Source of the DNA: Alphaproteobacteria bacterium
GTDB taxonomy: Bacteria; Pseudomonadota; Alphaproteobacteria; UBA7887
Length of the DNA stretch: 64,000 nucleotides
Reading direction: 5' to 3'
NCBI GenBank assembly: GCA_965216755.1
Contig: CBDCGL010000011.1
Span: 1,664,001-1,728,000, forward strand
Both the position numbers and the translations under genes were made by a program. Within the stretch, counting starts at the first letter, position 1; every line of letters starts with the position of its first letter. Under the pieces are notes generated by a model that was not told where the DNA came from, ran no database searches, and was given only the letters and a program-made list of their open reading frames with translations. Positions 1 through 64,000 of this stretch are shown here, in pieces.

Positions 1-379
1 TTTGGCGCACCACGTCCTCGCCCAGGCCCATACGCTCGATAGCTCCGGGTCGATAGTTTTGAACAAGCACATCAGCGGTCGCCGCAAGTCGCTTGACAAT
101 ATCAAGCCCTGCGTCGGTTTTGATATCGACCGCCAGCGAGCGCTTACTGCGATTGCACGACAAGAACGACGTAGTCATGCCGTTATTAGGTATGCCGACA
201 TGGCGCATCAGTTCGCCGCGCGGTGGTTCGATCTTGATCACATCGGCGCCTTGATCAGCCAGCATCATGGTCGCGATGGGCCCCGACACCATGGTTGTCA
301 AATCTATAATTCGAAAACCATTCAGTGGCCCGTCGTCCGATCTCTTGTGGTCTTGGCTGTCTATGTCGTGCTGCTTCAT
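1..379 (-). CDS. CoA-transferase family III (CaiB/BaiF); 3' end runs off the window
   Basis: Not in the ORF track. Manual translation from ATG 379 gives GPLNGFRIIDLTTMVSGPIATMMLADQGADVIKIEPP...NRSKRSLAVDIK...ADVLVQNYRPGAIERMGLG, the typical family III N-terminus. Confidence 0.9.
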   Translation of the reverse strand, partial: MKQHDIDSQDHKRSDDGPLNGFRIIDLTTMVSGPIATMMLADQGADVIKIEPPRGELMRHVGIPNNGMTTSFLSCNRSKRSLAVDIKTDAGLDIVKRLAATADVLVQNYRPGAIERMGLGEDVVRQ

Positions 380-382
380 GCG

Positions 383-1060
383 TTAAGTCTCATGCTGGGT
401 GCCCTCTGGATCGTTGGCCAACATTGCGCGATGATAGGTCGGACGCTGCGCAACCATATCGCGATACAGCTGCCAGTCGGGTGGCAGAGTAATGTGATAG
501 GCGATCGCCCAATCTAGGCACGACATCATCAAAATGTCCGCGGTCGAGAAGTCGTTGCCCATCAGATAGCATCCTTGGCCCACCATACGCCCCGTCGCGG
601 CCGTCAACTGCTTTAGGAAATAAGCCTCGGCCGCGGCAACGGCGTTCGGCGCTTCGCCGTACACATCGACCAAATAGTGGTGCCGCCGCATCAAGTATAG
701 GCTGTTCGCGTCGAGTTCCATCAATACGAACGCCGTCCACTCGTTGACGCGTGCGCGCGTGACCGCGTCACGTGGCACCAAGAAACCCTCAGGCGGCGCG
801 AACACATCGGTGAGGTAACTGACTATTGCTGCACTTTCGGTCAAGGCCAATTCGCCATGTTGCAGCACGGGGACTTTTTGTGCCGGATTGAGGGCGCGAT
901 AAGCCTTACTTCGCGTCGCCGCAGATCGAGTCACAACGGGCTGACAGACGTAGTCGACACCAAGTTCAATTAGCGTCCAATGTACCCGCAATGTACGTGT
1001 CGAACGAACACCCCATACCGTGACCCTTTGGTTGGCTGAGTCAGCGGCGCCGGCAGTCAC
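383..1060 (-). CDS. Glutathione S-transferase family protein
   Basis: LNPAQKVPVL, LTESAAIVSYL and C-terminal FSTADI motifs. Confidence 0.9.
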   Translation of the reverse strand: MTAGAADSANQRVTVWGVRSTRTLRVHWTLIELGVDYVCQPVVTRSAATRSKAYRALNPAQKVPVLQHGELALTESAAIVSYLTDVFAPPEGFLVPRDAVTRARVNEWTAFVLMELDANSLYLMRRHHYLVDVYGEAPNAVAAAEAYFLKQLTAATGRMVGQGCYLMGNDFSTADILMMSCLDWAIAYHITLPPDWQLYRDMVAQRPTYHRAMLANDPEGTQHET

Positions 1061-1890
1061 GATGCGACCGCGCGATGAGCGCGCCTATCCGCTTCGATGT
1101 CTTGAGCGAGTTTTTCCAAATAGGGCCCAACGTCCGGTGCAAACGCCTCATGCGTGCACAGACGCTCATAGTGTGCCATGGCCCGCGCATAGGGCCCCAG
1201 TTGATCCGCATTCATGACGGGCGATAAATTCAGTTGTGCCAAGACACAGCTTTGCGCGCGCTCTCGGGAAAACAGAGTCAATTCGGCGACAAAGCAAATG
1301 TCGGCAAGCGATATGTCCGTGCCGACCAAGAACGCCTGATCGCCAGCGAGCGCCCGATCGATCCCGCTCATATATGTATGAAACGCCGCCTCGGCACGGC
1401 GATAGATTTCTATACTCGTGCTGTTATCTCGAAACGACAACAGGTAAATCTGGGCATCACGCGCAAAGATCAAGCTTGCGTCGAGAAAGCTATCGACCCG
1501 CGCACTGGAGTAAGCGTCGCTGCCACAAAGCGGATAGCGCGATTCACCCAGCCGCGCGACAGCCCGCGCAATGCTGTTGGATTCGAATATGCCGACCTTG
1601 CCGTCCGGGCTAAATGCAGCGGGCACAGTCCCAAACGGATGTGCCTCCAAGAAAGCTGCGGTCTTAAACAAACGCCCTTTGAAACCCGTCCGGGCGGCCT
1701 GGACAAGGTCGTCCGGCGACTGACGATCTTCGTCTGTTAATGGCCGCGCTTCAAAGTCCCACAACCAGCCTTGTAGCCTGGGGGGCTCATCGCCCCTTAT
1801 GTCGAGCACCACCCCGTTTAGCCGAGCCGCGATCGTTGCCTTCCAAATGCGTGGATTGGGCAGGTAAGAGAAGATTCGCAAATCGCTCAT
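1057..1890 (-). CDS. Atypical glutathione S-transferase-like protein with N-terminal insertion
   Basis: HPFGTVPA, IFESNSIARAV and FLVGTDISLADI motifs; overlaps the next GST by 4 nt. Confidence 0.8.
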   Translation of the reverse strand: MSDLRIFSYLPNPRIWKATIAARLNGVVLDIRGDEPPRLQGWLWDFEARPLTDEDRQSPDDLVQAARTGFKGRLFKTAAFLEAHPFGTVPAAFSPDGKVGIFESNSIARAVARLGESRYPLCGSDAYSSARVDSFLDASLIFARDAQIYLLSFRDNSTSIEIYRRAEAAFHTYMSGIDRALAGDQAFLVGTDISLADICFVAELTLFSRERAQSCVLAQLNLSPVMNADQLGPYARAMAHYERLCTHEAFAPDVGPYLEKLAQDIEADRRAHRAVAS

Positions 1891-2006
1891 GGTGCACCCC
1901 TTCCGTGGTCACAAGGTCGACTGAATGCTACAGGACAACATGCATTGGAACCAATTCGCCCAGCGCATGGCCACATTGCCCACTGTACGATGCAGTACGT
2001 CTAGGC

Positions 2007-3533
2007 TCAATTGCCGCGGGGCACGCGGAACATGAATACCAATGGGATCGACAGAATGGCGACGATTGTCATCAATTTGAAATCATTCAGGTAAGCGATC
2101 GTGGCGGCCTGGCGGGTGACTTCTTCGTTCAAAGCCAGCCTGCCAGCTGCGGTGTTCAATATCCAAAGGTCGGGAAGATACGGTGCCTGCGCCATCGGCG
2201 CGTACGGTGTCACATTGGCCGCGATCTCAGCATGATTGATCTGTGTGTACCGAGTCACAAGCGTCACCAATACGGAAATGGAAACGCTGCTGCCCAAATT
2301 GCGCATTAAATTGAATATTCCGGCGGCCTCGGTCCGAAATCGCATGGGCAGCGTGCTGTATCCAATCACGTTCAACGGTACATAAAAGAAACCGAGCCCA
2401 AGACCTTGGACGATCCCGGTCCACAGCACCGTCCACTGGGCAACATTTGTGTTGAAGCCGGTCATGTACCACATAGACCATGCGATGAGGACCAATCCAA
2501 AGACAATGAAAAAGCGCATATCGACCCGCCCGCTTGATTGGCTGACGATAAGCATTGCAATCATGGCACCGGCGCCACGCGGCCCCAAAACAAGGCCCAC
2601 GGTGACGACGGGATAGTCCATCAGGTGCTGGAGGAATGGCGGCAGCAAGACCAAACCGGTCAACAGCAAGGCACCAAACAGAAAAACCAAAATCAGCGCG
2701 GCAACAAAATTCCGATCGCCGAAAATGTGAGGGTCGAGAAACGGCTTTCGCGTTGCCGTCGCCGTGTGGACAATGAACATGTACAGCCCAACCGCAGCGA
2801 TACCTGCTTCGATTATGATCTCAGTTGATTCAAACCAAGCATTCAGCTCGCCACGGTCAAGCATTAATTGGAAGGCGCCTATCGCAAGCCCCAGCAACGC
2901 AAATCCAAACCAGTCAAATCTGCGCTCGCGATCCAACCGGGTCTCGGAGACAAATAACAGAATTCCGATCAATGCCAATATGCCGATCGGTAGATTGATA
3001 AAAAACACCCAGTGCCAAGTGAATTCCTCAGTCAGATAGCCACCTAAGGTTGGCCCGAGAATGGGCCCGATCATCACACCGACACCCCAAATGCCCATGG
3101 CTTTGCCATGCTCGGCCATGGGATAGCTGTCGAGCATGGTGGCTTGAGAGAGCGGGATCAAGAACGCGCCAAACGCACCCTGGAGAATGCGGTATGTGAC
3201 CATTTCAGCCAGGGATTCAGCAATTCCACACAACATGGATGTGATCGTGAACCCGGAAACCGCAATGATAAAAAGCCGCTTGCGTCCAAAGCGGCCGGCC
3301 AAGAACCCCGTCGGTGGCATCATGATTGCCGCCGTCACGATGTAGGACGTCAAGACCCAGGCGATCTGATCTTGCGTGGTTGACAGCGACCCTTGCATGT
3401 TGGGCAGCGCGACATTGGCGATAGTCATGTCCACCGCCTGCATGATCGTCGCTGCCATGACCGAGACGGTGATGAACACGCGCCGCAGCCCGGTCGGCAT
3501 TTCGTGGTGGCCGGTTAGTGTCGTGTCGGCCAT
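2007..3533 (-). CDS. emrB: DHA2/EmrB-QacA MFS efflux permease
   Basis: About 14 hydrophobic segments; DMTIANVALP, WVLTSY, GRFGRKR and GPILGPTLGG motifs. Confidence 0.9.
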   Translation of the reverse strand: MADTTLTGHHEMPTGLRRVFITVSVMAATIMQAVDMTIANVALPNMQGSLSTTQDQIAWVLTSYIVTAAIMMPPTGFLAGRFGRKRLFIIAVSGFTITSMLCGIAESLAEMVTYRILQGAFGAFLIPLSQATMLDSYPMAEHGKAMGIWGVGVMIGPILGPTLGGYLTEEFTWHWVFFINLPIGILALIGILLFVSETRLDRERRFDWFGFALLGLAIGAFQLMLDRGELNAWFESTEIIIEAGIAAVGLYMFIVHTATATRKPFLDPHIFGDRNFVAALILVFLFGALLLTGLVLLPPFLQHLMDYPVVTVGLVLGPRGAGAMIAMLIVSQSSGRVDMRFFIVFGLVLIAWSMWYMTGFNTNVAQWTVLWTGIVQGLGLGFFYVPLNVIGYSTLPMRFRTEAAGIFNLMRNLGSSVSISVLVTLVTRYTQINHAEIAANVTPYAPMAQAPYLPDLWILNTAAGRLALNEEVTRQAATIAYLNDFKLMTIVAILSIPLVFMFRVPRGN

Positions 3534-3566
3534 TTCAGCCCCAACCGGGCACGGTCTCCCGGCACT

Positions 3567-4730
3567 CTACGGCCGCAGCCAACCAAACAATGGCTCCAGC
3601 AGGCCGGGCAATCGGCGTTCGTGGCTGGTATCGATTGAGACAGTTGCGCTCATGCCGATCCGCAAGGGCGGGTCGTCCGGGCGCCGGTCAATTCGCAAGC
3701 GTACCGGTACCCGCTGAACGACTTTCACCCAATTTCCGGTCGCGTTTTGCGGCGGCAACAATGAAAACTCCGCCCCGGTTGCCGGGCTGAAGCTCACAAC
3801 TTTGGCGTTCCATTCGTGATCCGGGTAGGAATCGACGCGGATAGTCGCCGGTTGGCCGATCGCGACATGGGTGAGATCGCGCTCCTTCAGATTGGCTTCG
3901 AACCACAAATCTCCTGTTTCGACCAAACTGATGACCGGTTTGCCAGTTTCGACATAGCTTCCCGGTCGGAGATCGACGCGGCCAATGATACCGTCTGCGG
4001 GCGCCCGCACCACTGTGTTGCGCAGGTCCAGCGCCGCTTTATCGCGCCGCGATCGCGCATTGATAAATCGCGCGAACTTTTCGTCGGGCGTGTTGGGATC
4101 ACCGCCCAGCTTGGCCAGCACTTCACCCAATGCTTTCTCTCGGACAGCGATTTCCTGAATGGCCATGTCCATGTCATGGCGCGCTTGGTCGACCTTGATG
4201 CCGGAGGTGACATTGCGCTCCGCCAGTTCGGCCTGTCGGCGAAACTCTTGCTCGTAAAAAAGTGCGTCGGTTTCGGCCAGCGTGACTTGCTCGCGCAAAC
4301 TCTGATAGTTCGCGCGCAAAACGGCAATTTCCGTGCGGACCATGGTCAGTTGCGCATCAGCTTCGGACAGCGCGATCCCAAAAGATTCATCGTCGATACG
4401 AAATAGAATATCGCCCGCCAACACAGTGTCGTTGGTACTGACCAGAACGTCGGTGACGCGACCGTCCACCTCTGGGCCCACCGCGACCTTGTCCGCGCGA
4501 ACATAGGCATTGTCGGTCTTGACGTAGCGGCCGCCGGTCATCCAATAGTAACCACCGACCAGAACGACCAGCAGCGGGACAACAACCAACAAAATCCCAC
4601 GCATCATGCCCCGCGCCCATCGTCGTAGCCGAGATGGTCGGACCGGTTCCGGCGGCTCGGCAGTCGGTATGGGCGTCAGCGGTACTTTGGGCCGATCACC
4701 CGGCATCTCCGCGGTCGCCGGTTCAGCCAT
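3567..4730 (-). CDS. emrA: HlyD/EmrA membrane fusion protein
   Basis: Single TM; TDNAYV and FSLLPPQNATGNWVKVVQRVPV signatures; directly upstream of emrB. Confidence 0.92.
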   Translation of the reverse strand: MAEPATAEMPGDRPKVPLTPIPTAEPPEPVRPSRLRRWARGMMRGILLVVVPLLVVLVGGYYWMTGGRYVKTDNAYVRADKVAVGPEVDGRVTDVLVSTNDTVLAGDILFRIDDESFGIALSEADAQLTMVRTEIAVLRANYQSLREQVTLAETDALFYEQEFRRQAELAERNVTSGIKVDQARHDMDMAIQEIAVREKALGEVLAKLGGDPNTPDEKFARFINARSRRDKAALDLRNTVVRAPADGIIGRVDLRPGSYVETGKPVISLVETGDLWFEANLKERDLTHVAIGQPATIRVDSYPDHEWNAKVVSFSPATGAEFSLLPPQNATGNWVKVVQRVPVRLRIDRRPDDPPLRIGMSATVSIDTSHERRLPGLLEPLFGWLRP

Positions 4731-5009
4731 GCTTTGGATCCCGTTGAATCAATGCGACTACATATGCTTCTCAAAATGGCGTGCCCGTGTGGCCATGGCG
4801 AGCCACAAAGCACACGATCCAGCACCAATCGACAATTCAGGTGCTTACCACAGTTCAATCGGTTGTTTGAGTCGGATCAATGCAGGGGAGCAATGCCCCG
4901 GCGGCGCGTCTGGCCCCAATGCCTGATACCAATTCTCATTGCGGCGCGCCAAACGGTCAATCGCGGGCGACCGCGCGTAGACCGCGGTCAACCCTATCGG
5001 ATCAATGAC

Positions 5010-7133
5010 TTACGTTGCCGACGGCTGGATCTCTACGAGCATATCGGAAAACGTCGGGGCGTGACCGTAATCCGCGAAAGCTGGCGGATTGATCGCATTG
5101 ACCGTGCGGCCGTTACGACTGTTCTTCGCCCAGTAACCCATCGGGGCAACAACGACGCCAGGTCTGGCATCATCGGATACTCGTGCGACTGCCTCGAATG
5201 CGCCACGATCGTTGAAAACCCTGACGAAATCGCCATCCGCGATGCCGCGCGGCCCAGCATCGGCGCCATTGATCATGATCATTTGTTCTCCGGCATGGTG
5301 CAACTGGGCGTCGAGGTTGCCATAGGACGAGTTGAGAAATGCATGGCTCTTTGGCGACAACATATTGAGCGGGTAGCGCGCGGCGAGATCCGGATTGGTC
5401 TCGGTGGCCTCGTTTTGGGGGATGAAATTGGGCAGCGGATCAATGGCTTTGCCCGATTGATCACCCGGATAGCCCTGCCGAAACAGCGGCAGCACCATGT
5501 CTCCACCCGCAGCCATGGACGACTTGAACTCCACCTTCCCCGACGGTGTCGGAAAATTGCCTTCACGATGCGGCACGAACTCGTCGGGCGACCCTACGTT
5601 CAGGCGCGCCCAACCCGTTTTGCGCAGGCTGTTGAGATCAATCCCCTGCAACACCGGATTGCTCCAATCCAGCGAGTCCATGATCATCTCTTCGTCGGTC
5701 CGGTCCCAATAGGGATCGTTAAACCCCATGGTGCGCGCCAAACGGCGAAATAGTTCGGTATTGGGCACGGACTCGCCCAAAGGCGGTATCGCCGGCTCGT
5801 TGAGGATCAAATAAAGATGCCCCCACGAGAACATCACATCGAATTGCTCCAATTGTGTCGTGGCCGGCAAAACAAGATCGGCATAAAGGGCGGTGTCGGT
5901 CAGAAAATGCTCGCTGACCACCGTAAACAAGTCTTCGCGTTTGAGGCCCTGCTCGATTTTTGCCTGTTCGGGCGCCACGACAACCGGATTCGAGTTGTAG
6001 ACGAACAAGGACTTGATCGTTTGGTCCAGTTCGCTCGCCAGAGCCGGCCCGATGCGCCATTGGTTGATCACGGGTGTCCCCGGCTTGATCCAATCAGGTC
6101 GGCTAAGACCGTCCCAATTCATTGGGAAGGCCCAAATCGGCATATGCAAAATTCCGCCGCCGCAATGGCGCCACGATCCCACCAACGCCGGCAGGCCGGC
6201 CATGGCGCGCACCGCGTTGCCGCCGCTGGCGCTGCGCTCGATCGCGACCCCCATGCGGATGACCGATGGTTGGGTCGTTGCGAATTCTCGCGCCAACGTT
6301 CGTATGTCATCTGCCGGAATGCCGGTGATCGCAGCCACGCGTTCAGGCGGAAACTCGGCCGCGCGAGGTTTGAGTTCATCAAAGCCGACTGTGTATTTCT
6401 CCACATAGTCGTGGTCGACCAGATCTTCCGCGATGATCACATTCATCATGCCAAGCGCGAGTGCCGCATCGGTGCCCGGCCGGATCGGAATGTGCCAATC
6501 AGCCTGCTTGGCCGTGCGTGTCGCAACCGGATCGATCACGACCACTTTCGCGCCATTCCTTTGCGCTTCGGCAATAAACGGCCAGTGATGGAGATTGTTG
6601 CTGATCGTGTTGATCGCCCACAGGACGATATATTTCGAGTGCACGAAACTTTCCGGATCGACGGCCGCCGTCGGACCGCAGGTCATGAAGAAGGCCGTGA
6701 TGGCAGCAGAATCACAGAATGTACGCTCGGCGATGGACGCGCCCAACTTGTTGAAAAACGCATCGCCGGCGTTCAAACCGTTGAGAATGCCTTCCGTGCC
6801 AAGATAGCTATAGGGCAAGATCGCCGCGGGACCGTCTTGGTCAATGATATCCGTCCACCGTGTCTTGATTTCCGCAAGCGCATCATCCCAGCTGACGCGC
6901 GCGAATTTGCCTTCGCCTTTTGCGCCGGTTCGTTTCAGCGGATGAAGGACTCGGTTGGGGCTATAGACCCGGTCCTGATAGTTGTTCACCTTGACGCAAA
7001 GTCCCCCACGGGTGAATGGGTGGTCGGGATTGCCGCAGACCTCCACGGCTTTGCCCTCCTTGACTGTCGTCAGCATCGCGCAAGTATCGGGACAATCGTG
7101 GGGACACGCACCAAATACGACCTTTTCCGTCAT
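5010..7133 (-). CDS. Molybdopterin (bis-MGD) oxidoreductase, cytoplasmic, substrate unknown
   Basis: CPHDCPDTC...GGLCVK Fe-S motif; PGTDAALA, ADLVLPATT and molydopterin-binding C-terminal domain; start placed at ATG 7133 after a GGAGAG RBS; no Tat signal. Confidence 0.88.
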   Translation of the reverse strand: MTEKVVFGACPHDCPDTCAMLTTVKEGKAVEVCGNPDHPFTRGGLCVKVNNYQDRVYSPNRVLHPLKRTGAKGEGKFARVSWDDALAEIKTRWTDIIDQDGPAAILPYSYLGTEGILNGLNAGDAFFNKLGASIAERTFCDSAAITAFFMTCGPTAAVDPESFVHSKYIVLWAINTISNNLHHWPFIAEAQRNGAKVVVIDPVATRTAKQADWHIPIRPGTDAALALGMMNVIIAEDLVDHDYVEKYTVGFDELKPRAAEFPPERVAAITGIPADDIRTLAREFATTQPSVIRMGVAIERSASGGNAVRAMAGLPALVGSWRHCGGGILHMPIWAFPMNWDGLSRPDWIKPGTPVINQWRIGPALASELDQTIKSLFVYNSNPVVVAPEQAKIEQGLKREDLFTVVSEHFLTDTALYADLVLPATTQLEQFDVMFSWGHLYLILNEPAIPPLGESVPNTELFRRLARTMGFNDPYWDRTDEEMIMDSLDWSNPVLQGIDLNSLRKTGWARLNVGSPDEFVPHREGNFPTPSGKVEFKSSMAAGGDMVLPLFRQGYPGDQSGKAIDPLPNFIPQNEATETNPDLAARYPLNMLSPKSHAFLNSSYGNLDAQLHHAGEQMIMINGADAGPRGIADGDFVRVFNDRGAFEAVARVSDDARPGVVVAPMGYWAKNSRNGRTVNAINPPAFADYGHAPTFSDMLVEIQPSAT

Positions 7134-7423
7134 CTCTCCCTCGCCTTTTCTTCCTGCGCCGACCGCGTCGCTTTCGTCGTCGGTACGGTTCATGATCTCG
7201 GGCCGTCCTCGGCCCTTATTTGGGATTCTGCCGGCCGACTGCCCGTCGTGTCTTTCACGCCCTTGCCGTGACTTTGCCAATTCTTGCGCGTTCGTAATCG
7301 GGCTCGCTGGTCCGTCCACCAGCCTGTTACAAAGGGTTTCGCGCGATCGCTGGGATGCAATTTTGTGCGCTGGATTATTTCGCGCTAAGCTTGCCGCATT
7401 CGACGTCCAAGGAGTGACAACAC

Positions 7424-8320
7424 GTGGCCCACATCATCGGTCACGGCAATGCGAAATATACGACCGGGACGCGACTCGCGACCAGCCGCGACCGCAATTG
7501 GCGCGGCGTGCTCGCCGAGCTTTGGCGACATGAAGAAGGCGATTTGGGAGAGGTCGAACCGCGCGACACGGAGATCATAGTGCTGATGGAGGGGCATGCG
7601 CGTACCCGTCGCCGTGGCGACGGCCGCCTGCAATATCACGACGCCAAGCCCGGAACGGTCTGGCTTTGCCCCGCCGGCATTCGCGAAGACATGATCCACA
7701 TTTATGGCCACATGCCCGAATGCTTGCACATGTATATTCCCGCGACCCCCCTTTCGCTCTCGGCCTTGGAAGAACTCAACCTCGATCCGGATAAAGTTGG
7801 CCTGCAATATGACGGCGGTTTTCATGACCCGCTAATCGAGCAAATCGGCCGCTCGATCCGTGGCGAATTGGTGCAGTCTGGTGTGGCGGACCGGCTTTTG
7901 GTGGAAACGCTGGCAACTGCCTTGGCCGTACAGATCCTGCGACAGCATTCCGGTCGCGCGCCAACATCGATGGCCTTGGCGCGGGCGCCGGGCGCCCTCG
8001 ACGCGCGCCGACTTGAAAAAATTCGCGATTATGTGGAGGCGCACTTGGAAAGCGACTTGGCATTGGACGAAATGGCGCGCCAAGTTTGCTTGAGTCCGTA
8101 CCATTTCGCACGCGCGTTTCGAGCCGCGACCGGCGTTCCGCCCCATCGCTACGTGATCACACAACGTATTGAGCGTGCAAAATATCTGCTCACCCAGAAA
8201 AGCTTGACCCTGGCGGACATCAGTTTGGCCTGCGGCTTTTCATCTCAAGCGCATTTCACGACGACTTTCAAGGCCGTTACTGGCACGACGCCGGGCGCGT
8301 ATCGCGCGTTAGTTGGCTGA
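7424..8320 (+). CDS. AraC family transcriptional regulator
   Basis: C-terminal LSPYHFARAF...ACGFSSQAHFTTTFK...GTTPGAYR; AAGGAG RBS; divergent from the molybdo-enzyme. Confidence 0.93.
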   Translation: MAHIIGHGNAKYTTGTRLATSRDRNWRGVLAELWRHEEGDLGEVEPRDTEIIVLMEGHARTRRRGDGRLQYHDAKPGTVWLCPAGIREDMIHIYGHMPECLHMYIPATPLSLSALEELNLDPDKVGLQYDGGFHDPLIEQIGRSIRGELVQSGVADRLLVETLATALAVQILRQHSGRAPTSMALARAPGALDARRLEKIRDYVEAHLESDLALDEMARQVCLSPYHFARAFRAATGVPPHRYVITQRIERAKYLLTQKSLTLADISLACGFSSQAHFTTTFKAVTGTTPGAYRALVG

Positions 8321-8465
8321 GCCGTTTCGTTCACATTTCGCGGCGCGGCACAAATAGCATTTGCAATTCCCGGTCGATCGTATACCGTCAAATATGTGTA
8401 AGTATATTCTTACATTTTAGATGAACCCGCAAAACTGCAACAACGTACTCGGCAAGGAGGCAAGC

Positions 8466-8915
8466 ATGGGGTCGATTCCCGAAGGTTTTCACACTTTGAC
8501 ACCACATCTTTTCATCGACGGCGCCGGTGACGCCCTTGCCTATTACGAAAAGACGCTCGGTGCACAAACCGCCATGCGCATGGACATGCCAGGTACAAAC
8601 AAGGTCATGCATGCCATGATGCAAGTCGGCACATCGCGGATCTTTATTGCCGATCCAAACCCGGAATGGGGTCAGGAAGGTGCGTCGGGGCAATCGGCGA
8701 TCAGTTTTTATGTCTATGTCGACGATGCCGACGCCGCCTTCAAGCAAGCCGTTAATGGAGGCATGGCATCGAAATCTGAGCCCGAAGACATGTTTTGGGG
8801 CGATCGGACCGGCGTCGCCGTCGACCGCTATGGCATTTCGTGGACCTTCGCAACACACGTCCGCGACGTGCCAATGGAAGAGATGGCCGAAGCCATGAAA
8901 GCGATGGCCGGCTAA
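8466..8915 (+). CDS. VOC/glyoxalase (PhnB-like) family protein
   Basis: IPEGFHTLTPHL and DMFWGDRTGVAVDRYGISW motifs; AAGGAGG RBS before ATG 8466. Confidence 0.88.
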   Translation: MGSIPEGFHTLTPHLFIDGAGDALAYYEKTLGAQTAMRMDMPGTNKVMHAMMQVGTSRIFIADPNPEWGQEGASGQSAISFYVYVDDADAAFKQAVNGGMASKSEPEDMFWGDRTGVAVDRYGISWTFATHVRDVPMEEMAEAMKAMAG

Positions 8916-8949
8916 GTCATCACATATCCCGTTGCCAAATGAGGTTCAT

Positions 8950-9570
8950 ATGGCTCTTGAGATCATGGGGATTCCCCAGTCCAACACCACGCGCGCCGTA
9001 CGCATGGCGGCGCTGGAAAAAGGCGCCGCATTCGAATTCGTCATCGTCGCGCCACAATCGCCCGAAGCGCGCGAGTTCAACCCGCTCGGAAAGGTCCCGA
9101 TCATGCGGCATGACGGATTCATTTTGTGGGAGTCAGCCGCCATCGCCCGATATATCGACGCGACCTTTGACGGACCGCCTTTGATGCCATCGGATCCGCG
9201 TCAAGCCGCCGTTATCGAGCAATGGATCTCTATGATCACGACCGCTCTCGATATCGTGCTGGTGCGCAACTACGTGCTCGAATATCTGTTCAACAAAGAT
9301 GACGACGGCAATGTCGTCCGCGATTTGATCGACCGCAGCGTCAAGAAGTTCCCGATCCTGTTTGGCGCCATCGATAAAGCCGTCGCTGGCGGCTTCGTCG
9401 GCGGATCCGCCTTTACCCTCGGCGACTGCCATCTGGCACCGACCCTGGGAATCGCGCCACGTTTTCCGGAAAGCGGCGAGGAATTCGGAAAATACCCGGC
9501 GCTCGCCGACTACATGGCGCGGATCGGCGAACGCGCGAGCTTCAAGGACACGGCGCCGCCACCCTCTTGA
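8950..9570 (+). CDS. Glutathione S-transferase family protein
   Basis: NPLGKVPIM, LWESAAIARYI and FTLGDCHL motifs. Confidence 0.9.
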   Translation: MALEIMGIPQSNTTRAVRMAALEKGAAFEFVIVAPQSPEAREFNPLGKVPIMRHDGFILWESAAIARYIDATFDGPPLMPSDPRQAAVIEQWISMITTALDIVLVRNYVLEYLFNKDDDGNVVRDLIDRSVKKFPILFGAIDKAVAGGFVGGSAFTLGDCHLAPTLGIAPRFPESGEEFGKYPALADYMARIGERASFKDTAPPPS

Positions 9571-9703
9571 TACGATAGCTGGCGTCGCTCCGGCGGCGCC
9601 GGCCGTTTCGGTTCGCAGGTCACCCTTGCCGCGGGCGCCGAGGTCGATGCGCATGAGATCGTGTAGCATCGGACCTTGGAATAGAGGGGGGGGCAAGACG
9701 ACT

Positions 9704-10435
9704 ATGGCCAACTCGATCGCGGTCCTTGGTGTGGGTGCCAGGAACGGGCTAGGCGCCGGCATTGCACGGCGATTCGCACAAGGCGGCTTCACCGCGTTTG
9801 TCGGCGGGCGGAATAGAGCCCGGCTGGAGACCGTCGCCGCCGAGATCGCCGATGAAACGGGTCAAAACGTTGTGGCCATACCGGTCGACGTGACCGACCG
9901 TGCTCAGGTGGTCGCATTTCTCGACCAGGTCGAGGCGGCAACCGGCGTACCCGACGTGATCTCTTACAATGCCGGCAACAATCGCCACATCCCGCTCTTG
10001 GAAACCGAGCCCGACACGTTCGAAGAGTTTTGGCGCGTGTGTTGCTATGGTGGTTTTCTGGTCGGTCAGGAAGCCGCGCGCCGGATGTTGCCGCGTGGGA
10101 CCGGAACCATTCTGTTCACGGGGGCGTCGGCAAGCCGTCGCGGACGCCCGGGATTCGCACACTTCGCCGCCGGCAAGGCGGGGCTCAAATCCATCGCCGA
10201 AGCCATGGCGCGTGAATTTGGGCCCCAGGGGCTGCACATCGCCCATGTTATTGTCGACGGCGGCATCAATGGCGAACTGCTGCGCAGTCGCCGCCCCGAC
10301 ATCGCCGCGCAACGCGGCGAAGATGGCCTGATCACTATCGACGGCATTGCCGAGACATTTTGGCAGCTACATAATCAGGACAAGACCGCGTGGACCTTCG
10401 AAACCGAACTCAGACCTTACAAAGAGGCGTTTTGA
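9704..10435 (+). CDS. SDR family oxidoreductase (Phe at the catalytic Tyr position)
   Basis: GVGARNGLG Rossmann motif, YNAG, FAAGK, HVIVDG. Confidence 0.88.
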   Translation: MANSIAVLGVGARNGLGAGIARRFAQGGFTAFVGGRNRARLETVAAEIADETGQNVVAIPVDVTDRAQVVAFLDQVEAATGVPDVISYNAGNNRHIPLLETEPDTFEEFWRVCCYGGFLVGQEAARRMLPRGTGTILFTGASASRRGRPGFAHFAAGKAGLKSIAEAMAREFGPQGLHIAHVIVDGGINGELLRSRRPDIAAQRGEDGLITIDGIAETFWQLHNQDKTAWTFETELRPYKEAF

Positions 10436-10465
10436 GCCACGTCTGATCGCGCCGAACTCTCCTCA

Positions 10466-11239
10466 TCAGACAACGGGCGACGCGCCGCCATCCAGGTTCA
10501 CCGACGCGCCGGTAACAAACGACGCGCGGTCCGAAACGAGGAAGGCAACGAGATCGGCATAGTTTTCGGCTTCGCCCACGCGCCCCAAAGGGATGCCGGC
10601 AGCCATTTCTTGGTAGAGCTCTTCAACTGGACGATCGCCCGCGCGTCGCTCCCATTGGGCGCTTTTGATCAAGCCGATACAGATCGTGTTGACCCGTATG
10701 TTGGCGGACGCATATTCCTGAGCCAATGACTTGGTCAGGTTGATGCCTGCGGCGCGCGTCACACTGGTTGGCAAGACGCGCGCGGGCGGCGCCTTACCGC
10801 CGACAATCGTCGCATTAACGACACTGCCACCTCCGCGTTCGCGCATGATCGGCAGAGTGCGCCGGCACATGCGCACCACGGCCATGATTTTTAGATCGAA
10901 ATCTTCCTGCCAACCAACATCGTCGGTGGCCTCCAAACCCGCGGCGGCGGACCGACCGGCATTGTTGACGACAATGTCCACACCACCGAACCTGGCCACC
11001 GTCTCGTCCACCAGCGCATCGATTTCAGCGGCGATCGCAACGTCGGCGCGCACGGGGTGCACCATACCGCCGGTATCGGCCGCGATCGCTTTCGCCGATG
11101 CCGCCAAGTGATCGCCGCGACGCGCGCAGCTGACCACCTTGCACCCCTCGCTCGCCAAGCGCGCGACTGTTGCCCGCCCCAAGCCGTCGCTCCCGCCGGT
11201 CACAATCGCTACACGGTCCTTCAAACCAAGATCGAACAT
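10466..11239 (-). CDS. SDR family oxidoreductase
   Basis: TGGSDGLG, VNNAG and FVTGASVNLDGG motifs; start at ATG 11239 after a GGAGG RBS. Confidence 0.9.
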   Translation of the reverse strand: MFDLGLKDRVAIVTGGSDGLGRATVARLASEGCKVVSCARRGDHLAASAKAIAADTGGMVHPVRADVAIAAEIDALVDETVARFGGVDIVVNNAGRSAAAGLEATDDVGWQEDFDLKIMAVVRMCRRTLPIMRERGGGSVVNATIVGGKAPPARVLPTSVTRAAGINLTKSLAQEYASANIRVNTICIGLIKSAQWERRAGDRPVEELYQEMAAGIPLGRVGEAENYADLVAFLVSDRASFVTGASVNLDGGASPVV

Positions 11240-11408
11240 TGCCCCTCCTTGTTCCCAAGCGCCCCATCGCGCGCATTCCCAACACGCTATTCGATACGAT
11301 GCGTGGACGAAACACACGCCGCTCCATTCACACACGCAATCGTTTCCACTCCGGCGATTACAACGTTAGAATTTCATCCTAATTGCCAGAGATCATAAGA
11401 GTCGGCCA

Positions 11409-14400
11409 ATGTCAGACATAGCCGCATGGCTCAAGGAATTGGGACTCGGCCAATATGCGGACGTCTTCGTCCGCGAAGAGATCGATTTCGACGCGTTGCC
11501 ACATGTCACTGCAGACATATTAAAGGATATCGGGCTACCGGCCGGGCCGCGTTTGAAAATACTCGCGGCCGTCAAAGGATTGCAAGATGCCAGGCCGGAG
11601 TCGCCCGCGCCGCCACCACGGCTGGCGGAGCGACGCCAGATCACGGTCATGTTCTGCGACCTGGTCGGCTCGACGGCGTTGTCCGAACAGCTTGATCCGG
11701 AAGACTTACGCGATTTGATGCAGGCCTACCAAAAGGCCTGTGGGGCTGTCATTGAGCGCTATGGCGGCCATGTCGCGCAGTATTTGGGTGATGGCCTGAT
11801 GACCTATTTCGGCTGGCCGCAGGCGCACGAAGACGATGCCGAACGTGCCATTCGCGCCGGGCTGGATATCGTCGGGGCAGTCAAAAACGTGACAGCGCCC
11901 GCGCCCTTGCAAGTGCGGGTCGGCGTCGCGACGGGGCCGGTGGTGGTCGGCGAGACCGGGTCCGGCGACGCCTCGGTGCCCAAGCTGGCGGTCGGCGAAA
12001 CGCCCAACCTCGCGGCGCGTGTGCAGGGCCTCTCTGACTCCGACCATGTGGTGATCGGCCCAACCACGCGGCGCTTGGTCGGCGGCACGTTCGATCTCGA
12101 TGACCTCGGCGCGCACACGCTGAAAGGCATCGTCGAACCGGTGCAGGCGTGGCGGGTGACCGGCGTTGCCCAGACCGAAGGTCGGTTTGAGGCACGCGGC
12201 GGCCATTTGACGCCCTTTGTCGGCCGCGACGCCGAAATCGCCATGATCATGGACCGCTGGCAGCAAGCCAAGGCGGGCGAAGGCCAAGTCGTGTTGCTGT
12301 GCGGCGAGCCGGGTATCGGCAAGAGCCGCATCACCCAAGTGCTCCGTGAACGTTTCGCCGATGAGCCGCACACGCGGTTGCGCTACCAATGCTCACCCTA
12401 CTACACGAATTCGGCATTGTATCCGGTGATCGAGCAGCTCGAGCGCGCAGCGGGATTCGGCCGCGACGACACAGCCGCGCAGAAGTTGGACAAGCTGGAA
12501 ACATTGCTCAGTCTGTCTGCCGACGATGTCAAGACGGTCGCGGCGCTGTTCGCGCCCCTGCTCAGCATCGACTCCGGCGCGCGATATTCGGCCTTGAACC
12601 TGAGCCCGCAGAAACAGAAGGAATTGACCCTGCAGGCGCTGTCCGATCAAGTCGTGGGGCTCGCCGCCGCGCAGCCCTTGCTGATGATCTTCGAAGACGC
12701 CCATTGGATTGACCCGACGACGCAGGAGTCGCTTGAGCTCATCGTGCCCGCGATTGCCGGCCACCGCGCGTTGGTGGTGGTCACCTATCGCCCGGAATAT
12801 GAACCGCCGTGGACCGGTCTTGGCCACATAACGCCACTGACATTGACCCGGCTTGGCAAAGCCAACGCCACGGCGATGGTGGAGCGTGTAACCGGCGGCC
12901 GAGTCTTGCCTGATGAAGTTCTCGACCAAATCGTCGCCAAGACCGACGGCGTGCCGTTGTTTGTGGAGGAATTGACCAAGACGGTCATCGAAAGCGGCGT
13001 GGTGACAGCTGAAGAAGACCGCTACGTGCTTGCGGGCACGCTGACGGACATCACCATTCCATCGACCCTTCAAGATTCCTTGATGGCGCGCCTGGATCGT
13101 TTGAGCCCGGTCAAAGAAACCGCCCAGATCGGAGCGTGCATTGGGCGCGAGTTCTCGTACGAACTCCTCGCCGCCGTTTCGCCTCTGCGCGACAATGAAC
13201 TTCAAGTTGCGTTGCAGCAGCTGATTAATAGCGAGCTTATTTTCCGCTCGGGCACTTCTCCGGCGGTGCGTTACACGTTCAAGCATGCTCTTGTTCAAGA
13301 CACGGCGTACGGAAGCTTGCTGCGAGACAACCGTCGACAGCTTCATGTTCGGATCGCGGAAATGCTCGAGAAAAATATCCCGGATGTGCTTGAGACAAAG
13401 CCGGAGCTCGTGGCGCATCATTTGACCAGAGCGAGCGCGATAGATAGAGCTGTGCCTTTGTGGCTGGAAGCAGGCAACCAATCGCGTGAGCAACATGCGC
13501 ATCTCGAAGCGCTAGAACACTTGAAAACCGGGCTAAATCTGGTCAAACAACTTCCAGAATCGGTCGCACGTGATCGCACTGCGCTTGAGTTCCACATGGC
13601 CATGGCATCTTCGCATTGCGCAACATCTGGCTGGGCATCGAACGATGCAAAGGTAGCCTATGACCACGCCAAGGAAATTATAGAGCGACTTGGCGGCGAC
13701 GACAGTCAATTCGACATGCTAGTCGGCATGTTCTATTTCTATAACGTTGGCGGATTTCACGATGACGCTGTTCCACTTATTTTTGAAGCGGTTCGTGTTC
13801 TCGAGTCTGACCCAACGGACTATCGGAGAACGGTCGGCTACCAAGCATACGGACAAAGCCATCTTTGGCGCGGTGACTTTGCTCGGTCGACGGAATATTT
13901 TGAACGATCGATGTCTGCATATGAAGCGAATACTGATCGTGGTTTTTTGAATCAGTGGGGCGCTGACTTTTTCTCGTCGGACCTGTGTTTTCTCGGAATT
14001 GCGTATTGGGCATTGGGCTATCCGGACCGCGCCCGGGCTGCGAGCCAAAAGAGCTACGATCACGTGCGCGGGCTCGATCGCGCCCATCACCTTGCCTGGA
14101 CCGAGGGGACAGCGCCCTTCGGTCTGTTGGTCCAGCACCGATTTGAGGAAGCGAAATCCTGGTCCCGGCATGGCCGAAATTTGGCTCAAGAAATTGACTT
14201 TGACTTCATCTATGCATCGGCGACGATCTCGGAAGGCTGTGCCCGCATTGGCCTTGGCGAGTATGAAGAGGGAGCTGCCCTATTGGTTCACGGAATAGAT
14301 TCGTGGGGGGACCTTGGCGGCCGCGTTCAGGTGCCGCACGCGCGCACATTCCTTGCCTTATCCCTTGCCAAACGTGCGCGCTTTGACGAGGCTCTTGACC

Positions 14401-14738
14401 AACTTTCACTTGGGCTCGGCCAAGCTAAAGATGGGGGCGAGCATTGGACCGATGCGATCCTGCTTCGTGCGCGAGGCGAAATTTTCTGCAGCCTAGGCGA
14501 AACGGATCCGGCGGCTGAGGCATATAGGGAGGCCGTTGCGGTAGCCCGTGAACAGGGAGCAACAGGGTTTGAGTTGCCAGCCGCCACGTCTCTTGCTCGC
14601 CTATGGCAATCCCAGGGAAAACATCAGCAGGCTTACGACATGTTGGCACCCGTCTACGGATGGTTTACAGAAGGGTTCGACACCAAGGACCTGACAGACG
14701 CGAAAGCCCTGTTGGAAGAGCTGCAAGGTGCGTTGTGA
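11409..14738 (+). CDS. SAM domain + class III adenylate/guanylate cyclase + STAND-type NTPase + TPR protein
   Basis: WLKELGLGQY (SAM); ERRQITVMFCDLVGST, YLGDG and GETPNLAARVQ (cyclase); GEPGIGKS Walker A; FEDAHW Walker B; C-terminal helical repeats. Confidence 0.92.
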   Translation: MSDIAAWLKELGLGQYADVFVREEIDFDALPHVTADILKDIGLPAGPRLKILAAVKGLQDARPESPAPPPRLAERRQITVMFCDLVGSTALSEQLDPEDLRDLMQAYQKACGAVIERYGGHVAQYLGDGLMTYFGWPQAHEDDAERAIRAGLDIVGAVKNVTAPAPLQVRVGVATGPVVVGETGSGDASVPKLAVGETPNLAARVQGLSDSDHVVIGPTTRRLVGGTFDLDDLGAHTLKGIVEPVQAWRVTGVAQTEGRFEARGGHLTPFVGRDAEIAMIMDRWQQAKAGEGQVVLLCGEPGIGKSRITQVLRERFADEPHTRLRYQCSPYYTNSALYPVIEQLERAAGFGRDDTAAQKLDKLETLLSLSADDVKTVAALFAPLLSIDSGARYSALNLSPQKQKELTLQALSDQVVGLAAAQPLLMIFEDAHWIDPTTQESLELIVPAIAGHRALVVVTYRPEYEPPWTGLGHITPLTLTRLGKANATAMVERVTGGRVLPDEVLDQIVAKTDGVPLFVEELTKTVIESGVVTAEEDRYVLAGTLTDITIPSTLQDSLMARLDRLSPVKETAQIGACIGREFSYELLAAVSPLRDNELQVALQQLINSELIFRSGTSPAVRYTFKHALVQDTAYGSLLRDNRRQLHVRIAEMLEKNIPDVLETKPELVAHHLTRASAIDRAVPLWLEAGNQSREQHAHLEALEHLKTGLNLVKQLPESVARDRTALEFHMAMASSHCATSGWASNDAKVAYDHAKEIIERLGGDDSQFDMLVGMFYFYNVGGFHDDAVPLIFEAVRVLESDPTDYRRTVGYQAYGQSHLWRGDFARSTEYFERSMSAYEANTDRGFLNQWGADFFSSDLCFLGIAYWALGYPDRARAASQKSYDHVRGLDRAHHLAWTEGTAPFGLLVQHRFEEAKSWSRHGRNLAQEIDFDFIYASATISEGCARIGLGEYEEGAALLVHGIDSWGDLGGRVQVPHARTFLALSLAKRARFDEALDQLSLGLGQAKDGGEHWTDAILLRARGEIFCSLGETDPAAEAYREAVAVAREQGATGFELPAATSLARLWQSQGKHQQAYDMLAPVYGWFTEGFDTKDLTDAKALLEELQGAL

Positions 14739-14774
14739 CGTGTGTTGAACACGCACCCGCATTTAAAAAAGCTG

Positions 14775-15576
14775 GTCGTGGCCGGGCTTGACCCGGCCAC
14801 AAGTAGACACCGCAGTCGCTGGGCAAGCGGAAGTGATGGCGGTGGGCGGCGCCCCACCAATCTAGGTTCGCGTTTACTTGCCCACGGGTCAGGCCCGTGG
14901 GCGACGGGTGAGTTAGATGCGCTCGCACCACAAACAAAACTGGTCGTGGCCGGGCTTGACCCGGCCACTAATAGACACCGCAGGCGCTGGGCAAGCGGAA
15001 GTGCTGGCGGTGGGCGGTGCCCCACCAATCTAGGTGCGCGTTTACTTGCCCACGGTCAGGCCCGTGGGCGACCATCGAGTGAAACGCGGTTGTGCCGTAA
15101 ATATGTCTGGTCGTGGCCGGGCTTGACCCGGCCACAAGTAGACACCGTAGGCGCTGGGCAAGCGGAAGTGCTGGCGGTGGGCGGTGCCCCACCAATCTAG
15201 GTGCGCGTTTACTTGCCCACGGTCAGGCCCGTGGGCGACCATCGAGTGAAACGCGGTTGTGCCGTAAATATGTCTGGTAGTGGCCGGGCTTGACCCGGCC
15301 ACAAGTAGACACGGGCGGCGCTGGGCAAACAGAAGTGATGGCGGTGGGCGGCGCCCCACCAATCTAGGTTCGCGTTTACTTGCCCACGGGTCAGGCCCGT
15401 GGGCGACCATCGAGTGAAACGCGGTTGTGCCGCAAATATGTCCGGTCGTGGCCGGGCTTGATCCGGCCACTAATAGACACCGCAGGCGCTGGGCAAACAG
15501 AAGTGATGGCGGTGGGCGGCGCCCCACCAATCCACGGGTAGTGTCACCTAACCCACGGGTCAAGCCCGTGGGCGAC
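14775..15576. repeat. Tandem array of five ~131-bp REP-like inverted doublets separated by 37-nt spacers (REPIN/BIME-like)
   Basis: Units start at 14775, 14943, 15110, 15277 and 15445 (period 167-168). Each has GTCGTGGCCGGGCTTGACCCGGCCAC, an internal GGTGGG..CCCACC hairpin and CCCACGGGTCAGGCCCGTGGGCGAC. Confidence 0.93.
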
Positions 15577-15614
15577 GGCCGCGTTGAGAATGGCCGACGC
15601 GGCGATCGCGGTGC

Positions 15615-16226
15615 CTATGTCTCCTTTACAAACCCAAAAAAGATATTGAACACGTAGCGTTCAACATTGCAGGGCAGGCTTCTGTGCGCGTGAGTCCACA
15701 CCGCCGGAAAGATCACGGCACGGCCTTCGACTGGTTTCACCTTAAGATCTTGCTGGGGAAACTCCAGCTCGCCACCAGCGGATACCGTGTTGAGGAACAT
15801 GATAAAGGTGACGTGCCGGTGCGTTAGGTCGGGCCACGCGGCGTCGGAATGGACGGCGTGATAGGCCTGCCCGGGCCGATAGCGAAGAATGCTGTACCCT
15901 TCCGGCATGGCGAAGAGAGGGACGTCGCCAGCGTGTTTGCGCTCGGTCGTGTAGTGGTTAAGACAATCCTGCGCGAAAGCAAGAACCGGTTCATGGTCCA
16001 CGGGCGGGGCTTCACCGCGATAATAGATCTGATCGGAATCACGACTGTAAGTATTGACACCGCCAACTGTCAGCGATTGGTTCCAACGGCTGGACCGATT
16101 TACATTATGGATGATCTCAGGACACCCGGTAGAGTCCAACATTTGGTATTGGCACACAAAATTATCGAGCCAGACGGGCGTCGCCGGAACAGCCGCCTCG
16201 TTTAAATGTGCTTCTGCGAGTGTCAC
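15615..16226 (-). CDS. 2-oxoglutarate/Fe(II) oxygenase (prolyl-hydroxylase-like)
   Basis: ILRYRPGQ..HSD, FLN...GGELEFP, H and RY motifs. Confidence 0.88.
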   Translation of the reverse strand: MTLAEAHLNEAAVPATPVWLDNFVCQYQMLDSTGCPEIIHNVNRSSRWNQSLTVGGVNTYSRDSDQIYYRGEAPPVDHEPVLAFAQDCLNHYTTERKHAGDVPLFAMPEGYSILRYRPGQAYHAVHSDAAWPDLTHRHVTFIMFLNTVSAGGELEFPQQDLKVKPVEGRAVIFPAVWTHAHRSLPCNVERYVFNIFFGFVKET

Positions 16227-16577
16227 GTTTCATCCCCTTCTCGCTAAAGACTGGGTCTCGTTGGCCTGTCAATCCAAGTTCCCACCATTATCGTCGAAAG
16301 AATCGCGACGACCAGACGCAGATTGCGATAAAGATCCCGTAGAACTCACCGACTCAGGGTATCTAAATCTCAATTTAGGAATGTTTATAAGTGACTAGAT
16401 TTTGTTGGTTTTTCGATCCGGTAAACTGCCTGAACTCTCCCGCAATTCGACTATGAGGTTGTCGCAAGCAGGAAGACTTCGGCGCGCCGCTCCAATTCTC
16501 TGGACGGCCAGTGGCTGGTGTTTCGCGGCCATTTCACGACCGTCGGCTGGTTCGGCTGCCGTGATCTATGAGTGCAA

Positions 16578-18830
16578 TCAGGACTCGATTGCCGAGCGCA
16601 CCGTATGGTGGGAATCCGGGGCGATGACGAAAGGAGCCGGCCTCATCGCGGTGGCCATATAATCTCCAGCCTCTTCCGCCGGCATTGGCCGGCCGAAATG
16701 GAAACCTTGCAAGTAATTGCAACCAAATGCCAAAAGCGCATCGGCCTGCGCGACGGTTTCAATGCCCTCGGCCACAACGCCCAGGCCCAGCTTTTGCGCC
16801 AGATCGATGATAATATGAATAATGTCCTGACTATTCTTTTCGTCGGCCATATCACGCACGAACATCCGGTCGATCTTAAGATCATCGAATGGAAAATATC
16901 GAAGGTAGCCAAGGCTGGAATAGCCCGTGCCAAAGTCGTCAATTGCCAGCTTGACGCCCAAGGCCTTGAGATGATCCAGAACCAGCTTGGCTGCTTCGGG
17001 GTGGGCAATGACCGAAGATTCGGTCAGTTCGAGCTTGATTGTTGCGGGATCAACCGGATGCCGGCTGAGCACGGACTCAACGTCGTGCACAATGCTGTTG
17101 TCAGCAATCTGTCGACCAGAGACGTTGACGCTGACAAACAGTGGTTGCGATGTGGCATTGCGCCAGGCTACAAGCTGGCCCGCGGCTTGGTCCAATGCCC
17201 ATGCGCCGATCGTGCTGATCAATCCCGTCTCTTCGGCCAAACCGATGAACTCACCCGGTGGTACCAATCCATGGTCGGGGTGGCGCCACCGCAAGAGCGC
17301 TTCAAAGCCGGCAACTTGGCCATCACGCGCTGTAACGATGGGCTGGTAAAATAGGGTGAGCTGCTGTTTATCGCGCAACGCGTGCCGCAAATCTGATTCA
17401 CGAGTCAAGACGCCAATACCGCCTGAGCGCATTGATTGTTCAAACAAGCCCGTCCGCGAGCCGCCGCTTGCCCGAGCTTTGGTTAGCGCGAGCTTCGCAT
17501 CCTGCATCATGCTTTCGGCGTCGTCATAGTCCAAGGCGCTGGTGGTCAATCCGACGGTGACCGTGCAATAGACGTTTTGTCCGCGGATCGAGGCCGGTGC
17601 TTCAAGATATTCACGAATTCGTGTGACACATGACAAAGCGCCTTCGGGCCAATCGGTCTCACGCAAAACCAGTGTGAACTCATCGCCACCCGTGCGCGCG
17701 ACCAAATCATCAGGCCGTAGGGCTGCCGTTAGTCGATCCGCAACCGCGCGCAGCATCATGTCGCCAGCCGCATGGCCAAGGCTGTCATTGACGATACGGA
17801 AGCGATCAACATTCAGGACCATGACGGCAAAGTGCCCGCTCGCCCGGTCATGAACGCCACAAATGGCGCGGCCAAGTTCGGAAATGAGATGGGCGCGGTT
17901 GGCCAATCCGGTGAGACCATCATGAAGCGCGTCGTGCCGCAGCTGGGCTTCAATGCGCTCGCGCTCGGCGTTTTCCAACCTTAGCTCTTGATTGGTCGCC
18001 CTCAGTTCGCACGTGCGCGCTTCGACCGCCTCCTCCAAGGTCTCCTTGGCAACCGTCAACTGGTGCTTCGCTTCCTGGAGCTCCAGAATATTTGTTGCTG
18101 TGGTCCGCAACATGGAATTGAAAGCGCGCATCACGTCACCCAGTTCGTCGGAACGGTTGTCGGCGACAAGATGGGGATTGGGGTTGGTGGGATTTGCGCC
18201 CGCGGTGAGCAACCGATCGCGCAAAAGAAAAATCGGCATCAAAACAAGTTTTCCAAATACCGTAAGGGTAATACCGCAAACAACCACAGAGATCAAAAAT
18301 ACAAGACCGGCTATGCGAAGAATAAAATTTCGAAGCTCGGCATGAATCCATGCTGTATCAAGCCGACCTATCAAAGTAAATGGCAAACCGGTAACTGCCG
18401 ATTTCCACAAAACATCCATGCGGTAATTGTGCGCGACAGAAGTTTTATTCGGTATTGTGCGCACGGATTGAACAAGTCGCAGATCCGGCACCTCGCCAAA
18501 CGTGCCAATCAGTGTGCCATCATCGGTGTAAATCGCACCACCGACGAACTCTTCGCTCATGCGATCCATGAGTCGCGCGGCGATCAACAAGTCACGGGGC
18601 CGCGAATGGCCGTGGGAGCGCAACGCCGCCGAGGCTGTGGCCAATCCGACATGCTGAAGTCGACCAATCAAATCGCGTTTGTAGTTCGCGTATGATGGGA
18701 CCAATACGGCGGCTTCAACCGCCAGAATGCTGAGGAACACAGCGACGGTCAGGCGAAAGCCCAGTCGCGACTTGAATACCATGCCCGCTCGCCGCAAGCG
18801 GCCACGCACTGTCCGCTCCGGATTGTGCAT
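16578..18830 (-). CDS. Membrane HAMP-GGDEF-EAL diguanylate cyclase/phosphodiesterase
   Basis: Two TMs; HAMP (RSDELGDVMRAFN); RPDD I-site; intact GGDEF, EALLRW and DDFGTGYSS. Confidence 0.93.
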   Translation of the reverse strand: MHNPERTVRGRLRRAGMVFKSRLGFRLTVAVFLSILAVEAAVLVPSYANYKRDLIGRLQHVGLATASAALRSHGHSRPRDLLIAARLMDRMSEEFVGGAIYTDDGTLIGTFGEVPDLRLVQSVRTIPNKTSVAHNYRMDVLWKSAVTGLPFTLIGRLDTAWIHAELRNFILRIAGLVFLISVVVCGITLTVFGKLVLMPIFLLRDRLLTAGANPTNPNPHLVADNRSDELGDVMRAFNSMLRTTATNILELQEAKHQLTVAKETLEEAVEARTCELRATNQELRLENAERERIEAQLRHDALHDGLTGLANRAHLISELGRAICGVHDRASGHFAVMVLNVDRFRIVNDSLGHAAGDMMLRAVADRLTAALRPDDLVARTGGDEFTLVLRETDWPEGALSCVTRIREYLEAPASIRGQNVYCTVTVGLTTSALDYDDAESMMQDAKLALTKARASGGSRTGLFEQSMRSGGIGVLTRESDLRHALRDKQQLTLFYQPIVTARDGQVAGFEALLRWRHPDHGLVPPGEFIGLAEETGLISTIGAWALDQAAGQLVAWRNATSQPLFVSVNVSGRQIADNSIVHDVESVLSRHPVDPATIKLELTESSVIAHPEAAKLVLDHLKALGVKLAIDDFGTGYSSLGYLRYFPFDDLKIDRMFVRDMADEKNSQDIIHIIIDLAQKLGLGVVAEGIETVAQADALLAFGCNYLQGFHFGRPMPAEEAGDYMATAMRPAPFVIAPDSHHTVRSAIES

Positions 18831-18934
18831 CGCAGCAAAATGCCTAATTCCCCTCTATAGGGAGTTAGACCTGCAAAGCGGATTTCAATCCGTAGTTGGC
18901 CAATCCGTGCACAACGGCCCCGGACCAACCCAAG

Positions 18935-20140
18935 TTACAATGGACGATCCGCCATATCGGGAAAAACCCTACCGCGGTAAGGGTTGGCGGCGGCAACCTG
19001 TTCATCGAGCTCAATACCGAGACCTGGCGCCGTCGGCGGTATTATGAAACCGTCCTGCCAGGTGATGGGAGTTTTCAGGATCTTCGCGTGAAAACCGTCG
19101 AAACGCTCGATACTTTCCTGAATCAAGAAGTTCGGACTGCAGGTCGCCAATTGAATGTTGGCCGCAGCCTCCACCGGCCCACAGTAAAGGTGGGGCGCGA
19201 TCTGGACGTAGTGCGCCTCCGCCATGCCAGCAATCTTCTTGGCTTCCAGGATACCGCCGACCCGGCCAAGCGCAGGCTGCAAAATCGCCGCGGCCTTCCT
19301 TTGTAGTAGCTGCGCGAATTCATATTTGGTCGCCAGGCGTTCGCCGGTCGCTACGGGGATCGTCGTCGCGCATGCTACGCGAGCCGCTTCGTCCATGTTC
19401 TCCGGCGGCACCGGTTCTTCAAACCAAAGCGGCGCATAGGGCTCGAGCCGCTTGGCGAAGCGAATTGCCGCGGCGGTGTTGGTTTGACCATGGGTCCCGA
19501 TCAACAGATCGCACCGATTGCCGACCGCCTCGCGCACGCTTGCCGTGACTTGGGCCGCATTGTCCAGCGCGTCGAGAGACAATTGCCGGGGATCGAATGA
19601 CGACATCGGCATGATCGGATCAAACTTGATCGCGGAGAAACCAAGGTCCGCGTAATGCGCTGCCCGTTCCGCGGCAGCCGCCGGATTGCTATGGACGTCG
19701 ACGAGCTTCAGCGCGTCGACCGAACCTGCGCCTTCGTAGTGCGCGTAGAGATACGTGTATGACCTGAGCGTCTCGTGGACTTGACCACCAAGCAGATTGT
19801 AGACCGGCTGATCAAGCGCTTTGCCGACAATGTCCCAGCAGGCCATTTCGATACCGCTCAGGACACCCATCAATGAATGATCGGGATGCTGGCTGTATCC
19901 ACGTGAATAGACAGACCGCCACAGAGTCTCAATCTTGAACGGACTGGCGCCAATGAAGTGCTGGTCAACGACGTCCTCGATCATGCGTGCGACAACATGT
20001 GGTTCAAAGGGCACTCCATAGGCCTCGCCAATGCCCTCGACGCCGTTGTCCGTCGTCAGCTTGAGGAACACCCAATAGGGGCCGCCATGATGCGGCGGCG
20101 GATTGGCAACCACGTAGGTCTTCAGATCGGTGATCTTCAT
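18935..20140 (-). CDS. Mandelate racemase/muconate lactonizing enzyme family (dehydratase-like)
   Basis: MKITDLKTY, WDIVGKAL, WFEEP, ATGERL and PTAPGLG motifs. Confidence 0.9.
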   Translation of the reverse strand: MKITDLKTYVVANPPPHHGGPYWVFLKLTTDNGVEGIGEAYGVPFEPHVVARMIEDVVDQHFIGASPFKIETLWRSVYSRGYSQHPDHSLMGVLSGIEMACWDIVGKALDQPVYNLLGGQVHETLRSYTYLYAHYEGAGSVDALKLVDVHSNPAAAAERAAHYADLGFSAIKFDPIMPMSSFDPRQLSLDALDNAAQVTASVREAVGNRCDLLIGTHGQTNTAAAIRFAKRLEPYAPLWFEEPVPPENMDEAARVACATTIPVATGERLATKYEFAQLLQRKAAAILQPALGRVGGILEAKKIAGMAEAHYVQIAPHLYCGPVEAAANIQLATCSPNFLIQESIERFDGFHAKILKTPITWQDGFIIPPTAPGLGIELDEQVAAANPYRGRVFPDMADRPL

Positions 20141-20243
20141 CGCCTCTCCCTTCCCGCTTCCGCTCGCATCTGCTGCCGCTCAAGGGCGCGGCACGCGCGT
20201 CAACACCGAAACATGACCGGAACGCGCGCAATCAATGCCGTCG

Positions 20244-21218
20244 CTAATTCAGAGAGTCCCGCAATTTGCCCATCAGTTCTCGCCGCTCTCGCCGCGCGGC
20301 CAAGGCTTGTTCCATGGTCACATCGACAAATCGCGCTTCCGTGTGGGGTTGCAGCTGGCCAATCAAATCCATGTCGGCAGAGATGACCGTGCCAAGCATG
20401 AAATAGCCGCCACCGGATACAGCGTCACGGTGCAAGACAATCGGTTCCGAACCGCCGGGAACCTGGATCGAACCATAGGGATAGCAGCCGTCGACAATAT
20501 TGGAAGGGTCCGAGCCGGCACCAAATGGCTGTTCACGATCAACAAATTCCATGGCGTGGCCACCGCGAAAACGATAGCCAATCCGATCAGCTTCGGGCGC
20601 CACTTTCCACGTGTCGCCAAAGAAGTTTTGTAGCGACCCTGGCGTTAAGCGATGGCTGTAAATTCCGGTCAGCACGCGCAGTTCGGCCGGTGCACCCGGC
20701 ATACGGCGCAGCGCTTCTGCTACCTGGCGTCCCGGCGCAGCCGCCACGTTTGTGGTGCCGACGGGCAGAGTGTCGTCAGCCGCCAGGGGACGCCCCTGGT
20801 GGCCGCCAAGGGCCCCAAGCGCGTAGGTCGAGCGACTACCCAGAACAACTGGCACATCGATGCCGCCAGAAACAGCGACATAGGCGCGCGCACCGCTTTT
20901 CAGAAACTCGAACGACAAGGTCTGGCCAGCCTTGACCGCGAACGACGTCCACGTGGCGCCGGTCTCACCGTCAACTTTGGGCTGCAAATCAGCACCGGTG
21001 ACAGCAACGATCGCGTCAGACGTAAACGTCAGCTCGGGCCCCAGAAAAACGACTTCTAGAGCCGCGGCGCCCTCGTCATTGCCAACCAGCAAGTTGGCCG
21101 CGCGCAAGGCGAACCGGTCCATGGCGCCGGAAATCGGGATGCCGAGATGGTAATAGCCCGGCCGCCCCAAATCCTGGACCGTGGTCGCAAGCCCGGGCGA
21201 GATGACTTTAATGGCCAT
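20244..21218 (-). CDS. Carboxyltransferase/allophanate hydrolase subunit 2-like (AHS2/PxpC/KipA family)
   Basis: TTVQDLGRPG, SGAMDRFA, DRIGYRF and GSIQVP motifs. Confidence 0.88.
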   Translation of the reverse strand: MAIKVISPGLATTVQDLGRPGYYHLGIPISGAMDRFALRAANLLVGNDEGAAALEVVFLGPELTFTSDAIVAVTGADLQPKVDGETGATWTSFAVKAGQTLSFEFLKSGARAYVAVSGGIDVPVVLGSRSTYALGALGGHQGRPLAADDTLPVGTTNVAAAPGRQVAEALRRMPGAPAELRVLTGIYSHRLTPGSLQNFFGDTWKVAPEADRIGYRFRGGHAMEFVDREQPFGAGSDPSNIVDGCYPYGSIQVPGGSEPIVLHRDAVSGGGYFMLGTVISADMDLIGQLQPHTEARFVDVTMEQALAARRERRELMGKLRDSLN

Positions 21219-22083
21219 TGAGCACCTCCAGCAGCTTTTGGTTGTAGCCGTCAATGTCCTGATTGAATTCGTCCAACGAAAACGTCACGGGCTTGATCAC
21301 TGGCTCAAATCGACCCGCCTCGACATCGGCAACCGCTTGGTCGTAGCCCGCACGATCGATCGGCTGGAACTTGACGATGTCACCGGGCGTGAAGAACACC
21401 ATGAAATCCCTGAGGTAGCTAATCTCTTGGTTCGGGTCGAAAATCGGCATTGGCGTAATGCCGAACATCTGATAGCCGCCGGCGCCACGGACCGAATAGA
21501 TGCAAGAAAAGCAGCCGCCATAGCCAACCGTGAGTTTCGGCGTATCCGTGCGCGGCCGGAGGTATTTGGGCACTTCGATTTGGCGCGCCCTTTCAACCAT
21601 CTGATACATGAATGGCAGCCCGGCAACGAATCCGACCATGGAAACGAACCATGGCGAGCCAGAATGCGCCGCAATAAACTTGTCGACCGAGTCATAGCCA
21701 TTGATACGGGCGGCGAACTCAAGGTCGGTGCTGTTGGGGTCCTGGTGCCGTTCGCGAAAACGCATGAGCGTCTCTTGTGTCCAAGGGTCGCGGTAAAACA
21801 CGGGAATTTCGATGATCCGTGTTTCCAGGCGGTGATCGGCGTGTTCCGCCTGTTCTTCTATCGCCTTCAGCTCGCCAAGCATGTCGTCCGGGCTAATTAC
21901 GTCCGGATCAAACTTGACCTGAAACGAGGCGTTGGACGGGCACACTTCCGTCACGCCGTTTATCTCGCTGGCACGAACAGCATTGGTAATCGAGAGACTC
22001 TTGAAAAAGGCTTCGAGCGACATTTCTTCGTCGATTTCGACAAAGACATGCTCGTCGCCACCAAAGGAATAGCGTGTTTTCAT
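21208..22083 (-). CDS. Allophanate hydrolase subunit 1-like (AHS1/PxpB/KipI family)
   Basis: MVGFVAGLP, PRTDTP and GGYQMFGITP motifs. Confidence 0.88.
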   Translation of the reverse strand: MKTRYSFGGDEHVFVEIDEEMSLEAFFKSLSITNAVRASEINGVTEVCPSNASFQVKFDPDVISPDDMLGELKAIEEQAEHADHRLETRIIEIPVFYRDPWTQETLMRFRERHQDPNSTDLEFAARINGYDSVDKFIAAHSGSPWFVSMVGFVAGLPFMYQMVERARQIEVPKYLRPRTDTPKLTVGYGGCFSCIYSVRGAGGYQMFGITPMPIFDPNQEISYLRDFMVFFTPGDIVKFQPIDRAGYDQAVADVEAGRFEPVIKPVTFSLDEFNQDIDGYNQKLLEVLNGH

Positions 22084-23466
22084 CTAGGTTCCGCCGCCTC
22101 CATCTTTCAATTGGGCTGCATTATCTTCGAGCCAATGTTCCAACCACTTCGTATGGACCTGCCCGGCACAAATGTCGTTGTCTCGCACCAAAGCTTGATA
22201 GAGCGGTTGCGTTGTCTTGATCCCCCTTACTTCGAGCTCGCTCAGGGCACGTGCCATGCGATCGATCGCCGCGGGTCGGTGTTCGTCCCAGACAATTAAT
22301 TTGCCAAGCAAGGAATCATAGAATGGTGGGATCGCGTATCCGGAATAGATCATGCCATCGAATCGCACCCCCGGACCATCCGGCGCGGAAAATTGATCAA
22401 TGACACCGGGGAATGGCATGAATCCGTTAGCCGGATCCTCCGCATTGATCCGCACTTCGATGGCATGGCCACGCACCGCCAAATCAGACTGATGCAGACC
22501 GAGAGGTTCGCCGACTGCGATCTTGAGCATGGCCCGAACCAGATCGACACCGGTGACCAGCTCGGTGACCGGGTGTTCGACCTGAATGCGGGTATTCATT
22601 TCGATGAAATAGAAATCGTGGCTGGCATCGTCGTAGAGGAATTCGACGGTGCCGGCGCCGCTATAGCGGACCGCCTCGGCCAGACGCACGGCAGCTGCGC
22701 ACAAGTTTTCGCGGATAGCGTCCGGCAGGCTGGGCGACGGCGCTTCTTCCCACAACTTCTGCCGCCGTCGCTGCAGCGAGCACTCGCGCTCGAACAAATG
22801 CACCGCACGTTCGCCATCACCCAGCACTTGCACTTCGATATGGCGCGCGCGTTCGATCACCTTTTCGACATAGAGACCACCGTCACCGAAGGCCGATTGG
22901 GCTTCCGCACGCGCCTGTGGGGCAAGTCGTGCAAATTCGTTGCCGTCGGTCGCCACCCGAATGCCGCGGCCGCCGCCACCGGCCGCCGCTTTGATCATGA
23001 CCGGAAAACCGATCTCGTCGGCCAGTGCCGCCGCGTCATCTAGATCATCGATCCGGCCGACGCTGCCGGGCACGGTCGGTACATCAGCAGAGGCCGCGGC
23101 CTCACGCGCTGAGACCTTGTCGCCCATCAAACGGATCGTATCGCCGGTCGGCCCAACAAAAACCAATCCGGCGTCGACCACTGCGTCGGCAAAATCCGCG
23201 TTTTCAGCAAAAAAACCGTAGCCCGGATGAACCGCATCGGCCCCTGTGGCGCGCGCTGCCTCCAAAATAGCGTCGGTATTTAAGTAGGACTTGGCGGCCT
23301 GTGGCGGCCCTATCGGGACCGCTTCATCGGCGCGTTTCACGGCCAACGACTCGGAATCGGCGGCACTGTAGACCTGCACCGTCCTGATCCCAAGTTCTTG
23401 CGCGGCGCGGATGATCCGCACCGCGATTTCGCCTCGATTGGCGACCAGCAGCTTGCGAATGGCCAT
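22084..23466 (-). CDS. Biotin carboxylase
   Basis: ANRGEIA, HPGYGF, GGGGRG, RECSLQRR, EMNTRIQVEHP and YDSLLGKL motifs. Confidence 0.95.
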   Translation of the reverse strand: MAIRKLLVANRGEIAVRIIRAAQELGIRTVQVYSAADSESLAVKRADEAVPIGPPQAAKSYLNTDAILEAARATGADAVHPGYGFFAENADFADAVVDAGLVFVGPTGDTIRLMGDKVSAREAAASADVPTVPGSVGRIDDLDDAAALADEIGFPVMIKAAAGGGGRGIRVATDGNEFARLAPQARAEAQSAFGDGGLYVEKVIERARHIEVQVLGDGERAVHLFERECSLQRRRQKLWEEAPSPSLPDAIRENLCAAAVRLAEAVRYSGAGTVEFLYDDASHDFYFIEMNTRIQVEHPVTELVTGVDLVRAMLKIAVGEPLGLHQSDLAVRGHAIEVRINAEDPANGFMPFPGVIDQFSAPDGPGVRFDGMIYSGYAIPPFYDSLLGKLIVWDEHRPAAIDRMARALSELEVRGIKTTQPLYQALVRDNDICAGQVHTKWLEHWLEDNAAQLKDGGGGT

Positions 23467-23494
23467 CGGCTTGGTGCGCCCCCAGGGCCGCCGC

Positions 23495-23737
23495 TTAACT
23501 TGCGACCTCTACCAAGGGCTGTCCCGCAACGACCGCGTCTTCATTGTCGACCAGGAACTTCGCAACCGTCCCTGCACAATCCGCCTTAACCTCGTGAAAT
23601 GATTTCATCACTTCGACCAAACCGATGATGTCGCCCTCGGACACAGCGTCCCCGTCTGACTTGTATGGCGGATCGTCTGGCTGCGGCCGCCGATAGAAGG
23701 TTCCCGGTAACGGCGAAAGGATCTGTTGCGTGGCCAT
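23495..23737 (-). CDS. Stand-alone biotin carboxyl carrier protein
   Basis: 80 aa; SPLPGTFY and EVMKS biotinylation motif. Confidence 0.92.
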   Translation of the reverse strand: MATQQILSPLPGTFYRRPQPDDPPYKSDGDAVSEGDIIGLVEVMKSFHEVKADCAGTVAKFLVDNEDAVVAGQPLVEVAS

Positions 23738-23902
23738 GGTGAGTCCCCATACTCGAATGCGATGCGGCGCGGACGCGAAGTGTCTGACGCAAAACCGAAT
23801 GCAGCTGACGTGCCGCCATCTTACAGATGGAGACCAGTCCGTCTAGATCGGCCGTAGATCGCTGGTCGCCGTGCGGACGACGCCACGCCGCGTCGCAACG
23901 CG

Positions 23903-24398
23903 TCAGTGGTCGCGCCCCCTCCGCAGCCGAAGAAAAGCCCGAAAAACGGTCGGCGGCAAAATGCGCGTGGCACGTAACGCAGGCCTCGACCATGCGGCCA
24001 TAGTAAAACACCACCAGTTCGTCGTCGCCGACTTCGGCGGCGTGCGCAAGCTTGCCCGCGGCACCGTGAAACTTTCGATCCAGCGCAATAAACTCGGCCG
24101 GCACGGCGCCCTTCAAATCTTGTTTGTCTTGGTCAGTCAGTGACTGCTTGAGAATAAAGCTGTCGCGTATCTTGGTACCCAGTTCCTTCACATGCGCCCG
24201 CTCGCCAGCCGCGATGGCCACAGACAAATCGGCGGTCGCTTGCGAGACTTGCTGCATTTCCGTTGCCAACAGTTCTTTCAGTCGCGGTGTCAATTTTGGC
24301 CCCACAGGCTCGGCGGCCCCAGCGTAACTCACCGCCCCAATCGTAAGTACTCCAGCAACGGAAATGGTACCTACTGCCCAATTGGCTGCTCTTGTCAT
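23903..24398 (-). CDS. Class II cytochrome c (cytochrome c'-like); probable +1 frameshift just before its stop
   Basis: Signal peptide, helical body, C-terminal CVTCH, GGAGG RBS. As read, the ORF runs on into the BCCP gene; removing one base from the run at 23915-23919 ends it ..EGRDH-TGA at 23903. Confidence 0.75.
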
Positions 24399-24554
24399 TT
24401 GTTCCTCCCGAGAATCCTGTTGGCCCAACTGGTCCACCGTCGGCAGTCTAACCCAGATATCTCACGAGGAGGTTGATCGTGAGCGGGACCTGTTCGTTGA
24501 TCAGGCAGACAACAAGCGGATATTTTGAGGGCGAGCAGCGCTGTGGCGCCATTG

Positions 24555-24963
24555 GGCGCGGTCATCACGGAATGTGGTACGAGCCGCTTTCCTGCGGCTG
24601 ACGCCGGCAATCCTTGCCACTTTCATTAGACGCTCGACCCGCTTGCGTCCCACCTGGATCCCCTCATCGGCAAGTTCAGCGTGGATACGCGGGGCTCCAT
24701 AGGTCTCTTTGGAAACCTGATGGATTGCCTTGATACGAACGGTCAGTTCCGCATCAGCAACAGCCCGGTCGCACGGATCACGACCAAGATGGGCATAGAA
24801 CCCACGGCTCAAACCCGCGGGCAAGGCTGTCAGCACTGTGCCCCGTTCGGGCCAACGCAATTATCTGCTCGCTAAATTCCGCAGGGTACGGGTTCCTTGT
24901 TCTTGGCATTCGCACACTTTCTCCTATCGGTCAAAATGTGTCCATCAAACCGGGGGAACTTTA
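24555..24963 (-). mobile_element. IS3-family remnant, internally deleted and truncated
   Basis: Left-end-like TAAAGTTCCCCCGGTTTGATGGACAC; orfA start MPRTRNPYPAEF (ATG 24909) joined to an orfB piece TYGAPRIHAEL..GRKRVERLM; no DDE domain. Lower boundary approximate. Confidence 0.8.
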
Positions 24964-25080
24964 ACTGCATGCCTTCTAGCCTGAGTCCACCGACAAAGGT
25001 GGTTGTCTTCCAATGACTATGAGGTACTGTCGCGCGGGTTCGAGAATCCGCTGGCCAATGACCGTAAAAGGCCGTGCGAT
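24964..25080 (-). mobile_element. IS630-family transposase fragment
   Basis: Translates to ATVPHSHWKTTTFVGGLRLEGM, matching the IS630 PHGHWKTTTFVAGLR motif; cut by the IS3 end. Upper boundary approximate. Confidence 0.7.
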
Positions 25081-25111
25081 CCGGCGCTTGTGCGGCCAAC
25101 ATCACCCAAAT

Positions 25112-25125
25112 TTGACCTTCGTTAA
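25112..25125 (+). promoter_or_regulatory. Putative FNR/NnrR/DNR-type binding box upstream of nosR
   Basis: TTGAC-CTTC-GTTAA, one mismatch from TTGAC-N4-GTCAA, about 90 bp before the nosR start. Confidence 0.6.
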
Positions 25126-25215
25126 GGCGGAGTCGACCACCGCGCGCTACAGAGAATCATCATACATCGCATTGCCGCGCTCAAAAGTTTGCAACGGTAG
25201 ACCTGGACCCCGCCA

Positions 25216-27489
25216 ATGCTCGAGAACACTCAGAGGCGGCAATTTCGGCCGACACGAAAAGCTTCTAGCGGGTGGCGGTTCATTTGCCCGCTGGCGATTT
25301 GCTTTTTGCTCTTGGCATGGCCGGCCCTTGCAGCGCCGCGTTTGGGCGAATTGATCGCGGACGTGCCCCCTGAGTCGCTGGTGCCAGGCGCCGATCATTT
25401 TGGCGAGGTGGTTGGCAATCCGCCATACGTTGAAGCCTATGCCGGCGGCGAACGAGTGGGATATGCCTTTTTGAATACCGATATCGTCGGTGCGATCGGC
25501 TATTCGGGCAAACCGATCCATATCCTCATTGGTCTCGACATGGCTGGCGTCGTCAGCGGCGCGTTGTTGACCGAACATCATGAGCCGATTGTGCTGATCG
25601 GTATTCCTGAACAGCGGATGACTGATTTCATCGCGCGCTATGTGGGTCGCAGCGCGGCAGCCATATCCAAGGAAGGCACCTCAGGCGAGCGGCTTGTTGA
25701 AGGCATTAGTGGCGCCACGGTGACCGTCATGGTCATCGACGACAGCATCACCAATGCCGCCGTGAAAATGGCACGCGTACTTGGCTTAGCCGGTTTTGAG
25801 CCGGTCGTCGCGACGGCTCCCCACCCCGGCACGATCAATAGGGTGATTGACACCAATCCACGCGCGCCGATCGATTGGTTCACATTGGTCGGCGATGGAT
25901 CCGTGCGACGCCTGCGACTGAGTATCGACGACGTCAACAAAGCCTTCGCGCGCGCCGGCAATGAACACGCCGCGCAACGACCGGAAAAAGGCGACCCGGA
26001 CGAAACCTTTATTGACCTTTATGTCAGCCTCGCCTCAGTTCCGGCAATCGGCCGCAGCCTGTTGGGCGACGCTGAACATCGCCTCTTATCCGAACGACTA
26101 GCGCAGGACCAACACGCCATCGTCGTTGCCGGCATCGGCCGATATTCGTTCAAGGGATCGGGTTACGTGCGTGGCGGCATCTTCGATCGGATTCAACTGA
26201 TCCAAGGCGACAACAGCGTTCGATTTCGGGATCGCGATCATAAGCGTCTGGGCGCAATTGAAGCCGAGCTTGCTCCAGATCTCGATGAGATTGCTTTGTT
26301 CGTGTTACCAGAAAACGTCGCATTTGATCCCACCAGACCGTGGCGGCTTGAGCTATTGGCCCAACGCGCGGTCAGCGCACTCGACAAAGCCTTCATGACA
26401 TTCGACGTCACCTATCGATTGCCGGATACCCATCTGTTGCCGGCCCCAGCACCAACTCCCGTGGCAGCAATGACCGCGATGTCGGAACCCGGTACCACGA
26501 CCGCTGCCGAAACGGCATCCGCCGAACCCTTGTGGATGCGAATCTGGCGCGCCAAGATCGTTGACGTGGGCATCTTGTCGGTTGCGGTTAGCCTGCTGAC
26601 GGTGATCTTTTTTTTCCAAGATTGGTTGGCCCGGCGGCCGGTGTTGTTTGGCCGCGTGCGTATTGCCTTTCTTCTTTTCGCATTGTTTTGGTTGGGCTGG
26701 TATGCCAACGCCCAACTGTCGGTGGTCAATGTCTTGACCTTTACCAGCGCACTGATGAGCGAGTTCCACTGGGAGTACTTCTTGATGGATCCGCTGGTCT
26801 TTGTGCTCTGGTCGGCCATTGCCGCATCGCTGTTGTTTTGGGGACGAGGCCCATTTTGCGGCTGGCTGTGCCCGTTTGGCGCGCTGCAAGAACTGACCAA
26901 CAAACTCGCCAAACTGGCGCGCGTACCACAGGTCGCGGTGCCGTGGGGATTGCATGAGCGGCTGTGGCCAGTCAAGTACATGCTGTTCCTGGGGCTTTTC
27001 GGCATATCAATCTATTCCCTCGCGCTTGGCGAGCAACTTGCGGAAATCGAACCCTTCAAAACAGCCATCATTCTCAAATTTTTGCGCGAATGGCCATTCG
27101 TCATTTATGCTGTTCTACTTATTGTTATTGGACTATTCGTAGAGCGTGCCTTCTGTCGATATTTGTGCCCGCTCGGCGCCGCGTTGGCCATACCTGGCCG
27201 CCTCAGGATGTTCGAATGGCTTAAGCGACATCGCGATTGCGGCGCACCCTGTCGGACATGTGCCAATGAATGCATGGTCCAGTCGATTCATCCAAATGGC
27301 GTCATCAACCCGAACGAATGTCTGTACTGCATGCATTGTCAGACGCTCTATCACGATGAATTCATTTGTCCACCAATGATCAAGCGGCGCGTACGGCGAC
27401 AGCGGCGCCTGGGCACCCCTCAGCCAGATTCAGTTCGCGGACGAAAAGTTACGCCACTCAATCCGAAACGTCTTCCGGGTGCTGCATAG
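25216..27489 (+). CDS. nosR: NosR membrane flavo-Fe-S protein
   Basis: GYSGKPI, ISGATVT (FMN site), CGWLCP, CRYLCP and C-terminal Fe-S Cys clusters. Confidence 0.96.
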   Translation: MLENTQRRQFRPTRKASSGWRFICPLAICFLLLAWPALAAPRLGELIADVPPESLVPGADHFGEVVGNPPYVEAYAGGERVGYAFLNTDIVGAIGYSGKPIHILIGLDMAGVVSGALLTEHHEPIVLIGIPEQRMTDFIARYVGRSAAAISKEGTSGERLVEGISGATVTVMVIDDSITNAAVKMARVLGLAGFEPVVATAPHPGTINRVIDTNPRAPIDWFTLVGDGSVRRLRLSIDDVNKAFARAGNEHAAQRPEKGDPDETFIDLYVSLASVPAIGRSLLGDAEHRLLSERLAQDQHAIVVAGIGRYSFKGSGYVRGGIFDRIQLIQGDNSVRFRDRDHKRLGAIEAELAPDLDEIALFVLPENVAFDPTRPWRLELLAQRAVSALDKAFMTFDVTYRLPDTHLLPAPAPTPVAAMTAMSEPGTTTAAETASAEPLWMRIWRAKIVDVGILSVAVSLLTVIFFFQDWLARRPVLFGRVRIAFLLFALFWLGWYANAQLSVVNVLTFTSALMSEFHWEYFLMDPLVFVLWSAIAASLLFWGRGPFCGWLCPFGALQELTNKLAKLARVPQVAVPWGLHERLWPVKYMLFLGLFGISIYSLALGEQLAEIEPFKTAIILKFLREWPFVIYAVLLIVIGLFVERAFCRYLCPLGAALAIPGRLRMFEWLKRHRDCGAPCRTCANECMVQSIHPNGVINPNECLYCMHCQTLYHDEFICPPMIKRRVRRQRRLGTPQPDSVRGRKVTPLNPKRLPGAA

Positions 27490-27556
27490 ATTTGTTTATT
27501 GAGCCATTCGGCGACAGGTCAATCCGGCCGAAACGTGTAAAAAGGAGGAAGCCAAT

Positions 27557-29494
27557 ATGCTAAAGGCAATTCGGGACAGTGTGCTCCCCGCGATAAGCCG
27601 ACGAGACTTGCTCGGGGGTACCGCCAAGATCGCGACCATGGCTGGGCTCGGCGGCGCCACCGCCGCCGGGGTGGCCGGATTGATGGGCAGTGCCAGCAGT
27701 CAATCGAAAAGCGCCCATGCGGCCGACAATGACGCCTATATCGGCCCGGGTGATCTCGACGAATATTACGGCTTCTGGAGCAGTGGGCAGAGCGGCGAAG
27801 TGCGCATAATTGGCGTACCGTCGATGCGGGAGCTGATGCGCATTCCGGTCTTCAACCGCTGCAGCGCCACAGGGTGGGGCCAGACCAATGAGAGCCTACG
27901 AATCCTGACCGAGGGATTGTTACCGGAAACCAAGGAATTCTTGTCGACGCGGGGCCGCACCTTTCTCAATGGCGACGCGCATCATCCGCATATGTCGTTT
28001 ACCGATGGTACCTATGACGGGCGCTATCTATGGATCAATGACAAAGCCAATACCCGTGTCGCGCGTATTCGCTGCGATATTATGAAAGTCGACAAGATCA
28101 TTGAGATTCCCAACGCCGCCGACATCCACGGGCTGCGACCACAGAAGTATCCGCGCACCGGTTATGTGTTCGCCAATGGCGAACATCGGGTACCGATCCC
28201 CAACGACGGCAGCATCCTGGACGAACCGGACAAGTATCATGCCATCTTCACTGCCGTCGACGGCGATTCGATGGACGTAGCTTGGCAAGTGATCGTCGAC
28301 GGCAATCTTGACAATGTCGACGCGGACTACCAGGGCAAGTACGCAGTCTCGTCCTGCTATAATGGTGAAGAAGGTGTAAACCTGGCGGAAATGACCGCAA
28401 ACGAGCAAGATTGGGCGGTGGTTTTCAACATTGAGCGCATCGAAGCCGCTGTTGCTGCCGGTGACTATCAGGAAATCTCGGGTGTGCCGGTGCTCGACGG
28501 GCGCAAAGGCTCGCCCTATACACGCTATATCCCGGTTTCGAACAGTCCGCACGGCGTCAATACCTCGCCCGACGGCCAATACATCATGATCAACGGCAAA
28601 CTCTCGCCGACGGTCTCGGTGATTGACGTGACGCGCCTGGAAGATCTGTTTGATGACAAGATTGCGCCACGCGATGTCATCGTTGCAGAACCGGAGCTCG
28701 GTTTGGGCCCGCTTCACACCGCTTTCGACGGCGAGGGCAACGCCTTCACCACCCTGTTTCTTGATAGCCAGGTGTGCAAATGGAATGTTGCCGACGCGGT
28801 GCGTGCGTACGCCGGCGAGGATGTCGACCCGATAATTGAAAAAGTCGACGTGCAATATCAACCAGGCCACAATCATACCTCGATGGGTGAAACCAAAGAC
28901 GCAGACGGTCGCTGGTTGGTATCGCTCAACAAATTCTCAAAAGACCGGTTTCTCAATGTTGGTCCGCTCAAGCCGGAGAATGAGCAACTCATCGACATTG
29001 CGGGGGACAGCATGGCGGTGGTCCACGACGGCCCGACCTTTGGCGAACCGCACGATTGCATTATCGTGCATCGCTCCGTCGTCAACCCAAATCGCGTTTG
29101 GGACCGAAACGACGATTATTGGCGCGAAGCAAGCGCCTGGGCGGCGCAAGATGGCATCGATCTGGAGACGGCGGAACACGTCGTACGTGACGGTGACAAA
29201 GTGCGCGTTTACATGAACTCCATTGCGCCCAGCTTCAGCTTGGAATCGTTCACAGTGCGCCAAGGCGACGAGGTCACGGTGATTATCACCAACATGGATG
29301 ATATCGACGATCTGACCCACGGTTTCACGCTGGCCAATTATGGGGTTTGCTTCGAGATCGCGCCACAGGCCACCGCGTCGGTCACCTTCGTTGCCGATCG
29401 GCCAGGCGTGCACTGGTTCTATTGCCAGTGGTTCTGCCATGCTTTGCACATGGAGATGCGCGGCCGAATGATGGTTGAACCGCGGAGTGCGTAG
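27557..29494 (+). CDS. nosZ: Nitrous oxide reductase, clade I (Tat-exported)
   Basis: SRRDLL Tat motif; CuZ motifs DAHH, IHG, PHG, GPLH, QPGH, EPHD; Cu[17 protein letters not shown]. Confidence 0.98.
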
Positions 29495-29497
29495 CTG

Positions 29498-30775
29498 ATG
29501 CGTCGTCGCGGGTGTCAGGTGAGAAACGGGCTGCACGCGACTGTCGTCCTCATTGGCCTGATGATCGCCCCATCCGCGATGGCCGCAGACAATCTGGTGA
29601 CCGGCGGCCGCGATGCCTTGCGCAGCGCGGTCGCCGCCGCCGACGCGGGTGACAAAATCACCGTCGCCGCCGGGTCGTACAACGGTCCGATTGTGATCGA
29701 CAAGCCGCTGACTATTGTCGGACGCGCAGGCGCCATCGTCGATGGTGGCGGCAAGGGTCGCGTTCTTACGGTTTCCGCGCCCGATGTTATCCTGCGCGAG
29801 CTAACGATTCGGCATTCGGGTGGCGACTTGTTTGAAATGGATTCGGGGATTTTCGTCGATGTCGATGGCGACAGGGCGTTGATTGAAGCCAACAAACTGG
29901 AAGGAAATCTTTTCGGTATTTATCTTCAAGGCCCCGAAGACGCGGTCGTCCGCAACAATCACGTGGTCGGAAGGGATGACCTCCGCATGAGTGAACGCGG
30001 AAATGGCGTCTCCGTGTGGAACAGTCCAGGGTCACAGGTGCTTGGCAATCACTTTGAACAGGGCCGTGACGGCATATTCGTCAATACCAGCCGCGAAAAC
30101 AGCTTTCGTGACAACCACTTTGAGAACTTGCGTTTTGCAATTCATTACATGTACGCCGACGATAGCGAAGTGGCGCGAAACGTCTCGATCGGCAATCACG
30201 TCGGTTTCGCGTTGATGTTTTCAACCGGCCTCACAGTTCACAACAACATTTCTGTGGATGATCGCGATCGGGGCCTGCTGCTGAACTACGCCAACGAATC
30301 CGAGATCGTCGGGAACGCCGTCCGAGCTGGCCCTGAAAAATGTGTGTTCATCTACAATTCCTCAAAAAACGTTTTCAAACGCAATTACTTCGAAGGATGC
30401 GAAATTGGCGTCCATTTCACGGCGGGCTCGGAACGCAATTCCGTGACCGAAAACGCATTTATTGGCAATCGTACGCAAGTTAAATATGTCGGCACGCAAT
30501 GGTTGGAATGGTCCGTGGACGGCCGCGGCAATTATTGGAGCGATCATCCCGGATTTGACCTGGATGGTGACAGGATAGCCGAGGCGCCATATCGGCCCAA
30601 CGGCGTCGTTGATCGGTTGTTGTGGTCCCATCCGCTGGCAAAGACCCTGGTTACAAGTCCGGCGCTACAGTTCTTGCGCTGGATCCAGGCCCAATTTCCG
30701 GGCCTCCACCCGGGCGGCGTGGTCGACAGTGCGCCATTGATGTTACCTCCGGTCGCGGCGGGAGGTCCCGGATGA
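29498..30775 (+). CDS. nosD: NosD periplasmic maturation protein
   Basis: Beta-helix repeats; RGNG, GRDGI, IHYMY and GRGNYWSD motifs. Confidence 0.96.
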   Translation: MRRRGCQVRNGLHATVVLIGLMIAPSAMAADNLVTGGRDALRSAVAAADAGDKITVAAGSYNGPIVIDKPLTIVGRAGAIVDGGGKGRVLTVSAPDVILRELTIRHSGGDLFEMDSGIFVDVDGDRALIEANKLEGNLFGIYLQGPEDAVVRNNHVVGRDDLRMSERGNGVSVWNSPGSQVLGNHFEQGRDGIFVNTSRENSFRDNHFENLRFAIHYMYADDSEVARNVSIGNHVGFALMFSTGLTVHNNISVDDRDRGLLLNYANESEIVGNAVRAGPEKCVFIYNSSKNVFKRNYFEGCEIGVHFTAGSERNSVTENAFIGNRTQVKYVGTQWLEWSVDGRGNYWSDHPGFDLDGDRIAEAPYRPNGVVDRLLWSHPLAKTLVTSPALQFLRWIQAQFPGLHPGGVVDSAPLMLPPVAAGGPG

Positions 30776-31692
30776 ATCAGGCCGCGGTCGAATTCGTTGA
30801 CGTATCCAAAGCGTATGGGGCCCTGAGAGCTGTTGCCGGGGTCACTCTATCGGTGCCGCCCGGGCAGCGCTTGGCCTTGCTGGGACACAATGGCGCCGGC
30901 AAGACGACGCTCATGAAGCTTATCCTCGGGCTCACTCATGCGAGCGCCGGCGCGATCCGGCTATTTGGCGTCGAAGTTGATGCGCACAACATCGCCAGGC
31001 AGCGCCGCCAGGTTGGTTTTCTACCGGAGAATGTATCTTTTTACGGCGGCATGTCGGCGCGCCAAGTGTTGCGTTTCTACGCCCGGCTCAAGGGCGAGCC
31101 AGCCGCGCGCTGTGATTTCATACTCGAACAGGTGGGACTCTCAGACGCGCTTCGAAAGCCTGTGCGCACCTACTCGAAAGGCATGCGACAACGGCTCGGT
31201 CTGGCCCAAGCCTTGCTCGGCGCGCCCAACCTTCTGCTGCTCGATGAACCGACCTCCGGGCTGGATCCGGCTCTGCGACGCCATTTTTTTGACGTGGTCA
31301 CGGAGCTTGCCGCGGGCGGCTGCGCCGTCATGCTGTCGTCCCACGTGCTGACCGAACTTGAAACACGGACCGATCGGGCCGTCGTCATGAAGAACGGCCG
31401 CGTGATCGCCGATGGCTCACTCGCGGCGCTGCGGCGTGATGCGAATTTGCCGGTGCGCATTCGGCTGGCGGTGCCCCAGGGGCAAGCCGCCGCGATCGCC
31501 GAACGGGTCGACGCGGCGCACCCGACTTTGGTCAACGACCATGCCGTGCATTTGAGCTGCGCCAGTGTTGACAAAGTGAGCGTCGTGCGAAGGATACTTG
31601 ATCTCGGCGTGGCCATCGACGACTTGGATATCACGCCGCCAACGCTCGACGACATTTACGCATATTACCGCGACCGTGAGACATCAACATGA
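30772..31692 (+). CDS. nosF: NosF ABC ATPase
   Basis: GHNGAGKT, YSKGMRQR, LDEPTSGLD; start overlaps the nosD stop. Confidence 0.95.
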   Translation: MNQAAVEFVDVSKAYGALRAVAGVTLSVPPGQRLALLGHNGAGKTTLMKLILGLTHASAGAIRLFGVEVDAHNIARQRRQVGFLPENVSFYGGMSARQVLRFYARLKGEPAARCDFILEQVGLSDALRKPVRTYSKGMRQRLGLAQALLGAPNLLLLDEPTSGLDPALRRHFFDVVTELAAGGCAVMLSSHVLTELETRTDRAVVMKNGRVIADGSLAALRRDANLPVRIRLAVPQGQAAAIAERVDAAHPTLVNDHAVHLSCASVDKVSVVRRILDLGVAIDDLDITPPTLDDIYAYYRDRETST

Positions 31693-32519
31693 ACGCGATC
31701 GCCATCATAGCGGCCAAAGAAGCGCGCGATGGCTTGCGCAATCGCTGGGTCGTGGCAACGACATTGCTACTCGCGGCACTTTCGCTCTCGCTTGTCTTGA
31801 TGGGCAGCGCGCCGGCCGGCCCGCTTGGGGTGGATGCGGTCAGCATCACGGTTGTCAGCCTATCGAGCTTGACCATGTATTTGGTGCCGCTGATCGCGCT
31901 GATGCTGTCCTACGACGCCGTTGTCGCCGAAATCGAGCACGGCACGATGATGCTTCTGCTCGCATATCCGGTCAAACGCTGGCAGGTCATTGTCGGCAAG
32001 TTTACCGGCCATATGGTGCTTCTGACCTTGGCAACGACGCTGGGTTATGGCACGGCGGCGGTCGCGTTGATCCTGATGGACGGTTCCGCGACTAACGCGG
32101 GTTGGCGAGCATTTGCGGTCTTGATCGGTAGTTCTGTATTTCTCGGTGCCGTTTTCGTCGCCTGCGGCTATCTGCTCAGCAGTTTCGTCCGTGAGCGCGC
32201 AACCGCCGCTGGCCTCGCCGTTGCAGCGTGGTTGGTGCTGGTTCTCGTTTACGACCTGTTTCTGCTTGGTCTCTTGGTCGCCGACCAACAGCATGCCATC
32301 GGTGCCGACGTTTTTCCCGTTTTACTTTTGGCCAACCCCGTAGATACATACCGAATTATCAATTTGGCCGGTTTCGAAACTGTCGCCCAATTCTCCGGAT
32401 TGACGGGCATCGGTGCCCAGGCTGCGATTAGCGCCCCAACGCTCATCGCAGCGATGGGCGTTTGGGTGGTTTTGCCGCTTTTCGCCAGCATTGCGATATT
32501 CGCGCGCAGGGAACTATGA
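31689..32519 (+). CDS. nosY: NosY ABC permease
   Basis: KEARDGLRNRW and EIEHGTMMLLLAYP; about 6 TMs. Confidence 0.95.
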   Translation: MNAIAIIAAKEARDGLRNRWVVATTLLLAALSLSLVLMGSAPAGPLGVDAVSITVVSLSSLTMYLVPLIALMLSYDAVVAEIEHGTMMLLLAYPVKRWQVIVGKFTGHMVLLTLATTLGYGTAAVALILMDGSATNAGWRAFAVLIGSSVFLGAVFVACGYLLSSFVRERATAAGLAVAAWLVLVLVYDLFLLGLLVADQQHAIGADVFPVLLLANPVDTYRIINLAGFETVAQFSGLTGIGAQAAISAPTLIAAMGVWVVLPLFASIAIFARREL

Positions 32520-33055
32520 AAGCGATTTTTTCCCGACCGGTGCGTTTCGGCGTTGCCTTGTTGTTCGTGCTCGGCGCATGTGATGAAGCCGAGCTGATTG
32601 AAGCGCCGTCGCCCCAAGAGCCGACACGCGAATCGATCGGCTACTACTGCAACATGATTGTGCCCGATCATCCGGGACCAAAGGGCCAGATTTTTGTTGG
32701 TTCAGATAAAGAGCCGATTTGGTTCAGCTCGGTACGTGACACGATCGCGTTCATGCGCCTTCCGGAGGAACCGAAGAACATTCAAGGCGTCTATGTCAAC
32801 GACATGGGAAAGGCGCAAACCTGGGACCAACCGGAACCCGAAACCTGGATATCTGCACATGACGCATTTTACGTGATTCATAGCAGCCGCCGTGGCGGGA
32901 TGGGGGCAAAAGAGGCCGTTCCGTTTGGAACCGAAGCGGCGGCCCTCGCATTTGCCCAGGAACATGGCGGTCGGGTCGAAACGTTGGCGGATGTTCCGGA
33001 TGAGTATATTTTGGCGGCCGAGAACGGGCCGACACATTCGGGTTCTGACCATTGA
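32516..33055 (+). CDS. nosL: NosL copper chaperone lipoprotein
   Basis: Lipobox LGAC; CNM..HPGPKGQ and GGMGA motifs. Confidence 0.95.
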   Translation: MKAIFSRPVRFGVALLFVLGACDEAELIEAPSPQEPTRESIGYYCNMIVPDHPGPKGQIFVGSDKEPIWFSSVRDTIAFMRLPEEPKNIQGVYVNDMGKAQTWDQPEPETWISAHDAFYVIHSSRRGGMGAKEAVPFGTEAAALAFAQEHGGRVETLADVPDEYILAAENGPTHSGSDH

Positions 33056-33264
33056 CACGGGCGCCTCGGGTTGCCGCGAACTCATAGGTGAACCAAAGAC
33101 TGATAAGGGTGCACGCTTCCCGCCTCCGCCACGTGCCCGCCAGCCATAAGGGCGCAATGGGAAACATCGCCATCCTTGCGCCAACGTTGAGCCAGGGCTT
33201 GGTGCCGGGCTTTGGGTGTATACTGCTAAGTCATCGGGGCCTCAGCGTGTCGGACACCGCTCTA

Positions 33265-34098
33265 GGGCTTGTTGAGAATTAGGATTCCCATGGTGTTGTA
33301 TTTGTGATTCAAGCTTCCTTTTGGGGGCTTTGATGACGCGTACAGTACTTTCAGACGATCAATGGGCCAAGATGGAGCCGCATTGCTTAGGCAAGCGGAC
33401 TGATCCGGGCCGCAGTGGTGATAACAACCGGTTGTTTGTCGAAGGGGTTTTGTGGAAGGCGCGGACGGGCAGTCCTTGGCGCGATCTTCCTGAAGAATTC
33501 GGCAAGTGGAACACGGTATTCAAGCGGTTTGACGATTGGTCGAAGGCGGGCGTTTTCGAACGCCTCTTTGCCGCGGTCTCGGATGACCCTGATATGGAAT
33601 ATGCCATGATCGACGCCACCATTGTTCCGGTCCACCGCCACGGACACGGCGCAAAAGGGGGACTCAAAATCAAGCCATCGGCAAGTCGAAGGGAGGCTGG
33701 ACCACCAAAATCCTTGCGCTGACGGATGGCTTGGGAAATCTCGTACGCTTTGTCCTGCTGGCGGGAAACCGTTACGATACGGTCGGTGTTGCGCCGCTAA
33801 TCGAAGACATCGAATTCGACGCAGTGCTGGCCGATAAAGCATTCGATTCCAACTGGATCATCGAAGAGATGAATGAACGCGGGGCGCAGATCGTCATTTC
33901 GCAACGCCCCCAGAGGTTGGCCCCTCTCAAGATTGATCTGGAGATCTACAAGTGGCGCCACCTGATCGAAAACTTCTTTGCGAAGCTCAAGGAATTCAAA
34001 GCGGTCGCCATGCGTTGCGAAAAGACAGATCGTAACTTTTGTTCCATGATTCACGCATGCGCCGCGGTCATCAATTCTCGATGAATCTCAACAAGCCC
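33265..34098 (+). mobile_element. IS5-family (IS427-like) insertion sequence, apparently intact, 834 bp
   Basis: Perfect 13-bp terminal inverted repeats GGGCTTGTTGAGA / TCTCAACAAGCCC; flanks consistent with a TA duplication in a CTAG target. Confidence 0.92.
33333..34084 (+). CDS. IS5 transposase in two frames joined by a probable programmed -1 frameshift
   Basis: orfA has RTGSPWRDLP and IDAT; AAAAGGGGG at 33653-33661; orfB has LADKAFD and YKWRHLIENFF. Confidence 0.88.
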
Positions 34099-34191
34099 TA
34101 GTCAATACGTAACATGGCTGCACGCCGCCTAAGCGGAGGAAGCACCCGCGTCGGCGACGCAAGATGCGGGTCCTCAGAGAAAGACAAGTCG

Positions 34192-34754
34192 GTGGACACG
34201 GAAAAGCTCGGTACGACGCGATTTTTGAACGTGCTTTTTAAGCTCAGCGGTATGGAGATGGAAAGCCGTTTGCGGCGCCGGCTCGCCAATCCCGCAACGA
34301 CCCTGCGGGGCGCCAATCTCAAACCCGGACAAACAGTTTTGAAAGTAGGCTGCGGCACAGGATTTTTCACTCTGCCCGCCGCCGAGATGATCGGCGCGAC
34401 CGGACACCTGATCGCGATGGACCCTCCATCGGACTTTCTCGACAGAGTTAAGGGGAAGGTTCGCCGCGCGGGCCTGACAAATGTCGACGTCGTCAGACGT
34501 GACGCCCTGAAGACGGGGCTGGATCCGGAAAGTGTCGATGTGGCTCTGCTGTTCGGTGTTCTTCCTTTTCCAACTTTGCCGTTGAAACGGTTGCCGCCTG
34601 AAATGCAATAGTCTTGAAATCCGACGGCGGCTTGGCGATGTGGATGTTTCCTGTCTCGGCCGGCGTACCGTCAGCTATCCTTCGCTCCGGCCTGTTCGCC
34701 AATCAGCAAAGAAAGAACGGCGTCTACACTTACGCAAAAGTCGGCCACGCCTGA
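34192..34754 (+). pseudogene. Class I SAM-dependent methyltransferase, frameshifted
   Basis: VLKVGCGTG motif I (Lys where an acidic residue is usual); stop at 34611, with the reading continuing in another frame as VLKSDGGLAMW...KVGHA-TGA 34754. Confidence 0.65.
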
Positions 34755-34833
34755 AACGCGTCGCCATAAGTACCAGCGACGCGCTCAGGCGCGGGATTGC
34801 GCGAATCGTCAGAGCGTACTGGAGCAGTGTCCG

Positions 34834-36312
34834 TCAATCCGCAACGGGCAATCCGCTGGGGACAATTTTGGGCACAAGATGGTTCAGGTCCTTTGAGGAC
34901 GGATCGGTCAAACTCACCAGAAATGCGAGAATATCTGAAATCTCGCCGTCGCTGAGATCAACCGGCGTCAGCTCATTCGCTTGCGCGATCTTGCCGCGAA
35001 GGGTTTGACTGCGCATGACGAACGAATCGCGCCGAAGAAACCCCTCGAGCCGCTGTCCTTCCAGGCGATAATTGACCAATTTCGGGCCGTTTGCACGGGT
35101 CTCGACGACATGATGCAACTGCGGTAGCAGGTTATCAGGCACTTGGTAACTGTTCAGCGCGCGCACCGGATCCAAATGGTGTCGCACAACAGCCTCGAGG
35201 GATCCATAGGCGCCCGCGTGACCCCAAGGCCCGGTTAGCGTGACATTTCGCAATGATGGTGTGCGAAACTTGTAATTGTCATCCTTGCGTACAGTAACGC
35301 GTCCGCGACCAAAGTCCTCGAGAAACGCCTTGATACCAGTGTCACGCCAATAATTTGCGTCATGACCATCGGCCTTGCCCGGGCCGATTTGAGGCATCGC
35401 AATAGCATGAAAACTGTGATCGGTTTGAAATTTGCCACTATGGCATACGGCGCATTCGGCCTTGCCATAGAACAGTCGCGCACCACGCCCGGCGGCCGGC
35501 GTGAGACCGGTTCCGGTGCGGAGATACTCGTCAAATGGACTATTGTCGGCGCGGAACGCTGTGGCCTCGAACGCCGCTATGGCGTTTGCCGCCAGGACCA
35601 TGCTGATGTCTTTGGGACCACGGACCTCCTGCGGATAGGCCGCTCGAAATAATTCAACATACTTCGGTATAGCTTTCAGACGTTGCGCGAGCAGCGCCCA
35701 AACGCCGTCCGGCCCGGCAGCGTTGTTCAGCGAGATTGCATCGGCAACAGGGTTCTCGCCTTTGTGGCCGGCCATTTCATCTGGCGACGTCGGCGGAAAC
35801 ATGGCCTGGGCGGCCAAGACGTTGTCGAGGCCACGGGGCAGTTTCCATTTCGCGGGAGTGATAAATCCACTCTCGTAATAGCCATGCTTATCGACCTCTA
35901 CCCGACCGTCATGAAACATACGTTCGAACGCCCGGGCGCCAAGGTTGAACAGCGCAGGCGTGTTACGTGGCACACGACCATGGACACTTTCCACAACACT
36001 GGCACCGGTGCGCCGATCGGGTCCAAGGCCTTTAGGTCCTTCACCGAGCGGCAGCGCGACCGCGTCAGCGCCCGCCAATGCCGGATGGTGGCACGAGCCA
36101 CAAGATATGTTGCGATTGCCGCTGAGTACTTTGTCAAAGAACAATAGCCTGCCAAGCTCGACTTTGGCCTTTGCCGGGGCCCCTTGGTCAAAATAGTCGG
36201 CGTCGGTCACAGGTGCCGGTAGACTAGGCGCGCCTTCGCCTTCGTGTCCGGCGGCGAGGGGCGCGTAGGCACAAACGGTGAATGCCACTGTCAGGTTGAT
36301 CAACGTTCTCAC
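34834..36312 (-). CDS. Diheme cytochrome c peroxidase/MauG superfamily protein
   Basis: Signal peptide; LGRLLFFD..LS, CGSCH, RNTPALFN, CAVCH, FRTPSLRNV and AFLVSLTD motifs. Confidence 0.92.
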   Translation of the reverse strand: MRTLINLTVAFTVCAYAPLAAGHEGEGAPSLPAPVTDADYFDQGAPAKAKVELGRLLFFDKVLSGNRNISCGSCHHPALAGADAVALPLGEGPKGLGPDRRTGASVVESVHGRVPRNTPALFNLGARAFERMFHDGRVEVDKHGYYESGFITPAKWKLPRGLDNVLAAQAMFPPTSPDEMAGHKGENPVADAISLNNAAGPDGVWALLAQRLKAIPKYVELFRAAYPQEVRGPKDISMVLAANAIAAFEATAFRADNSPFDEYLRTGTGLTPAAGRGARLFYGKAECAVCHSGKFQTDHSFHAIAMPQIGPGKADGHDANYWRDTGIKAFLEDFGRGRVTVRKDDNYKFRTPSLRNVTLTGPWGHAGAYGSLEAVVRHHLDPVRALNSYQVPDNLLPQLHHVVETRANGPKLVNYRLEGQRLEGFLRRDSFVMRSQTLRGKIAQANELTPVDLSDGEISDILAFLVSLTDPSSKDLNHLVPKIVPSGLPVAD

Positions 36313-36355
36313 GGTTCTGTTCCCTGCCGGTCCGTAGGTAGATGGAGATACGGCA

Positions 36356-36387
36356 GCACCCGTCCCCGACAGACCGGGGACGGATGC
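36356..36387. other. Intergenic GC-rich stem-loop (mRNA stabiliser or attenuator)
   Basis: CCGTCCCCG-ACAGAC-CGGGGACGG between the partner gene and the MauG-like gene; no U-tract. Confidence 0.5.
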
Positions 36388-36407
36388 GATTTGCCCGCTT
36401 GACGTGG

Positions 36408-37154
36408 CTATTCCGACGTCGCCACGACCTCGACACCATCTCGCAGAGGCAATGCGACGAAAAGCGGTATGTGGGCGTCCTTGCCGAAGTGACCAGGGTG
36501 ACCGCCCCAGGTTCTGCCATCGCTATGGTAATTGATAGCGAGCACGGAGGTTGTCCACGTATCGGACATTTGAAGGCAAGGCTGAAAGACGTGCTTGAAT
36601 GCTTTGGTACCATCTGCCGCGGCGGTAAACGCACTCTCGGAACCGTCCCGGGCCCCCAATGGCAGATCCAGTGTACCGGTGAACGGCTCGGGCGGCGGAA
36701 TCGCAATGAACGCGTGCCAGATCGTATAGACGCCGTTCGGAACCAATCCGGAGAACGAAAGATCCAGTGTGCCGGTACCGTCCTTGCAGGCATATGTCCC
36801 GGTGCCCTGATGTCGCAACCACTCGCCAAGAGTAAAGCCCAACGGGACTGCGCCTTGATAAGGGCCAACCGCATCGGCGTCGAAGGGATTGTGATGCTGT
36901 TCCTCGGTCAGCCGGTACAAGGGCGCATTCATGTCGTGGTCACCTTTGGTGACCCTGTAGAACTGGCCCGACCCGAGTCTCCTCTCAATGTAAACGTCTT
37001 GCTCCGGCAAATCCGCCTCTAAATGCGTGATGAACGCCAATTCGACAGTCACGTCTTCCGCGATAGATGCGCTCGGTGTAAGGGCCACAATCGCGGCCGA
37101 CACAGCCAACACAGACGATGAAAAACTCATTAGTGCACGAATTGGTCGAGTCAT
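36408..37154 (-). CDS. Exported His-rich hypothetical protein
   Basis: GAGG RBS before ATG 37154; signal peptide ending ASIA; protein-like composition; family not recognised. Confidence 0.75.
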   Translation of the reverse strand: MTRPIRALMSFSSSVLAVSAAIVALTPSASIAEDVTVELAFITHLEADLPEQDVYIERRLGSGQFYRVTKGDHDMNAPLYRLTEEQHHNPFDADAVGPYQGAVPLGFTLGEWLRHQGTGTYACKDGTGTLDLSFSGLVPNGVYTIWHAFIAIPPPEPFTGTLDLPLGARDGSESAFTAAADGTKAFKHVFQPCLQMSDTWTTSVLAINYHSDGRTWGGHPGHFGKDAHIPLFVALPLRDGVEVVATSE

Positions 37155-38165
37155 TGCGTACCTCGTTAGTTTGTTTTGCATCACAATGCGCTCATGAGAT
37201 CATTCGACGAGCAATTAACAAAACCCGACAACGAGCGAAAAACACCAAAAGATCTCATCGGAAGCGCTCCACGTTAGCAATGGCGATCGGAATCGCTTAC
37301 GAATACACCGAAGTGTTTCTTCGTGCGGATAGTTCACGCTATGAGGTTCGTTTTCTATGAACAAGTTCACAGACCCGAAAACAGCCTGCATCCACTGGTC
37401 GCGCGCGTCGTGCTGCACGCGGCCCGACCTTCTTGCACCAGTAACTCCACCCGAAGGAACACGTGCGTGCCGTCAGAGATCACAAACCAATCGTGCGTCG
37501 CGTGATGTCGCTGTTGGTTCGGGCTGTAGCCACGAGCCGACCCTGGAACGCGTGCCGACTAATAACCACTTGTCCAGCGAACAACATTGTTACTCTGGCA
37601 AAATTATCGTGCTCACTAAATTTCATTGTACGTCGCTTGACCCTGAACGTGGAATGCTTGCGCGAACGGGACCCGGGCCTTCGGACGATCGTTGGGGCGG
37701 CGGCAATTTGCCCGAATCTGACCACGTCCAACCGTCTAAAGTCGTCGTTACTCTCGTTGGACAATCCATCGATGCCCAACTCGGTGAATTTGGCGTGGCT
37801 TGAATCACAACCGAGGCAAGATTCACTGACGCGCCAGTCAGGTAATCAACCGGCCTGGCGACCTTGGCCCCAGCGACAGCGCTCGGTCTCGGTTTGGCCA
37901 CGGGCGTCACACATATGACCGAGCGCCATACACGGTCAGGCATCCGTGGCGCTCATCTCCGAGACCGACAAGACAGTCGTTATCCGAAAGCTTTGGCATC
38001 GCCATGCGTAGCCCGGCTCCGCCCCGCGACGCAATCCGCATCGCAGTTGCAGCGGCCTATCTCAGGCGTAAAAACGCGCACGCGCGTCCGGCAACGACTT
38101 TTCCACAATTTTTTTTGCAACCGACTGCGCAGCTGCGAAAAAAGTCTTTACGAGATTGACCGAAC

Positions 38166-38241
38166 TGGCGTCCCCAACGGGATTCGAACCCGTGTTGCCG
38201 GCGTGAAAGGCCGGTGTCCTAGGCCTCTAGACGATGGGGAC
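38166..38241 (-). tRNA. tRNA-Glu (TTC)
   Basis: GTCCCCATCGTCTAGAGGCCTAGGACACCGGCCT-TTC-ACGCCGGCAACACGGGTTCGAATCCCGTTGGGGACGCCA; 76-nt cloverleaf with encoded CCA. Confidence 0.97.
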
Positions 38242-38295
38242 GCAGATGCCGACCGGCGGTCCGCGCGCAACCTATAAATCGCCCTGGCGCCACCG

Positions 38296-39111
38296 TCAAC
38301 CGGCCCGACCCGACGGGCTCATCAGAACGTCTTTGGCTTCGTTGATCTTGGCCGCCAGATAGTCGGACCCGCCGCGATCAGGATGATTCTTCTGCATCAG
38401 CTTGCGATGCGCCTCTTTGATCGCCGTTTCGTCAACGCCCTCGTCCAAGCCCAATATCGCCAACGCCTCCTCTCGGCTCATCGCGCTGTGGCCGGCGCGT
38501 TGCGCCCGCGCGTGGCGCTCTTGGCGTTCGAATGAATCACGCCATTCATCGCCGTGGGCCCGATCGAGATACGTCTCAAAGAGCTGCAAAGACCGCGGAT
38601 CTTCAGCTCGCAGCATCTGATGGAACACAAACGCGTCATGTTCGGAAAGGCTGTCCAATGACCGACCGGCGAACGGGCCCCGCAAAACCTCTCCGGACAC
38701 GTCGCCGCTGGCATGGTCCAGATGCATGCGCAGCCATCCGGTCGCAACCTCGGAAGCCGTGCCCGCACCAGCCCCCGCGCCACCTGCCCCACCAGGTGAA
38801 CGATACGGGCCGTATGATGTCCGATGCTGCGCCTGTGCCTGCCGCCACAAACGCCCCAGTTGCCACAAGCCAAACCAGCCGGACAAAGGCACCGCCCGAA
38901 ACACACGCCACGCGATCGCCGCAATGCCCGCCGGTATCGCGGCCAGAGCTGTCTGCCCGCGCACCAACAAGAGCAACGCCAGAATGACTCCAAGGCTGAT
39001 GAGGCTCCAGCGCAATATCTGCGCCAGGGTTGCTGGACTGGTGGCAACAATTGCGCGCACCAAGAGCAACACCAGCCCCAGCAGTGCAACACCGAGCAAA
39101 AGATAGGTCAT
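38296..39111 (-). CDS. Membrane-anchored J-domain protein
   Basis: N-terminal TMs; C-terminal [23 protein letters not shown]. Confidence 0.9.
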
Positions 39112-39129
39112 GGCCGCGACCGAGCGTGT

Positions 39130-39840
39130 CTAACGCCGAGGGCGGGCGGCGATTTGCAGTACGGTCCGCCCGGCCCGCTTGTGGAAATCCTGCAACGCGC
39201 GATGGCCACCGACTGCGTAGATTGCGACAGCTGCCAGAAGTTCTTTCAAAATCCGCGCACTGGCCATGTTGAATTGGCAATAGGCACCGCCAGAGAGCTG
39301 CGCAATCTGCTTAAAGGCGCGGGCGACGATCACGTCGTTACCTTCCTGGAACACAAACGCCGGCACACCATGCAAGCCCATTTCGCCGGCCCGATGGCAA
39401 ACCGCGTCGATATCCTCTTCAAAGGCGTCGCCGACAAACACCAAAGCGTTGACCTTTTGGCGCTCGGTCTCGCGCACCGCATGTGCCAAGACGCGGCTAA
39501 TCTGGGTGCGCCCACCCAAGCAGCGCACGGCAGTCATTTGCCGTACCATAACTGCGGCATCGTCGGTGAACGGCGTTGCATGCAATTCGCGAAAGCCGCG
39601 ATAATAAACCAACTGAACCAGCAACCGGCCGATTGCCGCCGCCTCGGAGAACATCTCGGCCTGGATATGGCTGGCTGTATCCCAGGTTGGCTCTCGGCTC
39701 GCCGTCGCGTCCATGGCAAAAATCAACCGTCCAACGCCGCTGCCAGCATTGGCACGGGGGCTCTGCCGCACCTTCTCCAGAAAACCGTCGATGTCGGCGT
39801 CCGAGGACCGTGTCGGCAGCTTATCGCGATCGCCTGCCAT
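39130..39840 (-). CDS. VWA domain protein
   Basis: DATASR MIDAS-like motif, GGRTQI and VFVGDAFEE. Confidence 0.85.
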   Translation of the reverse strand: MAGDRDKLPTRSSDADIDGFLEKVRQSPRANAGSGVGRLIFAMDATASREPTWDTASHIQAEMFSEAAAIGRLLVQLVYYRGFRELHATPFTDDAAVMVRQMTAVRCLGGRTQISRVLAHAVRETERQKVNALVFVGDAFEEDIDAVCHRAGEMGLHGVPAFVFQEGNDVIVARAFKQIAQLSGGAYCQFNMASARILKELLAAVAIYAVGGHRALQDFHKRAGRTVLQIAARPRR

Positions 39841-39923
39841 CGATGTTAGTTCGCCTCGATCGTGCCTTGCTCGTTACCGGTGTTCACCGCCCAGGAATTG
39901 TCGCGGCGCGCCGCCTCATGTCC

Positions 39924-40811
39924 TTATAGATTGGCGCCGACCGCCGAAGTTCCAAGCGACCGATCGCCATCAAGCGCCGGCGACGACAAAATCGCTTCGA
40001 GCAGGCCGCGCAGTTCAGAGCGCCCGGCAATGTGCGACATGGTCATCTTAACGCCGCTATCGCGCCCGCCCAAATCCAACAATGTGAGTCCCTTGAGGAA
40101 CAATTCGCGAAAAATGACCCGCTCCCCGAAACCTGGCACAATGCGAAATCCGATCCGTTTGCTCAATCGGTCGACCAAATCGGCGATATCACGCATGTTG
40201 CGGCTTTCCAGGCTCGAAAGTCGGTTGCGCATGACAATCCAATCGATTGACCGGCGATCGCGTCGGGCGCGCACTTTCTTCTGCTCCCAAACCATCTCGG
40301 CATAGTGGCTCGGCCCGATGATTGTGCCCGTGTCACCGTCGACAGTGCCAAGAACATCGAAATCGACCAGCGAGTCGTTGATCGGCGTCACCAAAACATC
40401 GGCGTGGGAGTGGCTTAATCGCGACAGAGCGGAATCCGATCCGGGCGTGTCGACAACCACATAGTCATTGCGCAGCGCTAGCCGCTCCAAACCCGCGGCC
40501 AGCGAAGCTTCATCCGCTTCGATAATTCTGTTTTCGCAACCTGTTGGGGGTTCCCACTCGTGCTGTGTCGAATCCGGTCGCACCAGGCAGTGCTCCGGCA
40601 TCACCATGCCCATCGCCCCGCCATCGCGGTAGTTCGCACGGTTTTGCAGGAAGCGGGTCAATGTCCCTTGGCGCGAATCCACGTCGACGCTCCCAACCCG
40701 ATAGCCGAGCCTGAGCAACCCGACCACGACATGAACTGCGACGGTGGATTTACCAGATCCGCCTTTTTCATTGCCGATAATGATAGTCCGACCCGGCGGC
40801 GCAGCGCGCAT
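39924..40811 (-). CDS. mipZ: Division-plane positioning ATPase MipZ
   Basis: GNEKGGSGKST, DTPGSD, TPINDSLVDFD and ERVIFRELF motifs. Confidence 0.92.
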   Translation of the reverse strand: MRAAPPGRTIIIGNEKGGSGKSTVAVHVVVGLLRLGYRVGSVDVDSRQGTLTRFLQNRANYRDGGAMGMVMPEHCLVRPDSTQHEWEPPTGCENRIIEADEASLAAGLERLALRNDYVVVDTPGSDSALSRLSHSHADVLVTPINDSLVDFDVLGTVDGDTGTIIGPSHYAEMVWEQKKVRARRDRRSIDWIVMRNRLSSLESRNMRDIADLVDRLSKRIGFRIVPGFGERVIFRELFLKGLTLLDLGGRDSGVKMTMSHIAGRSELRGLLEAILSSPALDGDRSLGTSAVGANL

Positions 40812-40949
40812 GGCTTCTCCCGAAATGACCTGAGACGGCTCAAGTGTAACATGCCCCGGGACCCGTCAAAACGACCCGAACGCGTTGCGAGTGGATAGGG
40901 CCTGCGGCATAGTCGCGAAAACGCGTTCAGGTTTTGGACCCGACGAATC

Positions 40950-42119
40950 ATGGCCCAGACGCCCCTGCTGTTTACATCGCTTCCCCTGCGCAACGTAACG
41001 TTGCCAAACCGTGTCGTCATTGCGCCCATGGCTCAATACAGCGCTGACAATGGCAGAGTTACAGATTGGCACTTTGCCCACTATGCGCGGCTCGCGACCG
41101 GCGGTGCCGGCGAGGTGTTTGTCGAGGCAACTGCGGTCGAAGCGCGCGGTCGAACCTCGCACGGCGACCTCGGCATTTGGGATGACGCACATGTGCACGG
41201 TCTACAGCGGATTGCAGACTACATCTCCGCCCAAGGCTCTATTCCCGCAATCCAAATCGCCCATGCTGGTCGCAAGGCAAGCGCGCAGCGCCCCTGGCAT
41301 GGCTTTGGCCCTATAGATCAAAGCGATCTCGCCCGTGACGAGGCGCCGTGGCGCGCCATTGGGCCAAGCGCCGCGCCCGTTGCCGACCACTGGCCTGCCC
41401 CCCACGAACTGTCCATCGCCGAGATTACCGACCTTGTCCAACGTTGGGCCGACGGCGCGCGCCGCGCCTTGACTTCGAATTTTCATATCTTGGAGGTTCA
41501 TGGCGCCCATGGCTATTTGATCCACAGCTTTCTTTCGCCAATTTCCAACATGCGCGGTGACCGTTATGGCGGCGATCGCGAAGGCCGCATGCGCCTTGCT
41601 CTTGAAATTACAGAGGCCGTCCGCGCCGTTTGGCCAGACGATCGGCCCTTGTTTTTCCGCGTTTCGGCCGTCGACGGGCTGAACATGGGATGGTCATTGG
41701 ATGATACGGTCGCGCTTGCGAAACAGCTCAAGAGCCTAGGCATTGACGTCATCGACTGCTCGTCCGGCGGCATCGGCGGTAGTGCCACGGCAGCGCGTAT
41801 TCGCCGCAAGCCCGGCTTCCAGGTGCCGTTCGCTGAGCGAGTACGACGCGACATTGAGATCAAGTCACAGGCTGTGGGCCTGATAACCGACCCTTTTCAG
41901 GCCGAGGAGATACTGCAAACCGGCTGCGCCGATCTGATCGCAATCGCGCGGCAGGCCCTTTATGACCCGTTTTGGCCGCGCCACGCAGCGCACGCGCTGG
42001 GCGTCGACCCCAATTACGAGACTTGGCCGCGGCCCTATGGATGGTGGCTCGAACGGCGTGACCGAACGGCTGTCTATTACGGCGATGAGGCCGAAATCGG
42101 CCATGACGCGGCCGAATGA
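40950..42119 (+). CDS. NADH:flavin oxidoreductase (old yellow enzyme family)
   Basis: [18 protein letters not shown] and [16 protein letters not shown] motifs. Confidence 0.93.
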
Positions 42120-43246
42120 GCGAACACGTCGAATGTGTCGTTGTGGGCGCGGGTGTTGTGGGGCTGGCGGTCGCCCGCCAGCTGGCGATGGCCGAACGCG
42201 AAGTTGTCGTCGTCGAAGCCGCGGACGCGTTTGGGACTGAAACCAGTTCCCGTAACAGCGAAGTCATTCACGCGGGAATCTACTACCCGACCGACAGCTT
42301 GAAGGCGCGCCTCTGTGTCGAGGGAAAACAACGCCTTTACGCGCTGTGTCACAGCCACGGCGTGCCGCATAAACCGATTGGCAAATTGATCGTCGCCACT
42401 GATCTAAAGCAGCGCGACGCGCTAACTCGATTGCAGGAGGCAGGTCAGCGCAACGGCGTCGACGATCTGGAACTGATTGGCGCAGCTGAAGCACGCGATT
42501 TGGAACCGCAGCTGCGTTGCGAGCTTGCGCTCATCTCGCCATCGACCGGTATCGTCGATAGCCATGCACTCATGTTGGCCCTGCTGGGCGATGCCGAAGC
42601 GCACGGCGCCATGGTCGCGTTTAATTCCACGCTGATCGCGGGCCGCGCCGACGGCGATGGAATCACTCTGACCATCAACGACGATGACGGGCCATTCGAC
42701 ATTACGGCGAAGATGGTGGTCAACGCTGCGGGTCTAGGCGCGCATGACGTGGCTGCCGCCATTGTGGGCGTTCCCACAGACAAAATTCCACCACGTTATA
42801 TCGCCAAAGGGAACTACTTCACGCTCAGCGGTCGCGCCCCGTTTTCACATTTGATCTATCCGATCCCAGAGGACGGGGGACTCGGCGTCCACGTGACCCT
42901 TGATATGGCGGGCGAAGTCCGGTTTGGACCCGATGTCGAGTGGATTGATGAAATTGACTACGAAGTTGATCCCGGCCGAGCCGATCGATTTTATCCGGCG
43001 ATTCGAACCTATTACCCGGCTTTGGCCGACGGTTCGCTACAGGTCGGTTATGCGGGCATTCGCCCGAAAATCACCGGTCCAGGTGAGCCGCCAGGAGATT
43101 TCGTCGTTCAAGCTCAGGACATCCATGGCATACCCGGTCTGATCAACCTTTATGGCATTGAATCGCCGGGGATAACCGCATCTCTGGCAATCGCCGCTCT
43201 AATTGCAGAGAAACTTGGGGTCGTGGACACCGAGCACATCACCTGA
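42116..43246 (+). CDS. FAD-dependent oxidoreductase, L-2-hydroxyglutarate oxidase-like
   Basis: [21 protein letters not shown] and [10 protein letters not shown] motifs. Confidence 0.9.
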
Positions 43247-43256
43247 CTGCGGCTTG

Positions 43257-44321
43257 TCATTTCTCCAAGAATGCCGCAACAGCGTCGAATACGCGCCCGG
43301 GATTGCGCTCCAAACTTATGAAATGGCTGCCATCTTCGAGCTCCACCAGTTCTTTGTCGACAGCGCCTAGGCGGTCGAACAGTCCGACCGCGTCTTCGTG
43401 CGTGGCGGTCGGATCGTCCAGCCCGCGCAGAACCAGCGTCGGCACTAAAATTTCAGCTGCCTCAAAGATTGGCCGACCGGAGAAAATCTCAAATACATCA
43501 ATCAATACCCCATTGGGCGCTCGAAGCTTTGGTGGCGCTGTGTCATTGCTGGCCGGGTCGGTTCGCAGGAGTTCCGAGAACCACGTGCGAAAAACGCGAT
43601 CCTCACGCCATGCGTCTTTGTCGTCGGGCACAATCTGGGCTTCCCAGCGCGCGCGTGCCGCCGCCTCGGTCACTGTTCGATACGCCCCAATCGCGGGATT
43701 GAAACGGCGCGGATCGGCCGGATCCGCCAAACCGAACTGGGCGATCCGGTCAGGCAAATGCAATGCATAAACCGGCGCATAAAGCACCAATTTCTCCACC
43801 AAGTCATTGTTCCGGGCGCTAAACATGCCCGTCGTGACCGTCCCCCAAGACCAACCGATCAGGTAAACTTTTGCCACCCCTGCCCGTTCGCGAATCAAAG
43901 CGGCCGCGTCGCCGATGTCCCTGATGGCGTCGGTCGCGCGTGAAAACGGCGGATTGTCGGCTGCGGGCAAATCCATCGTCGCCGGCCGCGTGGAACGACC
44001 GTAGCCACGGATGTCCAAGTAGTACGCGGCGTAACCGCGACGGACCAAATCTTCCGTCCAGTTATATTCAGCGATGGGCAGATCGAACGAATCTCCCGGA
44101 TAGGTGGCGCCGTGGACCATCAGGACGGCCTTACCCATTTCGGCGGCTTGATGCCCGGCCGGGAGCGTTTCGCGAACATAGATCCGTGCAGATGCGTCGG
44201 CAGAACTCGGCACATAAAGATGGTTGCGCATGAACGCGTCCGCCCCGGCCGGGCCGGATCGAACAACCGTCCCAGTGGCCAGGACGACCAGCGCCAGCAT
44301 CCCCAATCGAACGACTTGCAT
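43257..44321 (-). CDS. Exported alpha/beta hydrolase
   Basis: Signal peptide from ATG 44321; VHGATY, RGYGRS, GWSWG nucleophile elbow and GSHF. Confidence 0.85.
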   Translation of the reverse strand: MQVVRLGMLALVVLATGTVVRSGPAGADAFMRNHLYVPSSADASARIYVRETLPAGHQAAEMGKAVLMVHGATYPGDSFDLPIAEYNWTEDLVRRGYAAYYLDIRGYGRSTRPATMDLPAADNPPFSRATDAIRDIGDAAALIRERAGVAKVYLIGWSWGTVTTGMFSARNNDLVEKLVLYAPVYALHLPDRIAQFGLADPADPRRFNPAIGAYRTVTEAAARARWEAQIVPDDKDAWREDRVFRTWFSELLRTDPASNDTAPPKLRAPNGVLIDVFEIFSGRPIFEAAEILVPTLVLRGLDDPTATHEDAVGLFDRLGAVDKELVELEDGSHFISLERNPGRVFDAVAAFLEK

Positions 44322-44388
44322 TTCTCGCCTCCGTCGCCATTGAAAATGACGGAATGAGGATATCAGCGACGGGGCCGCCGTCGCCAAT

Positions 44389-46506
44389 TCATTCCGAGGC
44401 GAGTTCGAGACTTTGAACGTAGTCTTTGAGCGCTTCCTCAGCGTCCGCCAAAGCGCGGCGCAATTTGCTGTGCTCGACCTCAAGCCCTTCCAATCGATCC
44501 TCTTGATCGGAAAGCTTTGATAGGTAACGGCGATGCAGATCCTCGCCGCGTGGCACGCGGTTGAGATTGTCACGCAGCCGATCTTGGTCGGCATAGATCT
44601 CGGTGCGCTCCGCTTCAAGGTTATCGAGATTTTCCGCCAACGAATCGATCTCAGCGCGCAGGACCGCGATCTGCTCGAACGCCCGTCGCACAGGTGCTCC
44701 GAGTTCGGTCGCTTGCGCGAAGGCGCGCACCTGGCGGTCATTTAGATCCAACAGGCTCAATCGTTCGGTTAGCGGCCGCGCCAATACGACATCGACCTTG
44801 ATATCTTCACCTGCTCGCAACGCATAGGGTAGCCGGTAGGCCATGTCGGTGATCGTCACGTCGTCGCCGGCGGGAGAAATCAAGTCCCAGCCCGGACGAC
44901 GCCGATGTTCAATCAGCAATTGACGATCTTCCGTAGTCGGGGCCTTGATGCGGTAGCTGGTCGTCGCACGCTCTCGGCGCAGCAGAGACAGCACGCCGCG
45001 ACTGATCTTACCAGACACAATGGTCTGCTGGCTTCGTTCCTCACGGTCAATCCGTACAGCCTCATCGACTGCGAAACTCAACAATCGACTGTCACCAGCG
45101 GGCAATGGCGACAAGCGCGCATCGCCAACATAAGACACGGTCCCGGCCGCGCCACGCTGATATAGCGTCACGGCACCCGCCGGCAATCCAGTCTCTAATT
45201 CATTGACCAAATCGACCGAAACCAAAGGATGGCGGGGTTCGGTCATAGGTTGATAAACGGACACCAGTCCACCGGAAAGCGTGGCTTCAACCACGGGTAC
45301 GATAACCGACTGTCCCGCGGCAACGTTGACCGGGGTTTGGACACGGAATACCACTTGGCCGGCGCCCTGCTCGGGACTGACGCCAACGGCAGCCTGGGCT
45401 ATCGCCGGTGGCGCCGCCATCGCCATAACATCGGATTCAAGGCTCTCAAGCCGTGCGCCTTCGGCCATGACCGCCGATCGTTCCATTGCCACGCCCGGTT
45501 CCGGCATAAGTTCCGCGCGTTTGCGTCGGAATTCATCATCCGCATAAGCAATTCCGCCGCTGTCTGGCACCGGCAAGATTCGACCGGCAACTTCCACCGG
45601 CACGTTTGGTCGGGCGACGTAATAGGTCTCGTAGAGCGCTTGACGAAACGTGACCGGATTTCCTGACGCCACGGTTAGTTCCACGTCATGCCAATCATGA
45701 CCGGTCATGTTTTCCAACACCGCCCAGCCGAAAAGCCGCGCCAAATCGCTACTGCCTCCCTCACGCGCGACGCTAAGGCGGTATGTCGACTTCCACAATG
45801 GAACCGGAGCCACGAAACCAACGACAACCCGTCGACGGCCTTCACCACGACTGTCAATCGCGATTGTCCGCGCGTCTCCCGCGCGCATCGTCGCAATGTC
45901 GGTCAGCGCCCCTTGCACCTGCCGCGCCAAAGTGGGATTTGCAAAGGCGACGTCGGCCACATCCTCCAACACAAAGTGCCGGATACCGGCGTCCGTCATG
46001 ACGCTCACGCGATGGCGTGTCACGGTGCCGAGGTCGTCGGGCAGGCGCACCACGTCCGGTCGCACCCCCAGAATCTGCCCTTCGAGCGATTGGCCACCCG
46101 AGACCCGTATCGTCTCGCCCTTCAGGGCGTCCAACAAGTGAACCATCGATTCCAAGTCATCAATGTCAAAGGGCAAAGAGCGAAAACGATGGTCGAGCGC
46201 GTCGCGCCCCGGCAATCGGGCAATGCCAACACGGCCACGGTCATCAAATACGATAATGCTCTTTAGAACGTCGTCGACCGCTTCCATGTCCACCGGCAGG
46301 CTCAGCGTTGCATCGCCGTTGACTTCGGCGTCATATTCGAAATATCCGACGCCACCCGTCGACAACATGACCCGACGCAGAACCAGCTCCTGACCGGCCG
46401 CGGCTTCGATTTGGCCGACCATCGCAGCCAGCAACGCGACACACGCGACCAGAGACGCTCTTGGGTATCGAACGATGGGCATAAGGGTCACCTCCATCCA
46501 GGCCAC
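44389..46506 (-). CDS. DUF4139-type exported protein with C-terminal coiled coil
   Basis: GGVGYFE, DDVLKS, WKSTYRL and ENMTGHDW motifs; start uncertain. Confidence 0.75.
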   Translation of the reverse strand: MAWMEVTLMPIVRYPRASLVACVALLAAMVGQIEAAAGQELVLRRVMLSTGGVGYFEYDAEVNGDATLSLPVDMEAVDDVLKSIIVFDDRGRVGIARLPGRDALDHRFRSLPFDIDDLESMVHLLDALKGETIRVSGGQSLEGQILGVRPDVVRLPDDLGTVTRHRVSVMTDAGIRHFVLEDVADVAFANPTLARQVQGALTDIATMRAGDARTIAIDSRGEGRRRVVVGFVAPVPLWKSTYRLSVAREGGSSDLARLFGWAVLENMTGHDWHDVELTVASGNPVTFRQALYETYYVARPNVPVEVAGRILPVPDSGGIAYADDEFRRKRAELMPEPGVAMERSAVMAEGARLESLESDVMAMAAPPAIAQAAVGVSPEQGAGQVVFRVQTPVNVAAGQSVIVPVVEATLSGGLVSVYQPMTEPRHPLVSVDLVNELETGLPAGAVTLYQRGAAGTVSYVGDARLSPLPAGDSRLLSFAVDEAVRIDREERSQQTIVSGKISRGVLSLLRRERATTSYRIKAPTTEDRQLLIEHRRRPGWDLISPAGDDVTITDMAYRLPYALRAGEDIKVDVVLARPLTERLSLLDLNDRQVRAFAQATELGAPVRRAFEQIAVLRAEIDSLAENLDNLEAERTEIYADQDRLRDNLNRVPRGEDLHRRYLSKLSDQEDRLEGLEVEHSKLRRALADAEEALKDYVQSLELASE

Positions 46507-46597
46507 AATCAGCCCTGCTTAACCGCTCAATGCGGCAACGAGGCGCCACGATCGTGGCCCCTTTGTGTCACGAGCATAATTTTGAATTCCTAACCGC

Positions 46598-47671
46598 TTA
46601 CCAATTCGCGCCTTCGATCGCACCGATCACCGCATCGGTGACCTGTTCTGTGGTGGCGTTACCACCCAAATCGGGTGTCAAGACACGGCCGTCCGCCGTC
46701 ACCCGCTCAATGGCACCGAGAACACGTTTGGCCGAGTCATGCTCACCCAAATGGTTGAGAAGCATGGACGCCGTCCAAAAGGCGCCAATCGGGTTCGCTG
46801 TGCCCTGGCCAACGATATCGGGCGCCGAGCCGTGAATCGGCTCAAACATCGATGGTGCGGTCCCGGTTGGGTCGAGATTGGCAGTGGCACCGATGCCCAA
46901 GCTGCCGGTCAACGCCGATGCCAGATCTGACAGAATATCTGCATGCAGATTTGACGCGACGATGACATCGAGGCTTCCTGGGTCAAGAACCATGCGTGCC
47001 GTCGCCGCGTCGACCAAGACTTTGTCCGTCTCGACATCGGTGAATTTGGCGGCGAGTTCTTGAAAAATTTCGTCCCACATCACCATGCCATGGCGCTGCG
47101 CGTTGGATTTGGTCACACAGGTCAGCCTTCGTCTTGGCCGCGTACGCGCCAATTCGAACGCGAACCGCTGAATGCGCTCGACCCCTGTGCGCGTGAAAAC
47201 CGATGTTTCTATCGCGACCTCATGGGGCATGTCTCGATGGCTGCGCCCACCAACTCCTGCGTACTCACCCTCGGAATTTTCCCGCACGATGATCATGTCG
47301 ATCGCTCGGCCAAGTTCCGACCGTAGTGGCCCCGTAACGCCAGGCAGCAGGCGCGCCGGCCGCAAATTCGCGAACTGGTCGAAGCCTTGGCATATCGCTA
47401 GTCGCAACCCCCACAGGGTGACATCGTCGGGCAGGCTCGGGTCGCCCACAGCGCCGAAATAGATCGCATCGAACGGTCGCAGCAGCGCCAATCCATCCTC
47501 GGGCATCATGCGCCCATGTTGGCGGTAATGGCCGGTACCCCATGGAAACGATCCATATTCGACAGCAAAGCCGCCGCGAACCGCGACGGAATCCAACACG
47601 CGGCGTCCGGCCGCGACGACTTCGGGTCCAATGCCATCGCCACCGATCAACGCGATACGAAATGTGCGCAC
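46598..47671 (-). CDS. Tartrate/D-malate dehydrogenase-like beta-decarboxylating dehydrogenase
   Basis: GDGIGPEV, RENSEGEY, TKSNAQ, SNLHADILSDL and FEPIHGSAPDI motifs. Confidence 0.88.
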   Translation of the reverse strand: MRTFRIALIGGDGIGPEVVAAGRRVLDSVAVRGGFAVEYGSFPWGTGHYRQHGRMMPEDGLALLRPFDAIYFGAVGDPSLPDDVTLWGLRLAICQGFDQFANLRPARLLPGVTGPLRSELGRAIDMIIVRENSEGEYAGVGGRSHRDMPHEVAIETSVFTRTGVERIQRFAFELARTRPRRRLTCVTKSNAQRHGMVMWDEIFQELAAKFTDVETDKVLVDAATARMVLDPGSLDVIVASNLHADILSDLASALTGSLGIGATANLDPTGTAPSMFEPIHGSAPDIVGQGTANPIGAFWTASMLLNHLGEHDSAKRVLGAIERVTADGRVLTPDLGGNATTEQVTDAVIGAIEGANW

Positions 47672-47767
47672 GCCTCATACCTCTTGTCTGGTAGTTCTTG
47701 AGCGCCCCCAGGCGCGGCCGTATCATCCGCCATCCGTTCAGACAGTGCCAGAGCTAGGCTAGCAACA

Positions 47768-48754
47768 ATGGTCGAAATCGGTGTCACAATGGGCGACCCA
47801 AGCGGGGTCGGGCCAGAAATTATCTGCAAGGCCTTGGCCGATTTGTCAGCCCAAGAACGTTCGCAAATTCTGGTCATCGGCAATATCAGCTTTCTCCAGC
47901 GCGCAAACGAGATCGTCGGCGCAAATTTGGCGTTCACGACCAACTCTGGCGAAGTCGGGCGCACACGTGTGGTCACGGTCGCGACACCGAAAATGGACGA
48001 AATCCGCGATAGTGTCATGACCGCAGGTGGTGGCCACGCAGCGTATGGCTATGTCACCCGCGCCGTCGAACTGGCCCAAGCAGGCGCCATCGCGGTTATC
48101 GTCACCGCTCCACTCAACAAGGCGGCCTTGCACGCCGCCGGCCACGAATATGACGGCCACACAGGGCTGTTACAGCATCTGACCCAAGCGCCATCGTCCT
48201 ATATGCTGCTTGCTTCTGAGGAACTGTCGACCATTCACGTTTCGACCCACGTTTCGCTTGCCGATGCCATCGCGCGATGTCGCAAACAGCGGGTCTTGGA
48301 CACAATCCAAGCCGGGAATGCGCACTTGCGGGCGCTTGGGTTGGCTGCGCCACGAATCGCAGTCGCCGGTCTGAATCCACATAGCGGCGAAGGCGGCATA
48401 TTCGGTCGCCAGGAAATCGATGAGATTGCACCCGCCGTTCAGGCCGCGTGTAATGCGGGGCTCAACGTTTCCGGACCATTTTCGGGTGACACGGTCTTTT
48501 ACCGCGCTGCCAAAGGCGAATTCGATCTTGTCGTCGCGCAATATCACGACCAAGGGCATATTCCGACCAAGCTGATCGCGTTCGACACCACTGTGAATGT
48601 CTCGCTCGGCCTGCCAATTCAACGCGCGTCGGTCGATCACGGTACTGCCTTTGACATTGCCTGGACAGGCAAAGCCGACCATACAAACATGCTGGCGGCC
48701 ATCGCGTATGGCCGCCGCATGGCGGCTGCAAAGCGCGCCAACGCGGCGGCTTAG
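47768..48754 (+). CDS. pdxA: PdxA-family dehydrogenase (PdxA2-type, catabolic by context)
   Basis: GDPSGVGPE, TAPLNK, GLNPHSGE, YHDQG and SVDHGTAFDIA motifs. Confidence 0.9.
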   Translation: MVEIGVTMGDPSGVGPEIICKALADLSAQERSQILVIGNISFLQRANEIVGANLAFTTNSGEVGRTRVVTVATPKMDEIRDSVMTAGGGHAAYGYVTRAVELAQAGAIAVIVTAPLNKAALHAAGHEYDGHTGLLQHLTQAPSSYMLLASEELSTIHVSTHVSLADAIARCRKQRVLDTIQAGNAHLRALGLAAPRIAVAGLNPHSGEGGIFGRQEIDEIAPAVQAACNAGLNVSGPFSGDTVFYRAAKGEFDLVVAQYHDQGHIPTKLIAFDTTVNVSLGLPIQRASVDHGTAFDIAWTGKADHTNMLAAIAYGRRMAAAKRANAAA

Positions 48755-48763
48755 TCTGTCCGC

Positions 48764-49969
48764 GTGCTTGCCGCCGGCCTTATCGCCGATGATCTAACCG
48801 GCGCCCTCGATTCGGGCGCGCCTTTTGCGCATAGATGTCTACGCACCCGCGTATTTGCGCGATTGGGTGAGACTGTCTTCGACATCCCGAAATCGGCCGA
48901 TGTTGTCGCCGTGAACACGGCGTCACGCCATGTCACAGCTGAACTGGCCGCCATCCTGGTGCAACGCGCATGCCGTACAATCATGGCAGCGGCGCCAGCT
49001 TTACTATTCAAGAAGATCGATTCAACGCTCCGCGGCAATGTTGTCGTGGAAACGCTTGCCGTCATGGCCGCCTGCGATCGGCCGTACGCGGTCGTGGCGC
49101 CTGCCGTACCAGCGCAAAATCGCATCGTCCGCAGCGGCTTGGTCTTGGTCGATGGCGTGCCCTTGGAACGGACCTCATTCGCAAGAGACGCGCTATCGGC
49201 GCCGCTTCGCGCACCTCTCGAAAACCAGTTCAAGTCGGCCGCACCAAGTATCGCTGTTACGGTCGGCACGACCCCGCCTAAGTCGGTGGCGAATCGTCAG
49301 GTTTGGATCGCCGACGCGGAAACCGATCAGGATTTGCGTGTGATCGCGGCTTGGGCCGACGATTGCAGGGATCAGGTATTGCTGGTCGGCGCGGCCGGAC
49401 TGGCCCACGCCACGGCTGCGGCAAGTTTCCCCCAAGCGCAGCGCGCGCTAACGCGTATCGCCGCGCCTTTTCGGACGCTGTTCGTGGTCGGTTCGCGCGC
49501 ACCGGTCAGCCGGGCCCAACTCGCGTACCTTACCCACCATGACTCCACCTGCACGATGATGCGCGCCGCGCGCGGCCACTTCTCGGTCGCGCATGGGGCT
49601 CGTGCGCTCAAGCCGGCGGCGGCGAGATTGGCGATTGCCGTACCCGAGAGCCCCACAGGCGATGCAACAACGGTTGCCACCGACCTCGCCCGGAACGTCG
49701 CCGCGCTACTCGCACGCAGCGCTGCAGACGGCGTGCGGCCAGCAGTGGTCGTTGTCACGGGCGGTGATATTGCGGTGGCATTGCTCGATGCCCTGGGCCA
49801 TGCCAGTCTCGACTTGATCGACGAGCTGCGCCCGGGAATTCCGCTCAGTCGCTTGGACCTGGACGGCGCACCGCTGTGGCTGGTGAGCAAGGCTGGTGGA
49901 TTTGGCACTGAGCGCCTATTTGTGGAGCTGCCTGCGATTCTCGCCGGCCTTGGCGGCGACACGCAGTAA
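48764..49969 (+). CDS. Four-carbon acid sugar kinase (DUF1537 family)
   Basis: ADDLTGA, KKIDSTLRGN, TGGD and KAGGFG motifs. Confidence 0.9.
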   Translation: MLAAGLIADDLTGALDSGAPFAHRCLRTRVFARLGETVFDIPKSADVVAVNTASRHVTAELAAILVQRACRTIMAAAPALLFKKIDSTLRGNVVVETLAVMAACDRPYAVVAPAVPAQNRIVRSGLVLVDGVPLERTSFARDALSAPLRAPLENQFKSAAPSIAVTVGTTPPKSVANRQVWIADAETDQDLRVIAAWADDCRDQVLLVGAAGLAHATAAASFPQAQRALTRIAAPFRTLFVVGSRAPVSRAQLAYLTHHDSTCTMMRAARGHFSVAHGARALKPAAARLAIAVPESPTGDATTVATDLARNVAALLARSAADGVRPAVVVVTGGDIAVALLDALGHASLDLIDELRPGIPLSRLDLDGAPLWLVSKAGGFGTERLFVELPAILAGLGGDTQ

Positions 49970-49978
49970 GGAGACACC

Positions 49979-50728
49979 ATGAATACTTTGGACCTTCGCG
50001 ACCGTGACGCGATTATCACAGGCGGGGCGAGCGGCATCGGGCGCGAAACGGCGGTTCGGATGGTCGCCTCGGGTGCACGCGTCGCGCTATGGGATCGGAA
50101 CGCGGATGCGGCCAAGACCGCCGCCGCAGAGATCGGCGGCGACAATGCCCTCGGAATCGCAGTCAACGTCGGCGACGCCGACTCGATCGCCCATGGGCTT
50201 GATGCGACGGTGCGCGCGTTCGGAAAGGTCGACATTTTGGTCAACAGCGCTGGCGTCGCCGGTGACAATTACACGCTATGGGAAACACCCATCGAAGAAT
50301 GGCAACGCGTTATCAACATCAATTTGAACGGCGTGTTTCTGTGCTGTCGCGCCGTCGTGCCGACCATGATCGCCGCGGGATATGGTCGTATCGTCAATAT
50401 CGCTTCGATTGCCGGCAAGGAAGGCAATCCGAAGGCGGCCCACTACAGCGCGTCGAAGGCCGGTGTCATCGGCCTCACGAAATCGTTGGGCAAAGAGCTG
50501 GCAACCAAAGGTGTGATCTGCAATTGCGTCACACCAGCACTAATCAGAACACCGATCATGGCCCAAAATAGTGAAGAGCATAATCGTTTTATGGCGGAGA
50601 AAATTCCCATGCAACGTCTTGGTAATGCGCAAGAAGTCGCCGCGCTCATTACATGGTTGGCATCCGAGGATTGCTCATTTTCGACTGGTGCGGTTTTTGA
50701 CATCTCGGGCGGCCGCGCAACCTATTAG
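49979..50728 (+). CDS. SDR oxidoreductase (sugar-acid dehydrogenase-like)
   Basis: TGGASGIG, YSASK and FSTGAVFDISGGRATY motifs. Confidence 0.9.
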   Translation: MNTLDLRDRDAIITGGASGIGRETAVRMVASGARVALWDRNADAAKTAAAEIGGDNALGIAVNVGDADSIAHGLDATVRAFGKVDILVNSAGVAGDNYTLWETPIEEWQRVININLNGVFLCCRAVVPTMIAAGYGRIVNIASIAGKEGNPKAAHYSASKAGVIGLTKSLGKELATKGVICNCVTPALIRTPIMAQNSEEHNRFMAEKIPMQRLGNAQEVAALITWLASEDCSFSTGAVFDISGGRATY

Positions 50729-50792
50729 CGCAAATTCCGACGGTGAATGCATCACCGACCATTGGTGTGCGAATAGAAGGTATCCACGGCTC

Positions 50793-51509
50793 GTGAAACT
50801 TCGCCGTCCACTCGTATTCGGCACGATCGTGGTGGGCGTATCTGTGCTGGCCGGTTTCGCGGTACGCCACACCTATTACGCAGGTCTGTGGCGTTTTAAC
50901 TACCCAGCCGTCGGCGATTTTCCAGTCCAGGGATTGGATGTCTCGCATCACCAAGGGCCCATAGACTGGCCAGCCGTACCAGCCGGACGTTTCAAGTTCG
51001 TCTACATCAAGGCCACCGAAGGTGGTGATTTCCGCGACTCGCGGTTTCATGAAAACTGGCGCGGCGCACAGGAAGCCGGGTTGCGGGTTGGCGCATACCA
51101 TTTCTTCACCCTGTGCCGGCCGGGCGCTGATCAAGCTCAGAATTTCATCGACGTGGTGCCCGTGGTCGATGGCGCGCTGCCGCCCGTTGCCGACCTTGAG
51201 TTCGGCGGCAATTGTTCCCGACGACCACCACAAAACCTCATCGTCAACGAATTGCGCGACTTTACGGACCGGCTCGCGGCGCACTACGGCACGCATCCGA
51301 TTCTTTATGTAACAGACGAATTCTTTGTCCACTATATCGCCCGCAGTCTGTTTGCTGATTATGCGATGTGGGCCCGCAATCTATTTGGCCAGCCGGACCC
51401 AGATCTGTTTCCAGACTGGTTGATTTGGCAATTTGCAAACAATGGTCGCGTGCCTGGCATCACTGGCCGTGTCGACCTCAACGCGTGGCGTCCCGCGACG
51501 TCCGACTGA
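50793..51509 (+). CDS. GH25 muramidase (lysozyme) with N-terminal anchor
   Basis: GLDVSHHQG, IKATEG, GAYHFF, DLE and GRVDLN motifs; start estimated. Confidence 0.9.
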   Translation: MKLRRPLVFGTIVVGVSVLAGFAVRHTYYAGLWRFNYPAVGDFPVQGLDVSHHQGPIDWPAVPAGRFKFVYIKATEGGDFRDSRFHENWRGAQEAGLRVGAYHFFTLCRPGADQAQNFIDVVPVVDGALPPVADLEFGGNCSRRPPQNLIVNELRDFTDRLAAHYGTHPILYVTDEFFVHYIARSLFADYAMWARNLFGQPDPDLFPDWLIWQFANNGRVPGITGRVDLNAWRPATSD

Positions 51510-51523
51510 CCGATCGTCGACGG

Positions 51524-52117
51524 TCAGTTGGCCGGACTTGTCTGCGTCAGCGTATAGACCAAATCTGCGAGGTCCGCGAAAACCGACACGGGCAATGCGA
51601 CAATGATTTGCGCACCTTCGACCATCGCATATTGTTGCGCGCGGTCGGCGGTCATGGACCCGCCGGCCAGCTTTAGAAATGGCCGGTCGTTGGCGTCGGA
51701 GAACAACATGATCAAGGCACCGGAGTGCGCCACGCCATATGCAGCGCTTTGGTCGGCCAACGCAACGATTTCGGCAACGGTCGACTGCGCAAAGGACTTC
51801 AAACTTCGTTCGATTTCAAAAGCAACCTGAGGATCGCCCGCGTGACTGTGGCCAGTCGCACCGCCGGTCTCCCCATGGGCATGGAAATACCATCCCCCGT
51901 CCGTCGTCCGTTCAAACCGGTGCAGACGATCTTCCAGAATAATTTCCACGCTCTTTACCTGTGCCGCCGGCACGGTCATCAGCGGTATGCGGCTTCGGTC
52001 ACCGTTGCGGGGTTTCGCTGCAACATCGAAGAGCTCTGGTCCGAATGCGCGCATGGCCCCATAGGCCGCCACGGCACTGACCAAAGCCAACAGGCCAAGG
52101 ATGAACCACAGGCGCAT
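51524..52117 (-). CDS. Membrane-anchored DUF4340-like protein with a His-rich loop
   Basis: N-terminal TM; WYFHAHG..GHSH and AAYGV; resembles the upstream gene product. Confidence 0.6.
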   Translation of the reverse strand: MRLWFILGLLALVSAVAAYGAMRAFGPELFDVAAKPRNGDRSRIPLMTVPAAQVKSVEIILEDRLHRFERTTDGGWYFHAHGETGGATGHSHAGDPQVAFEIERSLKSFAQSTVAEIVALADQSAAYGVAHSGALIMLFSDANDRPFLKLAGGSMTADRAQQYAMVEGAQIIVALPVSVFADLADLVYTLTQTSPAN

Positions 52118-52173
52118 CTTCCCGCCCTCAACCCAAAAAGACTCGGCCGCACTGCAACCTGTGACGCTCTGCC

Positions 52174-52815
52174 CTATTTCGCGACCGCGTCTTGCCTCAA
52201 TTCCGGCATGGGTGTCGGCGCGTTCTCCTCGCCAAACACAAGCGCCAGTAGTAAGGCAATGTAATAGCGCGGAATCAGTGAAATTTCCGGATCGCCATCG
52301 CGCATTGTGTAATATGTATAATTGGTCGGCAAAAGATCTCCGACATAAAGAAGATCAAGCGGCTGCGCATAGTCTACGCCATCCGCGCCCAGGCCGTAAA
52401 ACGCAATCATGGCTTGCGGATTGGTCAGTCCATAGGCGGCCATATCCTGTTCCGGCTTGATTTTGCGATCCACCAACAGGCTTGCGGTCAAGGCAATCTG
52501 TTTCGCGATCTTGTTGGCCTGCTCTGGCACGGACATATGTTGATCGGTACCTGCGGGTGCGATATCACCGCCGCTGTGGCTATGCGACGCATCGTGCTGA
52601 AACCAGCGCCCTTGATCATCTCGCATCAGTGACACAAACTGGCCCTGGTACATAACTTCGACCGCACCCAATTCAGGCTCGGCAAAGCTGAATATGGGAA
52701 ACCGGCCGGTCGGCGCTGGCGGTTCGGAATCGAAAAACGTCGTCTTCTCCATCGCGACCACGGTCCCCACCAGAACCAGCAACAGGGACCAAACAACAAT
52801 CAGCCGCACACGCAT
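52174..52815 (-). CDS. Membrane-anchored DUF4340-like protein with a His-rich loop
   Basis: N-terminal TM; WFQHDASHSH and AYGLTNP; follows the GldG-like gene. Confidence 0.65.
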   Translation of the reverse strand: MRVRLIVVWSLLLVLVGTVVAMEKTTFFDSEPPAPTGRFPIFSFAEPELGAVEVMYQGQFVSLMRDDQGRWFQHDASHSHSGGDIAPAGTDQHMSVPEQANKIAKQIALTASLLVDRKIKPEQDMAAYGLTNPQAMIAFYGLGADGVDYAQPLDLLYVGDLLPTNYTYYTMRDGDPEISLIPRYYIALLLALVFGEENAPTPMPELRQDAVAK

Positions 52816-52826
52816 GCCGTGCCGCC

Positions 52827-54461
52827 CTATCGCTGCCGCCACCACACGGCCGTACCTAATATGGCAAGCACAGCCGGCATCAAGAAGACCGACAGAAAAA
52901 ATGTCCCTTTGATTTGGCGATTGGTGACGCTGATACCGGGCAAGTCATATGTGCGCGGCTCAATACCGATCAGATTCTCCTGTGCCGCGAGATAGCTCAC
53001 CGTATTCAGAAACAGGTTGCCATTGCCCAGGAAATGGAAGAAAGAATTGGTCGCAAAATCTGAATCACCGACGACCGCAATACGTGATTCACCGCGTACG
53101 TCCGCTTGGGCCGGAATAATTTGTTGTCCGGCCGCCGCCTCCGCGCTCTGTGGGCCGAGCTGCACCGCTGCGGGGCTATTGGGATCGACCGGCTTGCGCG
53201 TTGCCAGGACCATCAAAGTCTGAGGCCCGGCGACATCGCGCCCTGGTTCAAAATCGGCGCGGTCCTCTGTCGTTTCGCCGAAACTATCCTGTGACGAACT
53301 GACCAGCGGAACAACGCTCACACCTTGAATTCGTTCCGTCGGCGCCAAAGACCGCACACCCGGGTAGAACGTTAGCGGCAAGTCGCGTGTGATTTGGTGG
53401 ATGTTGTAACTGGTCACGGCCGGCGAGGACCTGTCAGCCCAATAGTGGCTCTTCTCATCAATAACGATTGTGTCTTGAAGGGCCACACCGTAATCCCGAA
53501 TGATCGGTTCCAAACCCGATTGAATGAAGGGGTCGAGCATGAAGAAAGCGTTACCGCCATCAAGCAAGTAGTCACGGACTATAGCAATCTCGTGGTCCAA
53601 CAAGGCCGTCTTCGGCCCTGCAACGATCAAGAGAGCGCACCCCGCCAGCGGGTCGCCACCCTGCAACAAGGTGACCTTCTCCACAGTGTAATTGACCGTT
53701 TCAAGACCGTGCCGTGCCTTGGCCAGCCCATGGGTTTGGTGGAGCACATATTGCGCCCCCAATCCATGGGAATGGTTGCCCTTGCCTTCCGTATGGTCGT
53801 GCGATTCCTTGCTGAACGGGTCGGCCTCACCATGACCATCCGAAAAACACACCAGCTGCTTGGCACCTTGGGTGACGCGTAGAATGCCGTTGGCGATGTC
53901 GGTCTCCGTACCGCCGTGGACTTGCAGCTTGCGGTCTTCACTTTGCATCACCGCCGTGCCGGCGAATTGGACACCCATGAGCCGTGCCTGCGCCGGGTTG
54001 ACGGTCGGGTCGTGAAACTCCACCGTGACCAAATCGGAATGGCTCGCCATGAGCTGATAAAGCTCCACAGACTCCTTGAGCATGCGATCGTGAAAGAACA
54101 CGATATGTACGGGCTTGGCCAACCGTTTCAGCATCTGTAGTGTTGAATCCGAGAGCGAATGCAGCCCGGCTTCCGTCATGTCGTAGCGCAACGGATAGCG
54201 CAGCGACAAATAGCCAATCGCGCACATCACACCGACGATCCCCAATGTGAAAAGCGCGATTTCGCCCCGCCTTTGACGAACGAGGGCCGCAAAGTCGTGG
54301 CGCAGGCCAAAGGCACCCCACGCCACCACCACGGCGCCAATAATGGTCAACACCGTGATCCAGGTGCCTGGATCTTGATAGATCATGCGCAAGCCGTAGG
54401 ACGCGCCCAAAAGGGTGAGTCCAAACAGCAAAATCAAGCCGAAACGGTGTCCCGGATCCAT
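52827..54461 (-). CDS. GldG-like ABC auxiliary membrane/periplasmic component
   Basis: Three N-terminal TMs; RYDMT..HSLS, GHGE, VAGPK, VVGDSDF and GNLFLN; C-terminal TM ending WWRQR. Confidence 0.85.
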   Translation of the reverse strand: MDPGHRFGLILLFGLTLLGASYGLRMIYQDPGTWITVLTIIGAVVVAWGAFGLRHDFAALVRQRRGEIALFTLGIVGVMCAIGYLSLRYPLRYDMTEAGLHSLSDSTLQMLKRLAKPVHIVFFHDRMLKESVELYQLMASHSDLVTVEFHDPTVNPAQARLMGVQFAGTAVMQSEDRKLQVHGGTETDIANGILRVTQGAKQLVCFSDGHGEADPFSKESHDHTEGKGNHSHGLGAQYVLHQTHGLAKARHGLETVNYTVEKVTLLQGGDPLAGCALLIVAGPKTALLDHEIAIVRDYLLDGGNAFFMLDPFIQSGLEPIIRDYGVALQDTIVIDEKSHYWADRSSPAVTSYNIHQITRDLPLTFYPGVRSLAPTERIQGVSVVPLVSSSQDSFGETTEDRADFEPGRDVAGPQTLMVLATRKPVDPNSPAAVQLGPQSAEAAAGQQIIPAQADVRGESRIAVVGDSDFATNSFFHFLGNGNLFLNTVSYLAAQENLIGIEPRTYDLPGISVTNRQIKGTFFLSVFLMPAVLAILGTAVWWRQR

Positions 54462-54462
54462 A

Positions 54463-55170
54463 TCAGCGCCGCCACTGCAAATAGCTGGTGTTCAATGTCA
54501 AAGCCACCACGCACACGATCAAATAGAACGTGACGGCCTCAGATCGGATCAAGCCTTGAACAAACTCGCCAAAGTGTAGCGAGAATGACAAATACCCGAA
54601 CAGCGTATGCAAAAAATATGATGACTGGAACGTTTGCAAATGGGCGACAAACCAAAACGCCAGCAACACAGAAACAGTGATCAACGCCGCCACGATTTGG
54701 TTGGAGGTCAAAGAAGAAAAGAATTGGCCAACCGCCAAGCACGCCATACCGAGCAGCACGAATCCGATGTAGCCGCAAAAGATTGTCGATGTTTCGGGCT
54801 GGGCAAACAGATATAGTGGGATGAGATCTATCATGGTGCCCACCGTCGCCAACAGCAGGATTGTCACCGCACCCAGATACTTGCCCAGCACCACTTGCCA
54901 GGGTCGCAACGGCAATGTCTGCAACAGCTCCATCGTCCGGTCGCTATATTCGGTCGCGAACAAGCGCATGGAAATGACCGGGCTCAGGACAATCAGCAAT
55001 ATGCCCATATTCTGAAATGTCTCAGCCATCGTCGCCAAATTGGTCAAGAAAATGTTGTACGTGAAAAAATATCCCGTCCCAATCAGGAACACGGCCACGA
55101 CAAAATACGCGATGGGCGAGCGAAAATAGTGCCACATCTCTTTTTCATAGACGGCAAGAACACCTCTCAT
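54463..55170 (-). CDS. ABC-2 type permease (GldF-like)
   Basis: KE..YFRSPIAY, MRLFATE..TMELL.TLP, LGKYLG and TSNQIVA motifs. Confidence 0.9.
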   Translation of the reverse strand: MRGVLAVYEKEMWHYFRSPIAYFVVAVFLIGTGYFFTYNIFLTNLATMAETFQNMGILLIVLSPVISMRLFATEYSDRTMELLQTLPLRPWQVVLGKYLGAVTILLLATVGTMIDLIPLYLFAQPETSTIFCGYIGFVLLGMACLAVGQFFSSLTSNQIVAALITVSVLLAFWFVAHLQTFQSSYFLHTLFGYLSFSLHFGEFVQGLIRSEAVTFYLIVCVVALTLNTSYLQWRR

Positions 55171-56129
55171 GCGGCCAAATCCTGAGACTGGGCAGTGCCA
55201 ACATAGTGCAGAAACACGTTCTCCAAAGTCGGCAATCGGCGCTCTAGCCTGAGCAAATCCCATCGCGGCGCTACGGTGCGGGCGATCGCCGCTTCAATTC
55301 CGTCGCGGTCATCGACGATGCATTCCACATCCAAGCCCTGGCGGCCCGTCGCTCCGACTGCATCTTCGAAATGCACGCTATTGACGCCGTCAACCGACAA
55401 AAGTTCCTGTCGTATGTCGTCGACCGGTCCGGTCACCCGCAAGGCAATATGATTGGTGCGTTCGACCGCCCGCTGTAGCCCGGCTGGCGTGTCGATCGCC
55501 AACAGTCGCCCTTGATAAATGATGGCGACACGCGCACAAATCATGGTCACTTCCGGCAAAATATGGGTGCTCAACAGCACCGCGTGATCCGCCCCGAACG
55601 AGCGTATGACATCCCGCGTTTCGTGCGTTTGACCAGGATCCAAGCCGATTGTCGGCTCGTCCAACAACAACACATCGGGCTTGCCCAATAGTGCCTGGGC
55701 TAATCCGACGCGCTGCCGGTATCCTTTGGAAAGCTTAAATATCTCTCGGCGACGGACTTGTTCCAAGTGGCAGGCCGCCGTAACCCGATCAAGTTCCGAC
55801 GAAATCTCGCCGCGCGGCACACCCTTGGCCTTCGCGACAAAGCGTAAATAGCCGGTTACATCCAGTGTCTCGTACAGCGGTGGGTGTTCGGGCAAATAAC
55901 CAATGTGCTGCGCAGCTGCGGAATTCTCCGTTGCCATATTGTAGCCGGCCACTCTGACCGTGCCAGAGCTGGCGGTCGTGTAACCCGCAATCATCCGGAT
56001 TGTGGTCGTCTTGCCGGCCCCGTTCGGACCAAGGAACCCCAAAATCTCGCCCTTATCCACAGCAAACGACAAACCGTGGATGATGGTCTTGGTCCCATAG
56101 CGCTTCGTCACCGAATCAAGCGCAATCAT
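55167..56129 (-). CDS. ABC ATP-binding protein (GldA-like)
   Basis: GPNGAGKT, LSKGYRQR, LDEPTIGLD and STHILPEV motifs. Confidence 0.93.
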   Translation of the reverse strand: MIALDSVTKRYGTKTIIHGLSFAVDKGEILGFLGPNGAGKTTTIRMIAGYTTASSGTVRVAGYNMATENSAAAQHIGYLPEHPPLYETLDVTGYLRFVAKAKGVPRGEISSELDRVTAACHLEQVRRREIFKLSKGYRQRVGLAQALLGKPDVLLLDEPTIGLDPGQTHETRDVIRSFGADHAVLLSTHILPEVTMICARVAIIYQGRLLAIDTPAGLQRAVERTNHIALRVTGPVDDIRQELLSVDGVNSVHFEDAVGATGRQGLDVECIVDDRDGIEAAIARTVAPRWDLLRLERRLPTLENVFLHYVGTAQSQDLAA

Positions 56130-56167
56130 TAATCCGTCGCGTTATCCTGCAATGTCCCAAAAGCACA

Positions 56168-56193
56168 GGAGGCCTCCGAAACCGAAGGCCTCC
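56168..56193 (-). terminator. Stem-loop or partial intrinsic terminator after the lactonase gene
   Basis: Minus strand GGAGGCCTTCG-GTTT-CGGAGGCCTCC (11-bp stem) followed by TGTGCTTTT. Confidence 0.6.
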
Positions 56194-56214
56194 AAAACCG
56201 CAATATTCAACGGG

Positions 56215-57066
56215 TTAGTCGTACCATTTCTCGCCCATTGATTCATACTGCTTGATGCTGTGGCCAAACCACATCGGCGCGTCTTCCAATGCGCTCGTCA
56301 TCTTCAGCCGCTCAACCGAGTTAAAATAGTCAAGAACGCTGTAATTCAATCCGGCTGGGTGACCTTCTAGGTTCTCTTCCATCCAAATCGCATCTTGGGT
56401 CAGGATCACGGTGCCGGTATTCGGCAATTTGACCTTGACCGACTGATGTCCAAACGTGTGACCGGGCGTGCTCATGATCATGACGGTGCCGTCACCGAAA
56501 AGGTCATAGTCGCCGTCCAGCGCGAAGTAGTTGAAATCGCGCGCATCATCGTAGTCGGCCATGATATGGGCGCCACTCGGGCGTTGGAACTTCTCGGGCC
56601 ACCAGGCCTGGTACAATTCTTTTTGCTGGATCACGTGGATCGCATTCGGGAACATTTCAATGTTACCGATATGATCCAAATGTGAATGAGACGTGATCAC
56701 CACTTTGACGTCGTCGGTGCTGTAACCCAGTTTTTCCAGCTGCTTGTCAATCACGTCGTCGCGCGTTTGACCCGGCTGCAAGAAGTCGCAAGACCCCTGC
56801 GCCCAATGCGTATTACACGCGCCGTCCGAAATCGCCACATTGTTGCCGGTATCATATACAACAACGCCATTCGGATGGTCCAAGATCCACATGTTGATCG
56901 GGATCTTGATGTCGCGCGCTTCAGGATAAGTCGGAATCAGTCCCTGAATGTTAAATGGTCCAAATTGCCCACTGGCAGTCCAGTAAAGTTTTTGCGCTGA
57001 TGCTGTCGATGCGCCTGTCATACAAAGCGCGCCCAACACCGCTGCAGCGATACCCAATTTTCTCAT
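56215..57066 (-). CDS. Exported metallo-beta-lactamase-fold hydrolase, AiiA/AttM lactonase family
   Basis: Sec signal MRKLGIAAAVLG..ASA; DTG, HSHLDH, DLFGDG, TPGHT and C-terminal GH; AGGA RBS. Confidence 0.88.
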   Translation of the reverse strand: MRKLGIAAAVLGALCMTGASTASAQKLYWTASGQFGPFNIQGLIPTYPEARDIKIPINMWILDHPNGVVVYDTGNNVAISDGACNTHWAQGSCDFLQPGQTRDDVIDKQLEKLGYSTDDVKVVITSHSHLDHIGNIEMFPNAIHVIQQKELYQAWWPEKFQRPSGAHIMADYDDARDFNYFALDGDYDLFGDGTVMIMSTPGHTFGHQSVKVKLPNTGTVILTQDAIWMEENLEGHPAGLNYSVLDYFNSVERLKMTSALEDAPMWFGHSIKQYESMGEKWYD

Positions 57067-57370
57067 GGCTTCCTTCCTAACGATCAAGGCTCCACGCGTC
57101 TTCGCGCGGCTCTTTGTCTCTTTTCCAGCAGCTCGATACGCCGTCCGTTTCCCACGGCAACTTTGAACGAGGATCTGTTCGTCCTCCGACATCTCAGAAA
57201 ACAAATAAACTTGCGATCTACCGCGCGATCCCCTGAGCTGGTTGCGGCGCCGACATTTTAACCATGTTTCTTACTGAAAAGGGAACGATTTTTCTGGCTT
57301 ACCCAGGCCACCCCTCGGCTCGTTCGGATCCCCATTGGTCGTGACCACAAACGATTTCTCGCCCGTTCGC

Positions 57371-57691
57371 TCAGATCTTGACGACCGGCAACCTCGGGGC
57401 CTGGCAAATAAGGGCGGACGCCGGCACCGAGCATGGCCCCCAGCGCAGCTCGATCCCAGCCGCAGCCAGACGCGCCGCCGATGCGTCGTCAACAAATCCG
57501 ATAATCACCGTTTGCGGCTGCGAACGGCAAATCAAGTCAACAACGTGATCCGCAGTCCGCTCAACATTTCGCAAGAAGTGTTGTTGGTTGCTCGAAACAT
57601 CAAACACACCAACCCACCGCGCGCGGGCGAAAAAGGGCGAAAGTGGCGCGTCGTTAGCATCCGCTAACAACGTCATCGCGATGCGTTTCAA
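57371..57691 (-). CDS. NifB/NifX-like (FeMo-cofactor-binding family) small protein
   Basis: MKRIA.., LSPFFARA (compare SxHFGRA) and RLAAAGI; TTG start. Confidence 0.6.
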   Translation of the reverse strand: MKRIAMTLLADANDAPLSPFFARARWVGVFDVSSNQQHFLRNVERTADHVVDLICRSQPQTVIIGFVDDASAARLAAAGIELRWGPCSVPASALICQAPRLPVVKI

Positions 57692-57848
57692 CAGACCGCC
57701 ATAAGATGATAGAGTTAACGTCGCTTGATGCGAGAGGATGCGAGTAACAATGTGGGCGTGCCTTGATCCACGTTAGCGTTGTGACAGGCGTGCCGATATG
57801 TGGAGCGTCGCCAGCCGCGATAACGCGGCGGCACGACATTGTGAACAT

Positions 57849-58613
57849 ATGGATGTGTTGAGAAACGCGGTGCCGATTGCAGGAGCTCGGGCCGAGAACC
57901 CGTGCGCGGCATGTCTGGTCCGCCAATGGGCGATTTGCCAGCCGCTGGACGATGAAGCCCTGCACCTGATGAAATGCCTGAAATCTCGAGACCGGCTCAT
58001 CACAGCTGGCAGCGAACTTTACGCGGAAGGAGAGCCGCTCGACGACCTATTCACAATACTCGAAGGCTGGCTGATTCTTTATAAGCTGTTGGAAGATGGG
58101 CGTCGGCAGATCACGAAAGTCGGACTGTCCGGCGATTTCATTGGTTTTCGACCGGATCTAAAAGCACCAATGGACCATTCCGCGCAAGCGCTGACCGACG
58201 TGAAATTATGCGTTTTTCCGCGAGAAACGATCATGAGCCTGTTTCGCGAACAACCGGAACTGGCCATGCGGCTTACTTGGCTGATTTCCAGCGACATCAT
58301 GGTTGCACGCGAGCGGTTGACCAGCCTAGGGCGGCGCACAGCGCGAGAACGAATCTCTTATTTCTTGCTTGAGTTGTATTATCGCGTTCGACTACGTCAC
58401 AGCGATCCGGTGGGTACCGCGATTCCCTTACCGCTGACACAGGAACATATCGGCGATGCTCTAGGCCTGACTTCGGTCCACGTTAACCGCACGTTGCGGG
58501 CGCTACGCGAAGACAACCTGATCCAGGTCGTTAATCGCACGTTGCACATTCTCGATCCCGACAAGCTCGCCGATGCGGCCGGCTTTGATGAAAATCAACG
58601 TGTCGACATTTAG
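57849..58613 (+). CDS. Crp/Fnr regulator, probably O2-sensing (FnrN-like)
   Basis: N-terminal CAAC..C, DGRRQI, LCVF Cys, LGRRTARER and HTH LTQEHIGDALGLTSVHVNR. Confidence 0.9.
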   Translation: MDVLRNAVPIAGARAENPCAACLVRQWAICQPLDDEALHLMKCLKSRDRLITAGSELYAEGEPLDDLFTILEGWLILYKLLEDGRRQITKVGLSGDFIGFRPDLKAPMDHSAQALTDVKLCVFPRETIMSLFREQPELAMRLTWLISSDIMVARERLTSLGRRTARERISYFLLELYYRVRLRHSDPVGTAIPLPLTQEHIGDALGLTSVHVNRTLRALREDNLIQVVNRTLHILDPDKLADAAGFDENQRVDI

Positions 58614-58668
58614 AGCATCGCATAATGCGCTAGATCCCAACCGGGAACTCAAAGCATAGGGAGATTCC

Positions 58669-58989
58669 ATGCGACGCGTTCGTCTGATGCTGGTCGGCAC
58701 GCTTGCCTTGTCGTCCGTTGGTACCGCGCACGCGTTCGGCGACGCCGAGCGTGGCCGAGATATTGCGGAACGCTGGTGCACATCTTGTCATGTCGTCGCA
58801 AGCGACAATGCGCCGTCTGGGACAGATGCCGTGCCGAGTTTTAATGCAATAGCACGCAATCCACAGAACGACGCGGACCAACTAACTGTAAAACTCGCGA
58901 CGCCACACCCGGCAATGCCGGATTTTCAATTGTCGACTCAAACGATCGAGGATTTGGTCGCGTATTTTGGTGTTCTTGGAGGGCAATAG
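58669..58989 (+). CDS. Small class I cytochrome c
   Basis: Signal peptide, GDAERG, CTSCH and distal HPAMP. Confidence 0.9.
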   Translation: MRRVRLMLVGTLALSSVGTAHAFGDAERGRDIAERWCTSCHVVASDNAPSGTDAVPSFNAIARNPQNDADQLTVKLATPHPAMPDFQLSTQTIEDLVAYFGVLGGQ

Positions 58990-59024
58990 GAGTCTGGTCG
59001 GCGGCACACCAAGCGCAGGCGCAT

Positions 59025-59849
59025 TCAACGAATATCGACAGTAATGCCGAGTTCGCGCCCCGCCTCGCGCAGGACTTCCGGATCGAACGGGGGCGGTTCA
59101 ACATCGATACCTTGCGCCAAACCCTCGGCGACGGCCTCCAAGACATGAACGCGCGCGGTCCATTTGTGATCCGCGGGAATCACCGTCCAAGGTGCGGCGC
59201 GAGTGGCGGTTCGATCGAACATATCCTGGTAGGCCTTTTTATAGTCAGCCCACCTGGTACGGTTTCGGAGATCTTCTTTGGTGAGTTTCCAGCGTTTGTA
59301 GGGATTTCGTAGGCGCTCGCGAAACCTTTCCAACTGCTCTTGCTTGGTGATGTGCATAAAGATTTTGACGATCCGCACATCATCGTCGATCAGCAAATGT
59401 TCGAAGGCGTTGATCTCGTCGTAAGCGCGACCCCAGGTTTGATCTGAAACCAGTGATTCAACCCTTTCGACTAGCACTCGCCCGTACCAGGACCGATCAA
59501 AAATCGAAATGGTTCCAGAATGCGGCATGCGCTGCCAAAAGCGCTGCAAATAGTGCTGGTCCAACTCGACGTCGGTCGGCGCGCCGATCGGCCACACCTT
59601 GAAACCGCGTGGATCAAGGTTTGCGGTCAAACGGCGGATCGCGCCGCCCTTGCCAGCTGCGTCCCACCCTTCAAACACCACCACCGCGCGACGGCGCTGA
59701 TTGTAGTACGCCGTGAGCAACCGCCCCATGCGTTTCTGCAGTCCGGCCAAAGCGGCTTCGTATTCCGTCTTGACGGCAAACCTGTTCGCCATTTGCACGT
59801 TTTTGAGACGCGGTGAGTTCTCTTGGGGTTCGATCTTTGTGCGGTCCAT
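59025..59849 (-). CDS. ppk2: Polyphosphate kinase 2 family, single domain
   Basis: FEGWDAAGKGG Walker A, FDRSWYGRVLVERV and lid KRWKLTKED. Confidence 0.92.
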   Translation of the reverse strand: MDRTKIEPQENSPRLKNVQMANRFAVKTEYEAALAGLQKRMGRLLTAYYNQRRRAVVVFEGWDAAGKGGAIRRLTANLDPRGFKVWPIGAPTDVELDQHYLQRFWQRMPHSGTISIFDRSWYGRVLVERVESLVSDQTWGRAYDEINAFEHLLIDDDVRIVKIFMHITKQEQLERFRERLRNPYKRWKLTKEDLRNRTRWADYKKAYQDMFDRTATRAAPWTVIPADHKWTARVHVLEAVAEGLAQGIDVEPPPFDPEVLREAGRELGITVDIR

Positions 59850-59949
59850 AGGCCGTGATTCCCGGCTTAGTTGGCATCGCGCGCCACGTGATCACGCAAA
59901 GAATCCGCCGCCGATCGCAAGTAAAATTGCATCGTGATCGGCAACGCCC

Positions 59950-61092
59950 CTAAGTATTACCGTTGTTCTCCTGCGAAAGCGAGATCATGACCGGCGCTGG
60001 GCTGATCAGAACCGTGCGCACAAGCTCTGATTGCTTGGCCGTTCCGGTCTTGCGAAAGATCTGGTTGAGCTGATTACGCAGTGTGTTTTTGCTCAGCGTG
60101 AATGCCTGCGCGGCTTCGTCAAGGCTTTGGCCACGGACCAGCGCGACCAGCAATCTGGCCTCAGCCGGTGTCAGATCAAACAGGCGCTCAAGGACTTCGC
60201 CGGGAATATCCGGTTGTGTTTCGCCGTCGGAGACGAATACCGCCGCCAACTGGGCAATGCCGTCGACTTTGGCGCCGCCATCGACGGGCAACACCATCGT
60301 CAGCCATGGCGCCGCCAATGACGGCCGATCGATACGCATGACTCCAACTGGCGTGCGCGCGGCCTGCCGGCCGGCCGCCGCCACTTGGGCGATAATCCTG
60401 CGAAGCCGCCCCGTTTCTTTTGGAACCGCGGCACACAGGCCGGTCCGATCCACCGACAATCCATCGCGGAGCTCAATGACGGCGCGGGCGTGACGGTTGG
60501 TCTGCAATACCCGACCCACATTGTTGACCACTAGGACACCAATCGGCAGAAAGTCGAGCGTCGACTGCGCCGCCATGCTTTCCGCACGCTGGCCGGCGAG
60601 GTTGCGATGAATCTGGATTGCCCGGCGCACATGAGAGGCCATTTCTGACGCCCGCTGCCGGCGCGCGCCGCCATCTTTTGGACGCAGCAACAATCGCGCG
60701 CGTTGGCCGCCGCCGGCATGGCTGAAGTAACCGAGAATGGCCGATTCAGACCGCTCAACTGCATGTTCCGTTGTCAGATCTGCAACCAGCTCGTCGTCAG
60801 CGACATTGGTGGGCGGCCGATCGACGGTCGCCACATCGCCGCCAAGTGCGGGGCCGTCGGTTCCGCCCACCGTGGCCGCCACGGCGCTTTCGCCGACCGG
60901 TGCACTTATCGAACCATCTGGCACGGAATCTTCTTGAACGATCAGCGCCAAACCCGCCGGCGCCAAGATTGTTTGCAGCGACTCGAGCAGCCGCGCCATG
61001 GACCCGCCGCTCATAGCGCAATCGTAGACGGCACCGATTATATCAACACACTCGGCCTTGGTTTGTCGATTACTCATCTTTACAGTCGCCAC
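59950..61092 (-). CDS. PAS-like + LuxR-type HTH transcriptional regulator
   Basis: C-terminal FDLTPAEARL..TLRNQLNQIFRKTGTAKQSELV; start may be slightly downstream. Confidence 0.85.
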   Translation of the reverse strand: MATVKMSNRQTKAECVDIIGAVYDCAMSGGSMARLLESLQTILAPAGLALIVQEDSVPDGSISAPVGESAVAATVGGTDGPALGGDVATVDRPPTNVADDELVADLTTEHAVERSESAILGYFSHAGGGQRARLLLRPKDGGARRQRASEMASHVRRAIQIHRNLAGQRAESMAAQSTLDFLPIGVLVVNNVGRVLQTNRHARAVIELRDGLSVDRTGLCAAVPKETGRLRRIIAQVAAAGRQAARTPVGVMRIDRPSLAAPWLTMVLPVDGGAKVDGIAQLAAVFVSDGETQPDIPGEVLERLFDLTPAEARLLVALVRGQSLDEAAQAFTLSKNTLRNQLNQIFRKTGTAKQSELVRTVLISPAPVMISLSQENNGNT

Positions 61093-63228
61093 CTAACTAT
61101 TTGACGAAGTTTCGTCCGACTCTGGCCGGGCACCGAAATGCGCCCATTTTGCCCGACCACCACGGTTCTCGATGTGATTGAGCAAAGCTGAGACGACCCG
61201 TCGATCAAAGATGCCGCCCGCATCCTCGAGCAGCGCGTTGGCCGCGTGATCCAGAGACATCGCGTCGCGATATGCGCGAACGCTCACCATGCCAACGAAG
61301 GCGTTGGCCACGGCAAGGATGCGCGCGCACATCTCGATTGCCTCACCCCGCAAGCCCAAGGGGCCGCTGCCATCCCATCGCTCTTTCGCTTGACGCACCG
61401 TCTCGACGACCGGCCCGTCGAAATCTACGCCGGCCAGTAAGCGCGCGGTTTCCTCACACAACCCGTTGAGCTGCGCACGTTCATCATCGGTGAGCGCGTC
61501 GGTTTTGCGCAGCAATTCCGGTGCGACCAGCAATTTGCCAACATTGAGCAAACGACCGGCAATTTCGACAGTCTCGACTTGCTGCTCACTCAGCCGCATT
61601 TCTTGTGCGATCGCCCGCGCGACGTCGGACACATGGGCTGACTGGCCGGCAGCGAAAGGATCGCGGCGATCGACCAACCCAACCAGCGTCTCGATCAGTT
61701 GGCCAAGCACACGTTCGCGTCGCTCCTGCGCCGTGACGACGTTTGTAATGTCGTCAAAGCGGACGAGCACCCCATCCGGTCGCAGGCGGGTCACCGGCAA
61801 GCGCAGATGAATCGTCGTGACCACATGGTGTTGGCCATCTTCGTCGTACCGGTGAACATGGTGGGCAGGAAGGCCGTTATCCAAGACCCTCTTGTTGATC
61901 GCTTCGATGGCGGCAGCCCGCGCCGGACCGATGACCTGCGTCATGGTCTTGCCGATCATATCGCGCGGATGCATTTCAACCGCTTGCGCCGCCGCCATAT
62001 TGGCGAAAATGTAGCGCCCGGCCCGATCAACGGCGATCAACGGGTCGGTCAAGCCATCGGTGACGACGCGCAGGAAACTTGTAACATTCTCGAATTTCTC
62101 GGCGGTTTCGCGATAGCGTTCGGCCGCTGCCGTGGCGCGCAACGAGCTGCCATGACGCCAGACTGCCACCAAAGCAATCGCGACTCCGGCGAGTATGGTC
62201 AAAAAGATCGTCGACAGCGTCCGCGCGCGTGCGTTGATTTCCGTTAGCGCCTCGCGTGACGCTATGGTCCGTACAATATACCAGGGCGCTTGGGTCAGTG
62301 CCCGCCCGGTCACCAAGACATCTTCGCTCTTGTAGTCCCGACCAATGGCGAACCCGCCGGGTCTGCCAATGACAAATGCCGCCGCCAGATCCGGCGTATC
62401 TTGCGCTAGCACACGTTTGAGGGGCGCAGAGCCATCACTGAGTGGCGACAGATATTCGATGGTTTCTGCGCCCTTGCGAACCAAATACGTTTCCGCGCCG
62501 GCCGGCACATCGCCGGGTTGTTGGAGTTGGTCGAACAGCTCATTTCCGACCAGCCGTAAACCGACGACCAGACCTATGGGTTCAGACGCGCCATCGTCTG
62601 CCTGAATGGCGTAGACGGGCACCGCGAAGCCCATGGTTGGTTCACCGCTGGCGCCGACATACATGTCGGCAACACCGATGCGGCCGCTTGCCGCATCGGC
62701 CATGGCACGTCGGACGGTGCCGGCCGGCGGCGGCATCGTTGCCGTTGCCACGACAACATTCCCGTTCACGTCGGTTAGCGCGAGGCCGGCAAGCCCGACC
62801 CGTTCGACATTTGCGGCGACGATATCGGCGGTATCGGCTATGGGCGTGTCGAAACCGCTTCGCTGGGCCGTCACCTCCAAAAGGTTGCGAAGGTACGAAT
62901 ATTCCGCCGGTTCCGGCTCGCTCGCGCCCCCGTCGGACGGCAGCATGAGCTCGGTCATGTAGATTTGCAGCGATGCGTTATCCGCAAGGTCGCGCAAATT
63001 GGCGATTTGTGAATCCAGCCATTGACCGACCGCGGCCGCGCGCGTGTCAGCAACTACGCCCAACCGAACCTGCCACGACTGAAGATCGCGCTGTCGCTCT
63101 GCTTCGACAAACCGGAAAACACCCCAGACCCCGGCAAATCCAGCCAGAATGAAAGCGACCGCGACGACTATGACGAAGCGGTTTGCGCGCCCCGTCGGAA
63201 TACGTCCGCCGATCGCCAGCTCAGACAT
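61093..63228 (-). CDS. TM - periplasmic Cache-like - TM - PAS - degenerate HD-GYP protein
   Basis: Two TMs flank a ~300-aa periplasmic region; PAS (YIFAN..MIGKT); HD-GYP fold with RDPFAAGQS, LLNVGK, AKERWDGSGP and VANAFVGMVSVRAYR. Confidence 0.85.
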   Translation of the reverse strand: MSELAIGGRIPTGRANRFVIVVAVAFILAGFAGVWGVFRFVEAERQRDLQSWQVRLGVVADTRAAAVGQWLDSQIANLRDLADNASLQIYMTELMLPSDGGASEPEPAEYSYLRNLLEVTAQRSGFDTPIADTADIVAANVERVGLAGLALTDVNGNVVVATATMPPPAGTVRRAMADAASGRIGVADMYVGASGEPTMGFAVPVYAIQADDGASEPIGLVVGLRLVGNELFDQLQQPGDVPAGAETYLVRKGAETIEYLSPLSDGSAPLKRVLAQDTPDLAAAFVIGRPGGFAIGRDYKSEDVLVTGRALTQAPWYIVRTIASREALTEINARARTLSTIFLTILAGVAIALVAVWRHGSSLRATAAAERYRETAEKFENVTSFLRVVTDGLTDPLIAVDRAGRYIFANMAAAQAVEMHPRDMIGKTMTQVIGPARAAAIEAINKRVLDNGLPAHHVHRYDEDGQHHVVTTIHLRLPVTRLRPDGVLVRFDDITNVVTAQERRERVLGQLIETLVGLVDRRDPFAAGQSAHVSDVARAIAQEMRLSEQQVETVEIAGRLLNVGKLLVAPELLRKTDALTDDERAQLNGLCEETARLLAGVDFDGPVVETVRQAKERWDGSGPLGLRGEAIEMCARILAVANAFVGMVSVRAYRDAMSLDHAANALLEDAGGIFDRRVVSALLNHIENRGGRAKWAHFGARPESDETSSNS

Positions 63229-63409
63229 GGGTTATCGACCGCACGCCGCGCGCGCGCCGCCGCGGCCAACCTTCGGCTCCTGAACAACGACGGTATTTCC
63301 GCACGTCCCCCGCCCCGCCTGACTTAATCGATGGGTGCTCGACACAGCGCGATAGTATCAACGCCGAGTGTTAACGAAGTCCTCATTACTGAAGTGTTAA
63401 CGTGGGGTT

Positions 63410-64000
63410 ATGATCATGCCCCATCAAAGCCCAGCGTTACCGCCCATTGTCCGCCGCGGGTGTCTCGCTCTAGCGATCGCCGTGATCGCTTGGTGCGGAA
63501 ATATGACCACCGTCACAGCGGAAACCGATGCGGCGATATTTCGCAGTACCGAGATTCGCAAGGATGGCCTGCGCCCATTTCCCAAATGGACAGGTGCCCT
63601 GGAAAAATACTTCCAGGAACGAGCCAATGCTGAGGGCGGTTGCGAAGCACCGGAATTCAACCGCTGCCACTATGAAGCCTGGCAAACATTTATCGATAGT
63701 TTGCGCGATCGAGACCTCAAGACCCAACTCAAAGAAGTCAATCGGTTCATGAACCGGCGGCGCTACATCACCGATCCGATCAACTGGGGTGTCAAGGATT
63801 ATTGGGAATCACCCGGCGAATTTTTCGAAAAATATGGTGATTGTGAAGATTATTCGATTGCCAAATTCTTGACCCTGCGCGCGCTGGGGATCAATCCGGA
63901 CAACATGCGGATTGTGATTGTTATGGATTTAAACCTGAACGTTCAACATGCCGTATTGGGTGTATATCAAGATGGCAAAATCTTGGTCCTCGACAACCAA
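63410..64000 (+). CDS. Transglutaminase-like cysteine proteinase (BTLCP/LapG family); runs off the window
   Basis: Not in the ORF track. Manual translation shows a signal peptide, VNRFMN, DYWESP.EF, and the GDCEDY (Cys), HAVL (His), VLDN (Asp) triad. Confidence 0.92.
   Translation, partial: MIMPHQSPALPPIVRRGCLALAIAVIAWCGNMTTVTAETDAAIFRSTEIRKDGLRPFPKWTGALEKYFQERANAEGGCEAPEFNRCHYEAWQTFIDSLRDRDLKTQLKEVNRFMNRRRYITDPINWGVKDYWESPGEFFEKYGDCEDYSIAKFLTLRALGINPDNMRIVIVMDLNLNVQHAVLGVYQDGKILVLDNQ

Follow-up and report, generated by a model that had tools for sequence, protein, structure and literature searches.

An exported MBL-fold hydrolase in a conserved cassette with a His-decorated GldAFG/DUF4340-type ABC system: a possible periplasmic metal-handling machine

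Organization of the cassette

The window analysed here is a stretch of 64,000 nucleotides from an Alphaproteobacteria bacterium (GCA_965216755.1, CBDCGL010000011.1:1664001-1728000). Six co-directional genes occupy positions 51524-57066 of its minus strand, all of them placed as an earlier note on this DNA had claimed (Table 1). The note had also reported the absence of a solute-binding protein, and indeed no gene for one was found among the six genes or adjoining them. The true start of the ABC-2 permease likely lies near 55170, overlapping the stop of the ATPase gene.

Table 1. Features of the cassette, with positions counted from the first nucleotide of the window
Feature	Position	Strand	Evidence
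Exported MBL-fold hydrolase, AiiA/GcL/AttM-like, 283-aa precursor	56215..57066	-	Pfam Lactamase_B 1.7e-13
Sec-type signal peptide of MBL, ~24 residues	56995..57066	-	Read from translation
Intrinsic-terminator-like hairpin and T-rich tail, MBL-ATPase spacer	56158..56193	-	Top terminator-like site in 51000-57800
ABC ATPase, GldA/NosF/DrrA-like	55167..56129	-	Pfam ABC_tran 4.8e-29; TIGR03522
ABC-2 permease, GldF/NosY-like	54463..55263	-	Pfam ABC2_membrane_2 4.4e-9; TIGR03518
GldG-like membrane protein, large periplasmic domain (thioredoxin-like and GIFT)	52827..54461	-	PF09822 4.8e-23, DUF7088
Cys and His-rich insert of GldG, residues ~205-250	53712..53849	-	Alignment of 30 close homologs
DUF4340a, short paralog, N-terminal anchor and periplasmic domain	52174..52845	-	PF14238 3.4e-7
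His loop of DUF4340a, residues 81-103	52537..52605	-	First-pass alignment, n=42
DUF4340b (sixth gene), short paralog	51524..52117	-	BLASTP to DUF4340a 3e-9
His loop of DUF4340b, residues 76-92	51842..51892	-	Alignment, 32 sequences

The exported MBL-fold hydrolase

The first gene starts with ATG downstream of the ribosome site AGGAAGGA, and its product begins with a Sec-type signal peptide that has an AxA cleavage site, judged by eye from the translation, and neither a twin arginine nor a lipobox. The same type of peptide is shared by all 31 orthologs that reach the N-terminus (36 were aligned; the other five are cut there), which bears out the proposed export. AiiA chains in PDB alignments begin where the mature N-terminus of the MBL does. 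As in the AiiA, AttM, GcL and MomL lactonases, the binuclear site of HxHxDH followed by H, D and H is complete, and its ligands (H127, H129, D131, H132, H203, D225 and H269) are invariant in 36/36 orthologs. Additionally, two Cys are conserved among the close orthologs. No other member of the cassette is as conserved or as constant as the MBL, which shows 55-83% identity.

The label of lactonase, which the earlier note had attached to this protein, is less secure than stated there. The fold match is GcL-like, the GcL lactonase being the top PDB match (1.3e-30, full-length alignment), and the metal ligands are complete. However, the protein stays far under the NCBIfam equivalog cut-offs of AttM (165.3 against 390 bits), AiiA (120 against 375) and AhlS (118.1 against 475), and the position of the catalytic Tyr of GcL is occupied by Trp in the window protein and its close orthologs, Tyr being found there only in distant orthologs (L084-L087). 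This Tyr, which follows the bridging Asp, presumably corresponds to Y194 of AiiA. Given the sub-cut-off scores and the replacement of Tyr by Trp, a role as AHL lactonase is unproven.

The premise that export calls for a dedicated loader has become weaker. Periplasmic metallo-beta-lactamases are not known to need a dedicated machine for acquiring Zn. Moreover, some members of the AiiA/AttM/GcL/MomL family are likewise secreted: the available part of one report describes MzmL, an MBL lactonase with a predicted signal peptide that clusters with MomL and Aii20J, and within that part no such partner machine is mentioned for the exported enzymes (PMC11112094). As exported MBL lactonases are already known, export alone does not imply a dedicated loader. 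The cassette enzyme differs from these lactonases in its linkage to an ABC machine.

Linkage of the hydrolase to the ABC genes

The MBL gene lies directly upstream of the ATPase gene in 63/63 evaluable genome loci, related genomes in this and the other linkage counts being non-independent observations; beyond the 63, the contig breaks off with a partial MBL gene in six loci, and a further 11 loci are cut too short. By record title, the loci originate from Burkholderiales/Betaproteobacteria (45), Rokubacteria/Methylomirabilota (17), Alphaproteobacteria (4), Gammaproteobacteria (2), Entotheonella (2) and 10 less defined records. Conversely, among metagenome loci seeded from the MBL, the ATPase gene adjoins the MBL gene in 66/68, and a GldG gene is present in all 33 loci with enough sequence. 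Two of the 68 orthologs have no downstream ABC genes, and one such stand-alone ortholog adjoins what we take to be a heavy-metal RND pump. Linkage also extends to six of the seven distant class relatives. The flanking genes vary among loci and conservation is limited to the cassette. It is a tight and widespread unit in which the linkage to the lactonase is near-absolute and not sporadic, and the six genes are best explained as a single functional cassette.

No site of the region looks more like a terminator than the hairpin noticed earlier behind the MBL gene (56193-56168), which comprises 11 pairs, eight of them G-C, followed by a T-rich tail. Among 74 loci, the MBL-ATPase spacer holds a GC hairpin in 68 and a hairpin with a T-rich tail in 60, compared with 7/148 and 0/148, respectively, in size-matched coding controls. 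On these counts, a terminator-like hairpin of conserved position separates the MBL gene from the genes of the machine. In four loci, the spacer measures merely 3-28 nt.

A terminator at this place would suit a simple explanation, namely that the MBL is nothing more than a secreted AHL lactonase for quorum quenching, followed past the terminator by an unrelated operon of ABC genes. AHL lactonases are the best matches of the MBL, and secreted MBL lactonases are known (PMC11112094, available part). However, this explanation is very improbable, as adjacency persists in 63/63 and 66/68 loci from several phyla while the rest of the surroundings varies, four of the spacers are very short, and the enzyme itself falls well under the equivalog cut-offs and has Trp for the catalytic Tyr in close orthologs. 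Furthermore, the His insert of GldG comes and goes together with the MBL.

His-rich loops of the periplasmic accessory proteins

The three His-rich strings quoted in the earlier note are present in the periplasm-facing accessory proteins. The GldG-like protein scores 82.3 bits on PF09822 (ABC_transp_aux; cut-off 34.7). Its AF2 model, which has a pLDDT of 66 and falls below 50 at residues 222-241 of the His insert, matches IFT52 GIFT and thioredoxin-like folds, the best Foldseek match being the N-terminal domain of IFT52 (1.6e-6). In the insert, C205, H210, H221, H230, H232 and H244 are invariant in 30/30 close homologs, and H223 and H241 are conserved in at least 90% of them. The insert is retained in all six distant MBL-linked class relatives, at 30-56% identity. 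It is absent from the one MBL-unlinked class relative and from 40/40 sampled PF09822 loci of the phylum (41/41 together), the 40 being hand-picked from a ranking and not random, with no MBL or HupE2 gene in their flanks (0/40). The segment measures 54-57 aa with 6-8 His and one Cys in MBL-linked GldG proteins, whereas it measures 17-44 aa with 0-2 His and no Cys in the 41 unlinked ones.

Both DUF4340-like genes named in the earlier note could be supported, the first by a PF14238 score of 31.1 bits (gathering score 25) and the sixth gene, which has no Pfam match, by its BLASTP similarity to the first. The DUF4340b type is single-copy in most other lineages, and these single-copy orthologs match PF14238 with E-values of 4e-7 to 6e-3. 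Four of six DUF4340 relatives scored on this family reach the 25-bit cut-off (25.2-41 bits), and L005 (18 bits) and L017 (17.3 bits) fall under it. The cassette proteins are short, with about 200 aa compared to 341 aa in L088, and the AF2 model of DUF4340b has a pLDDT of 87. In the loop of DUF4340a, H84 occurs in 42/42 and H103 in 40/42 sequences of the first-pass alignment, a pattern confirmed in alignment A5; in that of DUF4340b, all 32 aligned sequences have W76 and H81, and at least 90% have H92. The equivalent loop in the DUF4340 protein of an MBL-unlinked system has no His.

The loops and their tie to the lactonase have thus withstood the checks that the earlier note had proposed for conservation and co-occurrence. 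As judged from the alignments, the GldG insert tracks MBL linkage in strict co-occurrence, the seventh, unlinked class relative being also without it. The His loops, conserved across phyla and absent from MBL-unlinked GldG/DUF4340 systems, are not due to chance.

These loops bear on another explanation, namely that the ABC-2/GldG/DUF4340 machine moves an organic molecule, for instance a lipid-linked one or one with a lactone or ester, through or out of the inner membrane, and that the periplasmic MBL then hydrolyses it for activation, detoxification or recycling, the His loops being structural or substrate-binding. The ABC-2 fold and the GldAFG-type architecture are typical of exporters, and the tight MBL-transporter linkage equally fits the enzyme and transporter of one pathway. 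However, we regard such substrate-processing export as quite unlikely, since it leaves the Cys/His insert confined to MBL-linked GldG, the matching DUF4340 loops and the recurrent HupE/UreJ-2 gene unexplained, and no conserved biosynthetic genes were found near the cassette across the loci compared.

The HupE/UreJ-2 permease of related loci

A gene for a HupE/UreJ-2 permease follows the cassette in 36/59 related genome loci and 20/26 metagenome loci, and PF13795 was assigned in all six proteins tested. The permease carries an H-x5-D-H motif. In related loci, it is composed of a signal peptide, an extracytoplasmic domain and the PF13795 membrane domain, with a mature N-terminal His in five of seven aligned proteins. 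This layout and the N-terminal His resemble those of the "Anglerase" Ang-1/Ang-2-HupE/UreJ-2 fusions (PMC12537917). According to the available part of that source, HupE/UreJ-2 permeases that have an N-terminal-His domain bind Cu2+ as well as Ni2+, and a role in metal capture and assimilation has been proposed; the neighbours listed there differ (DUF4198, indigoidine A-like and PfkB), and lactamase, ABC transporter and DUF4340 are absent from the main text as available. A comparison of the N-terminal domain with PDB chains gave zero sequence matches, entry 9GCE perhaps not being in the copy searched. No HupE/UreJ-2 (PF13795) gene was found in the window or in the source genome (99.82% complete), and as it is missing from 23/59 loci as well, the permease is not obligatory. 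Its recurrence, as read from gene neighbourhoods, points to an independent link of the cassette to metal.

The same observations could reflect periplasmic metal homeostasis, in which the His loops and HupE/UreJ-2 take up, buffer or expel a metal (Zn, Ni, Co or Cu) and the MBL is an accessory, not a client, e.g., a periplasmic metal store or an opener of a lactone- or ester-containing metallophore. Conserved His/Cys loops, the frequent permease, the role proposed for its relatives, and the stand-alone MBL ortholog beside the apparent heavy-metal RND pump are in line with this. However, homeostasis is an unlikely account of a cassette in which the MBL is the most constant member with a complete catalytic metal site and HupE2 is dispensable. 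Moreover, no conserved regulator gene was seen in the cassette flanks, searches found no metal-responsive regulator and no known metal-responsive RNA or riboswitch, and we know of no importers among ABC-2 systems without a binding protein.

Comparison with known systems

In gene order (ATPase, permease, GldG-like, DUF4340) and Pfam families, the cassette is similar to the gliding-motility transporter GldA/GldF/GldG of Bacteroidota and to the broader group of ABC_transp_aux/DUF4340 systems, and the ATPase gene adjoins the PF09822 gene in 40/40 sampled loci of the phylum. It differs in missing the cut-offs of TIGR03522 (252.4 vs 402.6), TIGR03518 (125.6 vs 288.5) and TIGR03521 (44.1 vs 389.85), in the ~25-aa Cys/His insert of GldG, in short, His-decorated DUF4340 proteins and in the MBL gene preceding the ATPase gene. 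Additionally, its carriers are Proteobacteria, Rokubacteria and Entotheonella, in contrast to the Bacteroidota GldAFG systems.

The earlier note had drawn a parallel to nosZ-nosDFYL in the same window. The nos region lies at about 27557-33055, where nosZ and nosD were verified; the cassette permease is homologous to the NosY-position ORF (BLASTP 7e-7), and the GldA model also picks up the ORF at the NosF position. Like NosDFY with NosL, the cassette combines an ABC-2 ATPase, a NosY-type permease and periplasmic accessories, has no solute-binding protein and begins with the gene of the client metalloenzyme. By analogy, the proposed logic of ATP-driven metal delivery outside the cytoplasm would be shared too; within the nos system, it is NosL that supplies N2OR with Cu (PMC8457098, available part). 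The parallel does not reach the partner proteins: instead of the NosD beta-helix, the cassette has a GldG/GIFT protein and DUF4340 (PF09822, PF14238), it is without a NosL-like lipoprotein, its candidate ligands being the His/Cys loops, and its putative client is a Sec-exported MBL hydrolase, compared to a Tat-/Sec-exported copper enzyme.

Proposed mechanism and significance

The cassette may encode an ATP-driven periplasmic metal-handling machine that serves the exported MBL hydrolase in the manner of NosDFY(L), a reading that we favour over the others and to which we assign a probability of about 45%. The metal delivery suggested in the earlier note gains from the linkage, the conserved loops, HupE/UreJ-2, the terminator and the homology to NosY. 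We infer both that the loops bind a metal (Zn, Ni, Co or Cu) and that this metal is transferred, as well as the way in which it would move, the contact between machine and enzyme, and what the enzyme acts on.

In the proposed mechanism, the first gene would supply, in abundance, a binuclear metallohydrolase of the AiiA/GcL lactonase clade that is exported by Sec. Just some transcripts would read past the terminator into the machine genes, so that the hairpin may set the enzyme-to-machine stoichiometry. The GldA-like ATPase and GldF/NosY-like permease would form an inner-membrane ABC-2 complex, and the GldG-like protein with one or two short DUF4340 proteins would bind a transition metal through their Cys/His-rich loops. 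Cytoplasmic ATP hydrolysis would drive conformational changes in these periplasmic parts, by which metal would be passed to, or proof-read in, the apo-enzyme after its export, a task comparable to the one that NosDFY and NosL carry out for nitrous oxide reductase. HupE/UreJ-2 with its N-terminal-His capture domain, which belongs to the unit in most other lineages, would link the machine to the cell metal pool.

A more specific version, in which the GldG and DUF4340 proteins of a GldAFG-type complex gained Cys/His loops for ATP-powered loading or correcting of the MBL metal, is offered tentatively and is rather doubtful as a whole. Such loading could enforce a metal such as Ni, Co, Mn or Fe, which would otherwise be outcompeted by Zn or Cu in the periplasm.

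No description of the cassette came up in full-text literature searches. If the proposal is true, the cassette would encode a first of its kind, an ATP-powered periplasmic metallochaperone machine that serves a hydrolase. Furthermore, the large GldG/DUF4340 families would become mechanistically accessible for the first time, and the NosDFY principle would extend beyond copper enzymes.

Gene content and layout of the cassette

The earlier note had described six co-directional genes at 51524-57066, which is borne out in every point by the gene content read here; the six genes follow one another on the minus strand, and the three His strings that it named are all present in the translations. The features of the cassette, which starts with an exported metallo-beta-lactamase-fold (MBL) hydrolase, are listed below. 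The ABC genes have stop and start codons that overlap or almost touch. The cassette end faces a convergent GH25 muramidase gene, and a Crp/Fnr-type regulator gene lies divergently on the upstream side. The G+C content of the cassette (51500-57000) is 0.52-0.59 against 0.60-0.66 for the pdxA-side genes (48000-50500), and the lower value is consistent with acquisition by transfer.

Features of the cassette, in order of transcription
Feature	Position	Strand	Evidence or remark
MBL-fold protein, 283 residues	ATG at 57066	minus	Ribosome site AGGAAGGA before ATG; Pfam Lactamase_B 1.7e-13
C-terminus of MBL-fold protein	56215-56235	minus	Alignment A2 of MBL orthologs
Strong terminator-like hairpin with T-rich tail	56193-56168	minus	Directly 3' of MBL; top-ranked terminator-like site in 51000-57800
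ABC ATPase, then ABC-2 permease	Within 51524-57066, 3' of hairpin	minus	Pfam and NCBIfam profiles
GldG-like protein	3' of permease, within 51524-57066	minus	PF09822 plus DUF7088
Cys/His-rich insert of GldG-like protein	53712-53849	minus	Residues ~205-250
Short DUF4340 protein	3' of GldG-like gene, within 51524-57066	minus	Pfam
Sixth gene	Last in cassette, within 51524-57066	minus	No Pfam match; paralog of DUF4340 protein, BLASTP 3e-9

Distribution and linkage of the genes

Searching for homologues of the GldG-like protein gave 1312 matches among 8000 candidates scored, with 61-69% identity to the window protein among the 119 matches listed (the window's own excluded). A genome scan with one genome per species yielded 80 loci, carried almost throughout by metagenome-assembled genomes and grouped by record title into Burkholderiales/Betaproteobacteria (45), Rokubacteria/Methylomirabilota (17), Alphaproteobacteria (4), Gammaproteobacteria (2), Entotheonella (2), and less defined lineages (10). 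Within the window's own class, a GldG-like match occurs in only 8 of 301 sampled genomes. Since the cassette is patchily distributed yet highly similar between phyla, it has probably spread horizontally as a unit.

The linkage between the MBL and the ABC genes is very tight, related genomes not being independent. An MBL ortholog (55-83% identity) lies directly upstream of the ATPase on the same strand in all 63 genome loci having at least 1 kb of upstream sequence; the remaining loci have a partial MBL at the contig end (6) or too little upstream sequence to tell (11). For the reverse test, metagenomes were scanned with the MBL alignment as seed, which yielded 80 loci. Of the 68 that extend 500 nt or more downstream, 66 have the ATPase next to the MBL; of those that extend 4.2 kb or more, all 33 have GldG. 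The two MBL orthologs lacking ABC genes are followed by a ribosomal protein gene in one case and, in the other, by a convergent gene after the terminator of the stand-alone MBL (locus L155, 2170-3515), which by eye we take to encode an RND efflux pump of the heavy-metal type.

Clustering of all ORFs of 81 loci revealed no conserved regulator or other flanking gene across lineages beyond the cassette itself and a HupE/UreJ-2 permease gene (PF13795; hereafter HupE2). The other flanks hold lineage-specific neighbours only, named by eye from translations, such as RadC-like, desaturase-like, and PQQ dehydrogenase genes. Among these, a PQQ-dependent dehydrogenase-like gene, also named by eye, recurs about 6 kb downstream of GldG in 15 loci (e.g., 15468-17204 in locus L043), which is probably lineage synteny.

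The exported hydrolase

The MBL protein starts with a Sec-type signal peptide, and all 31 ortholog segments that reach the N-terminus (of 36 aligned) open with a signal peptide lacking a twin arginine. In the same alignment of 36 orthologs the seven metal ligands are invariant, and two Cys are kept in close orthologs. The NCBIfam neighbours are AttM, AiiA, AhlS, and 4-pyridoxolactonase, each equivalog cut-off being missed by far (165 against 390 bits for AttM), and the closest solved structures are the lactonases GcL and AaL, followed by the AiiA group, with E-values of 1e-30 to 1e-25. Where GcL has a Tyr after the bridging Asp, the window protein and all close orthologs have a Trp; a Tyr occurs at this position in distant orthologs only. 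Owing to the low equivalog scores, the signal peptide, and the Trp in place of Tyr, the MBL is, as judged by sequence, a distinct exported subfamily within the lactonase clade. The name lactonase, given in the earlier note, is a reasonable guess: the metal ligands are complete and the closest solved structures are lactonases, but the cut-offs are missed and the catalytic-position Tyr is replaced.

Most orthologs carry G-x-x-W-Y (or W-H) at or adjoining the C-terminal end. The alignments to PDB lactonases end short of this tail, which may be a docking tag. Additionally, one Burkholderiales locus has a second MBL paralog downstream of the cassette (5991-6767 in L046), with 34% identity to the window MBL.

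His loops on the GldG-like and DUF4340 proteins

Among 30 close homologs, the Cys/His-rich insert of the GldG-like protein is strongly conserved: six residues never vary (C205, H210, H221, H230, H232, and H244), and two more, H223 and H241, reach at least 90% conservation. Seven distant class relatives were fetched. In six of them (30-56% identity) an MBL gene precedes the ATPase and the insert is retained; in the seventh, 7 kb of upstream sequence contain no MBL, and the insert is wholly missing. For a wider control, PF09822 was scanned in 301 genomes of the phylum, 127 of which gave a match, and 40 loci were hand-picked down the ranking, including the second GldG-type locus of the window's genome. 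The ATPase adjoins the GldG-type gene in all 40, and neither an AiiA-like MBL nor HupE2 occurs in the flanks of any. In MBL-linked proteins, the stretch matching residues 203-256 of the window protein comprises 54-57 residues with 6-8 His and one Cys, whereas in the unlinked ones (40 controls and one class relative) it comprises 17-44 residues with 0-2 His and no Cys. Therefore, the specific co-occurrence of His-insert GldG proteins with signal-peptide MBL proteins, which the earlier note asked to have tested, holds in this sample, the insert being found in 6 of 6 linked distant relatives and absent in the 41 unlinked loci. The view that the cassette is a mere neighbourhood of two operons is hard to hold in the face of this co-variation of insert and MBL.

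The second locus in the same genome, outside the window (contig C11, 4649779-4650795), is of the canonical GldAFG type. As it has neither the His insert nor an MBL neighbour, it is usable as an in-genome control.

Among the best 150 representatives of 50%-identity clusters, 27 have at least 5 His in the 50 residues from a GHGE-like motif against 93 with fewer, the motif not being located in the other 30; the decorated subfamily is thus diverse but bounded. In three representatives (P0128, P0133, and P0141) the insert is kept with several His swapped for Asp or Glu, and these are apparent intermediate forms.

The DUF4340 proteins show a comparable loop, W-aromatic-x-H ... H-x-H, in which the Trp and the following His are invariant and a later His is at least 90% conserved (32 sequences). 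A 341-residue DUF4340 protein of an unlinked system has no His at the equivalent loop. Most lineages carry a single DUF4340 protein of this kind, and alphaproteobacterial loci carry two, as does the window.

Structure prediction gave a GldG model with a pLDDT of 66 and a disordered His insert. The Foldseek matches of this model were limited to IFT52 GIFT and thioredoxin-like folds, as expected, and none was metal-specific. For the second DUF4340 paralog, Foldseek found no fold match at E up to 0.001, and the best VIA Z of 6.4 is inside the range that the tool counts as common. A complex prediction of the mature MBL with the GldG periplasmic domain, run without controls, scored 0.00 and carries no weight either way.

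The HupE2 gene as a further link to metal

Of the 59 genome loci with sufficient sequence, 36 have HupE2 after DUF4340, as do 20 of 26 metagenome loci; the window's genome has no PF13795 gene. The protein consists of a signal peptide, an extracytoplasmic domain whose first residue is His in 5 of 7 aligned proteins, and a HupE/UreJ-2 membrane domain with an H-x5-D-H motif. This membrane domain was confirmed in all six proteins tested (E-values 1e-12 to 3e-48), and the HupE2 profile had no PDB sequence match. A 2025 paper reports the same architecture: its PF13795 permeases carry a fused N-terminal-His domain that binds Cu2+ and Ni2+ with Kd of 74 and 220 nM, respectively, and the proposed role of this domain is to provide the permease with captured metal (PMC12537917). 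The main text of that paper, whose neighbourhood data are in supplements, makes no mention of a lactamase, an ABC transporter, or DUF4340 (PMC12537917). The recurrence of HupE2 gives the cassette an independent tie to metal. A metal homeostasis system to which the MBL is merely accessory would also involve such a link, and we consider it unlikely.

Spacer terminator and leader RNA

The MBL and ATPase genes are separated by a median of 85 nt, and by just 3-28 nt in four loci. A perfectly paired GC-rich stem of 7 or more base pairs occurs in 68 of 74 spacers against 7 of 148 size-matched coding segments, and a T-rich tail follows the stem in 60 of 74 against 0 of 148. The position of the hairpin is conserved and its sequence is not. 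We infer that this terminator is a device yielding much enzyme and little machine.

The leader before the MBL in 20 Burkholderiales-type loci (L123, L015, L119, and 17 others; alignment A3) is about 130-160 nt long and was compared with window region 57067-57200. A long-range helix of 7 bp is conserved in these leaders, and so is a CC.CC stretch whose bases can pair with the GGAGG of the ribosome site; in many other lineages, an ACCACC-like stretch lies 10-15 nt upstream of that site. Compensatory changes were found in 0 of 11 predicted pairs, and single-sequence folds disagree with one another. A search of Rfam with window positions 51000-58000 was empty up to an E-value of 1, and nine related loci gave no match reaching the gathering score. 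Thus, a cis-regulatory RNA is possible but unproven.

Proposed function and implications

The permease is in the same ABC-2 group as NosY (BLASTP 7e-7 to the ORF at the NosY position of the window), and nosZ and nosD of the window were verified. In the nos system, the periplasmic enzyme receives its copper from a chaperone and an ABC complex (PMC8457098). By analogy, the cassette would be a nos-like machine whose periplasmic His/Cys loops handle a transition metal for the exported MBL. Taken together, the comparative facts make this the most economical reading, which we hold tentatively at a probability of about 0.45. That the GldG-like and DUF4340 proteins deal with metal in some way, whatever the details, is rather probable. 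The ABC complex might instead export an organic substrate to be processed by the MBL, which seems quite improbable. Under the nos-like reading, the cassette would be classed with a known kind of system, the ABC-2-driven maturation of periplasmic metalloenzymes. The families of its parts are known; a literature search made partly by title and start of abstract turned up no published account of the cassette, of its His decoration, or of its tie to an exported MBL.

To our knowledge, the route by which the right metal reaches exported metalloenzymes outside the cytoplasm is largely unsolved, save for a few copper systems, and GldG and DUF4340 proteins are common and uncharacterised outside Bacteroidota. 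With its five to seven genes, the cassette is compact, and it is widespread among soil and marine bacteria; it pairs a simple, assayable enzyme with a dedicated ABC complex bearing obvious candidate ligand residues, thus making the metal-supply question directly testable. If true, the proposed function would be the first for a subfamily of GldG and DUF4340 proteins. It would also bear on MBL lactonases as quorum-quenching enzymes, as members of this subfamily may need partner genes for activity in other hosts.

Follow-up and report, generated by a model that had tools for sequence, protein, structure and literature searches.

The window analysed here, a stretch of 64,000 nucleotides from an alphaproteobacterial genome, ends with two divergent genes, one for a membrane receptor with a degenerate HD-GYP domain and one for a LapG/DvhG-like cysteine protease (BTLCP). 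Features are given below in window coordinates.

59950..61092, minus strand: 380-aa gene with a weak C-terminal LuxR/GerE-type HTH; its listed start abuts the receptor stop codon
61093..63228, minus strand: DvhD-like receptor gene (ORF list), 711 aa, ATG start, with TM1, dCache, TM2, PAS and degenerate HD-GYP
61195..61686, minus strand: degenerate HD-GYP of the receptor (aa 515-678), Pfam HD_5 E 4.9e-30, aligned to 9rbz and 5z7c
61738..62058, minus strand: cytoplasmic PAS of the receptor (aa 391-497), Pfam PAS_4 E 1.2e-13, aligning with the PAS of 9rc0
62158..62217, minus strand: TM2 of the receptor (about aa 338-357), hydrophobic segment 335-360, peak 2.56
62224..63108, minus strand: periplasmic dCache-fold domain of the receptor (aa 41-335), from an AF2 model and Foldseek
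63109..63177, minus strand: TM1 of the receptor (about aa 18-40), Kyte-Doolittle hydrophobic segment 13-42, peak 2.56
63229..63409, no strand: divergent intergenic region between receptor and protease, 181 bp between starts
63410..64000, continuing to window-equivalent 64093, plus strand: LapG/DvhG-like BTLCP gene, 227 aa, Pfam Peptidase_C93

The receptor was described in the first-pass annotation as having a big periplasmic domain between two TM segments, plus a PAS domain. Hydrophobicity and Pfam searches bore this out, the periplasmic stretch of about 295 aa being bracketed by Kyte-Doolittle hydrophobic segments at about aa 13-42 and 335-360. Among the matches listed, at least 120 full-length homologues have 45-58% identity, and the best 150 of a representative search all score at least 553 bits and are all closer relatives than DvhD.

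The protease is 227 aa at full length (L002:3411-4094) and matches Peptidase_C93 over that length (E 7.4e-16). Its triad is intact, as had been claimed: C145, H180 and D195, all within the window, line up with the active-site residues of solved LapG structures (4fgo, E 4.5e-28; 4u65_E, E 1.7e-20), and D144-C145-E146 forms the calcium/catalytic motif. None of 58 BTLCP sequences departs from the C-H-D triad or the D-C-E motif. The N-terminus carries a signal-like hydrophobic stretch. With 92.3 bits on the NCBIfam LapG model, for which the cut-off is 320, the protein is not a strict LapG equivalog. A genome search found it to be the sole BTLCP.

Linkage of the two genes

The head-to-head arrangement read from the ORF list, with divergent starts 181 bp apart, is conserved in relatives. 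An informative locus was defined as one with at least 1000 nt upstream of the receptor, and of the 71 such loci 65 have a divergent BTLCP gene upstream, at a median start-to-start distance of 219 bp (range 117-387); in the other 6, unrelated genes take its place. Chance adjacency of receptor and BTLCP was ruled out by these linkage counts. In the class as a whole, the receptor is present in 50 of 301 sampled Alphaproteobacteria genomes, about one in six. BTLCP proteins were found in 46 of these 50 genomes versus 47 of the 251 without receptor (two listings of the sample were cross-read), and the two genes lie within 3 kb of each other in 42 of the 50; no BTLCP was found in 4 of the 50 receptor-bearing genomes of this sample. 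Half of the BTLCP-bearing sampled genomes have the receptor, and LapD-like domains occur in 5 of 301. Among the related genomes, many were assembled from metagenomes and carry the labels Rhodospirillales, Thalassospiraceae, Magnetovibrio, Sneathiella or Hyphomicrobiales.

A promoter and terminator scan of positions 59800-64000 returned a single promoter-like site, where 1.5 were expected, and it lies outside the divergent intergenic region. On the other side of the receptor, the 380-aa gene may be co-transcribed with it. Its product matches GerE (E 0.0047) and PAS_4 (E 0.01), both failing Pfam cut-offs. Of 80 related loci, 10 have a homologue beside the receptor, 3 on the same strand and 7 on the opposite one.

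Degeneration of the HD-GYP domain and its nucleotide pocket

HMMER alignments to solved HD-GYP proteins, combined with a residue read-out, reproduced all of the motif replacements listed in the first-pass annotation. HS is Q529-S530, HDIGK is L561-N562-V-G-K565, HHE is A614-K615-E616, GYP is G622-P623 with the tyrosine deleted, and DxFD is N642-A-F-V645; the motifs reported as kept, E616-R-W-D-G620 and R651-A-Y653-R654, are in place. No metal ligands are left, the HD, HH and DxxD residues all being replaced. Among 42 aligned homologues, the HD Asp column is Asn in 40 and the DxxD Asp column is Asn in 39, while the HH pair has lost its first His in all 42 and keeps the second in 1. The same column counts show E616 and D619 to be conserved in the family. 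Because the degenerate motifs and the receptor/BTLCP pair recur in dozens of genomes, the pattern is not due to chance. The receptor is homologous in its HD_5 fold to the catalytic HD-GYP phosphodiesterases PmGH (4mcw), V-cGAP3 (5z7c) and PA4781 (4r8z) (E 6.9e-12 to 2.1e-13, and 3.1e-8). Unlike them, however, it has none of the HD, HH and DxxD metal ligands, has no GYP tyrosine, is membrane-bound and carries a dCache domain. A reading of the receptor as an active phosphodiesterase was ruled out by the motif counts across the 42 homologues.

The nucleotide pocket was compared with that of DvhD by mapping residues by hand from the HMMER pairwise alignment, the offset being verified on ten residues. 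According to PMC13090378, DvhD contacts c-di-GMP through Y523, L577, K582, Y621, M646, R650, Y652 and E668 in the canonical site and K520, P567 and R569 in the bridging site, and mutations at R650, Y652/R653 and M646 weakened stabilisation by c-di-GMP. In the hand mapping, the contacts L579, M647, R651 and Y653 are retained and R584, R522 and F525 are conservative swaps. Conservation over the 42 homologues is high at L579 (40), M647 (39), R651 (41), Y653 (37) and R654 (41).

Three of the eight canonical-site contacts, Y621, E668 and Y523, are not kept. In DvhD, Y621 hydrogen-bonds a phosphodiester and E668 is guanine-specifying (PMC13090378). The Y621 equivalent, which is the GYP tyrosine, is deleted in the receptor and in 33 of 42 homologues; the E668 column is Ala in the receptor, Ala, Ser or Thr in the family, and Glu in 0 of 42; the Y523 equivalent is Phe in the receptor, with F in 27 and Y in 15 family members. 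As to the bridging site, where P567T is disruptive in DvhD (PMC13090378), the P567 equivalent is Pro in 40 of 42 homologues and Ala in the receptor, which has a Pro at the next residue, and the R569 equivalent is Glu in the hand mapping. Judged from these alignments, degeneration has gone further in the alphaproteobacterial clade than in DvhD, with loss of both the GYP tyrosine and the guanine-specifying glutamate.

Kinship with DvhD and predicted contact with the protease

DvhD (DVU1020) and DvhG form a system of Desulfovibrio vulgaris Hildenborough (PMC10990149, PMC13090378; PDB 9rc0, 9rbz, 9rc2). As reported in these two papers, which date from 2024 and 2026, DvhD is a c-di-GMP-binding protein devoid of phosphodiesterase activity, and it controls the LapG-like protease DvhG in a c-di-GMP-dependent manner. 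The nearest solved relatives of all three receptor domains belong to DvhD, 9rc0/9rbz by sequence and 9rc2 by fold. As a single sequence, the PAS/HD-GYP part matches 9rc0 with E 1.4e-44 over aa 388-691; the family profile matches it with E 1.3e-67 and 231.7 bits, the next protein scoring 125.7 bits. The periplasmic domain matched no PDB chain by sequence (phmmer, family profile), and the DvhD dCache was found by fold search only. Its AF2 model (pLDDT 91.9, pTM 0.89) had as top Foldseek match 9rc2, 'DvhD, periplasmic domain' (E 1.3e-11, TM 0.73 normalised to the target), followed by generic dCache domains at E about 3e-8 (2.8e-8 for the best) to 2e-6.

The two systems share the order of parts in the receptor (TM, periplasmic dCache, TM, PAS, metal-free HD-GYP), a receptor gene adjoining that of a LapG-like BTLCP with C-H-D triad and D-C-E calcium motif, a T1SS with RTX adhesins bearing a [T/A/P]AAG site, and a genome in which no LapD domain was found. 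They differ in several respects. The host is an alphaproteobacterium here and a sulfate reducer for DvhD, and the texts of the DvhD papers place the system mainly in deltaproteobacteria / Desulfovibrionales (PMC10990149, PMC13090378). Identity between the periplasmic domains is only 17% in the structural alignment, and the receptor lacks three more residues that DvhD has, namely the first His (Q529), the GYP tyrosine and the counterpart of Glu668. The BTLCP is short, with its 227 aa and signal-like N-terminus, whereas DvhG is TM-anchored with a 180-residue linker. Receptor and protease genes are divergent and the adhesin genes unlinked, again unlike DvhD/DvhG.

As for LapD/LapG of Pseudomonas fluorescens, the protease is homologous (4u65_E, E 1.7e-20) and the logic presumably common, a dead cytoplasmic c-di-GMP domain controlling a BTLCP in the periplasm, which in turn releases an adhesin exported by type I secretion. 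However, the receptor contains no LapD_MoxY_N, HAMP, GGDEF or EAL domain and is unrelated to LapD in sequence and fold. The first-pass annotation had proposed a LapD analogue and added that no characterised example was known. The analogy is supported by the full-length homology to DvhD, the linkage, the failure to find LapD and the T1SS/RTX genes; the added claim is outdated, DvhD being such an example (PMC10990149, PMC13090378). Since DvhD is already characterised, the receptor/protease pair is not a new kind of system.

ENASLQLY (aa 83-90) is the most conserved periplasmic motif; it is invariant and lies on the helix that follows a break in helix alpha1. This helix corresponds to helix alpha1' of DvhD, published as the predicted DvhG-docking helix (PMC13090378). 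When the dCache domain was modelled with the BTLCP, as had been proposed, the median score was 0.51, versus 0.01 for the best of 3 controls, a value in the range up to 0.60 that held only 7 of 80 solved complexes plus both mismatched pairs that passed. The mark itself was reached by 58 of the 80 solved complexes and by 2 of 110 mismatched pairs. The three runs share at least 92% of contacts, with partner pLDDT of at least 75. The complex prediction weakly suggests docking of the dCache domain to the BTLCP.

Secretion system, candidate adhesins and the proposed switch

LapD_MoxY_N (PF16448) was not found in the genome, which is 99.8% complete; as a positive control, the same search was run on 201 genomes of the phylum and found the domain in 47. 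A canonical LapD elsewhere in the genome serving the protease was ruled out on this basis. An LssB-type T1SS lies 3 kb beyond the protease, its HlyD, ABC transporter and TolC genes occupying L002:7123-12516 with scores that all exceed the cut-offs (TIGR03375, 943.6 bits for a cut-off of 693.1; TIGR01843, 411.2; TIGR01844, 280.3). The genome also encodes RTX adhesin candidates with the expected site, a 1660-aa RTX/T1SS-143/VWA protein with TAAG at aa 95-98 and a 313-aa RTX protein with TAAG at aa 102-105. Both share the context 'LDDL[IL]ATAAG', about 95-105 residues from the N-terminus. In the two other paralogues the motif reads WTAG and PEAG. An NCBIfam scan of the N-terminal parts of the adhesins gave no family even with E values up to 10 allowed, so the term 'retention module' refers to their layout and TAAG context only. 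This N-terminal module occurs in 2 of the 301 class genomes, the source genome and one other (G350), and none was found near the receptor among the 80 related loci. The adhesin genes are distant from the receptor locus (1.03, 3.49 and 4.33 Mb versus 1.73 Mb), and a protoglobin-GGDEF cyclase gene adjoins the main candidate.

The receptor is probably a DvhD-type inside-out receptor, whose dead HD-GYP domain would bind a cyclic dinucleotide and control the neighbouring, adhesin-releasing protease. Nucleotide binding, direction of control and cleavage are inferred by analogy with DvhD and LapD. The degenerate domain would bind the dinucleotide, most likely c-di-GMP, without hydrolysing it, and binding would rearrange the dimeric PAS/stalk helices. 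The change would pass through the two TM helices to the periplasmic dCache domain, which would then hold or inhibit the adjacent calcium-dependent protease. When the nucleotide level drops, the freed protease would cut 'LDDL[IL]ATAAG' after the N-terminal retention module of RTX proteins exported by the LssB-type T1SS, and so free them from the cell surface.

Ligand sensing is the typical role of dCache domains, and the next-best fold matches of this one are amino-acid and organic-acid chemoreceptor domains. The receptor could then work outside-in: the dCache would bind a periplasmic small molecule, the HD-GYP would serve as a nucleotide-free protein-interaction output, for example to a LuxR-type regulator, and the protease would merely be co-regulated. 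The putative LuxR-type gene that abuts the receptor gene and recurs in 10 of 80 loci fits this, as does the absence of the GYP tyrosine and Glu specificity contact of DvhD. However, despite the loss of catalysis, 37-41 of the 42 homologues keep the R-x-Y-R residues and the Leu and Met that clamp the nucleotide in DvhD, and such conservation would be difficult to account for if there were no ligand. Moreover, a BTLCP accompanies the receptor in 65 of 71 loci, whereas the regulator is missing from 70 of 80 and has HTH matches under the Pfam cut-offs. We regard outside-in sensing as quite improbable.

The identity of the ligand is a separate matter. The clade might work inside-out with another nucleotide (3'3'-cGAMP, pGpG or another), or with c-di-GMP in a different pose or stoichiometry, the stoichiometry being above 1 in DvhD. 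The E668 column with Glu in 0 of 42, the phosphate-contacting GYP Tyr deleted in 33 of 42 and the displaced bridging-site proline point that way, and DvhD itself binds 3'3'-cGAMP with a Kd of about 0.5 uM (PMC13090378). Against this, the residues whose mutation has the greatest effect in DvhD are kept, and the cyclase gene beside the main adhesin candidate fits c-di-GMP control, so that we find such a change of ligand unlikely. That the HD-GYP still acts as an enzyme, through an unconventional active site, is scarcely credible: it has a good HD_5 score and conserved E616 and D619, but the compared His/Asp metal ligands (HD, HH and DxxD Asp) have become non-coordinating residues nearly clade-wide, and DvhD, with a milder loss, was inactive with any ion tested (PMC13090378).

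Returning to the probable DvhD-type inside-out receptor, what is new here is its alphaproteobacterial spread, the BTLCP linkage counts, a source genome in which no LapD domain was found but which has an LssB-type T1SS near the protease and two TAAG-bearing RTX proteins elsewhere, and the clade's extra pocket degeneration, the receptor concept itself being already published. A wider proposal, which we offer only tentatively and judge rather doubtful, is that the DvhD/DvhG module, far from being peculiar to Desulfovibrio, is the main LapG-type protease regulator across Alphaproteobacteria, an older or parallel clade with a remodelled pocket that docks a soluble protease via the ENASLQLY helix. 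Because that pocket is without the GYP tyrosine and the guanine-specifying glutamate, the ligand of the clade may be another dinucleotide, or else c-di-GMP bound in a novel manner.

A dead HD-GYP receptor in place of LapD, until now described in sulfate reducers, is thus a common arrangement among Alphaproteobacteria, and this spread bears on the origin of the DvhD/DvhG module. The family is a large natural set of variants for the nucleotide pocket and the presumed protease-docking helix, and could guide mutagenesis of DvhD. In the source genome, one predicted adhesion switch would join the protease, the secretion system and at least two RTX surface proteins.

The receptor, its protease and the DvhD family

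ORF calling placed two divergent genes at the end of the window, within its final 2.9 kb.

61093-63228, minus strand: receptor, 711 aa
63410 to beyond the window end, plus strand: BTLCP (LapG/DvhG-like protease), 227 aa at full length

The genome, G000, is 5.02 Mb in 11 contigs and 99.8% complete; the window is C11:1664001-1728000. Inspection of the contig C11 past window position 64000 (stretch L002, C11:1724000-1743999; window coordinates are L002 coordinates plus 59999) completed the protease at 227 aa and revealed type I secretion genes farther along. The receptor matches Pfam HD_5 (E 4.9e-30, aa 515-678) and PAS_4 (E 1.2e-13, aa 391-497), its hydrophobic segments at aa 13-42 and 335-360 flank a stretch of about 295 residues, and the full-length protease matches Peptidase_C93 (E 7.4e-16).

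The first-pass annotation had described an HD-GYP domain stripped of its usual motifs, next to a protease with an intact triad, and this description holds in every point. Aligned by HMMER to solved HD-GYP proteins and read out residue by residue, the receptor has Q529-S530 for HS, L561-N562-V-G-K565 for HDIGK, A614-K615-E616 for HHE, G622-P623 with the Tyr deleted for GYP, and N642-A-F-V645 for DxFD; E-R-W-D-G (616-620) and R651-x-Y653-R654 are retained. The protease triad C145, H180 and D195 is intact; alignments to solved LapG (4fgo, E 4.5e-28; 4u65_E, E 1.7e-20) pair D144-C145-E146, H180 and D195 with its catalytic and calcium residues.

The best PDB match of the receptor is no phosphodiesterase, but the "HD domain/sensory box protein" 9rc0/9rbz (E 1.4e-44 and 1.4e-35), identified from the literature as DvhD (DVU1020) of Desulfovibrio vulgaris Hildenborough. 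A family profile matched the DvhD PAS/HD-GYP part with E 1.3e-67 and 231.7 bits, the next protein being V-cGAP3 (125.7 bits). The periplasmic part found no PDB sequence match in either single-sequence or family-profile searches, and was therefore folded from an alignment of 69 sequences, the window's own and those of 68 of the 75 related loci covering the domain (L033, L034, L051, L057, L071, L074 and L077 were left out for smaller size). The confident model (pLDDT 91.9, pTM 0.89) has as its top Foldseek match 9rc2, "DvhD, periplasmic domain" (E 1.3e-11, TM 0.73 on target, 17% identity), followed by generic dCache sensor domains (E 2.8e-8 and weaker). Because of these sequence and fold matches, DvhD is the closest solved relative of all three domains. 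An independent recruitment of the degenerate HD-GYP domain had been suggested; the domain belongs instead to one family with DvhD.

This family has been characterised. Karbelkar et al. (2024) report that DvhD controls DvhG, the LapG-like protease, c-di-GMP-dependently in a P. fluorescens chassis without lapD and lapG, and that the cytoplasmic part of DvhD binds c-di-GMP (accessible text of PMC10990149). Font et al. describe DvhD without metal and without hydrolysis, with canonical and bridging nucleotide sites, and propose an inside-out signalling "functionally analogous to LapD" (accessible text of PMC13090378). The earlier inference thus has a characterised precedent, and the statement that no characterised example was known is outdated by these two papers.

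In G000, no LapD_MoxY_N domain (PF16448) was found, 4 candidates being scored, as expected if no canonical LapD serves this protease. The search works, because across 201 genomes of the phylum the same model matched 47, the typical match being an ORF of about 650 aa scoring 130-160 bits. G000 has no BTLCP other than the one beside the receptor. Homology to DvhD in three domains and a conserved pairing with the protease (see below) support the reading of the receptor as a LapD analogue. That it is a DvhD-family member paired with its protease is very probable; that the full mechanism operates as proposed is likely, at a lower degree of confidence.

Two features of the neighbourhood were recorded. 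A 380-aa ORF (window 59950-61092, minus strand), whose listed GTG start abuts the receptor stop codon, has weak LuxR/GerE HTH and PAS-like matches, all below cut-off. Among the 80 related loci, 10 have its homologue beside the receptor, on the same strand in L006, L007 and L016 and on the opposite one in seven Sneathiella loci; the 380-aa ORF may serve this switch as a transcriptional arm. Upstream of the locus, window 54463-59849 encodes an ABC-2 type transporter pair, a metallo-beta-lactamase-fold protein, a Crp/FNR regulator, a c-type cytochrome and PPK2; these genes, and those at L002:4155-7113, appear unrelated to the receptor/protease system.

Linkage in relatives and distribution in the class

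A scan of relatives, one genome per species, gave 228 stretches, of which the best 80 (L006-L085) were taken. Their labels are Rhodospirillales/Rhodospirillaceae, Thalassospiraceae, Magnetovibrio, Sneathiella, Hyphomicrobiales and the like, with two ill-fitting ones, a Verrucomicrobia and a Candidatus Cybelea. Linkage proved conserved among these best 80 of 228: by tblastn, of the 71 loci with at least 1000 nt upstream of the receptor, 65 carry a divergent BTLCP there, the other 9 of the 80 having too little sequence on that side to judge. The start-to-start gap in the 65 has a median of 219 bp (range 117-387). No upstream BTLCP was found by tblastn in L020, L027, L036, L058, L072 and L076, where unrelated genes stand in its place (TPP enzyme, gamma-glutamyltranspeptidase twice, DnaE, FecR-like protein, sugar transferase).

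In an even sample of 301 alphaproteobacterial genomes, the periplasmic-domain profile matched 50 genomes and 41 of 254 genera (E <= 1e-10), PF06035 (BTLCP) matched 93, a tally that includes the unpublished G428, and PF16448 matched 5, all weakly (27-40 bits). Cross-reading by hand, the expected co-occurrence was found: BTLCP is present in 46 of 50 receptor-bearing genomes versus 47 of 251 receptor-free ones, these class and locus counts being descriptive and not a test statistic, since the genomes are kin and not independent. PF06035 found no BTLCP in receptor-bearing G203, G265, G292 and G449. In 42 of the 50, the receptor and protease genes share a contig and are no more than 3 kb apart, mostly divergent, convergent in G296 and G452, co-directional in G028 and G004, and with only a 99-aa fragment in G235. 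They are 12 kb apart in G305 and on different contigs in G270, G303 and G374.

Several other BTLCP forms were seen. Seven Sneathiella loci (L071, L073, L074, L075, L077, L079, L082) have a second BTLCP beside an HlyD gene (about 490-1200) and keep the copy beside the receptor. In several of the 47 receptor-free genomes PF06035 scores 160-225 bits, versus about 50-80 bits for receptor-linked proteases; these BTLCPs may form a separate subfamily with another regulator. In G296:C127 and G452:C172, of one genus, the match lies inside a 438-450-aa ORF convergent with the receptor gene, which suggests that the protease is longer or fused there. The BTLCP-like match beside the receptor in L060 (L060:6937-7503, minus strand) is only 29% identical and has 4 stop codons; this copy may have decayed or suffered a frameshift.

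The nucleotide pocket and the protease contact

Among the matches listed, at least 120 receptor homologues have 45-58% identity over at least 91% coverage; those named by source are Alphaproteobacteria, Kiloniellales, Hyphomicrobiales or Proteobacteria metagenome-assembled genomes. The query and 41 of these 120 were aligned. Motif loss is general in this set of 42: Asn replaces the HD Asp in 40 and the DxxD Asp in 39, the HH pair has His at its first position in none and at its second in 1, and the GYP Tyr is lost by deletion in 33 and retained in 2. The first His of HS, Gln in the query, is kept in 35.

DvhD ligand residues (accessible text of PMC13090378) were mapped by hand onto the query through the HMMER alignment, with an offset of 490 from the 9rbz chain to DvhD numbering, residue letters matching at ten named positions. 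Kept are L577 (query L579, 40/42), M646 (M647, 39/42), R650 (R651, 41/42) and Y652 (Y653, 37/42). Conservative changes are K582 to R584 (R in 29/42), K520 to R522 (41/42) and Y523 to F525 (F 27/42, Y 15/42). Lost are Y621 (deleted in the query), E668 (Ala, Ser or Thr in 39/42, Glu in none) and R569 (Glu in 29/42). The bridging P567 is Pro in 40/42; the query has Ala with Pro adjacent. The DvhD mutations that most impair c-di-GMP stabilisation are at R650 and Y652/R653 (same source), and the column counts show their equivalents conserved, whereas two specificity or phosphate contacts of the pocket are not. From its sequence the protein reads as still a nucleotide receptor, with an uncertain ligand preference.

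Modelling the dCache domain with the mature protease, the latter from 58 sequences (the window's and 57 of 66 qualifying matches, leaving out L060 with its 4 stops in the reference, L051 and the seven secretion-adjacent second copies of Sneathiella), gave weak support to a contact. The median score was 0.51 (0.55, 0.51, 0.50) versus 0.01 for the best control. Of 80 solved complexes, 58 attained the mark, and of 110 mismatched pairs, 2 did; a score of 0.60 or below belonged to just 7 of the 80 and to both mismatches that attained it. Agreement between the three runs is at least 92% of contacts, partner pLDDT is at least 75, and no interface was reported. Periplasmic conservation in the 42 proteins is strongest at N84, S86 and L87, which are invariant, and Q88, L89 and Y90, nearly so. 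This patch lies on model helix 45-55, just past a break in the long first helix, and would correspond to DvhD alpha1', the predicted DvhG docking helix (accessible text of PMC13090378).

Candidate substrates and comparison with DvhD/DvhG

The genes past the protease, and the candidate substrates, are as follows.

L002:4155-4694, minus strand: cytochrome b561 gene
L002:5111-7113, plus strand: OmpR-type response regulator and histidine kinase
L002:7123-8448, minus strand: HlyD (TIGR01843, 411.2 bits, above cut-off)
L002:8497-10758, minus strand: ABC exporter, LssB-type (TIGR03375, 943.6 bits, cut-off 693.1)
L002:11044-12516, minus strand: TolC (TIGR01844, 280.3 bits, above cut-off)
L002:12836-13633 (G000:C11:1736835-1737632, outside the window), minus strand: 265-aa ORF heading the operon TolC-ABC-HlyD
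C11:4326466-4331445 (L004:6463-11445), minus strand: 1660-aa RTX protein
C11 about 3493341-3494282, minus strand: 313-aa RTX protein

Of the 80 related loci, 17 carry an HlyD homologue in the fetched flanks; it is on the side of the protease in 10 and on the opposite side in 7. Only two ORFs of at least 300 aa in G000 have at least 3 RTX nonapeptides. The 1660-aa protein has T1SS-143 repeats, a BapA/LapF-like region (below cut-off), Ig/cadherin-like domains, a weak VWA match, RTX repeats, and TAAG at aa 95-98; the second, of 1156 aa, has no di-alanine. With the first 140 residues of the 1660-aa candidate adhesin as query, two further paralogues were found: the 313-aa protein, reading SLDDLLATAAGPE, and the 265-aa ORF (E 2.8e-5), which has "LGDLLAWTAGS", with "AWTAG" instead of "ATAAG", no RTX repeats and no Pfam family. 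An alignment of the N-termini shows a common module, matched by no NCBIfam model, then a conserved L-D-D-L-x-A-T-A-A-G context. The two perfect-site RTX proteins are predicted protease substrates because the published LapG/DvhG site is [T/A/P]AAG after a retention module (accessible text of PMC13090378). The anticipated co-occurrence with type I secretion and candidate adhesin genes is borne out in G000 by an LssB-type system and two TAAG-bearing RTX proteins.

Two regulatory genes flank the 1660-aa gene, a protoglobin-GGDEF diguanylate cyclase (L004:3806-4924, plus strand) and a sigma-54 enhancer-binding protein (L004:12334-13791, plus strand; weak VpsR-domain match, 22.5 bits, cut-off 23.7), which suggests that c-di-GMP also acts at this locus.

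Compared with DvhD/DvhG, the receptor and protease genes are divergent here, adhesin genes are unlinked to the receptor locus, and the nucleotide pocket is more eroded. DvhG has a 180-residue linker, for which the 227-aa BTLCP leaves no room; its N-terminus, Arg-Arg and a hydrophobic stretch, looks like a signal peptide, as carried by most DvhG orthologues (accessible text of PMC13090378). The Dvh system is placed "mainly" in deltaproteobacteria (accessible text of PMC10990149) and in Desulfovibrionales (that of PMC13090378). Fig. 9b of PMC13090378 gives a class-level distribution. In the listed titles and abstract openings of the literature on HD-GYP with LapG or DvhD, no alphaproteobacterial DvhD-type example was found. 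The concept is already published, and the receptor/protease pair is not novel as a kind. What is added is modest: the family is common in Alphaproteobacteria, and its pocket is remodelled.
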